A stretch of 64,000 nt of DNA. Source: Marsupella aquatica (Eukaryota > Plantae > Marchantiophyta). The translations under genes and the position numbers were made by a program. The DNA lies in contig OZ316893.1 in the NCBI GenBank assembly GCA_973895155.1, forward strand, positions 5,160,171 through 5,224,170, written 5' to 3'. The notes below the pieces were generated by a model, which had not been told where the DNA came from, searched no databases, and saw nothing but the letters and a program-made list of their open reading frames with translations. Shown here one piece after another: positions 1-64,000 of the stretch. Each line of letters begins with the position of its first letter. Positions within the stretch are counted from its first letter, which is position 1.

Positions 1-270
1 AGGTACAACTAAGTTGCACACTATATCATAAGAGGCATGTGTGCTTGGAGAGGTAGAACCAAGGCTCATTGTTATGGAGCCACTTGAGAGATAGGGAGAG
101 CTTACACTGTGGAGACTCGGTATAGCCGACGGGCTTAGAGTTCAGTAAAGCTCTCTTGTGTGTTCCCGTGGACGTAGCCTCAAGGAGGTGAACCACGTAT
201 CTCTTGTGTCGACTATTGTGCGTTGGATGGTTCATGGGCTTGCCGTTGCGATCGTCGTCTATACTCAACA
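1..270 (+). repeat. 5' LTR (partial) of copia element 1
   Basis: Near-identical to 5603-5872; followed by AT and the PBS. Confidence 0.95.
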
Positions 271-1212
271 ATTGGTATCAGAGCATGCTTGGGAGGTGAC
301 GTGTGTTCGTGACGGGATTTCATGATGGTTTTTCCAGCATTGAGTGTCGGTGGATTTCCCGGAGTTCCATCGCATGGAACTTGGAGTTTATGGGCTCAAC
401 GGATAGATCGGGGCAAGAGCTTTCTAACGGTGTGAAGAAATCGCTGAACGGAGCTCGTGGTGCAGAGAGATCTAAGTTTTTGTCATTCTGGATTTTGTGA
501 AGAAAGTTGGCAACATTCGTGTTCGACGGTTTTTTCGGAGGAGGGACCAGAGTTTGTTTTCTCGACGGTGTGAGCTCTACGGCGAAGGAGGCATCGCATG
601 CTGTAGCTCTGCTTGTAGATCGGGATGAGCTGTTTGTTTTGGTAGCTGATTTGTTACCAAGTGAGTACCGTGTGCGATGGGACGAGCAAAAGAAACATTC
701 TGATTTTCTGACCGGCTATGGAGTCCTCTTTTGCCTGATCGGGGTTTCTTGTCGTGACAATCAATTCAGAGGGAGAAGCGTCAAGTGTTTTGACTCAACG
801 GAGAGATTGAGGCAAGACGATTGTTTTGAGTCCGGGATTGGCTCTTTGATGCAAAGAGGAAGGCTAAGCAAAATCAATTACGCTGTTGGACTTGGTGACG
901 GCACCAAGTGCAATTGATCAACATTCGTTGTTAACAAGCCATTGAAGTTGGCAACGCGGCGCACCAATCACATTGCAATTCGGACGACGGGTTGTACTTG
1001 GTATTTCGGTTATTCCCTGAGGTGGTCAAAACGGGGGAGTTTCCCAAGGTTTTACCCACCTCGACCAAAATTTGGATAACTTTTCCGTCAAATTTCGATT
1101 TTGATTTTGGTTTTTCAGTATTGGACTCCTAGCTTTATGGGCTACGCGGCGGTGTTGAGTTTCGAGTTTTTTGAGAAGTTGTGAAAAATGACATTTTTTG
1201 TGATTTTCTCAT

Positions 1213-4200
1213 ATGAGTGATTTGGAGGAGTTTTTTGAAGACGTGGAACTTGAAGCACGAGGATCACCGCGGAGGTTTCAGGGGCAGAGAGAGGAGCAGG
1301 AGGAAGAGCACGTGACACCGATACCAACGCCGGTGCGGCGTGTGGTGGAGGAAGCAGTACTACTACCGGAGCTCACGGTAGTGCCAAAGAAGAAGATGGG
1401 GACTTTCAAGCTTGGGGGACCCAAGTATGAAGTGACAAAATATGATGGGCGCTCTGACTACTTGCTATGGGAGAAGCAAGTGAAGGGAGTGCTCTATGCG
1501 TCAGGGATGGGCCAACTGCTGAGCCCTCGTGAAGACGATGTTGATGAGAAACAATGGGACCGCATGCAGGAGCAGGGAGTGTGGTGTGTTACACTCTATC
1601 TCATGCCTCCCATCATACCATTTCATACAATGACGTGGTAAGTTCTCTGCTTAGTGATGATCTTCAGCAGAAGATGCACATCACGTCACAGCCTTCATCA
1701 TCTGGTGCTGCCCTCAATGTTAACCGTGGGAGGAGTATGCAGCGACCAACTGGGGACCGTAGAACCCAGTTTAGATCTAAATCCAGATCTAAGTCCAAGG
1801 GTAAATCCCCTCAGAGGAGGCAGGTGACATGTTGGAAGTGCAACCAAGTTGGACACTTCAAGCGAGACTGTAAGGGAAAGGCAGCAAAAACTTCATCGGC
1901 AAATGTGGCTAGGGCTGATGGAGAAGCTGATTTACTCAATGATGAGTATGTTTTATAAAGTCGAGGGTATGCCCTATGCACATCATCTAGGAGAGCAGAT
2001 GATGTGTGGATTCTTGATTGTGCTTGCTCTTTTCATATTTGTTACATTCGTGAGTTTTTCAGTTCTTACTCTGTTTCAAACGGTTCAGTTCTGATGGGAA
2101 ATGATCACTCCTGTCAAATTGAGGAAATTGGGTCTGTGAAGATTCAAATGTTTGATGGCGCTGTGCGCACAGTGTCCGGAGTCAGGTATGTACCTGGCAT
2201 GCGTAAGAATCTGATTTCACTCGGTGTGTTAAATGGTCATCAATGGAGCGTTATTGATGGTGAACTTCAAGTCAGGTCGGGAGAGACAGTGATTTTGAAG
2301 GGGAGTAGACAAAAGAATTCGTATGTATTACAGGGCAATACTGTATGTGGAGAGGCCAATGTAACCAAGTCTCACGAGGAGATGACTCAATTGTGGCATT
2401 CACGGCTAGGCCACATGAGTGAGAAGGGTTTGGCTATCTTACGGAAGAATGGACTCATTTCTGATTTGCAATCTTGTAAATTAGAGTTTTGTGAGCATTG
2501 CATTCTTGGAAAGCAGCATCGTCGTGCTTTTGGTGTTGGAACTCATCGTTCTAAAGCGGTTCTTGAGTACATACATAGTGACGTGTGGGGTCCATCTCCG
2601 ACTCCCTCACACTCTGGAAAGTTGTACTATGTATCATTTATTGATGATTACTCAAGATTTGTGTGGATTTATTTCATGACGCATAAGTCTGATGTCTTGT
2701 CCATTTTTAAGAAGTGGAAGGCCTAGGTAGAGAATCAGACTGGAAACACGATCAAGTGTTTGGATACAAGGGTGAAGAGTCTGAGGTCAGACAATGGCGG
2801 GGAGTACACTTCAATGGAATTTGAAGAGTACTGTTCAGAATAGGGGATAACTCGTCATCTCACCACAGTTTATACTCCGCAGCAGAATGGTGTCGTTGAG
2901 AGGCTCAATCGGACACTGTTGGAGCGGTCACGGAGTATGTTGAGCCAATCAGGTTTACCACAAGAATTTTGGGCAGAAGCTGTCAATACCGCAGCTTATT
3001 TGGTAAATCTTTCTCCTTCTAGTGCTATCAATTTCAAAACGCCGTTTGAGATGCGCTATAAGCGGCAAGCAGACTATCATGGCTTGGTAGTTTTTGGAAG
3101 TGATGCATATGCTCTCACACCAAAGCAGAATAGGACCAAGTTGGATCCTACCTCCAAGAAATGTGTTTTTCTTGGGTACCAGAGTGGTGTGAAAGCCTAT
3201 AGGCTATGGGATCCTATTGCCTGTAAGCTCGTTGTCAGTAGGGATGTTTCCTTCAATGAATCCAGATTATTGAAGGGGGGGGAGAATACTCAGGTCTCCC
3301 GTACTGACAAAGGAAAATCTCCTATCCCGGATCTCGTTGAGGGGGAGATTGGTTATGAGGTGCATGACCGGAGAGAAGGAGTTGCTCCAATTATGGAGCT
3401 GGTTCCTGTGCCAGAGGAACCAAAGGAGTTTGTTGATGCTGGTGAGCAACAAGTGGATGCTGTTGAGCTTCAAATTGTACCAGCACACGCAAATCAACCG
3501 GAGTCATCGGCTAGAAGAACATCTGGTCGCACTGTACGCGCTCCACCAAGGTATGGACAGTGGGTTGATTCATCTCAACTGCAAGAGGATGATTTTGCAA
3601 CTGATGATGAGGGTGATGCGTTAATTTTGGAAGAAGGGGAACCTTCTTCATTTCATGAGGCAAGTGCTTCAAAGGAGAAGCAAAAGTGGACTGCAGCAAT
3701 GCAAACGGAGATGCAGTCACTAAAGGACAACAAAACTTGGGAGCTTGTTAAGCTGCCTAAGGGTCAGCAAGTGGTGGACAGCAAGTGGATTTACAAGCTG
3801 AAGGATAATTCCATAGGAGGTGGATCGAAGGTCTACAAGGCTAGGTTGGTAGCAAAGGAATTCACACAAGAGAAAGGTGTGGATTACAATGAGGTCTTCT
3901 CACCAGTTGCTAAGTACTCTACAATACGACTATTATGTGTACTTGTTGTAATGTTTGGTCTGCTGCTAGATCAGATGGATGTTGTCACAGCTTTCCTCTA
4001 TGGCACATTGGAAGAGGTGATCTTCATGAGACAACCGCTAGGTTTTGTGAAGAGAGGACAAGAGGAATTGGTTTGCAGATTGCTGAAATCCTTGTATGGG
4101 TTGAAGCAGTCACCAAGACAGTGGAACAAGCGGTTTGACGATTGGATTCGGTCACAAGGTTTTCACAGAAGTGTATTTGACCCTTGTGTGTATTTGAAAC

Positions 4201-5225
4201 CGGTAAAGAATGTCGTCTTTGGGTTCATTGTTTTAGTACTTTATGTGGATGATATGCTAATTGCAGCCAATGATAGGTCTGAGATTGTTAAGCTCAAGGC
4301 ACTGCTTAGTGCAGAGTTTAAGATGAAGGACTTAGGGCCAGCTAAGAGGATTTTGGGTATGGAGATCACTAAGGACTTGGAGGCTGGCAAGCTATGGTTG
4401 ACGCAGAGCAATTATGCGAGGAAGGTAATTGCAAGGTTCAACATGGGGAATAGCAAGCCAGTAAGTACCCCGTTGGCTCCACACTTCAAGTTATCATCAG
4501 CGTTCTGTCCTACGGATGACACAGAGAAAGGGTTGATGTCAAAGGTTCCGTATGACAAGGCAGTGGGGAGTCTCATGTATTTGATGACTTGCACTAGACC
4601 TGATCTTGCCATGGCTATGGGCAAGGTGAGCAGGTACATGTCGAATCCAGGGAAGGTACACTGGGAAGTAGTGAAGTGGATTATTAGGTACTTGAAGGGT
4701 ACCATGGATCATGGTCTTTTATTTGATACGAATGCAAAGAATGCTAGATCATTGATTGGCTATGTAGATTCTGACTATGGACAAGATTTGGACCGAAGGA
4801 GATCAACAACAGGATACGTGTTCACACTTGGCGGTGGATGCATAAGTTGGAGGTCTACTTTGCAGAAGTGTATTGCTCAGTCTACTACAGAAGCGGAGTA
4901 TGTTGCAGCTACGGAAGCAGCAAAGGAAGCGATTTGGTTGGATAGACTTATCACTGAAATGGGATTGCCACAGGGGAATGTGAAGCTCCATTGTGATAGT
5001 CAAAGTGCGCTCCACCTTGCTGTGAACCAGGTGATGGACAGCAGAGTGAAGCACATTGACGTCAGGTACCATTTTATCAGGCAGACTGTGTCTGATAATT
5101 TGTTTGAGCTAGTCAAGATTGATGGTAAACTCAACCCGGCTGACGCATTTACCAAAGTGATTCCTTTGGAGAGTTTCTCTAGACACCGTGACGTATTGCA
5201 GGTTTTGCAATTGCATCACAAGTAG
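1213..5225 (+). pseudogene. gag-pol of copia element 1 (disrupted)
   Basis: Gag KYDGRSDYLLW; zinc knuckle CWKCNQVGHFKRDC; protease WILDCACSFH; GAG-pre-integrase LWHSRLGH; integrase HSDVWGP / RSDNGGEY; RT YVDD; RNase H. Frameshifting deletion near 1615; in-frame stops at 1956 (TAA) and 2724 (TAG). Confidence 0.93.
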
Positions 5226-5415
5226 AGTTTTCTTAACATTCATTGTAATTACTGATATATGCTCTTCCTCATTCCTATGTATTAGGCTACGGCTTAGTTC
5301 TGGTTTGCTCTAGTTAGAGAGGGAAACCGGTTTGGTTTTTGTCCAGAACTTCCTGCTGAGGGATCATATACATTGGCAGTATTACTCTCCCCTAGACCAG
5401 AGTCAAGGGGAAGAT

Positions 5416-5872
5416 TGTTGGGTATTTACTCTTACGTCTAGGTTAGGTATGACGTGGTTGGTACAACAACGTGGGTTGGTACAACTACGTGATTAGGTAA
5501 AACTATGTGGTTAGGTAAAACTACGTGATTAGGTACAACTACGTGATTAGGTACAACTATGTGGTTAGGTACAACTACGTGATTAGGTACAACTATGTGG
5601 TTAGGTACAACTAAGTTGCACACTATATCATAAGAGGCATGTGTGCTTGGAGAGGTAGAACCAAGGCTCATTGTTATGGAGCCACTTGAGAGATAGGGAG
5701 AGCTTACACTGTGGAGACTCGGTATAGTCGACGGGCTTAGAGTTCAGTAAAGCTCTCTTGTGTGTTCCCGTGGACGTAGCCTCAAGGAGGTGAACCACGT
5801 ATCTCTTGTGTCGACTATTGTGCGTTGGATGGTTCATGGGCTTGCCGTTGCGATCGTCGTCTATACTCATCA
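5416..5872 (+). repeat. 3' LTR of copia element 1, with an 18-bp tandem array (about 5455-5615)
   Basis: TG...CA ends, preceded by PPT; unit approximately TTAGGTACAACTACGTGA, about 8-9 copies. Confidence 0.93.
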
Positions 5873-7066
5873 CATATTCTGTCTAGATGTCCCCAAATTG
5901 GGGTCAAGTGCATCTTTGACACCCACAAACAGAAGAAAATAATCGATCTAGTCATATAAATACCTGATCAATCCCAAGCTCCTATTCCACCCCCATTGGG
6001 TCCAAAGAGCTGGTCCAAAGTAACCTGGAACAAACATCTGTAGTGGGTGTAGAGAGCATATTTGACACTCCTCAAGACTTCCCAAGAGGAGACTCCAAAG
6101 ACCCGTAGCAATGGTTGTGACCGTCCCTAATAAGAGAAATAAAGGGTGCGGAATTAACTTCAACCCTGCTTTTATTTGTTGGGTTATAATTAATAGCTAG
6201 TAAAACTTTTGTGGTCATAGGGCTTTCAAGCGTGACCTGCAACTTTCCGCCCTTGGGGGTCTCACTACATGGAGGCCTCTCTGTCACCTGAGACATTTTA
6301 GGCCTCATACCCCCTAAAATGTAAGGAATTAATCCATGGACCCCCATGTTCATCTAAGGAATGTGTGTGAGATGAAATGAAATCAATTTTCAGTAAGGCA
6401 ATAACCGATGGTTTTGAGTCTCCCCGTAGTCTTGGTTGAGATGATCTTTCTGGTTTATCAAATGAAAGGTTGGATGTGGAGGACTTGAGTTTTTTGACGA
6501 TTTTTGCTTACACATTGAACAAATCGTGTTCCTACCATTCCAGATTGATCTCTTGTGAGTTATGTTGAACATTACCACCACAACTAAAATAGACTGGAGG
6601 ACAACACTCGGTTGTTGGCAAAAGCAGTTTCTGGAGTCAGAGTGGGGCAACTTAACTTACCGGAGGAACGGAGGAGGGACATCGAGTTGATGGGTTACTT
6701 TGGACGTCAAATAATAGGTGGGTGCCAGCAGCACAAATTGACACCCCTTTAGACTAAGGAGGAGAAGGAGGGATAAATTTATTGAGTCAGAGTGGGGCAA
6801 CTTAAAGTACCGGAGAGACGGAGGAGGGACAGGGAGCTGATGGGTTTGGACCAGCGTTTTTTTTTGTGGCGAAAATTCGCTAGATTCCACCTCCCCAAAA
6901 ATCCTTCGCCACTTTTGGCTAAAATTTGCTACTATTTTGCTGGCTCATTAGCCAGTGTTTCACCTAATCCCAGGCTCCATTAGCCAGAATCTAATGGTCA
7001 GCCTTAAATCTAGGGAGATCTGACGGTCAAGGAAAATAATTGAATAGGGAATCTTCTGAGCATCTT

Positions 7067-7326
7067 CTCCCTCGCACACTTTACATTCGCCACTCTGGCT
7101 AAAAAGTGAAATCCTTAAAAGATACGCTGGTTTGGACGTCAATAGGCGGGTGCCAGGAGCTTATATGGTTTGACACGGCCGCCCCCCCCCCCCTCCCTCG
7201 CACACTTTACATTCGCCACTCTGGCTAAAAAGTGAAATCCTTAAAAGATACGCTGGTTTGGACGTCAATAGGCGGGTGCCAGGAGCTTATATGGTTTGAC
7301 ACGGCCGCCCCCCCCCCCCCCCCCCC
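7067..7326. repeat. 126-bp tandem duplication, each copy ending in a poly-C run
   Basis: CTCCCTCGCACACTTTAC...GACACGGCCGCCCCC starts at 7067 and again at 7193. Confidence 0.9.
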
Positions 7327-8273
7327 TCTTAGAAGAAGTAGGAGAGGAACTCAAGGAGAAGAGGAGGAAAGGAGAAAGAGGAGGACAGGAGAAGGAGGAG
7401 GAAATTTCTGGAGAGTGAGGGAGGCAACTAAACTTACGTATACCGGAGGGACGGAGGGAGGGATGGCGAGTTGAGCTACCTACCACCAGACTGTCCATGG
7501 ATGGATGGCGATCACATGGAACCATCCATAGGGGACACGCATCTCACATGGAACCAGTTCCGTCCCGGCGGATCGGGGGTCGCAAGGCCCGGCGTGCGTG
7601 CGCGCGCCAAGGTCGGGCAGCAGGCCCCCGGTGAAAATCCGATTGTTGTCTCCTGACTGTAGCTCTCGACCAACACAAGAAAATTTTGGTGCTGTTTCTT
7701 CTCGCTAGTACAATGTTCGTGGTGCCCCATGATCTGATGATTCTTGTCGAAGACAGTGCTTCTTCGATCAGATTTCGCAATCTGGATCGACCCGGTTGTT
7801 GTACAGTGCCTGCCTGCCCACCAAGCAGCAGGAGTGTGCATGCCCTCTTCCGTCATCACTGTCTCGTATGTATGCCGATAGGAACAATGATCAGCAGAAC
7901 TGGATCAAATATGAATTGAATTGAAGGCGTTGTTCCAGTTTTTCCAGTTACGTTCTTCCGAACGTCGCCCTCGGAAACCGAAGTCTACCGAGTGCGTTTA
8001 GCAATTATATGAGCATACAAGTGATCGATATATCAGACTGTATCTGTAACTCTACGTTCAACTTAGTGGTGCGAATTGGCTTGGAGGTGCATGTGGATGA
8101 TCTGAAGTACTGAAGTGAGAAGTGAAGTCTGTCTGCGACAGACAGCGCTCTTGTTTGCTCAAATTGAGGTATGATTGTGCGGAGCCGGGCAGCGCAGAAA
8201 GGGGCAGGGCTGGTGGGCGGGCTGACCCCACGCAGAAGAAATGAAATGCTTGTGCTAAACACATTGTACATTG

Positions 8274-8360
8274 CACCTCACCTCACCTCACCTCACCTCA
8301 CCTGATCACCTCACCGCATCGCATCGCACCGCAGTGCACCTCACCACGCCGCACCTCTCA
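8274..8360. repeat. (CACCT)n / (CGCAT)n microsatellite
   Basis: Seen directly. Confidence 0.85.
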
Positions 8361-10237
8361 CTCAATTACGCTGGACTACTACGAAGCGCTGGACTGGTAG
8401 TCTCTCCACCGCATTGCAATGCAGCGGCAGACTGCCTGCCTTGATTTGATGAAAACCTGGGCTGGGCTGGTTCGTGAGGAATGTCTTTCTGCTTTTCAGA
8501 TGTCGTAGCGTGTTGCGTGGGTGGTCAGGTAGCCAGCCTAGCACCGTAGCCCAGGTGGTGCGGGAGGCGGGCGGGCGGGCGTTGGAAGGAGAGGAGCGGA
8601 GTGGAGAAGAGAGGCGAGGAGAAGAGAGAGAAGAGGAGCGACAGTGGCTACCTCAGCCGTATTCTGTTGGTGGCAGGCTTAATTGATTGCATGCCTCTGT
8701 AGAAGAAGGAGGAGGAGGAGCAGGTAGCAAGGGGTGTGTCGGGCCGGAGAGGATTAATATATACTGGTAGCAGTGCGGCAATTGAATCCTCTTTCCTTTC
8801 TGAGTTGGGTTTCTTTCTGCACCCGGTCTGGCTGGCTGGCTGGCTGGCTAGCCTGATTGCTGCAAGCGAGCGAGAGAGGGAGACGGAGAGGGAGAAGGAG
8901 AAAGGGCTACTACTACCTAAGTGGTGGTGAGGAGAGAGGTCTGAGCCGAGAGACTGGGGGCCGGAAGGGGGGAAATCTCATCCAGAATCGGAGGAGAAGA
9001 TTTACTGTTTGGATTCTGAGAAGAGGAGAGAGTCTAGGAAGTAGGAGGTCTGGACGTGTGTAGCCGCTGATTGCATGCAGACTGGATATTCGAGGGAGGG
9101 ATTGGCGGAGGGAGTAACATTGAGACCCGGTGCTACGGGTGCTTCCTTGTCTGAGCTAATTGTGGGGAAAAGCCCGTCCAGTATCGCCGGAGAAGATTTC
9201 TTTCTTTACTTAGAGATTCTGACGACAGCTCTAGCTCGCATCGGTACGTAGACCATTGCAGAGCGCTTTTGCATGAAACCTGGGAAGAAAATTCTAAAGC
9301 TACGCAGGACGGTCGCGATATAGGGACGGGTAGAGTGGAATGTTCAGGAAAAGCTGGGCAGAAATCCAAGTTGTTGTTGTAGAGCTTGCGCTGATTCTGA
9401 AGAAGTGTTCACAAACGATGATGCATGATATGACTCTGAGCACGTAAATGTATCGGTGGGCTACGTGCAAACAGGCTGGGAAATGGTTAGTGAGGGATGA
9501 TGAGAGAGCGATAGGAGGGCTCTAGATTCTCGGGTGAGATTGAGAATTGAGTCCTGTGTCAAGAGCCCGGTCAAGAGAGTACTTATTGAACTCTCAGAGA
9601 TTTTCTAGACGTTGCATCATTCGTGACTGTGCACGTCTTGCTTGTTTGTCAAGTTCAAGAGGTACTACAAAGTAAGATTAGCTGTTCAACTTCAGGCCTC
9701 AAAGGGATCGAGCCTTAGGTTCTAAAGGAGAACTCAAGAGTCCTGGACCATTCCAGAACGCCGGAACGCGGAGGTCGCGCCCTCGTTACTGGTATTCTTT
9801 GTGTGTACCGCTTTGCTGATTGCGCCGAGAAGTATATTAATATGCTCAACTGAACACCAAGGTTGCATGGAAAGATGTAAGTGATTAGGTGGGAGACGAA
9901 TCTCCCATCCAGAGCGGTACGTTGGCGAATGCAAAACCAAAATTGGAGCCCGACAGGAAAATTAACCAATTTGCCGGTATGAAGTAACGTCGATTGAAAT
10001 TAAAGGCCAAGGATCCCGAGCCAAAAAGCATTTACAAATGCTGCAGCTAATTCGCTCGGTCTTGTAGTGCTTAGCAAAATCACATGCTGCTCCTGAACTG
10101 TTTCGGTCGATTGCGTATCCTGTTGTGGGGGTCCCTATCGATCGAGTAGCGTCTACTTCACCTCGCGCACACGTTTGTAGTATTTACACTAGGAAAGTCT
10201 CGGAGAAGATTTAGTCTGTTGTCAGAAATTAAAGGGG

Positions 10238-13200
10238 ATGAGCAGTAGTGGGGCACCGTGTGGGGCGTGCAAGTTTCTCCGGCGGAAATGCGTACGAGGG
10301 TGCATATTTGCACCCTACTTCGGAGCGGAGCAGGGTGCAGCTCGGTTTGCAGCAGTGCACAAGATCTTCGGGGCCAGCAACGTCGGCAAGCTACTCCTTC
10401 ACATCCCTTTGGGCAAGCGCTGTGATGCCGTCCTCACCATCAGCTATGAAGCGCAGGCTCGACTCTCAGATCCTGTATATGGTTGCGTCGCGACTATCTT
10501 CGCCCTCCAGCAGCAGGTATGCATTTCTCAAGTGCCCATTCCGCTCTCCACCTATGTATGAATCTACTCAACTCACATAAACCTCTTCATTACCTTCGTC
10601 ATGATCTCAAAACTCAGATATTTGCACACATATCCTCAGAATAAATGAACATTGATTCTCCGTCTCATTCTCGACACACGTAATTAGTATTCCTGAGAGG
10701 GAGTTGTCCTTTGGTTGGGTTTATCGTGCTCGCTCGGACGATGTTGACCCACTCTTTCTTCATCATAGATCGGCAGAGTTCAGTTAGAGCTCCGTTTACT
10801 GGCGCGCATGTGGGCACCACTATCTCTAGCTAGTCCGTTAACAGCAAGAGTCATTGTGAGCAATGCGGGCTAGGTTTTCGTGCTAGAGATGAATTGGTCT
10901 GATCTGACAAAGGACGAGCAACAGAATATTTCCAAGGTTGCCTAAGCTCATGGACTGTGATCGATCGAGTGGAACAATGTAACAGCCGTCGCGTCAGACT
11001 CGACTGCTTAAGGTCGATGGCTGAAAGCCATTATTGTGCACCAATAAGTAGTAGTTGAACATTAATATGGACGTCATTTGCCAGCAATGCATCAAATGCA
11101 TGAACTTTGACACTGACCTGCCCGTTAAGAAGTTTGCACAAAATTCTCCAGGGGATGAGGATTTTCTTTCCAGATACTGCCTACACAGGCGTGATCATAC
11201 AGTGTACACTCAGTACTAGGTAGTAGTCTGTTACCCACGATCGTCAAGGTGGAGTCCCATGGCAATTAAAGACTGTGGAGGATGATTAATTCCTCGCTCC
11301 AATTGCTTTCGTTTCATTCTTGAGTTTCTTCTGATGAAGATGACGTTAGACAACAAGAGAACTCGTTTTTCGCTCTATACTCTTCAACATTCGTTAATTC
11401 GCCCCGGTAGCTTCAGTAGATTCTGAGTTAACCATTGTCGTGAGTTGTTTGTCAAGAGCGACACTCAGAAAGAGAGAAGATCGAGCCAGCCGGCCTCTGC
11501 CTGACGCAAGTTTCTATGGATGCATGCATGCATTGCTCATGCTCGTCCCGTCCCCTACATCTCCAGCGAGCGTAACGTTTCCCAGCTACCATGAACTGAT
11601 TGACTGCTAAGGACAGACTGAGTGAAGCTCGTGGATTAGCCCGCCTGGATCGAGTTGGATTGAAGCTTTCTAGCGATCCGAACAATATTGGCCAGGTGAT
11701 GGACGCATGAAGTCTGTACTTGGACGTCGAAAAGGTTCTGCCCAATGTCTGTAGAGACTCGTGAACGCATCTCAACACCGTCTTGGTGGGACTACGATAA
11801 CCGCGCATGCAGATATGCCGAATCCCAACGGCTGTGCGCGTGCGTGTCTGTGCATATCCGACGAGATTTGTACTGTCTGGGCTGAAGGACTCTAGCTGCC
11901 AAGGTACCGTAATGCCCCAGCAACTTCCTGCAATGGCACCTGTGCTAGACCCAGCAGGCAGCAGCAGCAGCGGTTGTCACACAAATCAAATCAGTCTTAC
12001 GTCACATATATGCAATGACGTTCGGTCGTTTTCTGTCTGACTTTAAAGGAGAAGCTGCCTTGGACCGAGCCCAGGCATCTGCCTCCGGCCCTGCTGTTGT
12101 TTCAGGGTGGCTTTGGGCACTAAGATGATCAGCAATTTAGTTATCTTCGTCGGGGCTATCTCATCTCGTCTTCGTTCATGGCCATTTTCGATCAGGTGTG
12201 GCCGTCGGCAGCATCATATCCTCCACAGAAACCTTGAGCGGACTCGATCTGGGTACTGTGTAGACCCCCTTCCCTCCATTTGGTCCTCGGTCTGTTCAGT
12301 TCAAGTCAATCACACCGGTCGGAGACCGGTGGGCAGCAATAAAGCTGTTGACCTTACAGGAGATTCCTGAGTCACGGATGTTTTTGTTCCTGTTCCTGGG
12401 CAAGCAAGATCTCGTTGAGCACGGTACGTGAGCCAACTGACAACGATGTCTTCAATTGAGTCAACTGAAAGTATAGTAATTTGAGTAGGGGAGCGATGCA
12501 GCTGGCTTCCTCTACTGCGAACTCTTTCAGCGAACTAGCTAGATTCTCGGCCAGCCAGTTCACCAGGGAAGGCACGAACTCCACCAGCCAGGATTGACGC
12601 TGTTTCACAGCCATGATCACAAAGCCTCGAATTTTGCTGTCTGATTACGCAGCAACCCATTGATAGCAGTTAGTCGTTACTGTGGCAATCGACTGATCGA
12701 ACATGATGGAATTGTAGAGTCGAAGATTGCGCTGTCCTGAACTAGGTTTTCTAGGGACAACCACAACGCCTTTGCTCCGTTTCGAATGTCTTTGAAATGT
12801 CGCTCATATATTCAGGGCCTCAGCACTCTGAGTTTTACTTATTTGGACATACAGTTAGTTCAACTTCTTCTTGGTGTACAATCTATTGCAACATCCAAAA
12901 GCGCTTACGATGATGTGAGAGGTAGATCGTTATGCGAGTATATATTTCATAGCCTTCAAATCCGTGAAGAATGTTACCTTTGTTGGGCAATTAGCTCATT
13001 GAATGCCAAGAATTTCTTGTCTTCCTGGCATCCTTCAAAATAGCCAATAATTATGTCTGAGCGTTTCGGATGATTTCAGTTCGTATTCCAAAGAGACAAG
13101 GGTAGTGTACTGGACTGGTAAGAAGCTAAAATTTACTTTCCTCTCACTGTCTAGATTATGACATTCCAACTTGGACCAAACCATGATCCTTAACTTTGAG

Positions 13201-13829
13201 CTTATGTAAGCAGCCTTACGCTTCGGTCTTTCTGGATTGTACTTCAAGCTTGCGTATTGTTTAATCTTACGGTGTTCTGTGTATGGAACCCTCTGAAGTG
13301 ACAGTATGCGTTCATGAAAGATGCGAGGCGATTGATGAAGTTGTTTCACTGCGTGAAGGTGGCCAGCTTACAGGCAGAACTAGCCATCGTCCAAGCGCAG
13401 CTCGCCAGCCGCCTGGCAGTGGCAGCCTTGCAGCAACAACAGCAGCAACACCAGCAGCAACACCACCATGCCGCCGGAGGAAGCGGAGCGAGTTCGTCGT
13501 ACGACCAACAAGGAATGCCTGGCCCTAGCAACATGTCGATCGCTGCTGGTAGCTCCTCGGTGGATGGCTACAGCAACCGTGTAAAGGAAGAAGCCGCCGC
13601 CGCAGCAGCAGCAGCTTACCACCATGGGATGCAGCAGCAGCACTGCTACGACCCATCCGGGCATCAACATCAACACAATCTGGAGCACATAGCGTCCAGC
13701 CCACCAGACGAAATGGACGCCGCAAGCCAGCTGCAAAAAGCGCGCTCCGATTCCACGGAACACCAGCAGCGTGGCGGTGAGGACGGCGATCTACAGGCTC
13801 TTGCTCATGCCCTTCTCTGCCGCAAGTGA
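10238..13829 (+). CDS. LBD: Class I LOB-domain (LBD) transcription factor, LBD16/18/29-type; exons 10238-10516 and 13359-13829, about 249 aa
   Basis: C-block [11 protein letters not shown]; GAS block [13 protein letters not shown]...DPVYGC; leucine zipper LQQQ|VASLQAEL joined across a phase-0 GT-AG intron (10517-13358); C-terminal [11 protein letters not shown] motif. Confidence 0.93.
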
Positions 13830-15777
13830 CGCTCGCTTTCTGTCCGTCTGTCTGTCTCTTCGGCCCCCCTTCATCATCACTTCAATCCCGCATTCACCAT
13901 TTCACCCGACTAGACTGATGACCACCCCGGCATTTGCTGCTGTCGACGATGAACGCGCATCTGGTCGACTGCACACGCCGTCAGTGCCGCCCGCCCGGCC
14001 TGCGCTATCGAATCCCATCGCCACATTCATTTCGGGGTGCAGCACAATCCACACAACATACTTGACGAAGGAACCCACCTGGGCGGCCGACATCTTCAAC
14101 TCTTAAAAGTAGCACAGTCACACCATCTTTCTCTCTCTCGCTCGCTCTCCCTCTCTCTCACGGAAACCCCAGTTCTCCTCCTTTAGTATAGTTTCTCTTT
14201 TTTAGTAAACCACCCTGGCTTGTTTTCCCCCTTTATTGGGTCCACTGCCATTGGATCCTGTCTCTCCAGGTTTGGCTCACTTTGTTCTTGGCAGGGTGAT
14301 ATATATATAAACTGTCCATGAGCTTGTTCTATAGGAGGGTACGTGATATATATAAGCTAATCCATGAGCAAGTCGCACAACCTGGGGTGTATCCAGGTTT
14401 GGGGCATTTGTTCTTTGGCTGCAGCATGTTATATACCAACCACCCATGAGCAAGTTGCACGACCCGGGAACTCCCGGTTTTATTAATATTTTAATTTGTA
14501 TTTTTTTCCACATAGAGAGTCTAGACAGCCCTAATACCTGTGCCAATGCACCAGAGGGGCTCCCCATACGCAGACTTGCGATGCTTGTCCTGGCCAATCC
14601 GACCTGTTACCAGAGGAATTATGGCCTATGGCTTCAAACTCAGGAGTAACTATGTCATGAAGAGTAGACTTCAACTGCAAATTATAGTATAGATTGTACG
14701 CATAGAAGACCGGCCAAATAACTATAGCGTGGTCGTTTGTTGGCAGACTTATATGCCTGGCTGCTCAATGGGGGGCTTGACAATAGGCGTCACTCTTGAA
14801 TCCTACCTTGCCTCCCTTCAAAAACTTCATGTTTACACAAATTGCATCCATATCTTGGTTCCTTCTATAGACATAGGATATAGCAACTAAATTGGTTTCC
14901 AATTGACAAATAGCGTAGCACTAGTTAGTAACAAGACAGTACTACAGTAGATACTTAGCTGCTCAAACTTGAGCTGACAGTGTAAGTTATTATCGTACTT
15001 GGTGTAATTCAACTACTATTTGGGATGCACTGCAAGCACCAACACTTGCTAGCTAGTATTTTGCTTGGCACATTTTCATCACCATTTTCATCTCTTGATC
15101 TTATATGGCATCTTATCTGATGACTCCATTCTAGGACTCTCTGAGCCTTCATATATCTTGAATTGCTTCTTTTGAACCGGCTTCTACAGCATGTTCCTGT
15201 TCTTAGTTAATTTGCACATTATTTTCCCTATTATTTTCTTTGTGCATGTATGTTCCCTGGATGTGAAAGAGCTACTTAGACAGCCTATCACTAGATTCTA
15301 TTTAGCTGCAACTAAGTAAGCTAGTAGACCAAAACAAGGTATTGCCCTAGTGTGAGCCCTTGTCATAAATTATTCCCAAGAGTTAACTTTTGGAAAAGTT
15401 TGTTTCAATCTTAATCAAGGAAAATGAGGCTGGTGGTCAAGTACACTAATGTAAACTACCTAGCAGGAGAAATTAACCATACTTAGATAATAGGACAAAG
15501 TTCAAACGATTAGTTTGGCAAATTAAGATCATGATTATTTAGATCCTCTGTTTTTGGTAAGCTTCTATGCATTAGCTCCACTGAGTGACATTCGAACATT
15601 CATTACTTTTTGAAATAAATATGCTTTTGCATTGAAAGCCATATGTGGGTCAGCATGACTGATTAATTATTTAATCACACTCAGGAATACACCTCTCTAG
15701 AGAACCAACATAATTACTAGGGTGCCTCAACAATCATTGGCTCAATTGAGAAAGCTGATTGTTATCTTATAGATTAA

Positions 15778-16500
15778 CGAGCTCAATACCCGTGCATTGC
15801 ACAAAAGATGTCGTGAAGAAAAAATGTCGTGACGCCCAAGATGTCGTCAAGAGAAAAGATGTCGTGACGCCCAAGATGTCGTTAAGAGAAAAGATGTCGT
15901 GTCACCCAAGATGCCGTTAAGAAAAAAGATGTCGTTGAGACAAAAGATATCACTACGCCCAAGATGTCATTAAGAAAAAAGATGTTGTTAAATATAAAGT
16001 TGTTGTTAAATACAAAATGGTTCATAAGTAAAGTGATGTCGTGAGTGATATATGTTGTTAAGTACAAAATGGTTCATAAGTAAAGTGATGTCGTGAGTGA
16101 TATATGTTGTTAAGTACAAAATGGTTCATAAGTAAAGTGATGTCGTGAGTGATATATGTTGTTAGGTACAAAATGGTTCATAAGTAAAGTGATGTCGTGA
16201 GTGATATATGTTGTCAAGTCTCCATTGCACAAAAGATGTTGTTGGATAAATACATCGTTGCATTATTTTACAGTGTTGTTAAATAAAAAATGTCGTTAAG
16301 TAAAATATGTGGTTGCTCAAAAGATGTTGCACAAAAGATGTAGTTTACTAAAGATATCATTCGGCGAAAGACATCAATGCGTAATAGGTGACGTTGTGCT
16401 AAAAATGTAGTTGAAAAATTATCTTGGTGCGAAAGATATCTTTGTTAGAAACATCTCATTGCGTAAGAAACATTTGTCAAGTGAGAGATGTCATGACACA
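15778..16500 (-). mobile_element. Non-autonomous Helitron (3' end clear, 5' end not resolved)
   Basis: Minus-strand end GTGCAATGCACGGGTATTGAGCTCG|T matches the 3' end at 42120 (CTCG in place of CTAG); same AAGATGTCGT minisatellite; 4 x 52-bp tandem at about 16002-16215. Confidence 0.65.
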
Positions 16501-17229
16501 AAGAGAGGTGACAACCACCACCAAAGTACAACAAAATGAGAATGATTTTTTAAATTGTTTTTGTAATTTAAATCTTTTAAAAAGGATAAATTTAAAGGAG
16601 GGCAAGGGGGGAGTTGAGAGGAGGGGCCACAGAGTGGGGAGGCAAAAGGGGGCCTGGGAGGCAGAGGGCGGAGCCAGCCAGCATCTTCTGCTGCGAGCTG
16701 GGCAGGGCGGGTCATGACTTGCTATGGCTTGGTGCTGTCGCCGCGGCGTGTGCTGACATCGCGGCACTGCAATCCAAGTGATGGCTTGAGTTTCCAATTG
16801 GGTTTTTTTGTCTTATTGGTTCCATTCTTTTCTGGTTTTGATTTTTTCACCCAAAACTGCCTGGGAATTTTGAAAGGCGACCATGGTATAAATTGGTGCC
16901 ATAGTGTATTACAGTTTTTGATAATTATTACAAAAAATGCCTAAGATAAATAGAACATTTTTTATTAACATCTTGTTCTCACTTACGCATTGATGGAAAG
17001 CAGAGGGATCATCATTGATCCTTGTGCTTGCATGAGTTTATTTAATAATCATTTCCCTTTTTCTTTGTCTCTTTTGAGTGTTTCTTCCTCTTTCATTCAC
17101 ACTAAACTTTTTTATCTTTGATTTATTCCTTCCTCTTTTGCTGGAATCTTTTTTTTGGACACTGTATATTTGAATGACGACCACGGTAGGAAAGGGCGCA
17201 ACCTTGTATTATAGTTCTTGATAAGATGA

Positions 17230-17232
<3 letters not shown>

Positions 17233-17267
<35 letters not shown>
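17233..17267. repeat. (CT)n microsatellite
   Basis: Seen directly. Confidence 0.9.
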
Positions 17268-17269
<2 letters not shown>

Positions 17270-18146
17270 AAATGATGGGTTGACACAACTAGAAATCTTG
17301 CTACAGTAAGGATAACATCTTGTATTGAGTACAGGCCATTCATAAGCAGTATCGCTAACTGGAGGTCTAAAAGATATGATTGTACTCGGTATAAATACAT
17401 ATGATAGACTACTACTACAGTAACAACAAACATATGTATCAAGAAACAACTTATGATGAACTCATAGCACCCTGACCCATTGGATGACCCCCTTAAAATA
17501 AGAGTATTGATTTCCATCCTTTCCTATGTTGGTAATGAACAAATGGCAGCTACCCTAAAAAAACCTTTTGCTGGATAGGCAGCCAGACTCTTACTAACTA
17601 TCACTAGTTCATGTTTGTCCAGTGTTTTATTCCAGTCACTGCTCTGAATGCTTGTTCCACTACTATCATTGGCCCCCTGAAATTGAGATAGGAATACTCT
17701 AGCACCACATGACCATTCATCTCATATGTACACAATCCACACACACTTTGCACATGCTTGGTGTCCATCTTGTCAGGTCCACAGACTTGTGACCATGCAC
17801 ATGCTTGGGATAAGGTGCTGGCCATGGGGAACCACTTAGTGTAAAAACCCCTAAAACACGTAAGAACAAACCCATAAAATCTGAAAAAAATTGGAAATTA
17901 AAAAGTTGGATTTTTAAAAATGCCTTTAGTATAAGTGTTTGATTATAATTATTAGCCCAACAATATTAAAATAACATTGATTCATTTGTTACTTTGCACT
18001 TTGTTTAAATAATCCAACGAGTTATTCCCCAGGGTGTGTTGGCTCAACATTATGCTGACTTTGTGGATACATTTCAGCCAGTGTACAACACATGATCTTT
18101 TTTGCTCAAATCAACAACACATGGCTCATGTTCAATAGGTTGTGTA

Positions 18147-19345
18147 CTAGCCCTATGCCAGTGCGTTGCACAGAAGATGTTGAGGTGAGAAAAAGATGTT
18201 ACAGAGAAGAATGTCAATATGAAACTAAGATGTCAAGGTGAACAAAAGTGTTCAGGTCGCCCGGGATCCAGGCAAGAAAAAGATGTTGAGGTTAAAAAAA
18301 CATTTGAGGTGAGAAAATATATCAATGTGAGAAAATTATGGTGAGGAGAGAAAAAGATGTCAAGATGAGAAAAGATATCAAGGTGAGGAAATGTGTCAAG
18401 TTAGGTGATAAAATGTGTCAAGGTGAGAAAATGATGGTTAAGAGCAAAAAGATGTCAAGGACATTAAAAGATGTTGAGGAAATTTTAAAATGTCTAGGAG
18501 AGAAAAGATCATGTTCATTTGAGATGAGAAAAAGATGTCAGGGTGAGAAAAAGATGCTAGAAAACACATGTCAAGAAAATACAGGCTTTGCGATGTACTT
18601 ATTGAGGCATGTTATATGTCATCCCGGCCATACAGTCATTGTGGTCATGTTCACCACCTATTTGTCGCACATAAGATATCATTTCATACAAGATGTTGAG
18701 GAAAAGAAGTAGCTACATAAAAGATGTCCATGTTCAAAAAGATGGCATGGCCCAACTGGGGAAGGACACAAATCTATTTTAGCACAAATTTAGAGGGTCC
18801 ACCTACACAAATATGGGAATAAATGGTTTGGAATGGGATTCCATCCAATTTCTAGCCCCAGGGTCCTCACTTCTTTTCTCCAATCCATCACGCACAAATA
18901 AGTATTGGGTTTTTATTGGGTTTAGTGAAAGACGTTTAAATTTTTGTTGAAGGACATTAAGGTTATGTTAATCTAGTTTTGAGAATTATAAGAATCATAG
19001 GGTTCTTTTAAACCAAATTTCAGAATGTTCCAAGAATATTCCATTAAGTTAGGGGTAACAAAATTCCTCAAAAAACTTTCTTGACTTAAGTTTAAGAATG
19101 TTTATGACTTTGCGCATGATATGAGACACCCCTTGGATTGAGGCCCCTGAGTTTCTAACTCAAATGTTTTACTATTTAAAAGTAAAAAGAAAAAGCCCAA
19201 TTGTTTGTATAAAACTGTCCCCCTCACTAAAAACATATAAAGGATAAAGTTGTATACTAAAAAATTGCACTTGAGTCGTGGGGTATCAATGGGAGCGGTC
19301 AGTGAAAAATACCAAGATCCCTTACTATAGTGTGTGTGTGTGTGT
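18147..19345 (-). mobile_element. Non-autonomous Helitron (5' end approximate)
   Basis: Minus-strand 3' hairpin GTGCAACGCAC then TGGCATAGGGCTAG|T at 18147; AAGATGTC-type repeats; ...CTATAGTAAGGGATC near 19330 resembles the 5' end at 40407. Confidence 0.65.
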
Positions 19346-20026
19346 ATGTGTTATGTTTTCCTATAATATAAATGCTAGTCTACAGATACACGTCTCCCCA
19401 TTAATACCACTGTGACTTGAGGTAGAAACTAGTAATATGAATCTTTTTCTCATTTTAAGATTTTCCCCATGGATGGGACCTCAACCCTGGGGACGCAAGT
19501 TGTGTCTCCTGCATTATAATCTTGGGGTCTCATTATGAAGAGGCCTCCCCATCACCTGTAATGTTTTTAGGCGACAACCCCCTAAAATGTAAGATTTTTT
19601 TAATTTTTAAAAACCCCCTATATTATAACTCTAGTTGAGGGTCTATGGCAAACTGCTTGACCAAAAGTTCTGCTGCAACTCCTCTGCTCAGGATGAGCCT
19701 GGACAGCATACACAGCTTTTTGCATGTGCTTACACTATCTATTTCTCATGTTGCTCTGGCTGTGACTAAATAGGTGCTGTAGACTTCGATTAGCTTGCTT
19801 ACTCCGGCTGCATAAGAAGTGAAATTTTGTACTCTCCTAGTGAGAACTGACCGTCACTTTTTAATACCAAGAATCCCAGAGTGAGGCTCAAATAGACGAT
19901 TGACGGCTGTAGCAGAGAATAATTATTAGTGAGCACTGATGTCGTGCATAACAGCTCAAGTAACATGTGTAATAGTTGGAATAGTACGGAAGAAAGGGTT
20001 ACCAATGAGGGCTGCCTTAGCCCTCA

Positions 20027-21670
20027 TTGGTAAGGGCTGCCTTAGCCCCTACTCCTATGCTCCCTAAGTTAGTAGACTCTCAGGCAGCATTTGGGTTGTT
20101 ATTGAGATGCATCCACCCTCGTGCGTCCTATTTGGCTCGGACACATCCCCCTACCGAGGATCTTTCTCTACACCTCCGAGCGTTTGATGTCTCCATTCGT
20201 GAGACTTTGGCCTCTCTTTTAGGGCCAGGTACTTTACTCTCATCTCCGTGGCTTCATCGACAGCTCAGTCTTCCTGTTTCTCACGGTGGTTTTGGGCTTA
20301 CTTCCACTGAGCGCCTTGCACCTTTGGCCTTCTTGGGCGCGTGGGCGGCCGCCTTCTCATTGTTGGCAGATCGTTTCCTTACTGAGGATCAACCTTTTTT
20401 ACTTTCATCTCTCATGGAGGTCGAGGAGGGTTCCCTCCCATTTCAGGTTCATTTGCGCACGGCTCGGTCATCATTACCCGATCCTGTTCGAGCTGCGTTA
20501 CCTTCATTCCATGAGTTTTTATCCTTGGACCCCGTCCATCTTCAGGCAGACCTTGCTGGGCGTATGCACGCTTTCACCCTCTCCAGCATCCTCACCGAGG
20601 CACCTGACATGGACCGAGCTCGGATTCTTTCTTCCGGAAGGAAGGGCGCAGGAGGCTGGCTTCAGGCCAATCCAGTCATTCCTCACCTGCGGATGTCTTC
20701 AGCGGAGTTTGCGACAGCCATGCGTCTTCGTATGGGCTTGCCCCACCCACTTCTTGCTGGTTTACCTCCTACTTGCACTTGTGGGAAGCCTTGTGATGCC
20801 ACAGGTGTCCATCTTCTTCGATGCAGTTTGGGCGGCGAAACCATTTTTGTTCACGACGCTGTGAGAGATGCGACTGCTCAGGTTCTCTCTGGCTCTTTGG
20901 TCTGCGCGCGGCGGGAGGTGGTGCTCGAGTTACCTGGTCCTCCATCACAGCGGTTACGGGTGGATCTTACCATGGTCCGTGACGGTCACCATACTTTGGC
21001 AGATGTAGTGGTGGCAAACCCATTGCGCCAAGACATCATTGGGACAGCGGCAACAACGGCAGGGGCAGCAGCATCACGAGCAGCACAAACGAAGGAGGCC
21101 AAATATGCTGCACGAGCTTCATCTGATAGCTTCCTGCCCCTTGCTCTTGAGATATTTGGGCGTCTCCATCATCAGTTCGACGAGCTTCTTCGCCAAGCTA
21201 CTCGGGATGTTCACGGCCGGATGGGTCCCACCGGGCCCCCGCTATCTGTTTTGACCACGCACTTTCGCCAACGCATTTCAGTCACCTTACAGCATGCTCA
21301 AGCTCGGGCCGTCTATCGTCGATCTCTGACAGTGGGTGCTAGTGTGACTCCGCAGCAGCTAGCCCCCCTAGAGGACATTCCTGTCCCACTTGCCGATCTA
21401 GTTTCGACACTTGATGTAGACCACTAGCTTGTAGTCACATTTGTTAGGTATGATGAAGACCTCAGTCCATTTGCGGTAGTTTTAGTTACTCTTTCTTGGT
21501 TTTTAGGGGTTTCTTTTTGCTCACTTCTTTTAGTTTCTTTTTCTTGGTTTTTAGAGTTTCCTTTTGCTCACTTCTTTTGAGTTTGGTTTTGTCCACTTGG
21601 GACCTCTCTTGTTTATTCTTTTGTACTCTATTTGGCCTTTTTCTATATAAAGTATGTGTATATTCTCTTA
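20027..21670 (+). mobile_element. 5'-truncated CRE-like non-LTR retrotransposon (RT C-terminus, CCHC finger, restriction-like endonuclease); ORF 20027-21427
   Basis: QLSLPVSHGGFGL post-RT motif; GAGGWLQANP; MRLRMGLP; CTCG...HLLRC zinc finger; HDAVRD; RVDL...ADVVV...KEAKY PD-(D/E)xK nuclease; T-rich 3' region. Outer boundaries approximate. Confidence 0.82.
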
Positions 21671-22744
21671 ATGAGCATTTGGCCAAATTCTTGACAAATG
21701 TGTCTGCAGAATTATTCAAAGTAATTTACAAAACCTTCAGAATCAACAAAGGACTTATTTGACGTTGGTCGTGCTAGAGGTTAACAGCGTGATGCTTGTT
21801 CCTGGTTATGCAAAATAGCAGAGGTTACCCACATTGATTTTTCGCCCCCAAATAAGTACCACAAAGATGTTTCTGAATCTTAGCAGCCTATACATGTCCA
21901 ATGCACACGCGGAATAAGGATATTAATTCATATTGCTAAGAAATCATCTGCTTATTCCCTATGCCAACCCCAAAAATCTCATGTTTGAATCTGAACGTGA
22001 GTCCGCCAAATCTCATCTGGACTTCTGAACCCAAATCCACTCCCTTCAGATTACGGATCCCAGAAATCTGAGAATTGTTAGTACGAACAGGCCCCTTTCC
22101 AACAATTCACATAAGTTAGTTTTGTAATATCCTCTAAGAAGAGAAATTACATTATTTTGCACAGTGAGTATTCTCTGCTATAGATTCCACAGCAGAGAAT
22201 ACTCTCGATTCACTCTTAGCTTGTTATTTTGTCTATTGACTGTGGGCCTAAGAGATCCTGATCTATTAGTCACTGTGGGCCTATGACATCCTGATGTACA
22301 GCCGTTATCAACGGCACATTTTGGCAAGGGAATTGTCCATCCCATCTCTCTTCTCGCTAAGAAAGGAAAGCCAGAGTCAGCTAGCACTACGGTATATCAA
22401 CGGATGGGTCTTCTACGACTTAAGTTCCATGGTTCAGAGCTGCACCGTTGCCATGATTTTACATCAAAACTTCCAGAATTGTCTGGAGGGGCAGTATCCA
22501 ATTCACAAGATTGACGATGAGTGGGGTTTCTCCCCACGAATTGCGCTTTTTAAGATCAATTTCCTCGATGCCGGAGGAGGATAAACCTATGGTACAAACT
22601 CCACAATCCGGGATGATATCCTGCAGGATGATGGGGTCCATCCACCGCCAAAATTCCCAGCAGGTGAAAGATTGATTGGAGACTAATTTTGATTCTCACT
22701 GGAACTCCTACAGAATCTAACATATATTAATATCTGCACAGCAA

Positions 22745-25700
22745 CTAACGAAACAACATCTTGAGCTCCTCGAGGCGAGCTTCCCTGACTTCTTGACTGT
22801 TCAGAGCGCCAGCAATCATTCGCTGCTTCCGTGCTTGCACCAACTGCATTCTTTGCTCCACTGTATCCTGCTTCATCCAAAAACCACAGGCAAAACATCT
22901 TGTCGTCAACAGATATCAAAACCGTGGTTGGAAGATTAAGATCCGGTAAAACGCTTCGCCCTGGACATTTTCATATCATATATAGAACGTTCTTCCATTG
23001 GCAGTCTGAAGTGACATCTCCCCCACCCTACACAAGTATTTGTACGTTTGTCTTACAATTCATTTTTAATCTATTTGCTTTCCTGGAGAGGGTTGTAAGA
23101 AGGATGGTAAATAGAGGACTGCAAACGTTTATGAGAATCTAAACTGTGTTCCTGTGGGAGATTTGAACTTCGGCATTAGGCAGAGAAGGCCAGACGATCC
23201 AATGCAGGGGAGAAAGGGGAACCTTGCAAATAAATCTCTTGATGAAGACATTTCTAGCTTGACCGATTCGATGAATTCTCATAATTGCCTGCTCCTCCAC
23301 AGCCGGATTCCACCATGGGTCCAAGAGAAAAGCATGCGATGCTGCAGTGAGGTTAATACCAACACCACCAGCTTTCAGCGAGATGAGCATCACCTGCAAT
23401 CGATGACGATCGCTACAAATTAGCTTAGTTATTAGATCCTCACGTAAAAGAACGAAAACGACAATTTTGGCAAGGATAGCGGGACTACGATTTACCACTC
23501 TTACCTAAAAACGTTGACCGACCTTACCTGAATTTTTAGATCATTGCTGAAGTTTTTAATCACTTGCTCTCTCTGCTGCTGAGATAGGGACCCATCTAAA
23601 CGCACAAATTGAAAGTTTCCCCTGCCGTTGTGATATTTTAAGTCAGAAGCAACTCAAACTGACACCATAGCAATCATATGAATTACCAACAATATAGATC
23701 CTAACTCTCCGTAATGGTTCCTTGACTTCAAAATACACCTTCCAACACGTGAAAGGAGAACCTTACAAAATAAGTACATTCATTGGTAAAATACCGATAA
23801 GATTGATTCACTGCAATAATTTGCAGATCATGGCTGTACTCACTCTCACTTCTTGAACTGTTGGGAGGAGGGATGTAGGAGGAAAGATGAGAGACAACGC
23901 AGGACAATGTACAAAGGGTAGTGGTAGCCAACGGTTCACTGCTGAGGTAGGAGGGACTATCAACTGCGCCATAAGAAATCGTTCGAGGGTCACCTTTTCA
24001 GCGGTATTTGGAGCAGATCCAAGAAAGACGTCCACTGACTGAAGACGACACTCTTTTCGCCAAGCAGCCGTACTTTCTCTAACTCCTTCATAAGAGCCAT
24101 GACTTTCGACGAGGCCCTCCAGTTCTTCTCCACATCCAGGTGAAACCGGCTCTCTTTGGGAGCAGTTATCAATTCTTGCCTCGTTACATATTGCCTGAAT
24201 GCCGACCGAAAATTAACGGGCAACAGCAGTAAAGACATCCGATGAGTACCCAGTCAAACAATTCCAACGAATTCGTTTCCATGGTGCAATAACGCACAAT
24301 GTCTCCAAATCATACACAAAAGGGAAGTTTCTTACCTGCAAATTGGGCATGACCCACCGCCGTAGCTCGGCCATGACGCAAAAAGGCACTCACGGCAAAT
24401 AGAGTGAGCACAGGAAGTAAGAACTGCATCTTCCATTACTTCTAAACAGATAGGGCACTCCGCCTTTTCACCTTTCCGGAACTCGTTCACAACCTCCTCA
24501 ACAAATGCTCGGGTCGGCCCATCTCCGGACCTGGTCCCTCCCTCCATGAAATGTCTAGCTAATTTATTGAGATCAGCGAACTCGTCCGTGTCGCCACGAC
24601 TGCACCAAAATTGCAAAATTGAGTCATTGCTGAGGGTTGTGAGCTAAAGACAAGACAAACTCCCAGAGATTGCACTATATGGAAGGTTTCCATGGGCGAA
24701 ACCAGCAGAACCACAGGGAAATGACTAATACCTCATGACGAGGAACGGGTGATCGCAACATTGTCTCAATCGCAAGAGAAGCTCCAAAATAGATGCGTAA
24801 TTGTGTAGAACTTTACCCTGTTCTACAAACATATCGAACTTAACCTGCATCCAAAAAAGCCTTAACCATGTCAAGACTTGTCCTCGATTGGTGAGAAGCA
24901 GAAGCTGCATCCTAGCTTTCAAGGGACAAGGAAGCAACTTCGAACCCCTGTTGTGCAGCCAGCAACAGGATCTCAAATTGGACATATGTGGCGAATCCTA
25001 ACGACGAGAATTGCAATTATATGTATTTAGAAAGCACTTGCCTTAGACTTCTTAAAGAGAGCCTCATAGAAGTCTCGCTCTGCTTCTGACAGTTCACATT
25101 CGATCACTTGAACGTCAGCAGGCGGGAGAACTATTATGGGCCTGCACCCAAACGTACAACAAAATCGACATGATAAGATAGCTGCGTCCAGAGAAAACCC
25201 ATGTCAATCCTGCGACAAACAACTCATCAAATAAAAACACGAATAAAGAGAACTGTACTTATTGAGTTGCGTAGCGAAAATCTGTTTTAGACCAAAGGCA
25301 CAAATCAAGTGGACAAGAAACCTCACCTGCCCTCTTTATCTACGGTTTCTTTCGTCCGACGAAGCATGAGAGGCTTCAGAATTGCCTGAAGCAACTTCAA
25401 GCCCCGTTCATCACCCTCATCGAAAGGCTTCTGTATTAACTTGGTCCACCTGGAGCATCCAAATGAAAACAAGCAATTGTGTAATGGGGGTGAACTGACT
25501 TTCCCTTGTTAAGAACAAACAGTAGAATGCTAGGGAGAATAAACGATACGAGCTAAGAAAGCTAGTCTAGGAAAAGAAGGAATTTACAAACAAACACAGC
25601 ATATGTTTAATCTAACAAACAGAGGCAGTTTACTTGCCAGTGGACAAGTCCATTTCTGCGGTAGTCGATACGCAGAAGAATTCAACTGACATGAAGACTA

Positions 25701-28700
25701 GTAGCTCCTACCTCAATCTCTTTCAAACTAATACATTCCAAAAGAACAAATGCATCAAAATTCTACTCACCATCCAAAGTTGCCCCATGGCTCAATTCGA
25801 AGAAAATGAAGTAGACTAAAAACGTCCTCCAACTTGTTCTACAAAATCACCCAGAGCAACATCGAGGTGTAAGTATCCAGCAAAGGGCTACCAATAAGAT
25901 AGTCAGAAGCTTGACCAGAAAAATTGAGTCTTCTAGGATTCAAGACTCCAAGCTTGACTAAAGACGAAAATTCAGTAGCACAGGACTTAAGCCTCACACA
26001 TAAACTTTCCTTCACTAATTGCTGGGAAGGCATTCACCCCGGGAGAACACAGGGAATACCCATCACATAGTTATACTGGAGCTAATAGACCAGTTGGAAT
26101 GGAGGAGGATTTTGGTCATAAGCTTGTTGCAATATCCCACTAAAACTTCAACCGGTCTAAGGGTTCGAGACCATGGTCATTCGCTGACCTAGTATTGCCG
26201 GTCACCTCCCTCTGCCGTCACAGTTTGGATACATTGGCGCTGCAATTGTATTTGATACGATTACGTGTGATGCTCAATGTAATCGGGTGCTTCCCGTTTC
26301 CACAGAAAAACACTAGAATCTTAGTCTTCTTACTGAGTCATGAATTTCTTCAGATGTTTGTAGACAAAAAATAGGATTCAAAACTCTAAGCATTCCTCAA
26401 TTACAAGTGGTAGAGAAAACGCCCGAGCTTCCTTATGGCGAAATTGTACTCTGTACTTGTACTTTTGACCATACTTCTTTCACCGTAAGTCATCCCATGC
26501 TAGCTTGAATGTTGCGATTTGTTACAAAAATCTTGCCTCGTGCACATTTTCCACAGAACTACGTGCACTTAACAGAATGTACTTTCGAGTCAATTAGTTA
26601 TTCTCAACCTCAACAGATTGACGATGATCAAATTTCCGTCTGATACTTCAACGGTGAGCTTCAATTTGTTGAGCCTCAACCAAATTGGCAAAAATTGGCA
26701 AGACCAGAAGGGTTCAGAGCTGTCCACCGTGTAAAGGAGGAATGAGGTCATGCATACTGCAGTGGAACAGGGGCGTATATATTTGCGAGTGTATTCTTCA
26801 GATGATGAAAAGTAACAATGGTCAACAGATCTTCCATGCAAGGCCGCATCTAAGAGGTAATACCTTTCGAAACCCGGCGACACAGCCCTCAGATAATGCC
26901 AAGTTTTCCACATACAAACGATCAGCTGTACCCTTGAGATTTGCTCTTCGAAAACCGGAAGTCCCTCCCATTCCTTTCGCGTGCCAGCCTATACCATAAA
27001 CTCAAATTCATTCCTCAGAGTTTCTGGTATAGGCAGGCTGAGCTAGAGATGCTGCCGAACAGTGTAGGAAGAGCCCATCCCAAGGATGAAAGTAGCAGAA
27101 CGTCACATGATTCAGTGTGGTTAAGACGTTATACATCATTGGGCAAAGCCTTCGGAACAACAAACACCGTGAAAACCCGTACACCCAGGACATGGATCCA
27201 TTGTGCTCCTAAACATCAGTAAAATCGGGATAAGGGGCTACCAAGTAAAGGAATAGGACACAATATTTATGAGGACTGACAGGCCTGGACCAGAATCAAA
27301 GCTTGTTACGAGCTTCACCTGAATAGGGGTTCCCGTAAGACACCAGCGGCAGTCTGCTGTGAGCTTGAATATGGCCTGGGATGCCTGTGAGCGAAGGTTT
27401 TTAATAGTATGTGCTTCATCAAGCATAATGCGATACCAGTGGATTCCTTGAACAATCCCACCACCTGAATAATTCTGGAATTTAACAACACATTTCTGTT
27501 ACTAAGCAAATCCATAACCATACATCTTAGAAAACCTTGGGCGACATCTTCTGAATTGTTTCAACTTTTACCGAGCAAGCACCAGATCCAGTTCATAGTA
27601 TGCATGAAAATGTTGTCAACGTGCAAAATTGCATTTTCCTGAGTTTAAAATATGAACACAGCCACACAATCACGAAGTCGGTCGCCTATCGTGGAATGAG
27701 GACACCAAGGGTTCAGTTGGGTTGAAAGCTAACCTGATTATTATCAGATGTCAGCACGCCATATGTGGTTAGAACGACGTCATAGTCCAGGAGAGACTTG
27801 GAATCCCTCATTCTATCCTGGCCATAGTAAGTGAGAACTGATAGAACTCCTGGCTTCACATGTGTCTCCAGCTCAGTCTGAAATTGCAAGCTTTTGGGTC
27901 AAAATATTGACGAGAAACGATTACTTACTTTCTTCTATCAACCTCTTTCAAATTAACACAATCTTGGACTGGATGCAAAGCCCATGGTCGCCTTTGACAA
28001 TGATCTCTAAACAAACCATGTAGTTCTTAAGCAAGGCATAGGACATTATCTACAGTTGGAAAGCGGCTCAGAATAGGCATATATACCTTCCATTGGCCAA
28101 GTAAGGTCATTGGACAAACAATGAGGGTACCACCTCCCCTCTGTTTGCCATTAGGATCTCGACTCCCAATTGGGTTTTTCATTGATAAAGCTTGAGTTAG
28201 GGTACGCTCATCTATTTGAGAGGCTGTGCCTAGATCCGTACTTCTCTCGCTTGTGCCTTCAATAAGGCGTGCATTAGAGCCAGAAGTATATATTCCGCCT
28301 CGACCAGGTGAAGAAGCTAACAAAGATATTCCCATGACCGTCTTTCCAAGCCCCATGGCATCTGCAAGAATCTGTAAGAATAAAAAGCATCGATTCATAT
28401 ATGATAATGGTAAACGCCACGGTCATTCCATAATCCCTTTTTCGGAGACTACATACAACCAAATATACCTTCCACAAGTCTCTTTCTTTTCACTGACTGG
28501 AACAAAGGTAGCTAGTAAAAACTGAACAACTAAGTCGAGAACCCTCCACAAAAACTTCAAAGACCCCCTCTCGAATTCCAGAGGTTAGAATAATTCAAAG
28601 AGCCTTTCCGCCAGAGACGATTGGATGCAGTTTCATATTATGCACGAGACTCCAATGGACACTTATTGCAATGAGGCTGCACAAGAAACTGCATATCCCT

Positions 28701-31700
28701 TATGATGCTCACTAGAAACTCCCGCAGTCTGCTTCTGAATTGTCACTCAACATGAATTCATTACTTCTAGGCCAACAAACATCACGCACACAATCCCTCA
28801 GTTCGGAAGGTCGTTGCATAACCCAATACAGGAAAGCGCTCATCAAGAAAAGCACAGAACTCACCCCTCCGCGGGATTTTTGAAGGGCACTGGGAAACTC
28901 GACGGAGGAATCTCCAGAGAAAACGTTGACATAGAACACAGACTTTCTGCAGAGTAACCAGAAACTCATCAGGATGAAACAGTCGACCCTGACCGAACAT
29001 ACATCTCTCTCGAATCGACTAAAGGGTGGAGACTTTTCCTTCTAAGCTTGCTCCAATAATACAGGCACAGCAAGGTAGAAAGAGGAACGCACTCGTCACC
29101 AAGGTAGTAGGCCTCCCAACATGGATGAAGGGACTTTGCAGCCTCTTCCAGATCAAGACCAGTTTCCATTTTTGTCATCCAGTATAATGCTTGCTTTTGG
29201 TAAGGACGCAAGTCACATATTATCGTACTCGGTGGATCCATTTCCTGTGCAATAATTGACCAGTCAATTACGATCCGAGGTAATCAGGAGGACAATATGT
29301 AGTCGCAATTAGCATTTAGGACTAAAATTATGGCCAAAAGCCTCACCATCAACTCACTGCCCTCCGATGTCCCGACTATTTTGTTCAGATCCGCCTCTGA
29401 AATTTCTTCGGCTTCATTTTCTTCACCAGGAACTGCAGAAGCACCAGTAGAAAGTTTCTGGCGCTTGTCTGAAGGTAGAATTGGTTCAGACGCTCCATTC
29501 TGAGTAAGGAGCAGCCAGAGAAAATAGTGTTACACCTATATCAGTACACAACACTTGATTCTTCCGGGGAAAAACATCATATGTGGCATGCATCCTCCGC
29601 ACGGTAAATTTTTCGGTCTCCAAATGGTAGTGTCTACGAGGAATGAGTAGCCACTAACAAGAGGTACTCCAAGATTACTATCGGGTAGAGAGTTAAAAGC
29701 CACCTTCTTGGCCATGTCCGAGTCTAGCGACCGCTTCCTATTGTACAGATCTTCTGGGGTGAATTCAGCCTGTCAAGAACAGTAGAAACATACATAGTCA
29801 GATTTGATTGATGCTGTCAACATCAATTAAACTTCCTCATATTTACCAATTAGACTAAACAACTGATCGTCGGCTTGAGAAGAAGACCGAAACATAAGAA
29901 ATCCTCAACACCACTACATAATAATTACCAAAGGCTCTTCCGATCCATTACTGACAAATGTAATTTTGAACTACTCAATGACGTAGAAGACTATCTAACC
30001 GATGCCTAATGAACTTACACAAGGGTATGAAAGTGCATGACACAGAGTTTCACATGAAATATCATCGTCTTGTCGCTACTTGTCCTTGATCTGAAACAAC
30101 ATTCAAGAGAAGAGCTGTTTACCTTCATGAAAGGCTTCTTCCCCAATAGCCGCAGAACTGAAAGAAGAGGATTGTGAGTCGAGATCTCTGCTGACACTGA
30201 GGTAGAACTTGGAGAAGCGCTGTATTTCTTCAAGAGGGATCTACTTACGAATATTCTGAAATGTTCATGTATAGTCCAGAAGGAAATTCAGGAGATACTC
30301 AATCGAGAAGCTGACGAAGAGATTAACATAAACATAGCACTGCAGTAAATGCAGATTTAAGGGGATTACTGAAACCATACCCTATTTGCAAAGTGATACT
30401 GGCTAGGAGGCCCAGGGTAGGAGGGCAGTCTGTGCAAAGCCCTGAAATGGCAACCTTCTTCGACGACACGAGAGGTATTAAATTCCGGGCCCATTCTCCA
30501 GGAAGCCTGCCAATCTGAATTCACACCGTCAACTGTTACTTCCCATTGATAATCACAAGGAGATAGTGCATTCACTTTCATCAAAGTCCAGCAGCAATCC
30601 TCGAAGCATCACAAGGAGACAGTGCCTAGAATAAAGTTCATCCGAGTAAGGCATCACGTGTCTTACCTCTCCGGATTTCTCTGTGGAAAATCTGACAATT
30701 TCAGAAGCCGCAGCAGCTCCCTTACCACGACCCCAACCCCTTCGTGAATCTAAAGTTTCACTTACACTTTTAGGAAAGGAAAACATTAGATGATCTCCAG
30801 GACTCAATCTCTGCCCTTTGCAAGTCGACAGGCATATTACTGAGCTTTGCCCTAGAAGTACCAAATCTTCCTTCCATGAAGCTTGCAACTGAAGAAGAGA
30901 ATTTGTATACAAAGACTGGCTCTCAACTTTGATAGTAAACTCCTCCTGGAGCTGTGAACTACCTAACCCAGCATCAGAATGCCGCTTCTTGAGTATAGTG
31001 ACACTCTCTACATGCTGTGGGTGGTGCTTGTAGACTGTTCGCCCTGGTAACAAAGGCTTAGACGCGTCATCCTGATTGCTTTTGTATGTTGGTTGTGTAA
31101 GATCAATCAAATCAATTGGGGGCTTCGTGTCCACTTGCGATGTATTCAGCTGAGGGTGGTCTTTTGTACCCAGGGTGGAGACTCGAGCCACACTAAGGGT
31201 AGCACCCGCACCTTGCGGTTGGACAATGCTATTTACATTGGGCAAGACCACTGAATCCTTTGATACGCTCGAGTCCAGCATATCCAAGGGCTTCGAATTT
31301 GCCTGAGGCGGAAATTTTGAGAGATCATGAGCTATTGCCTGAAGGGGAGCTTTTACAACCTCTCGGGCTACTGCCTGAGCAGCAGCAGGCGCGGGAACTG
31401 GACTGGAAGTCAGAGAGACCCCAAGTGGAATATTATCTCTACTACCATTTCCATTGCCAGGAGGAGGTTTGGGAAGCTCCTTGACGGTAGGCTTAGTTAT
31501 TTCGGGAGCAGGGGGAGCATTAGTCGAAGGCGCATTTGAGGAAGGGACAGCAGCCCTGCCGCGTTTCACAGTGACTGGCCGATTGAAATTCCAGATGGGA
31601 GGATCAAACAGGATATTGACAGCCGCCGAGACATCATTCTTCGACTGGTAAAGAGCTCGGATGACATCCATCTCACTTGGCCCAGGCCCCATAATTGCTC

Positions 31701-31746
31701 GCACTTCCTTTACTTTGTCATCGGTCACTCCTGCCCTGGTAGCCAT
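22745..31746 (-). CDS. RAD5A: RAD5A-like SWI2/SNF2 helicase with HIRAN and C3HC4 RING domains; 19 exons, about 1213 aa
   Basis: Exons (minus): 31746-30667, 30514-30381, 30255-30123, 29769-29704, 29499-29347, 29244-29093, 28946-28865, 28371-28087, 27877-27734, 27474-27319, 25838-25771, 25449-25327, 25141-25042, 24844-24732, 24599-24336, 24194-23994, 23621-23528, 23393-23223, 22867-22745; intron phases are consistent. Motifs: N-terminal [109 protein letters not shown]. Confidence 0.93.
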
Positions 31747-32760
31747 CTGCCTCCTGCGTACAAGATTCGGTGGACAAGCGGCCACTACACAACCACTTAA
31801 GTCTCTTAGCTCTTCGAAGATATGATGGAAAACAAACATCACACCAATGACGATCCCCTCAACCTCTTCATTCATTAAATCTTTTCATGTCATTCGCTCA
31901 AAGTTTGACAAGAAGTCCCACATTGGCCAGAATTAGTTTGACAGCCAGCCAGCAAATTTAGATCGGCGGAACTCGAGTAACAAAAGACAATCAGTCAAGA
32001 CAAAACACAAGAATCTCGGCATGAACTCTGAGGCAACGAAGTCATGATTTGGAAAGTAAATCCCCAACAGCAGAGGCTTTATAAATCTAAAGCATCGAGG
32101 CCATCAGTTACACTGTCCCCGGGCACTTCAACCGAGAATTGCTACTGTTATTACCAATCGCTGGAGCTAGCAGGAACAGGAATCCTCTGCGACACAATCA
32201 CAGGATTCCTCATCGTACCAAACCTAGGAGAGCGGAATCAGCTAATCATTGATGACCCGAATCTACAATAAGAAGCCGCAGCACCCTTTCTGCCAGAGTG
32301 CCAAACGAGTGCGGAGCTCAGGTAATCGATTGAGAGGGACAACAGCCACTAACCTACTCCGGAGTCAGCGTCGTCGAGAAGCTCCCGGTTAAGCATTATG
32401 GCTACAGTCCCTGTTCGCCAAGCCCACACGACCAAGATGTCCGCCTGAGCAGCATTCGACACCCCGCCGCTGGCTGTCCCGAACCTCTCGAGATACAACG
32501 ACAACTCGCAATAAGATCGCAGAAACTTCGTTCCTCTCGAGAAATTCCAATCAAGCAGAGCAACGTCCACGACGAAGGCTCCTTACTTGACGGAGGGGCG
32601 AGAACTCGAGAACCGCTTCTTCTTCTTCTTCATCAATGGGAGAACAGAAATCCTCTACATGTCGATGAAAAGGACTCTGAGGTGGATCGAATGATGCGCG
32701 ATCGAAGCTGGGCTTGGGCGGGAGACGTGATCGATGGCCTGCTTCAAAACCTCCCAAGCA

Positions 32761-32851
32761 CCGCCAAAATCAAAAACCCCAAATGCTTCAAATGCTGCGC
32801 GAAATGTACATAATCGTTTTGCCGTCCTTGGCAAACAAGCATGGCGGGAAA
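32761..32851 (-). promoter_or_regulatory. Cluster of three E2F consensus sites upstream of RAD5A
   Basis: Minus strand TTTGGCGG (32761-32768), TTTCGCGC (32797-32804), TTTCCCGC (32844-32851); all fit TTTSSCGS. Confidence 0.6.
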
Positions 32852-33019
32852 AATCATTTGCGCGAGAAAACATTTCCGGACCATCTCTGGTGCGCAAGAT
32901 CTCAGCCGTCGGCTTTGCTATTCAAGGGTGCGATTGAAATATTCTGACTAGAGATACCTTTGTTGTGTTGATTAAGTATTGTACGAATATGAGCGAGAAG
33001 TGTATGAAATAGAGGTCGG

Positions 33020-36000
33020 TGTTAAACTCTACCTATAACTAGAGTTACTTTCACCATAGTTACATTAACCTCCATGTATATATATATCAATACCATTGAG
33101 TAAACAGAAAACTGAGTCATTATCTTGTATCACGTTATCAGCACGAGCCTTAGACTAGCCGAGCACGAAACGGGAGATGAGAATTTTTTTTTAAGAATCT
33201 GAATTCCAGCTTTCCCCAAAGAGAATGATGCGAATGTGGAGAAATTTCAACCTGGAAAAGAACATATGTTAGAGGGACCACGAAAGAAGGTTGAAGAGGC
33301 CCACAGAATAAACGAGAATCGAAAGCCAGAGGAACTCGTAGGGAGCGCGAAGAATCGATAAGGAAATCAAAGAACTATGCTAGCGACCGACGACCGAAAG
33401 CTCACAAAAATCCTTTGAAAGGAATAAACCATAGATGCTGGCTGCAATCGAAGAAATTCAGTTGACGATCGAAGGCATAAGGAAAGAGAAGAAGGAGACG
33501 AAACGAAAGGACGATCGAAGAGAAAGAAACGCACACTCAAAATAGACATCGAAGGATCCCAGCTTCGTCAATTAAATAAGCACATTCAATTGATGAAAGC
33601 CATAAGGACAGGAGTGCAGGGTGCACAATGAGGACCGATGTCGAGAGCATGTGAAATCAAAAATTCTCAAAAGGAATTGAAAAGAGGGCCAAAAGAGACG
33701 CCGGAACGGAAGCTGGCTGAAATCAATGGAATTCTTACGAAGACCGAAGGCGATCGTAAGTAGACGGAGCAGACATCCAGAAATTTCAGAAATTCGATGA
33801 GAAACTCGTAAGAGAACAACGAAGCGAAAGGGACATTGATAGAAGGAGTGCGCGAGCAAAGGAGAGAGCGATCGAGGAGCCAATGATCGAGAAATTAAAG
33901 AGGTGACTTTACAGGCTTACGGAAATCGAAAGCATAAGGACTGCGAAGAAAGGGAAAAAGAAGCAGCCCGATACATCAAGAACATCGCGACAGTTGTTGT
34001 GAGTGAATGTTGCGAAGGAGAAGAACTACGGAAGATAAGGACATCGAGGAAAAGGAACAACAAGACCGAAGGTTGAAGGTCGAAGCACAACAGACCGAGA
34101 TTTGATGCAACAGACAAAGGTAGCACGAAGGGTCGTGCAAAGGGGGCCACCAAGAGACAAAATGGCGCCCCATTTCATCGATAAAACATCGAGCTCGAGC
34201 CAAAAACCGCTAAGTGCACGCTGCACAACCGCTAAACCTCTTTAATTGCATAATCCTGCAAAGCTTTCAGAATCACCGTGTAATTGTGTGCACTTAACGA
34301 CTTAACTGCAACCCTGCATAATTGCACAAGGAATACAAAGAAAACCTAAAATACAAAGGAAATAATGCACTTATCCAAATACAAAGGAATCTAACCAGAT
34401 AAGTGCAAACCGCAAATTTAAAACCAAAACCTAATAATCATCTCAACACTAGCATAAGACCTAGATAACTTTGCATTCAATCGCTCAACCCTACCCTACG
34501 ATTGTATGCGGCAAAATGTGCATAGTCTTTACAATACCTATACAATATATATAGCGAACTAGAAATCCGAGATGGCGAACTTAGAGAAGTTGCAATTTCC
34601 CGCTTTAGAATTAGAAGGTAGTAACTACCTTGCCTGGTCTTTAGATATAAAGACCCACCTTAAAGCCAAATCCCTATCACGCGCCCTAGAAGCCCACATG
34701 CCAGAAGCTGAAGAGGCCCAGGCACTAGTTTTTATCCGACGTCATTTACACCAATTCCTACAAATGCAATATTTGCATTTGAGTTCACCTCGCGAGCTAT
34801 GGCTGGCTATCCAGACAAGGTACGACCACCAGAAACTGGTGGCGCTACCTCGTGCCAGACAAGATTGGATGAACCTTAGGGTTCAAGACTTCACCTCAGT
34901 CTCCGCCTATGACAACGAGCTATTTAGGATAACCTCTACGCTCACCCTATGCGGCGAGACAACATCCGATAATGACCTACTAGAAAAGACCCTATCCACT
35001 TTTCACTCCACAAACCTAATACTTGCGACTCAGTATCGCAACATGAAGTTTACCCAATACTCAGAACTCCTATCCCACCTTTTGGTTGCTGAACAGCAAC
35101 AACAATTATTGCTTATCAACTCAAAGAAGAGACCAGCTGGAACCTTAGCGCCCACACAGTTAACAGAAGCACATGCCATAGAAAATGGCCAAGCTTCCAC
35201 TTCAAGCCAACAAAACCCTAAAACAACTAAACAAAGTAAAGGGCGAAGACATAACAATAACTCCAACAGGGGGAGTTACTTTAACCATAGAAACCAAAGA
35301 AACTTTAAAAATCGCCCATTCAATGGACGTAAGCAACAGCATTTCCGTGGAGGCGGCTATAATAGAAACCGCAAAGGCGGAAACTATAGGCAAAACAACC
35401 AACCAAGGAGATTCCAACGCTCACCTACGAAACTATGCCACCAATGTGGCATGAACAATCACCTTGCCCGTGACTGCAGAATCCCAAAACACCTTAAGGA
35501 ACTATATCAGCGTTCCTTGAAGGAAAAGAAACAAGAAAGCACACCGCGTGAGACCCATGGAACTTTCATGGAATCTCACGACCCATTTCAGGACTTTGGC
35601 CCAAATCCTGAAACACACCTAGTTGCGTCTACGTCTACACCAATAGACCTAGATAGCCCGAGCACATGCATAATTGATAGCGGTACTACACACTCCATCC
35701 TACGGGATAGAAAGCTATTTCACAGAATCACACCCTCCAATCGCTCAATCATGACAATAAACGGTTCTAACCAGATAGAAGAGGGCTATGGCCCAGCTTC
35801 CTTGAGGTTACCTCAAGGCATAGAAATACATATAGAATCAGCTATATATGCACCTCAAGCAACTAGAAATCTTTTAAGCTTTCGAGACTTAAGAGCGAAT
35901 GGACTCCACGTCCAAACTGGGAACACAAAAACCCAAGAGGTTCTTCACATTGTTGAAGTTACACCTCTAGGAAAAATAATAAGAGAAACTTTATTCTCGT

Positions 36001-39000
36001 ACTCATGTGGGTTCTATCTAACACACATTGAATGCCTACACAATACAATTCAAGCCAACTCCTTGAACAAGCTATGGCATACACGCCTAGGTCACCCTGG
36101 CCAATCAATGTTGAACAAAATAAAGAAGCATGCTCAAGGCATACCAAACAATATCCGCCATATTGTGCTAACTGCACCATGCTCAGCATGCTCACAAGGC
36201 AAATTAATCGCTAAACCCTCATTTTCAAAATTGCCAAACAAAATACCTGAATTCCTAGCATTTTTGCATGTTGACATTTGCGGCCCGATTAACCCACCTA
36301 GCGGACCATTCCGCTACTTTATGGTGATAATAGATGCATCCACTAAATGGTCAAATGTGACCTTACTTTCAACACGCAATTTAGCCATACCCCGCATTCT
36401 CACGCAGATTTTGCGCCTGAAAGCACAATTCATAGATCAACCCATTAAGACATTGCGCGCAGATAATGCGGGGGAGTTCACATCATCCACTTTAGATGAT
36501 TTTTGCACATCACTTGGTATTGATATCCAATACCCAGTACCACATGTCCATTTTCAAAATGGATTGGCTGAAGCAATCATCAAGCGCCTACAGCTAATAG
36601 CACGCCCACTTCTAATGCAGGCAAAACTACCTGTTACTGCATGGGGCCATGCTATCTTACATGCTAACGCACTAATACAATATAGGCCATCTGCATTTAA
36701 CGATTATAGTCCTTACCACCTGAATAATGGTAGAAAACCCGACCTAACCCATCTTCGATCGTTTGGATGTCAAGTTATGGTCCCCATAACTCCACCCAAA
36801 CGAACAAAGATGGGACCCCAACGACAGTTGGGGATTTATGTCGGATATGACTCCCCGTCGATTATCCGATATTTGGAGCCTACCACAGGTGACCTTTTTA
36901 AGGCTAGATTTGCAGATTGCCATTTTGATGAAAACATTTTTCCTAAACTATATAACCCCGACACGAACCCACCACCACTTTTGGAGTGGGAACGCACTTC
37001 CCCATTTTGGGAAGATATTAGAACAAATCAGGGGGAGAAGGAAGTACAACGCATCTTACAACTCCACAAGATAGTGGAGGAGTTACCTGATTCCTTTGTG
37101 GATACCACACAAGTAACTCGGTCACATATTCCTGCGGCAAATGCACCAGCGAGGATCCAAATTCCAATTAATATAGCTGGAACCCAACAACCTCGACAAA
37201 AACGAGGTCGACCCCTTGGTGCAAAAGATAAACAACCACGTAGACGACCTTCGTCTACACCTGGTTCACCAATCATTACTTCGAGCTCTCCTCCAAGTAA
37301 TGACGAAATATCAATCCATTACAACCATTCTGGTGAAATTTGGGACCGACAAGTCACCATCACAAATGAATGTTTCGCATCCATGGTTGCTAAAACCATT
37401 ACGGATGAAACACCATAACCATTAACCATTATAGAATGCCAGAACAGGCCTGACTGGCCTAAATGGCAAGAAGCTATTAATGGAGAACTTGATTCTCTAT
37501 TAAGTCGAAACACATTCGGCTCAGTGGAATTAACACCACCAGATGTCCATTTAATTGGATATAAATGGACCTTTGTTCGTAAACATAATGATAAGGGACA
37601 AGTTGTCCGTTATAAAGCCCGCTTAGTCGGGAAAGGCTTTACTCAACAACCTGGTATTCATTATGATGAGACCTACTCACCAGTAATGGATAACATAACT
37701 TTTAGATACCTTATTAGTTTTGCAATTTTTCATAAACTAAAAATGTGACAAATGGATGTCGCTACTGCATATCTTTATGGGACCTTGGACACGTGTATTT
37801 ATATGCGTGCACCACCAGAATTAGAAGCACGTAAGCGTGCTTTAACTCAAGGAGCTAGATCTCATATTCCATATTTACATAAACTCATTCCAATATCATC
37901 TAATTCTTCTACTAATGTGTCTAACACACATTCTGACACCGCTGTGTCCACCGTACGGCATACCCACCGCGGACTAGCTATCCGCGTGTTGAAGGCCCTA
38001 TATGGCCTTAAACAAAGTGGCAGGGTATGGTATCAACGATTTACCGATGAGATGATATCCATGGGATTTTCCCATGATGCTATTGCACCATGCTTATTTA
38101 TTAAGCATGTTGATGATGAATTTGTCATCATTGCAATCTATGTTGATGATTTAAACATTTTTGGCACTCCAAAAATTACTGAATATACCATCACCACTCT
38201 AAAGTCCACTTTCGAGATGAAAGACCTTGGTCAAACTAGTTTTTGCTTAGGTCTACAACTCGAAATCTTGCCCACTGGCATGTTATTGCACCAGACCACA
38301 TATACTGAAAAAATCCTGAAACAGTTCAACATGCACTTAGCTCACCCACTGACATCACCAATGGTAATTAGATCCTTAGAAAATAGTACTGATGTTTTTC
38401 GCAAACGCGAAGAACATGAACCAACCTTAGGACCTGAAACACCTTACCTTTCAGCTATAGGTGCACTTATGTACTTAGCTAACCAAACTCGACCAGACAT
38501 CTCATTTGCAGTAAACCTTTTAGCAAGACATAGCGCAAATCCCACCCGAGCCATTGGAATGGCGTTAAACACATATTCTGTTACTTACGTGGACACACAG
38601 ACACAGGATTATTTTTCCCGTTTAACTCTATACATGAGATTGTGGGATATGCAGATGTTGGTTATCTTTCAGATACCGACACTGCAAAATCTCAAACAGG
38701 ATACGTCTTCCTTAGTGGAGACACAGCTATTTCTTGGAAGAGTGTTAAACAAACTTTAACAGCTACATCTTCTAACCACTCCGAAATTTTAGCTCTTCAT
38801 GAAGCTAGCCAAGAAGCCGTATGGTTACGATCACTTATAAACCACATACAAGTACAAAGCGGCTTCAACTGCCTAACTCAACCTACTAACATATTTGAAG
38901 ATAATGCAGCTTGTATTCAACAGATCACACGAGGATTTATTAAAGGTGATCGAGTGAAGCATATCGCACCAAAGTTCTTTTACACTCATGAACTACATGG

Positions 39001-39500
39001 AAAAGAAATCAATGTGATGCAGGTAACAAGCGAAGACAACTGTGCTGACTTATTCACCAAATCGTTGACACCAACTATTCATCAACGACACTGTCACAAG
39101 ATTGGTCTTCGGAGCTTACGCAAGATGATGTCAGAGACTTGACTGGAGCTATTACTACTATTGAAATTTTCAAACTATTCATGAGAATCACAAGACTGTA
39201 CTCTTTTTCCTTTAAGAACTATAGATTTTTCTCTACTTACAAACAGAGTTTTTATATTAAGTTGCTAAAGGTTTTAACGAGGCAGTCTTCCTCCATTGTA
39301 TCAATATCATGTAATTTATAAACATGATATATTAAATCTAGTTATAGCGCAGTTGACTACATAGTTACCACTACATAGTCAAGGGGGAGTGTTAAACTCT
39401 ACCTATAACTAGAGTTACTTTCACCATAGTTACATTAACCTCCATGTATATATATCAATACCATTGAGTAAACAGAAAACTGAGTCATTATCTTGTATCA
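33020..39500 (+). mobile_element. Ty1/copia LTR retrotransposon, Bianca-type, full length with TSD GTCGG
   Basis: LTRs 33020-33132 and 39390-39500, identical except one TA unit; TSD GTCGG at 33015-33019 and 39501-39505; PBS CGTTATCAGCACG; PPT AAGGGGGAG; Gag start MANLEKLQFPALELEGSNYLAW is Bianca-like. Confidence 0.95.
34572..39142 (+). pseudogene. gag-pol of the Bianca-type element
   Basis: CHQCGMNNHLARDC; IIDSGTTH; LWHTRLGH; HVDICGP; RADNAGEF; YVDD; RNase H ADLFTK. Stops at 37416 (TAA) and 37746 (TGA) and a 1-nt frameshift near 38550. Confidence 0.92.
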
Positions 39501-40311
39501 GTCGGGCCATTTTTACAGCATTCTTGCATGGGAGGGCCTTCAAATAATACACCCTTTTAAGTGATCAGGTGAAACCTTTGGAATGAGTGAGAGTTTCCTG
39601 CCTCATCCCCTTCCTCATTGCTATATTTGTGGAGTTTCAATGGTAAGGGCCTGCCCCTCCCCCTCCTTGTTGCTATATTTGTGGAGTTTCAATAGGGTGT
39701 CTCAAACATTGCGGAACGCAGAATTTTCCAACGCCCGGGAGTTCGCACCGCGGGTCGCGGGCAGAAAATGTGCTACCGTCCAAGTTGGCTTCCGCACTTT
39801 TGCACCAGGGTTTTTGCGCCAACCTGGGCGTCCGTGGATACGGGTTTAGGCTCGCGTACAACCTGACCATGGTTAACTCTCATCGATGCCTCCACTCGCT
39901 GCGCCGTGCCAGGCCACGTCAGTTTGAAACGTTTAGGAAATCATCGTGAGAACGATGAGCGCAGGACATTTTTGATATCGAGTGTATCGAAATGACGCAT
40001 CTTGCCAACTAGAATCATCGCTTTCCATGATCTTTGTAGTGAGCAGGAAGCCGAGCATCTCGTGCAATAATCGATTTCCCAGAATGAAAAGTGTCAGGTC
40101 GAGGGCGAGTACTCAAGCAGCGAGACATTGTGTGCGAGTGGAGTACCGGCAGGCCGCATGGGAGTTGCTGAGAAGAAGTACTTGCTAGAGGTGAGTCGCT
40201 CATCTCCGTATTGACATTTCCTAATGCAACCCTTTCTGAATATGAGGTTTAGGCAGAGATGTTTCCCATGGATTAGCTGATTTCAGGCGTTGCATTTTTT
40301 TTGCTCAGGCC

Positions 40312-42673
40312 ATGGCTCAGTGGACACCCATTTCTGACGTCGAGAAGGACAGGGTTGCTTGGAAATTTGGAAAATATCCCCCCTCCCTGGTCTAGGCCGC
40401 TAACTATCTACTACTATAATAAAGAATCCCGCCAGTTTTAGTCCTTCGTCCAGTTACAAAAATGAAAAAGGAGGGAACAAAGCTAAGCCATCAGATATTT
40501 TATAGAATTATTTATGGCTCTTGGATTGAGTGAGATGGGAACCTAAAATTGGCTGTAAGTTATAGTACAAGATAGGTATCTAAGTTATAGTACAAGGTAG
40601 ATATAATATGTCATAGAGTACTTGCATGTGTTACTGTAGTTATTTTGTAGCTTAAGTATAATACTTTTTGGCATGGAGCATTATAGTGTAAGTATATTAT
40701 TTTATGGTCTATTAATTTAGAGTACATTTGGCATGGGGCATGAAAGTGAAAAGATTTACTTGAGATAATGGTTTTGGTAGGGAGCGAGCACTAAGGGGAA
40801 GAGAGTAGGTTGACATTTTATTATTTTGGCTTTTGCTCTTAAAAAGGAGATTTAACTCTTTGGAAGTTAGTTAATTTTTAGTTATCTTGCATGGACCCCA
40901 ATTTCTATTTTGCACAATGATATCTTTCACTCGACAAAAAGTTTTTGTATAATAATGTATTTTAACAATTATTATTTTTATTCAACGATTATCTTTTGCA
41001 CCACGTATGATCTATTTCTCAACAACATCTTTAACCAAACAACATCTATTATGCAACGCACGGGGATTGAAAGGATATCGAGAGAATGGTCATCTTTGCT
41101 AAACCCTAAAACACTAAACCTGAAACCGATAATATAACGTTGCTCCAATTTATAGTGGTCGCCATTCAAATGCATGGGCATTTTGGGTAAAAAAACAAAA
41201 CAAAGAAAAAGACTCACTCCTTCTTAGTTTCCTTGATTTTTTATTTCATAACATCTTTCAGAGAACAATAGCTTGGGTGAAACAACACCATTTTTCTTTT
41301 AACATCTTTTACTTCACGATCTCTTTGGCAAAATGACACCTTTTTCTTAATAACATCTTTCACACAATGGCATGTTTGGCAAACCTACTTTTTTTAAGAC
41401 ATTTTTAATTTGTGACATCTTTCACTTAACAACATCTTGGGCAACACGACATCTTATTTCTTAACAACATCTTTTGTGTAACGCACGGGTATTTTCCGTG
41501 AACGATGTCTTGGCTGACACAACATTTTTTTCTCAACAACATCTTTGCCAACATGACAATTTTTTCTCAACGACATCTTGGCCGATACAATGTCTTTTTT
41601 CTCAACGACTTCTTGGCCGACATGACATTTTTTTCTCAACGTCTTCTTGGCCGACACGACATCTTTTTTTCTCAATGACCTCTTGGGCGACAAGACATCC
41701 TTTTTTTCTCAATGACCTCTTGGTTGACACTACATATTTTCTTTCAATGACCTCTTGGCCAATACAACATCTTTTTTTCTCAACGACATCTTGACCAACA
41801 CAACTACTCTTGGGCGACACAACATCTTTACTCTCAACGACCTCTTGGGCGACACGACATCATTTCTCTCAACGACCTCTTGGGCAACACGACATCTTTT
41901 CTCTCCACAACCTCTTGGGCAACACGACATCTTTTCTCTCCACGACCTCCTAGGCAACACTACATCTTTTTTCTCCACGACCTCTTGGTTGACATTACAT
42001 CATTTTTTCTCAATGACATCTTGGCCGACACGACTTCTTTTGTGCAATGCACATCATTTTTTCTCAATGACATCTTGGCCGACATGAATTCTTTTGTGCA
42101 ACGCACAAGTATTGAGCTAGTGTTGCATGAAATCCATATCCCCGGAAATTTACATACTCTGCCTGTCCACATGTATGTGACAATGGACTTCTCTGTGGGA
42201 AATCCCTTGAGTTCGGACCTCGTTGTGGCCATTTATTACCAGGGCAAGCAAAGTTTAGATTCTAGCTAGTTTTATTTGATGCAGCACATGGACCCTGCAA
42301 ACCTGCAAAGGCATTAATTTGGGATACTGCTTGCACTTTGTTGAGCACCTCTGCATATGAGTTCAGTCGATTGGCTAAACTAGACGAGTTACGTTTGGTT
42401 CAGTCAATTGTACAAAAATGTCCCAAGCTTCAGGTATCATTTGAAGTTAGGGGACACGAATTGCACATCTAGCGGCTGGTCATTGTTGATGAGGCTTTGA
42501 CAATTATGACAGGTCCCCAATATGTTGGATCTTCTAGTACCAACAGCCCTGACTTTAGGACACCCAAGAAGGACCCAGAAAACGCTTCCTAGTACTCCTG
42601 TTAAGCGTAGCAGTGCCAAAAAATACTTGCAGACCTCATTGAGCAATTGAAGGGGGCTGATCTTGATGACTAA
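40312..42673 (+). pseudogene. RPA70 C-terminal-like (zinc-ribbon OB-fold) gene inside the transposon, split by a Helitron (40312-40406 + 42121 to about 42673)
   Basis: Joined frame: MAQWTPISD...FTYSACPHVCDNGLLCGKSLEFGPRCGH...AKFRF*LVLFD...KALIWDTACTLLSTSAYEFSRL. The four stops before the frameshifted tail are TAG or TGA. Confidence 0.62.
40407..42120 (+). mobile_element. Non-autonomous Helitron, 1714 bp
   Basis: A|TCTACTACTATAATAAAG 5' end; TGTGCAACGCACA hairpin then AGTATTGAGCTAG|T 3' end; no TSD; internal ACGACATCTT minisatellite. Confidence 0.88.
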
Positions 42674-42914
42674 AATGTACCCTTATTGGAGATTTAGACA
42701 ATTGTGGCTGGTCGTCGTAGGGTTTTGAGGACACCAAATCCACTGTAGTTTTATTTCTGCACTACTGTACTCTATTTTTTGAGAAATAATTTTTTTGACT
42801 CCAGAGTGTTCATTTTTTGGTATTTAAGACTCTTTTTATTCTCCATATCAAATTCCGTGCAATCTTTGCCATATCTTAGCACATGCTTTTGTTCAAACGG
42901 TCTTGCAGGAAACC

Positions 42915-45900
42915 ATGCCAAGAGTTTCAAAGAGGCAATGTCAGTTGAGACTTGTCAAGCAAACGCTTGAAGTCAGTATTGCTTTACACGATTCCACATC
43001 CGAGTTTGATGTGGACTCCATCCAGGGGACTAGTGGTGACCTAGAGAATATCCCATCTAATTGTTTCTCCAGCGATTCAGATGATGCTGAGAGCGGTAAC
43101 TTGGATTCCTCATCTGACTCTGAAAGGGAGGACAATGTTAAGGACTGTGAAGCAAACCCAATAGACCTATTTGAGTTGTACTTTGTTTTGTACAACTCAA
43201 GGTACTTGGTGCCCCGGCATGTAGCACCTAAGGCTAATGAATTTGCAACTCAGTTGCTCCATAATTTACCAGACAAAATATTTAGGCAGCCCACTCGGAT
43301 GACCAAAACTTCATTTTTTACTCTTGTACGTGGACCTTATAACCCCACATCCTGTATTTCAGAATGATTCCTTGTGTGAGCAGGCACCAATTGTTCGCCA
43401 ATTGGCTGTTTGCCTAGATCGCCTAGGCCATGATGGTAATGGGGCATGCTTGAACCACATGATCCCCACATGGGGGGTCAGCAATGGGAGTCTCATCAAC
43501 TTTTCAAACAGGTGTTCAAAGCTCTGGAGAATGTGCTTGACGATTACATTCAGTGGCCTACATCACGAGAGCGAACAGTATTGAGCCAGGAGTTTGCTGC
43601 ACATGGGTTTCCAGGATGTGTTGGCCTTATAGACGGTTCTCTTTTGCCCCTAGCCCAACATCCATTTGCCCATGGGGAATGCTACTATGACCGAAAGAAC
43701 AGGTACTCTGTGAATGTACAGGTGGTGTGTGACCATAAAAGGAGAATTTTGTGTATGTTCTCAGGTACTTCTACCCCTCATAGCGTACTTGCCTTATAGT
43801 AATTCAGGCTGTATATACCCCTTGCTATTCTTATGTGTACTGCTTATGAAATGGAAGTGTTATGCATTTTGTAGGAATGCCTGGGTCATGCTCTGACTTG
43901 ACATGCTTACGAAAATTGCCTCTATGGAGCTTCTGCACAGATGTCAACAGTAACAACTTATTTGGAGAGGGGCAGTACATCTTAGTGGACAATGGGTACC
44001 AAGCATTACCTCATCTTGTGTGTGCCTTCAAGAGGGCTGACATGATTCTTGATAAAGAGGATTTTAACACCTGTGTGGCCAAGTGCCGTGTCACTGTCGG
44101 ATGCCAAATTAGGTAGTAGTTTTAACTAACATTAAAAATGGACTAACTATACTTAGAAGTAACCCCAGTTAGAAGTAGACGTAAGGTTAAAGTAAGTAAA
44201 CTGATGCACAATGGGTCAAGGAGATTAAGTAGGGATAGTTAGGAAGGTCTTAGTTAAAGTCTAGTTGAATTAGGATAGGTTAGGAAATCTCAAGAAGTAA
44301 AAGTAGAAAGTGACAAATGGTCTACTCTGCAGAATTATAGAAAAGTCTCCAAATAGAGTTAGACCTGGAAATCCAGTAAGTAGATAGTCTTAGTTCCAAG
44401 GGACACACTGGCAAATTTCAGACAAAATGGAGGGCAGGGCACAATGCTGGAGATTTATGAAATTGGAGCTTTGTTATAAGTACACTTAAGACGGGATACC
44501 ATAGAAGTAGGGGCGAGTTTTGAGTACAAAGCAAGTAGCGTTACGGGAGTTTGTCTAGGAGTGAGGTGTCATCATGGGAGTCCTTCTCATAAGGATACAA
44601 AATGCAGGGACAATCTACGTAGAAGCCAAGGAAGGAGCAGCAACAATCAGGCAGAAATTCAAGGGTGTAATTAAGGGAAACGAACATCCTTCTATAAGGA
44701 CAATGTGAATTGACTCGGGAGAAGCGGAGGAACCACAGAAATTGCCTGAAGGTAAGGCATGAATTGAATTGAGCTATCGGGAGAAACTCTGTGGTGTTGG
44801 AAGGAACTCTTGGGATAAGAAAATATCATCCCCCGAGCAATCTAGTGGTGGCAAAAGATTCAATTTTGTGCCGCTGCAATTGAAGCTTGGTTGCTAATGG
44901 GGAAATTGTTGGTAATTGCTTGAAGCTTTGTATTGTTGGAGTCCGCTGCTGGAGAACTCGCTACTGAAGAGAGTGGTGTTGTGCTGCCATTAAACTCGTT
45001 ATGGCTGCTGCGCTATTGAGAAGTCCTGGTCCTACTTCACTAAAGCTTGATGCTGCTGAAGAAAATTTGATCCTGCTACTCGCTGCTACTTGAACTTGAA
45101 GCTGTTGTCCTGGACTTGCTGCTGCGGACTGGAAGCAACCTTACTGCTGGCTCGAAGCTATTGGAAGATTGAATGTTGCCCTGATGCTGAGGATAGTTTA
45201 CTTAGTGCTAGTCGAAGCTTGATGTTGGAGCTTCATGCTGCTGATCAGTCGAAGCTCTGATAGGAGAAGCTCTAATCAAGAAATTACTGCTGAGCTCTTT
45301 GCTGCTAAGCTATGGAGAGCCGCTACTGCAGCTAAGATTGGCTGAAAAGCTACACTACGGGATAGAGCTGACTCGTTGCAACTTAGTGCTGCTGAAGGAA
45401 ATCAAATAGAGCTGGCTAAGTAAGGTTGCTGCTGAATAAGAGAAGCTACGTTGCTTCTATGCTGAGAATTGTGGATAGAGCATACTGCTGCGAGCTTCTC
45501 AATAAGCTGCTGGAGCAGCTTCGTGCTACTGAGTAGCTATGGAGAAGTAGAGCTTGGGAGCTAGGCTGATAGAAGTCAATGTTGCGGAGGTGAGCTTGCT
45601 GATTTATGAGCTATGGAGTAGCTGCCAGGGAGAGCATGAAGCAGCAGCACTTCACCGTTGCTCGCGACTTGTGAAGGGAGGAAAAAAAATTGCATTTTGC
45701 GAGTAGTCTTCGCGAAAGGAGGAAAAGGGGGTGGTCTTTGCCAAAACTTACCTGGTAGTTGGCTGTCGGCGGCTGGGCTTGAACTCGTGACCTGTTGTTT
45801 GCTAGGGACTTCATTCGGGTTACCAAGGGAGCGTTCTTAGCTCTTCGTTTAAGGAGTTCGTAGCAACTACTTAAGCTTGCGACAACATCGGTTCTGAGCC

Positions 45901-47760
45901 GTTTGAAGGACTTTGAGGCTGGGTCTAGGCAAGCAGGGAGACCAGGGAGACCAGGGAGACCAGAAGAGGGCCCAGCAGGGGTGCCTCGACTTTATGGAGG
46001 CCCGGGAAACCATCTTTTATCCCAATAGGATATGCTAAAGAGTTTTCATGAAGGCTTGAAAACCACTATTTGTAATAAGTTGTCGGGCTATTATGAAGCC
46101 CAACACTTGAGGGGTGCTGGTATACGATGAGTTGTTGCTAGATAGCTTGGCCTTGCACTCGCACAGTAGCCATAGAATAACTGCTAATGCCAGCATTCTA
46201 GTTGGAATCAACTCAAGCGGTAGTTGTACTATTCGGGTAAGTTTACAACTGTGTAAAAGCTGACCTGTACTTCTGTGGTAACCCGAGTCTCAGCGGCAAA
46301 ACTCGAGACTCAGTGGTAACCCGAAACTCAGTGACGTATTAACCCTCAGTTGTAGGCCAAACTTGGAGTTGTTACCGTGAGAAATATTGTGTTCCAGTTA
46401 GTTTACAACTCGCGCGGTTAGTTGTAAGAGTTACCAAAGGGGGTACCCTGGTTACTCGTCTCGCCGAGAGGTTGCCGCTGTTCAGGTCTTGTGTGGAAAC
46501 CAGAGTACTGGTTGTAGTTAAGTTAACCTGCGGTAAAATAGAGATATAACCCGGGTTAAACTTTAGCAAGAAAGTAGTAAGTTTGCCGTAACTACTAACC
46601 TGAGTTAGCACCTTAGGCTTGGTTTGGTTTGGCGTGGGTTTGGTTTGGAGCCCTGAGGTGTGGAAATAAAGAGGAGAAGCAGGGGGTTGTCTCTTCACTT
46701 GTTCAACTATCCACCTTCTTAGAGGTTGGGAGCTTGGGGGCTGGGCTCTTCCTTGGAGAGCAGCAGCATGAGCTTGAGGCAATAGGAATGGGGGAACAGT
46801 GAACTAGTCCACTAGGTAGGCAGCAAGGAGAAGGTCAAGGGAGGTGTTGTGATCTAAACTTGTTTCTATTCTCTCTAGTAAAGACTTGCGTGTAACCCTC
46901 AGTCTTGAAGCAGCTGTCTAGTGAGATGTCAAGCCAGTGAGCATGTATGTGGACTTAGGTGTGATTTGATACCGGAGAGGTGAAGCTTGAAGCTTGAGGA
47001 TGAGAGCAGGGTCAGCACTTGTCTTGTTGGGATAGCAAGTGGTAATCCTGCAGTCCTTTGTGAAGGAAACAGGGTACTCTCTTGGGTGACGGTTATGTAA
47101 GGAGTCTGCGGGGACAGCTTGTGGGTGTCCACTGACCGTGTTGAGATCAGGAGTGGGGTGTTGGGAGTGTTTTCCAGTGGGAGAGCAGGGGAGTGATAAC
47201 CACCCTTCAAGGTTATCTTTCCAGCGGTGGAAGTAAAATTACCTAGTTGGGTGTGTGAGTGAAGAAGAAGAGAGAGATTAAGGGAAAGTGACCTACTGTC
47301 CTACTATTCGCCCGTCCTAGGAACCCGGACAACGATAAGAAGGGGCAATAGTGGTAGATTTAACTCTAGTGAAGAGTTAAGCCCCATTGCAAGGTGTTGA
47401 CAGTCACCAATGAACAAATGTTGCATAGGAGTGCTGAAGTCAAGGTGGCATTCACTTAAGGAGGTTAGGACTCAATTAAATGGGCCCAAAGATAGTGCCT
47501 GGATGGTTACATGGGTTTCTCTATGTGGGAAGTTACATAATTATGTAATATCCCAGAATGATTTGTGGACTGAGGCAGATGAGGCATTACATGACCCATA
47601 CATCTTGCCCAACAAAGAAGAGGTGGGACGACTTGGTTCTGGCCGAGTGTCAAGGCGTGGAATAGTACAAGCAAGAAATAGTCTACTTGTGAGGGTCATG
47701 GATCATGCCCTCGAGTTCAATTGCAGACCAGGCAGATTCTTGTACTTAGGAGGGGAGTGA
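42915..47760 (+). pseudogene. Harbinger-type (HARBI1-like) DDE transposase; intron 43765-43874; interrupted at 44095-47402
   Basis: QLAVCLDRLGHDGNG; GFPGCVGLIDGS; YYDRKNRYSVNVQVVCD; PGSCSD; YILVDNGY; RVTNE(H)CIGVLKSRW. Frameshifts near 43330, 43505 and 47417. Confidence 0.9.
44095..47402 (+). mobile_element. 3.3-kb solo LTR (probably Ty3/gypsy) inserted in the transposase
   Basis: TGTC...GACA ends; 5-bp TSD GTCAC (44090-44094 and 47403-47407); no coding domain or internal LTR pair seen; TATA-like AAATAAAAGG near 46665; GCT-rich degenerate repeats. Confidence 0.8.
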
Positions 47761-50700
47761 TTGGGTTGTACTTGCAGTCTAGTCAATCACACACTTGTTT
47801 GACTTCAGTTTGACTGCCTCATTTCAGAGTGGACAAGTCAGGTATCTACTTACTTATCTTTGCAACCGGTAGTTGTTCTGGACTGCATTTTCTGGAGTTT
47901 GTTTGTGGATTTTCATGGCACAAAGTTTTTGTGGAGTAGAGTGCTTTGGCTGGCAGAGCATCGTCAAACATTGCCCTAACATGAAGGACTGCCAAGTCAT
48001 GGAGAACCCACGTCCCCCGTTGTGGCTCATTGACACCGAGGACTTTGCCACAGACAAATTTTTCTTGGGCATCTGGAATTTTCCCACCTAGCCAGTTAGA
48101 GTTTGGATCCGCTTTCAGGATTATTTTGGAGACGTTCACAACTTCCAAAACACATGGTGTTCTGTGTAGGTGCTTTGCATAGAATAGGATAAGTTCTTTG
48201 AGTTTGCACATGAAGTGTTGGAAGATGACAACAGTGATGACGATTGCAGCTTTACCTCCACGATGACTGAGCTAGTGAGCTCCATTTCGGATGATTGTGA
48301 TGCCGGTGCAGCTTGTGCAGACTCGGGCGTGGACAGGTCAAAGGCAGCACGAGGGGTTGAAGGCCCTTTTGTCCGTGCTAATGGGCAGGGCGGAAGTCCA
48401 TGACCGGGACTTTTGTGAAGGCCATTCACATTCGGGCCATTGACATGAGTTCCATCTCCCTTAGTAAAGTCGGCTGTTTTTCAGGTATGTAGGATACAAG
48501 GTCCCTAATTTTGGGGCTGTTAATTAGAGGTCCATCCACCTTAGTAACATCGACTTTTCTCAGCTAGGCAGGATTTAGCTTTCCAGGCATTTACAGTTCC
48601 ATCGACCTTAGTAACATCGGCCGTTTTTCAGCCAGGCAGGCCCTAAGTTCAGTCATTTAAGAAGTTGTAGCGCAGGACAGGTGTTCATGTGGACAGTACA
48701 GTCCTTCACAATGTATTATGCCTTACATTTTTGTAATGAAGTATGCGTTTCAGTATTCCCTTTGCACTTGACTGTTAAGCCCTACTCGGATTTCGAAGAA
48801 AGGCTGTGAAGATCGACTATAAATGAATTTGGGCACTTCTATGTTTCATAAGGCCTATGTTGTGCCCAATCGTTGTACGTATGTGGGAAGTGATTGAATG
48901 TAATTTTGGTCAAACTAGCTTCATGCATTCATAACAGTGGCGCAATCAGCCGGCAATCAGTGTACCGCACATTCACATTCCAGACCTTTGGACTTGAGAA
49001 GATGTCATGAGGTAGAGGCAAATTTTGCATTTATACAAAGGGTGAACAATCCGGCAACGTGACTCATTCAATTTGTGTGTGCACACACAATGGGGCACTT
49101 ATATAAGTAATCAAAACTAAACAAGACAAGTCTAACAAAACCGCACAGTGCTCTGTCAAAATTTGTGACAGGGCCCCAAACCCGGTAGTAACTTAGTGAT
49201 GACTTATAATTGCGTATATGAGTAGAAAGACAACTAGGTGTAGCAAAAGTGTTTGGTTTTCAAAATTTTTAATTTTTGTTAGTTCTAAAACATTGATGCG
49301 ACAACTGGAGGCCGGAGTAGAGAGGGGTGTCGGGCGGTGATGGATGACAAGGGAACCATTGAGGGGGTAAAAGGAGGCCACAAGGCATCCCAAGGACTTG
49401 GAGCCAACATATGGGCATCTTGGAGGGGTGGGGGCTGGTCGGAGGCTCCATGTAAGGCGCAAAACGGGAAGAATGGCCAAAATATAGAAAATGTTGAAAC
49501 TTAAAACAGACGTTGCTGCGCTAGTACTATTCTAAACATGGTCATGTTTGGATTCATTTTGAAGCCCCTCAATAAGCCCCATGCGAAACTGAGGTTATCT
49601 AGTTGAGTTTAGGTCTATATCAAACAGTGACATCTTGAGAGACCTCAACGCTCATAAAACAACAAACTAGACAATCTTGGAGTAGTGATGGTGGGAGGGC
49701 CCTTAGAAGGAAGGGGTTCCCACACTTGTGTTCCCCTTCACCCTTTGTGTGGTCCTCACATGTTTTTTTTAGCTCTCCTTCCCTTCCCCACCATAGAAGG
49801 GGCCCTCACACTTTCTTCTTTCCTTTTTTCTCTATTCTCACTTGTGGGGTTTCCATCCATACCTAAACCCTAAACCCTTTCCCTCTTGTGCTTGCTTTCA
49901 ACGTGTGTACGGACCCTGGTTATACGAACATCAGATTTTTGACCATCTTAAAATCAGGAGTCTATGGACTTGTTGGAAAGAGCTTGCCGAGCTGAATCCA
50001 ACGATGTGTCACACGGCCAAAACGGAGCTAAGACGGGGGAGATACAATAGATCGCATTTTTTTGAGAATACGAGAGTTTTGAGGCCGTACGGATATCCGT
50101 ACGGCAGGAGGTCCCAGCTTTGCAAGAGAAGGAGGAGGTAGCAGCACATAAGGAGAAACCGTGATCCGTGTTTTGCAAAGCCGGGCCCCCTGGTGTTGTA
50201 CGGACGAAACGGAAGGAGACGGTGCACCATGAAAACTTAAACGACCATATCTTGGCCGTTTGACCTCCGTTTTGTGCACCGTTTACGGAGCCGTGATCAG
50301 GAAGAGGAGGGCTCATCAGATATGTTTTCAGAAGTGAATTCTGAGAAAATTTTAGTTTCAACAATTATAGGGGCCCCCTCCTTTTACAACGAATCGGTGG
50401 TGGCGATTAGGAGGATTGAGGTTGGTAGGCAGGGTAGATAGATAGGATATGAGGTGGTGGACTCAAGTGAGTCCTTGTTTAGCGGAGTGGTATCCACTCC
50501 AATGGAGAGCGATGAGGAGACCAACTCACAAGGCTCAAGCCAAGGCACCGTGAGTGAGGAGGAGGAGGACTGATGAGGAGACCAACTCATAGGGCTCAAG
50601 CCAAGGCATCGTGAGTGAGGAGGAGGAGGACTGATGAGGAGACCAACTCACGGGGCTCAAGCCAGGGCACCGTGAGTGAGAAGGAGAAGGAGAAGAGTAA

Positions 50701-50867
50701 GATGTTGGAGAAACAGTTGCGGGAGACCCGTAAGTTATCACGGGAAACCCAAGCTGGTCACGGTGCCACCGTATCTACTAGTCATGGTGCCACCGTATCC
50801 GCTGGTCACGGTGCCACCGTATCAGCTAGTCATGGTACCAACATTTCATCACCCTCATCATTACCAG

Positions 50868-53800
50868 TGTAGAGGTTAACTCAGTCTTGGGTTGAACTAT
50901 GGTTAGTATGTTAACTAGGGTTAGAGTAAACCCTAGTTGAAGAGATTGGTCCTTATCTCTTCAACTTCTATGTGGTGTGAGAACACACAAGAGAGTTCTC
51001 AAGAGAGAACACAGTGATATAGCAAGAGATGAGAGCTTGAAGAGATGAGAGCTATGGTGATGCTTGAGTAGACACATAACCGTTAATAAAGCTTGGTCTT
51101 CCCGTGGACGTAGCCAACCTTGAGGCGAACCATGTAACTATTGAGCACGTTTATGTTTGGAGTATTTTTCCTGATCGGATTTCTCCCCACAATTGGTATT
51201 AGAGCTCAGATTTTTTCAGTTGATTAGGAACTCCATAGAACTTGCTTCAAGCGAAGCGAACAGCGGATGATTTCCTCTTCGAAGCGGAGCTATTGGAAGA
51301 AGATCGGACTCAATCTTCTCACAAGTGTGGAGCACACAACCAGGGGCTCATTTAAGTGAAGCAATGCAGGCCTGAGGTCAAAAACGGAAACAATTGTAAG
51401 TGACGGTTTCAATTTATGTTATCGGGCAAGAGATAAGGTCAATTTCTCAGATCATTCTTTTTGATTATTCTATCGGGACTTGAAACTGAGATACGCTTGA
51501 GCGCCTTGTCTTTCTAGACATTTTGATATCAACATCATTGAATTCCGTCAAACGGTTGAGAAACAATCTTAATTTCAATTCTCGTTTTTTGAGCTCAAAA
51601 TTTTGGCTATGGCGGATAACTTAATATCAGTCACTTTCACCAAATTGTTTCTCCCTCATTACTCCGTTTTGCGAGTCCTTTATATTGATCTTGATGCCCT
51701 CAAAGTCTAGTTTCTGGATCTGAAATCAGAATTGGATTTTGTCAAAAACTAATACGGGAATTTGAGTGAATCCACCGAGGTGTATTTTTTGCTGCGAGTA
51801 GTCGCGACTTGCGCGGGCGCACGAGGAGGTCGAAAAGTTTGAGGAGGCCTTTCTAGGGCTCGGGCAGGGGAAAGTGCCCCCTGTGAAGTCCCCCACAGGG
51901 GCTGTACAAGGGCGGACGGAATTTCCCAAAAAGATTCTTTTCCAGAGGCTTAAATTTTTACCGAAGGTCAAAGATTCCGAGTGGCAAACAAAATCGGATC
52001 AACTTCAACTTTTGGAGATGAGTACTTGGGGAAGCTAGGCAAGTATTGGTGCGTTTGATTTTGAAAAATTATACTAGTGGAATCTTTGGCATAATAGATT
52101 CCCTCGAAGGGTAATTATTTAATCGTTTACCCCCCTCCGGTTGGAGTAAAATTCTCGACACTCGAGAGTCCATTTGACAAATCATTTTCAGAATTTGGAG
52201 CGTTACCTTGTGGGCTACACACAAGAGTGATCAGTTTCAAAATTCACCAACTTTCATTTTTGGCTTTATTTTCACACCCCGCATCTGAGCATTCGACATT
52301 TATTTCTTGTCGGAAGGTGACTCCACACTACATTCGGCATTCCAACGATGGTGACTACTAGGATTGGAGGTCAAAGGTTTGAGGTGGAAAAATTTGATGG
52401 TCGGATGGACTATACAATGTGGGAACGTAACGTGAGGGATGCACTTAGGGCAATGGGCCTAGGCAAGGTACTAAGATCTCAACCCAAGGAGATGGAAGAT
52501 GATGATTGGCATGATCTCCAGGATCAAGCGGTAAGCATTGTTGGGATGTACCTAAAAAACAATGTGAAGAAGCAGTTCAAGGAAAAATCAACACAAACGG
52601 TGACGGACTTGTTTCAAGCATTACGCAACAAGTACTACAAGAAGGAGATGTTCAAACTGAATGTATGCAAGCCTAAAGCTCATGCAATTCAAAATGGCTG
52701 ATGGAGTCAAGATTCAAGATCATATCGATCAGTCAATGATCTTATGGTTGACCTAGAGAATTTGGGGGAGTATTTGAGTGAAGAAAAGAAAGCCTTACAA
52801 CTCTTGAGCTTACTACCACCTTCGTACCAATCTTTGTCTCGAGTTCTTCTATTCCGTGATAAGACAACTATATCCTACAATGATGTGGTGAGTGCCCTGT
52901 TGACCGATGACATGCAGTCTAAGCTGGTTTCTTCAGCTCATCCTACCTCAACCTCATCATCAACAACACTGTTGGTAGAAAGAGGCAAAATAAGGGAGCC
53001 ATCTCATGAAAATAAAAGGTTTAACCCACTTCCCATGGAGCAAGGAAGGTTCCACAACCGATCCTTTGGTAGGAGGTTTAGATCCAGATCTAGATCTCGA
53101 TCCAAATCACCATCCAGGTCTACTCGTGAGATAAAGTGTTAGAAGTGTGACAAAGTGGGCCACATGAAGAAGGATTGTCGCGTCAAAGACACATTCAAGG
53201 AAGTTGCCGGTTCTTCAGCCCAAGTAGTTGTTCGAGAAGAGGATAGTGAAGGATTTGCATTGTGTACCACTTCCCAAGTTGAGGATTGTCAATGGATCTT
53301 GGATTTCGCTTGCTCGTATCACATGTGTTATATGCGTGAACTTTTATCATCTTACACTCCTATCAATGGATCTGTTTTGATGGGAAATAATCATTCTTAC
53401 AAAGTTTTAGGGATTGGATCCGTAAAGATTCAACTACCCGATGGCAAGTACTGTACTCTATCAAATGTCAGACACATTCCAAAAATGTGTAAGAATTTGA
53501 TTTCTCTTGGCTACTTGGATGCGAAGGGTTATCAATGGAGTGCAACTGATGGGGTGTTAACAGTCACGCACGGATCAAATGAAGTTCTTATTGGCAAGAG
53601 GAAAAGAAACATCTATGTCTTGGAAGGCACCACCCTTCTTGCCGAAGTCAATTTGGTCACATCTCAGGAGGAGAAAATCAATTTATGGCATGCTCGGCTT
53701 GGTCACATGAGTGAAAAAAGTTTGGAAATCATATACAAGCGACATCTCCTACCAGGATTGCAAGCATGCAAGTTGAGTTTTTGTGATCATTGCATGGTCG

Positions 53801-56800
53801 GTAAGAAAACAAGAACTCCATTTCCGACTGTCATTCATCATTCTAAAGCTGTACTATATTCATTCCGATGTGTGGGGTCCTGCTCTGGTTTCGTCACATT
53901 CAGGCAAACAATACTATGTATCGTTTATCAATGATTACTCAAGGTTTGTTTGGATTTACTTCATTGCCCATAAGTTTGAAGTGCTTTCCATCTTCAAACA
54001 ATGGGTAGCTCAAGTTGAGACACAGACTGCAAAGAATGTGAGATATCTACGATCAGATAATGGTGGTGAATATATCTCTGGCGAGTTCAACATGTATTGT
54101 GCAAATAAGAGAATTACTCACCATCTCACAATTGTGTACAATCCTGAGCAAAATGGTGTTGCTGAGCGACTCAACCGCATATTGTTGGAGCGAGCAAGGA
54201 GCATGTTGAGCCACTCTAACTTGCCAAAAATCTTTTGGGCGGAAGCTGTCAACATTGCTGCTTATCTAGTAAATCTCTCTCCTAGTCGGGCAATTACTTA
54301 CAAAACCCCCTTTGAGTTATGGCACAATCGACCTGCTGATTATTCAAAGCTTAGGGTTTTTGGTTGTGAAGCATATGCACATGTTCCTAGCAACAATAGG
54401 ACTAAGCTAGATCCTAGAGCCCAAAAATGTATTTTTCTTGGTTATCAACGTGCAGTTAAAGGTTATCGGTTGTGGGATCCAGTTGATTGCAAGTTACTTG
54501 TTAGTCGGGATGTATCCTTCAATGAAGAAAAATCATTGAAGGAGGGGGAGATAGATCAATTCCCTACTACTAACAAAGAGCAATCTCCTCCTCTAGAGGA
54601 TATAAGGGGAAAAGATGTGTCAGATGAAGAATATGTTGACACTATTGTAAGGCAAAGCACACTACAATCAGATCAGCCAGAGTCTTCAGTGCGAAGAGGA
54701 ACTCGTAAACGTCAAGCCCAGGAAAGGTATGGAACTTGGCTTCCTTCTGATCATGTGGATTTGGATGAAGAATCTATTGATGCATTGGTGACAGAAGATG
54801 GAGATCCATCTCATTTCGAGAGGTCCTAGCTTCTATAGAGAAGCAACAGTGGCAGGCGACGATGCGCATGGAAATGAAATCATTTCATGATAACAAGACT
54901 TGGGAACTCACAAGTCTACCTAGTGACAAGCAGGCTGTTGACAACAAGTGGGTGTATAGGAAGAAAGATGGACCCACGGAGGATGCTGAGAAGATATTTA
55001 AGGCTCGGTTGGTAGCCAAAGGTTTTACTCAATAGAAAGGTATAGACTATAATGAGGTTTTTTCACCCATAGCAAAGTATTCAACAATACGTTTGCTATG
55101 TGCTCTTGTAGTTTTATTTGATCTGGTTTTAGATCAAATGGATGTTGTCACGACATTCTTATATGGATCGTTGGATGAGGTGATTTACATGAGGCAACCA
55201 GAGGGTTTTGTGCAAAAGGGCAAGGAAAATTTGGTATGCAGATTGCTAAAATCCTTGTATGGATTAAAGCAGAGCCTAAGGCAGTGGAACAAGCGTTTTG
55301 ATGAATTTTTGAAATCGCTTGGATTTGTGCAAAGCGTGTACGATCCATGTGTTTACATCAGGCGTGTCAACAACATAGGTTTTAAGTTTGTCATCCTTGT
55401 ACTTTATGTGGATGACATGCTCATTGCAGCACAGGATAGGGGCGAAGTTGATAAGCTTAAGGCCCAACTCAGTTATGAGTTTAAGATGAAGGATTTGGGC
55501 ACAGCCAAGAGGATCCTAGGCATGGAGATTGTCGGGGATGTTAACAAAGCCAAACTTTGGCTGACGCAAAAAAGATATGCAAATAAGGTACTCTCAAAAT
55601 TCAACATGGTAGATGCTAAGGCTGTGAGTGTTCCTTTGGCAAGGCATTTCAATATTTCTGCAGCATTTTGTCCATCGGATGCGACTGAAAAAAGTTTGAT
55701 GTCAAAGTTCCTTATGAAAGTGTTGTGGGTAGTTTAATGTATCTCATGGTATGCACCCGACCAGACATAGCTTATGCCGTTAGCAAGGTAAGCAGATACA
55801 TGGCAAATCCAGGAAAAGTTCATTGGAAAGCAGTGAAATGGATTTTGCGCTACATCAGAGGTTCCACTAAGAAGGGTTTATTGTTTGATGCAAGTTTAAA
55901 CAATATGAAAGTGCTTCAAAGTTATGTGGATGCAAACTACGCAAGTGATCTAGATAAGAGAAGATCGACAACTGGATATGTATTTACACTTGCTGGTGGA
56001 TGCATTAGTTGGAAGTCTACTCTCCAAAAGTGTGTTGCAAAGTCTACTATGGATGCCGAGTATGTAGCAGCAGTAGAAGCAGCATCAGAGACCATTTGGT
56101 TGAAAAATCTTGTCACAAAGATGGGCTTATCACAAGATTGTGTCTATCTTCATTGTGATAGTCAAAGTGCAATTTACACTGCCAAGAATCAGGTGATGGA
56201 TGGCAGGGTAAAGCACATTGATGTCCGCTATCATTTCATCCGACAGGTATTATCGAATGATGAGTTTAAGCTTGTCAAGATTGATAGAAAGCTTAATCCA
56301 GCGGATGCTTTTACCAAAGTATTAGACTCCAATAGTTTTTCAAGGCATTGTAATTATTTACAAATATTGTAAATATAGAGTTAACCAAGAAAATGTCTCT
56401 ATATGAGTACTCCATCCGATGGCTTATCGGCTATGGGTTAGTTCTAGTTAAATAACCCTTGCATTAGGGGGAGGGTCTTTTGGCCCTATTGTCTTGAACT
56501 TCCCGCGAAGGAACTTGTAAGGAAAAGACAATGTTATGAACCCTCCCAAGACGTGAGTCAAGGGGGAGTTTGTAGAGGTTAACTCAGTCTTGGGTTGAAC
56601 TACGGTTAGTATGTTAACTAGGGTTAGAGTAAACCCTAGTTGAAGAGATTGGTCCTTATCTCTTCAACTTCTATGACTGTGGTGTGAGAACACACAAGAG
56701 AGTTATCAAGAGAGAACACAGTGATATAGCAAGAGATGAGAGCTATGGTGATGCTTGAGTAGACACATAACCGTTAATAAAGCTTGGTCTTCCCGTGGAC

Positions 56801-56882
56801 GTAGCCAACCTTGAGGCGAACCACGTAACTATTGAGCACGTGTATGTTTGGAGTGTTTTTCCTGATCTGATTTCTCCCCACA
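50868..56882 (+). mobile_element. Ty1/copia LTR retrotransposon (Tork/Tnt1-like), full length, degenerate, TSD ACCAG
   Basis: LTRs 50868-51191 and 56571-56882 (about 6 substitutions plus 16-bp and 4-bp indels); TSD ACCAG at 50863-50867 and 56883-56887; PBS TGGTATTAGAGC; PPT AAGGGGGAG. Confidence 0.95.
52348..56372 (+). pseudogene. gag-pol of copia element 3
   Basis: KFDGRMDYTMW; WILDFACSYH; LWHARLGH; HSDVWGP; RSDNGGEY; YVDD; NPADAFTK; several stops and frameshifts. Confidence 0.92.
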
Positions 56883-57797
56883 ACCAGTGGAGGTGAGGAT
56901 TCCAGGGGATGGAGCCCTGATTCAGTAAGTGAGTTTGGTGAAGACTAGTGAAGGCTACCCTATTCCTTTAGTGAGTAGTGGGAGTAATTCCCAGTTTCAA
57001 ACTAGTGTAGGGCCCTTGCTTTTCATGCACTACGGATTGGATGTTAGTACCGGCGAAGGCACCGCTGGTACCGTAGTGGGCTAGGGTTTTTCACAGCGTG
57101 TGTGTGCCGCACGCTTTAGGTTAGTTTAAATCTTAGATGTTTTTGGCAGCGCTGCTAGGGTTGCCGCCGTTGTTGCCACTCCGTGAGGGGTGCTTTGGTG
57201 TTTTTTTCAGTATTTAGGGGGGAGCCCCGTAGTGAAATGGGGAGGAACTCAGTCTAGTGTTGGTGTTAGGGAAGTTAGCTCATAGCCAGAAGGGGAATTC
57301 AAGCCAGAGTAGTGAGGTAGAGGTGTAGCGCTTGCCCTAGTGAGACAGGAGTTGGGCAGACGGCAGGAGGCCGGGTTGTCCTTGCAATGTGTTACCACTT
57401 TTTGCCAAAAGATATGGATTTGGTTTGATTCCTCAAGTTTTGGTGTGGCGTTATCTTTTCCGGCTCACGATTGTGTTCTTTCCCAAGAAGTGTCTAAGGA
57501 ATACTTGCATGGATTGGTCGACCATGTGAGTAGGGGGGTGGTGACAGCACTCCACCACCGATGAGTAGGAGTGTGTGTGTGGCGTAGTCCATGGGACTTG
57601 ATCAAAAGCAGTGAGACTAGTCGGTAGACTTGATCAAAAACTACATTTCCAGGAGCAAAAATAAACATACTCATCCTACATGCAATAGAATCCTAATAGC
57701 GTCCCTCCATGTTCCCGTCATACAATAACAAACGATTTTAGTAGGAGTAAATACATATTTGTCGTGTAAATCATTTGATAAGCAGGTGACAAAATTC

Positions 57798-59294
57798 CTA
57801 ATGCAAATCGACAACTTTTTCTTCTGTTGGAACCGTTGTAGCATTGGTCCGAGCTCTCAATGGCTGATTTGGTGTATGCAAGCCAAGAATGTTGCCCTCA
57901 TTCAGGCCAGGAATAACTTGCATCAAGGCCAGCATTTCCGTAGGTGTTCGGTTTGAACGGATGAGCTCGGTGAAGAGTGTTGCTGATTGTTGAGCTCTCA
58001 ACAGAGTCAATTGAATGTCCAAATCAATTCTAGCCCTCTTCTTGTCATGTTTTCTCTGCAGCCTATCCCTCTGTCTGCTATCCTTTGCCAATAACTCTCG
58101 TGCTTCCCTTTTGTCAGCCAATTCCTGAGTTTTCCATTTATCTTTATTTTCAATGAGTTGCTGTCTGAAAACATTTTTCTCAGCTAGCTTTTCCATGTAA
58201 ACTTTTGCCAAATTCGGCTTGGACGTAGCCTGTGAAGGACCTGGCTTCCTTCCATTCCTCCTGTTGTGATTTAATTTGTCGGTAGTGGCATTACTTGGCA
58301 GAGCTGTAGGGGATCGTGAAGCCTGCCCATCTTGGGTGTAACAAAATGTGTGATCTCCGGAAGCAATCGGGTTTGCTTCCGATCTTGCCGGACATCGTTC
58401 GCTTGTGACTGTGTGGCATTCGGGACTGTCTGTGGATGTGGATTTTCGGTGGGAGTCGGCTGCGTTTCAAATTGCGAGTCCCCACCCTCTTTGCAAAAAT
58501 CTGTGGAAGACATGATAAGTCATAACCTCGTTCCTATGGGAGCACAAAGTATGTATCATGTAAGCATGCAAATAATGTGAATCCCTCATGCGTACCTGGT
58601 GCCATCGAGTCCTGCTCCTGGTCCTGCTCTGCAACTCCTTCGTAGTCATCTTGATCTTTGTCCTAGAACCTGCATTCACAAACAACTCAGTATGTCCAGG
58701 CAACCCAACAAATGTTGTGGCAGGAGGAGCCACATTTTCCCTCTCTCCATACAATGCATGCATTCTCTTGAAGTGAGGGCAAATCTTGTCTAGTTTGTCC
58801 TCCAACGTAATTCCTGCCCGAAGCTCTGCCATTGACAACCCAGCTCCTGAATCATTCTTTATGGCCAAAGCCTCCTTGTATTTCTTAACATATTGTTGGA
58901 ACCTTTTTCCCAAGTTGTCTCTCGTGGCTACAAATTTTGGGAAACCGTTGGCATGGAGATGAACCAGCATGAGCTTGAAGACAATTTTCTTGGAAGGGTG
59001 CCTTGTCCCCACAGGAACCCTACGAGAGGATCCATGGAGCATTGCAAAATTGTATGCATCTTCAAGCCAGTCCACGATCTTCCCCAAGTGATCAGCCGTG
59101 AGCTTCCGATTCACATCGGAACCAGCAAAAGGATGAGAATTGGAGGTCACCATGTCTGCTCCGTGTTGATTCACCTGAGAGTCCACGACCACTGCTGGAT
59201 CCGAAGAGACTCCCGATCCAGACAAATCTGAAAATCTAACAGCGCCCCACATCAAATTCACCATTTCTCCTCCTTCTACGCCCAACTTCGACAT
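57798..59294 (-). pseudogene. Myb/SANT-like second protein of the Harbinger/Pangu element, convergent with the transposase; intron about 58595-58501
   Basis: IVDWLEDAYNF...LGKRFQQYVKKYKEA...SGAGLS...LEDKLDKICPHFKRMHALYGERENV; acidic linker; C-terminal coiled coil; frameshifts; starts about 310 bp inside the right TIR. Confidence 0.75.
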
Positions 59295-61392
59295 GGAAAA
59301 TTAGGAATGCTCGATCTATCTTATCGCAAAGAGAGGGAAGCTTGAAATTTGAAATGTCGTGCATTTGCACCAGACACAGACAAGATGTTGTAGACTAAAG
59401 TTGGCGCAGGGGTTCAAACAGAACAGGGCGGGCTTCCCTTAACCCAGGATAAACCCAACGTCTGTGCAGGCCGCGACCCGTGTCAAACATCCCCCCCTTG
59501 TTTCTACATGACCAAAAAGTTGGTCCTGGGCGGTCTGACGGGCTGGAATATTCGGGGTCATGTGCCTGCGGCCAAGCACAGGGATGCCATGTTTGAGACG
59601 CCCTAATGGTAAGGGCCAGAAACTTTTCAGTCCTTAAGATCCAATCCTTGGAAGTCAGATGATAAAACAGAGGGACAAAAAATGACCAACAAGGGAGGCA
59701 AGACAAGGACTTTGCACCTCACACTTAGCACTTAGCACTATATCCAGTAATTTAGGGAGTGCGCAAGGCCTATTTTTTTAAGACCTCAAACATGGAAGAT
59801 AGCCCTAACTGGCATGTACAGAGTCCTCGAGAATGCAGACTCAACTTCAGAGATGCCAGGATATGAGTAAGGGAAAGTTATATGCCTGAACCCCGTCCTA
59901 TGCTAGGGCTGATGGCAATACTTGTGAAATCCTAAGGGTAAGGGCTGGAAACTTTTTGGCCATTGAGGTCCCAACCTTTGATCTGATAGTAAAACAAAAG
60001 CAGACTTTACAGGGCAGCAGATCCTGTTGACAATCTAGATCTGCTTGTTGCAGGGGGTATTGCAAATGCTGAGGGGCTTTCTTCAGGGCTGCCAAGTGTG
60101 AATTGGGCTTAAGGCTCTCATTTTTGTGGGGGTTCCTTCGTTTCTGGTGTTGAAAGGAAGTTAACTTAACGAAGATTTTAGTAACCAGGTCCATGTAAGT
60201 ATGGTCTTGAACACAAGAGATCCCTATGCAATCATCTCTCGAGGTATTTGTTAATTTCATCATCTCTTGACCGGAACTTGGTAACCATTTTCCGGAAAGC
60301 AATTTTGTAATGCAAGGGAGTCTGGCAGCGGTTGCAGCCTGAAACCTGCTCCGTGAAATGCTCAGAAAAGATTTTTGGCTGCCGCCCCGGTGCTGCCTAT
60401 TGGCTTTGACTCACTTCTGGTCATAGGGTTACAAGTTATCCTACACAAAGCACCCTCACACAAAGACTGAACTAATCTTACTCCTTAATTTCTCTGAGTG
60501 TACTTGGCTCTATGTCTTTCACCTTGTATTTATAACTGTCCCAGCCCCTTGTTTATGTCATTGGATGTTTTTGAATGTGGTCATATTATTCCTGATAACC
60601 AAACCCTGGGAAAAGGGACCGAGTTTTTGGATCCCACAACTTACTTTCTTTTTATCCCACCACTGTCTAGTTCACTTTGTTCAATAACCACAATGTTTAA
60701 CAAGATACTTAGATTGGGCACCAAGATTACCATGGACCATCTGAAACCATTATTTTTAACTCAAGTAGTAAAATTAATCTTCTTTACAACAATTTCCTTA
60801 CATTTGTGGGTGTTGAAATAGTATGGTTCGAATCATCAAAATCCTTAGGTGGTGGTTTATAACAGTGTCAATTTCCATTTACCTAATAAGTGAGAAAATA
60901 AGAGTGGTTAAGAGCTTCTTTTGAGGAGCATACACATGTTTTTTTCTCAGATGAGATCTTGACCATTGAAATTGGCCAGACCATCCAACTCTGCTTCTGT
61001 TGCAGTGTAGGCCCGTTTTGCTTTTGATTTTATTGAGACATTTGGTCTACAGTAGTGATTGTTCTGACCTTGCCAAAAATCAAAGATGTGCAGTTCCTAG
61101 TAGATTGAACATCAGAGAACATGCTCAAAACATTTGAGCTTTAAACTAAATCCAAAAGCTGCCTAAATAAATTCACAAGTCTTGCCAACCAGATCCTCAA
61201 GTCTGCCAAGAACCAATATCTTACATTTGGTCAAGGCGCTTGAACACATTTACACAGGCAGTCCTTCTCAAAAGTGAAGTGTCTGCCCAAAAGCAGACAG
61301 CAGATGTGAATTTAGTGTGTAAAGTAAGGCAGCATGTTACACATTCCATGGGGATGGGCAAAAAACCCTGGTGGTCCATTGAGGCTTTAATT

Positions 61393-61461
61393 TTTCTTTG
61401 GACCGGTAGTGATTAGATATCTCTTGGCCAATTCTCACTAATCACTACCGGTCCAAAGAAA
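61393..61461. repeat. Perfect 24-bp inverted repeat with a 21-nt loop
   Basis: TTTCTTTGGACCGGTAGTGATTAG ... CTAATCACTACCGGTCCAAAGAAA. Confidence 0.9.
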
Positions 61462-62937
61462 GGGGAGATTCAATTCCCACATAGGCAGCACTATTTTCTA
61501 GCCATGTTCAAAGAATCTCAAAACTTCTTCAAAGTTAACAGAAGTACCATGGTTTGAAAGCTATGTCCCAAGGGCATTAACACTCTTCTTGACCTTAAAT
61601 GCCCTTAATGATTTTTCACTTTGTAATTTTTAGTGCATTTATGGAAATGCACAATCAAGATTCGGGTAGACTCATTATGAAATTTTTCTTCTACTTCTAC
61701 TAAAAAGCTAGTAAAACTCAATATCTCATAGGCCTTTTAGGTGTACACCTTGTTACCAGATCAATATGGACCTTATACCCTCTCAAAACTCTAGCTACAG
61801 CCCTGGTTAGTTTGGGGGCATTATGGCCCTCAATGCTCTGTAAACAAGAGTTTACTCTTACTAACATGTCCCCAGTGTGTTAACATCTGACAAAGTGGAC
61901 TTACATGATTCAACAAGCCTTTGACTCGCCACATTTAGTGTTGCTGAAAACACTTCTAGGATACACACATGTGATCGAGCCCCAATTAGTCTCCTGTGCT
62001 GGTAAGCTCAGTCTTCACTGGCGCTTGATTTCAATGTTGCAAATCATACTTGTGAATAGTAGCAGTCCATAGCACATCTCAAAGCTTCAAAATTGATGGA
62101 TCTTTAACTTAGTAGTTAAGGTTACAGTTTATCTACAGTGGTTATGCACTGCCAAATTCATAATGCATAACTTTTTGCCATAAAGATTGGCCATATGCAA
62201 TGACCATAAGTCACCGTGTATACTAGTGGCGAAAAAAAGAAAAAAGAAAAAAGACTTTTACACAACCCCTCTCAAAAAGTTATGGCCATTTATTTTATGG
62301 CCAAAAGCCATCATTAGCAACTTTTTGAGACGCCCTAGTAGACCTCAACTCTCAGCATGGAACCTCACTTGCACTGACCGGATCGACAGCTCTCTCGCTC
62401 GTTGGATATGCCTGGCAGCAGCACATGAGTGTGATGAATCACTCTCCCTTCATGACATCATACGATGACAGTCGACTCGTCCTTGCAAGCAGCAGGCGGC
62501 TGCAAAAATTCTCTTCTGATGACCAGCAAAATCCTTAATAATTCCCTCATGTTCACTTCGAGCCCATCTCTCAGACAGCCCGCCTCTACTGCCAGGGCAT
62601 CATCTCTTCTCACCGTAACGACCTATCCATCCTTGCAAGGATATCTTGTAATTCAGGTCACAAACAGTCTCCCCATTCACAACCTTGACTTTGCGTCTGT
62701 GCATCCATCCATCTTAGACTGTGCCTGGGCTGCCACAGATTCAAGACGTCCTGTACTAGCTCAATTTGTCCGGACCTCTCTCTGTAGCTGGTTCGGGAGC
62801 TGGTTCAAAAGATATGGGTCGTTGTTCAGTTGTGAAATATGCCTTCGAAATTCTGTGTGTGACCAAATCTGGCTTACCGTTCAGTCATTTAGAGTGGCAT
62901 GTAAGGTTTTCAATCCATGTCAGTTTTTTGAGGTCAA

Positions 62938-63609
62938 TCAATTGTTGAGTACCTCATCCTTCAGGAGTGGCCTGACAACCTCCCAAGTGAAATCAGGATC
63001 ATCTCTTCCGAAGTGACCGTGAACGGCAGTTTTTTGGAACCTTCTGTTGCCCCCTCGCTTCAAATCTAGGCTGAGAATTATCATCCCGGGTCGAAAATCG
63101 AAGTTCTTCTTAATGAGCTTCAATATCTCCCCGTCTTTGATCGTTCCCGTTTGGTACGTTTCCACAAAAACCGACAGAGGCTTCGGCACACCGATGGCGT
63201 AGGACACCTGCACGAGACATCTCCTCGCTAAGCCCGCAGCCACCACACTCTTGGCCGCCTGCCGTGCAATGTAAGCCCCACTCCGATCCACCTTGGTAGG
63301 ATCCTTCCCGCTGAAAGCTCCTCCGCCGTGAGCTCCCCATCCTCCATAAGTGTCCACGATGATCTTCCGCCCGGTGAGCCCCGCGTCTCCCTTTGGTCCT
63401 CCACAGGTAAATCGCCCCGATGGGTTGAGATGGAAGATGGTTTGCTCGTCCAAGTACTTTTCGGGAATGACGGGCTTGATCACGTGCTCACGAAGATCTG
63501 AGGTGATTTTATCGTTGGTCACAGTTTCGTCGTGCTGTGTGGAGATTAGCACCGTGTGCACTCGCAAGGGCACCATTGCCCCTCCTTCGTTCTTGTACTC
63601 CAGTGTCAC
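62938..63609 (-). CDS. SAMS: S-adenosylmethionine synthetase (methionine adenosyltransferase), last coding exon; 5' part outside window
   Basis: [12 protein letters not shown]; [40 protein letters not shown]; [13 protein letters not shown]; acceptor TGCAG|GTGACA at 63610. Confidence 0.92.
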
Positions 63610-64000
63610 CTGCACCCAGTCCATCATTTCGATGGGAAACTGTGAATTGTACTTCTGAATTGACCTTTTAGTTTGTCGGTTAATTTCGGTGCACTTGGTG
63701 AGCTCCATCGTTAGATTCTCCTTCTACATGGGCAGTATTTCTGGTGCAAATGGCGCCTTTGAACCTTAATTAATCTCTAAAATTGGATTTCTAAAATTGG
63801 CCGAGAATCTCAGTAGAAAATGAGGGCATGCTACCTTCAAAGCTCTCTGTAATTGTTGGATGATTTTGGTGCAACCATTTCATTCCATTTTGCAGACGAA
63901 TTCTCCAGAATTAGTGGGTTTCAAAAAACAAGAGCATTGAGATGTTCTCGGCCTGCAAAGAAAGAAAACCCATGGAATCCGAAACGGTCCGAAGTCCTCA

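Follow-up and report, generated by a model that had tools for sequence, protein, structure and literature searches.

A 64,000-nucleotide stretch of the genome of the liverwort Marsupella aquatica (contig OZ316893.1, positions 5,160,171 to 5,224,170; referred to as the window, with all coordinates counted from its first base) contains a Pangu-type DNA transposon with a hitherto undescribed third gene, whose relatives are predicted to adopt the fold of RPA70 DBD-C. With a probability of roughly 45%, we propose that the encoded single DBD-C-like domain would serve as a single-stranded DNA (ssDNA)-binding helper at the excision break or on transposition intermediates, docking via its C-terminal helix and biasing repair.

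The host element spans 39694-59604, and its size of 19.9 kb is inflated by nested insertions. Its left terminal inverted repeat (TIR; 39694-39712) is preceded by a target duplication, AAT (39691-39693), and its right TIR (59586-59604) is followed by a second AAT (59605-59607; both ends given for the forward strand). The two TIRs match at 17 of 19 positions; the right one was found when the rest of the window was scanned for the reverse complement of the left start. Moreover, both flanks of the element matched, across one AAT, an uninterrupted copy of the target at 39618-39651 (+), which represents a paralogous empty site within a local tandem unit. Public sister contigs placed the left boundary at the same site: three of them, from three runs, begin to align at 39689-39693 and carry unlike DNA before this point, and one contig of the left flank stops at 39693. 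Another candidate TIR, the 9-bp inverted repeat GGGCCTGCC (39647/48644; TAA on its flanks), was rejected in view of this start of the sister contigs, the 19-bp TIR, and the empty-site match. The 19-bp TIRs and the AAT duplication flank both the RPA-like gene and the transposase, in line with an earlier note on this DNA, which had placed the gene inside the TIRs and in tandem with the transposase.

Pangu elements (Harbinger2 in Repbase [PMC12730594]), a group of the PHIS superfamily, are recognized by an ANT target duplication, a short TIR whose first bases are AG, a DDE transposase that has no further domains, and a second open reading frame (ORF) free of known motifs (PMC4482050). The element described here carries AAT on both sides; its TIR of 19 bp starts with AG, within the range of 11 to 40 bp and the AG or GG start of Pangu; intact relatives of its transposase contain DDE families only; and its second ORF has no known motif. 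By duplication, TIR, DDE transposase, and second ORF, it is of the Pangu (Harbinger2) type, as these features are described in PMC4482050 and PMC12730594. Its AAT differs from the TWA target duplication of PIF/Harbinger in the narrow sense, a group whose second ORF has a Myb/SANT domain. A second Pangu-like right end was observed at 62318-62339, where 11 of 12 TIR positions match and AGT, of the ANT type, follows; no partner end for it was found within the window.

The transposase is a Harbinger-type DDE pseudogene (42915-47760, +) with an intron at 43765-43874 and several frameshifts, and is split by a nested LTR-type element recognized in the sequence (44095-47402, no strand assigned, GTCAC duplication). 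Joints skipping this LTR-type element were present in three of four runs. A transposase fragment matched PF13359 with an E value of 3.7e-5, just under the curated cut-off, which was passed by intact relatives that align along 42915-47760. The nearest named transposase, from Calypogeia fissa, was 58% identical over an 85-aa query. Tail-to-tail with the transposase lies the second ORF (57798-59294, -), an arrangement also described for ANT-targeting Harbingers of Ectocarpus in the accessible part of PMC12477816. This ORF comprises a helical N-terminal part and a charged C-terminal part and showed no significant Pfam match. Its single-sequence model was helical, with a pLDDT of 48.6 too poor for a fold search, and its Atlas look-alikes were unnamed basidiomycete and plant clusters (0.91 and 0.90), with weak Myb/SANT leads (0.8). 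Since this second ORF is present as well, the RPA70 DBD-C-like ORF is an additional, third gene and does not stand in for the usual partner. That a cut-and-paste element carries an accessory gene, as the earlier note had it, was thus borne out by its location inside a Pangu-type element, with the amendment that the usual second ORF, which the note did not mention, accompanies it.

Downstream of the transposase stop and ahead of the nested repeats, long near-open frames with sister-contig coverage (47854-48480, -) may, judging by their sequence, represent a decayed fourth gene; no Pfam match was found for this segment, and no homologue for one overlapping frame. A Copia-type LTR retrotransposon with an ACCAG duplication (50868-56883, +) is also nested inside the Pangu element. 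Further repeated or low-complexity DNA with heavy contig coverage occupies approximately 49190-50400 and 56884-57600 inside the TIRs, and there are probably further nested insertions beyond the Helitron-type, LTR, and Copia inserts. Outside the Pangu element, 110-bp LTRs and a GTCGG duplication mark a Copia element (33020-39499), which ends ∼190 bp left of the Pangu element and lies just upstream of a RAD5A-like gene (UBA_RAD5A match, 30556-31884, -). The segment 63000-63620 (-) is coding-like and resembles what we take to be an S-adenosylmethionine synthetase exon.

The third gene is divided into a 5′ part (40312-40406, +) and a 3′ part (42121-42673, +) by a nonautonomous Helitron-type insert (40407-42120, +). 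The insert comprises 1714 bases, starts with TC and ends with CTAG between A and T, and contains 35-bp tandem repeats. Its relatives at 15777-16260 and 18146-18570 (-) share these 35-bp repeats and resemble it at the 3′ end. Removal of the insert restored the frame exactly as the earlier note had written it, including the stops at 40393 (TAG), 42128 (TGA), 42263 (TAG), and 42470 (TAG). Public sister contigs skipping exactly the 1714 insert bases were found in three of four runs (1, 3, and 3 contigs). Because contigs without exactly those bases exist, the insert is later than the gene, and the order of events proposed before, in which the gene predates the Helitron, holds. A joint from 42687 to 42874, considered as a bridge between the gene and the transposase, occurred in one run with 29 letters on its short side and was not counted.

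A search with the 3′ piece, with X at the stops, yielded two intact relatives (203 and 200 aa), with 55% and 45% identity to it. Both matched the window by tblastn on each side of the insert junction, and their start methionine corresponds to the ATG at 40312. The 3′ part, which covers the CCCH zinc site, the OB barrel, a linker, and the C-terminal helix, contains three premature stops and two compensating frameshifts. These frameshifts return translation to the first frame, which ends with ILADLIEQLKGADLDD and a stop at 42673, as in the relatives; the STPVKR tail previously taken as the C terminus is therefore not the natural end of the protein. In sister contigs of three runs, an additional A follows 42617, and the C terminus at 42673 is a predicted helix. 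The stops had previously been attributed to single C>T changes in CAG or CGA codons. At 42128, one sister contig does have CGA. At 40393, in contrast, 9 of 16 close relatives carry Trp in the aligned column and none carries Gln. Since Trp is aligned there and the sister contigs also have T at 40393, this stop came from TGG by a G>A change (deamination on the other strand) and not from CAG. Upstream of the ATG, a putative intron (40191-40308, +) has the GT and AG ends noted before and terminates 3 nt before the start codon, as far as can be read from the sequence only. If it is spliced, a putative upstream exon (39713-40190, +) would be in frame with the ATG. This exon is probably untranslated, because it contains three stops, has no matches from relatives, and carries frame-breaking indels in sister contigs; it had no Pfam match either.

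A family profile built from the two intact relatives retrieved 103 clusters (50% identity) at E ≤ 0.001 among 1.84 billion representatives. All but one of these clusters (102/103) were shorter than 400 aa, and the remaining one, of 675 aa, was without RPA domains. For alignment, the 55%-identical relative (P0003) was combined with 62 profile matches picked as more complete, and the resulting 63 members had a median length of 226 aa. Among 27 members looked up, five bore an organism name, three being from Calypogeia fissa and two from Riccia sorocarpa, which represent the two main liverwort classes; the family is apparently liverwort centred. No family locus was detected in two metagenome scans, and a prokaryote scan returned a single 20-residue match, which was taken as chance.

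Conservation within the 63 aligned members was pronounced at the putative metal ligands (C47 in 61, C57 in 60, C67 in 61, and H69 in 54 members) and at Y44 (58), F79 (62), D85 (61), Q121 (58), and position 99, where 61 members have Trp or Phe and which aligns to the Phe of LTLFD in yeast RPA1. The metal site has the form Cys-x9-Cys-x9-Cys-x-His, with the complete C, C, C, H set in 49 of the 63. It thus differs from the C4 site of RPA70 that had been expected, C-x2-C-x13-C-x2-C (PMC4731521), and C3H zinc variants are known in archaeal and some algal RPA1 proteins, as described in the available portions of PMC8329085 and PMC4731521. In P0075, P0103, P0020, and P0073, the first zinc pair is C-x2-C as in canonical RPA70 instead of having the x9 spacing, which may reflect the ancestral state or a secondary deletion. 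The divergent members P0059, P0067, P0080, P0091, and P0101, two of them from Riccia sorocarpa, are fused to a common C-terminal domain, which had no Pfam match in the two members scanned and is partly repeated in P0101.

The breadth of the family bears on the possibility that the gene does nothing for the element and is either a captured piece evolving neutrally or what is left of a nested Helitron of earlier date. The window copy by itself would fit this, being a pseudogene with four stops and two frameshifts in an element full of nested insertions. However, dozens of intact, highly diverged members keep near-invariant metal ligands, and sisters carry the same Pangu left end together with the DNA leading into the gene. 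With respect to an older Helitron, no convincing Helitron 3′ end was found between the ORF and the transposase, where the weak test available gave one CTRR-T site with a fold of -1.3 kcal. Since near-invariant metal ligands across ∼25 to 50% identity mean long selection, a neutral passenger is very improbable. With its 103 clusters, the gene belongs to a conserved family, as the earlier note had anticipated, and is not a one-off captured fragment.

The RPA signal appeared with the family profile and the structural model only and not in direct sequence searches. Neither the window piece nor its two nearest relatives had a meaningful Pfam or PDB sequence match, and phmmer recovered no RPA chain from the PDB with P0103 as the query. 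Accordingly, the match to Rep_fac-A_C (PF08646) sought for the repaired protein was absent from the window piece and the two nearest relatives but was found in 6 of the 63 family members, with a best E value of 3.8e-7. The family profile matched DBD-C of yeast RPA1 (6i52_C) with an E value of 7e-5. The fold was modelled for the relative P0003 and not for the window copy: AlphaFold2 with the alignment gave a pLDDT of 90.5 and predicted a beta barrel (residues 1 to 157), a loose linker, and a helix (residues 185 to 198). The predicted barrel is an OB fold with a zinc module after the first strand, which is the trait of RPA70 DBD-C. In Foldseek, all 10 matches of this model at E ≤ 0.001 were RPA or Teb1 chains, with RPA trimerization cores at the top (E of 2e-5). 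An exhaustive fold search (VIA) was headed by Teb1 OB-C (Z of 13.8), Ustilago RPA (13.7), and human RPA70C (13.1), with root mean square deviations of 2.7 to 3.0 over 136 to 140 superposed residues. The Atlas pointed to Rep_fac-A_C clusters (0.89 to 0.90), though with a recognition value below its reliable range, and a viral fold library yielded no match at E ≤ 0.001. Profile match, structure prediction for P0003, and fold searches agree on an RPA70 DBD-C-like zinc/OB fold, as the earlier note had proposed, and for the modelled relative we consider the assignment solid.

As in RPA70 DBD-C and Teb1 OB-C, the zinc module of the model interrupts the OB barrel and a C-terminal helix follows (Z of 13 to 14). 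Unlike RPA70, the family is stand-alone and without domains F, A, and B, has less than 20% identity to it, and carries the helix behind a long linker. Host RPA1 combines the four OB domains F, A, B, and C in one chain, for which family members are too short.

We next consider how general the link to Pangu is. Two family members, P0007 and P0107, are located on contigs of 5965 and 2983 bases, and two transposases, P0119 and P0114, on contigs of the same sizes. Simulations covered 22 family and 6 transposase Logan contigs, with JGI, ENA, and NCBI rows left out, and two or more such size matches arose in 0.035% of them. P0007 and P0107 are 36% identical to the gene of the window, and P0119 and P0114 are 38% identical to its transposase. 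Because simulated matches were this rare and both genes show this level of identity, a second, distant lineage probably pairs the same two genes, the basis being the two exact contig-size matches. Counted against generality were four of the six Logan transposase contigs, which had no size match among the family contigs. In Calypogeia, the transposase CAM6082673.1 and the family member CAM6082296.1 are on an equal-length scaffold but are not adjacent, as they lie 377 accessions apart. The earlier claim that a cut-and-paste family carries the gene is hence secured for this element and extends to a second lineage by inference only.

It is also conceivable that the gene is a mobile cargo shared by several kinds of liverwort transposons, possibly derived from Helitrons and carried by Pangu in some lineages, with a job, such as anti-silencing or RNA binding, unconnected with cut-and-paste chemistry. 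Out of 103 clusters, the surroundings of the gene have been established for a single element and inferred for one other; Riccia and some other members are fused to a different common domain; and stand-alone Rep_fac-A_C clusters of ∼190 to 200 aa exist in arthropods and plants. The accessible parts of the literature name Helitrons as the known carriers of RPA genes (PMC11417382, PMC6431247) and describe passive movement of TET genes among fungal transposon lineages, Harbinger types included (PMC12730594). Nonetheless, two linked pairs that are 36 to 38% identical in both genes fit long co-inheritance. Moreover, the Calypogeia member P0010 groups with P0007 in a quick version of the family tree (support of 94), and P0114 is the nearest match of the Calypogeia transposase (66%). 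We regard a shared cargo of this kind as unlikely.

If the protein is a ssDNA-binding helper, as we prefer, the element would have acquired its gene at an early date from host RPA1 or a Helitron RPA gene, with reduction to domain C, and selection acting on the element would have maintained it. Its product would bind ssDNA exposed at transposition or donor-site repair and would occupy resected or flapped DNA ends where excision has broken the DNA, with its C-terminal helix docking on a partner, either host RPA32/14 or an element protein. As a result, templated gap repair would be favoured, so that the element would be restored and its copy number increased. DBD-C is one of the ssDNA-binding domains of RPA, and its zinc finger contacts the backbone, as stated in the available part of PMC8329085. 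Several observations were counted against this reading. The net charge of the core is near zero (+3 to -1 in five members), and a two-residue turn joins the last two strands in the P0003 model; at this place, RPA70C has a longer loop that contacts DNA. RPA itself uses domain C together with domains A, B, and D, all absent here. Furthermore, an RPA-like gene is not generally needed, since canonical Pangu/PIF elements are described with two ORFs in the accessible part of PMC4482050.

With little DNA binding of its own, the protein might instead be a decoy RPA70 subunit that captures host RPA32/RPA14 via its helix and dampens or redirects the damage response at transposon breaks. Domain C is the only part retained, and the C-terminal helix of this domain in RPA joins RPA32 and RPA14 in the three-helix bundle that trimer formation requires (PMC8329085 and PMC10122647, as far as available). 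The core is not basic, the terminal helix (185 to 198) of the P0003 model is confident, and similar tails occur in most full-length members. However, this helix lies ∼30 disordered residues behind the barrel and is poorly conserved in sequence, whereas aromatic and basic residues in the barrel and around the zinc site show strong conservation, which would be expected where a ligand is bound. In addition, the host would pay for the sequestering of an essential complex, and such a decoy appears rather unlikely. The tail was also counted against the helper reading, because only 11 of 52 members had an amphipathy above that of shuffled sequences (P < 0.05); a loose helix pattern was seen in 47 of the 52, but without a control, and the shuffled test was preferred.

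Pangu elements have been described with two ORFs, whereas here a third, conserved RPA70 DBD-C-like gene lies upstream of the transposase. Like the RPA genes of Helitrons and Helentrons, it is a transposon-borne RPA homologue (PMC11417382, PMC6431247, and PMC9033089, in the portions available to us). However, Helitron RPA genes lie within Helitron termini and accompany RepHel in a rolling-circle element, whose mechanism inherently exposes ssDNA. The carrier here is bounded by TIRs and a target duplication and encodes a DDE transposase; the gene, inside those TIRs, is split by a later Helitron-type insert. HarbingerS (SET methyltransferase) and PHISTA (TET/JBP) are PHIS elements that also contain an accessory gene, according to the available part of PMC12730594; their cargos are chromatin or DNA modifiers, whereas the gene described here resembles a replication/repair factor. 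We found no RPA-like gene in a TIR element in the main text of the openly available articles searched, nor in passages of PMC5751038, PMC12477816, PMC3627910, PMC12210899, PMC4731521, and bioRxiv 10.64898/2026.05.26.728016.

RPA-like genes have been treated as a hallmark of rolling-circle Helitrons, in which ssDNA is part of the mechanism. For annotation, the present case means that an RPA-like match in a liverwort repeat need not indicate a Helitron. The small stand-alone DBD-C-like protein with its CCCH zinc site also offers a chance to study this domain alone. A large, old, and conserved family of single-domain RPA70C-like proteins in an element with TIRs and a DDE transposase suggests that some cut-and-paste elements manage host repair at their own breaks, which bears on how such elements gain copies; the weight of this suggestion depends on a family-wide link to Pangu and on a measured activity. 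In its most far-reaching form, which is quite unlikely, liverwort Pangu elements would have possessed a mini-RPA70 from a time before the divergence of the two main liverwort classes; together with host RPA32/14, it would form an alternative RPA and direct the repair of excision breaks towards re-copying of the element. If true, this would be a case of a cut-and-paste transposon rewiring the core ssDNA-binding complex of its host.
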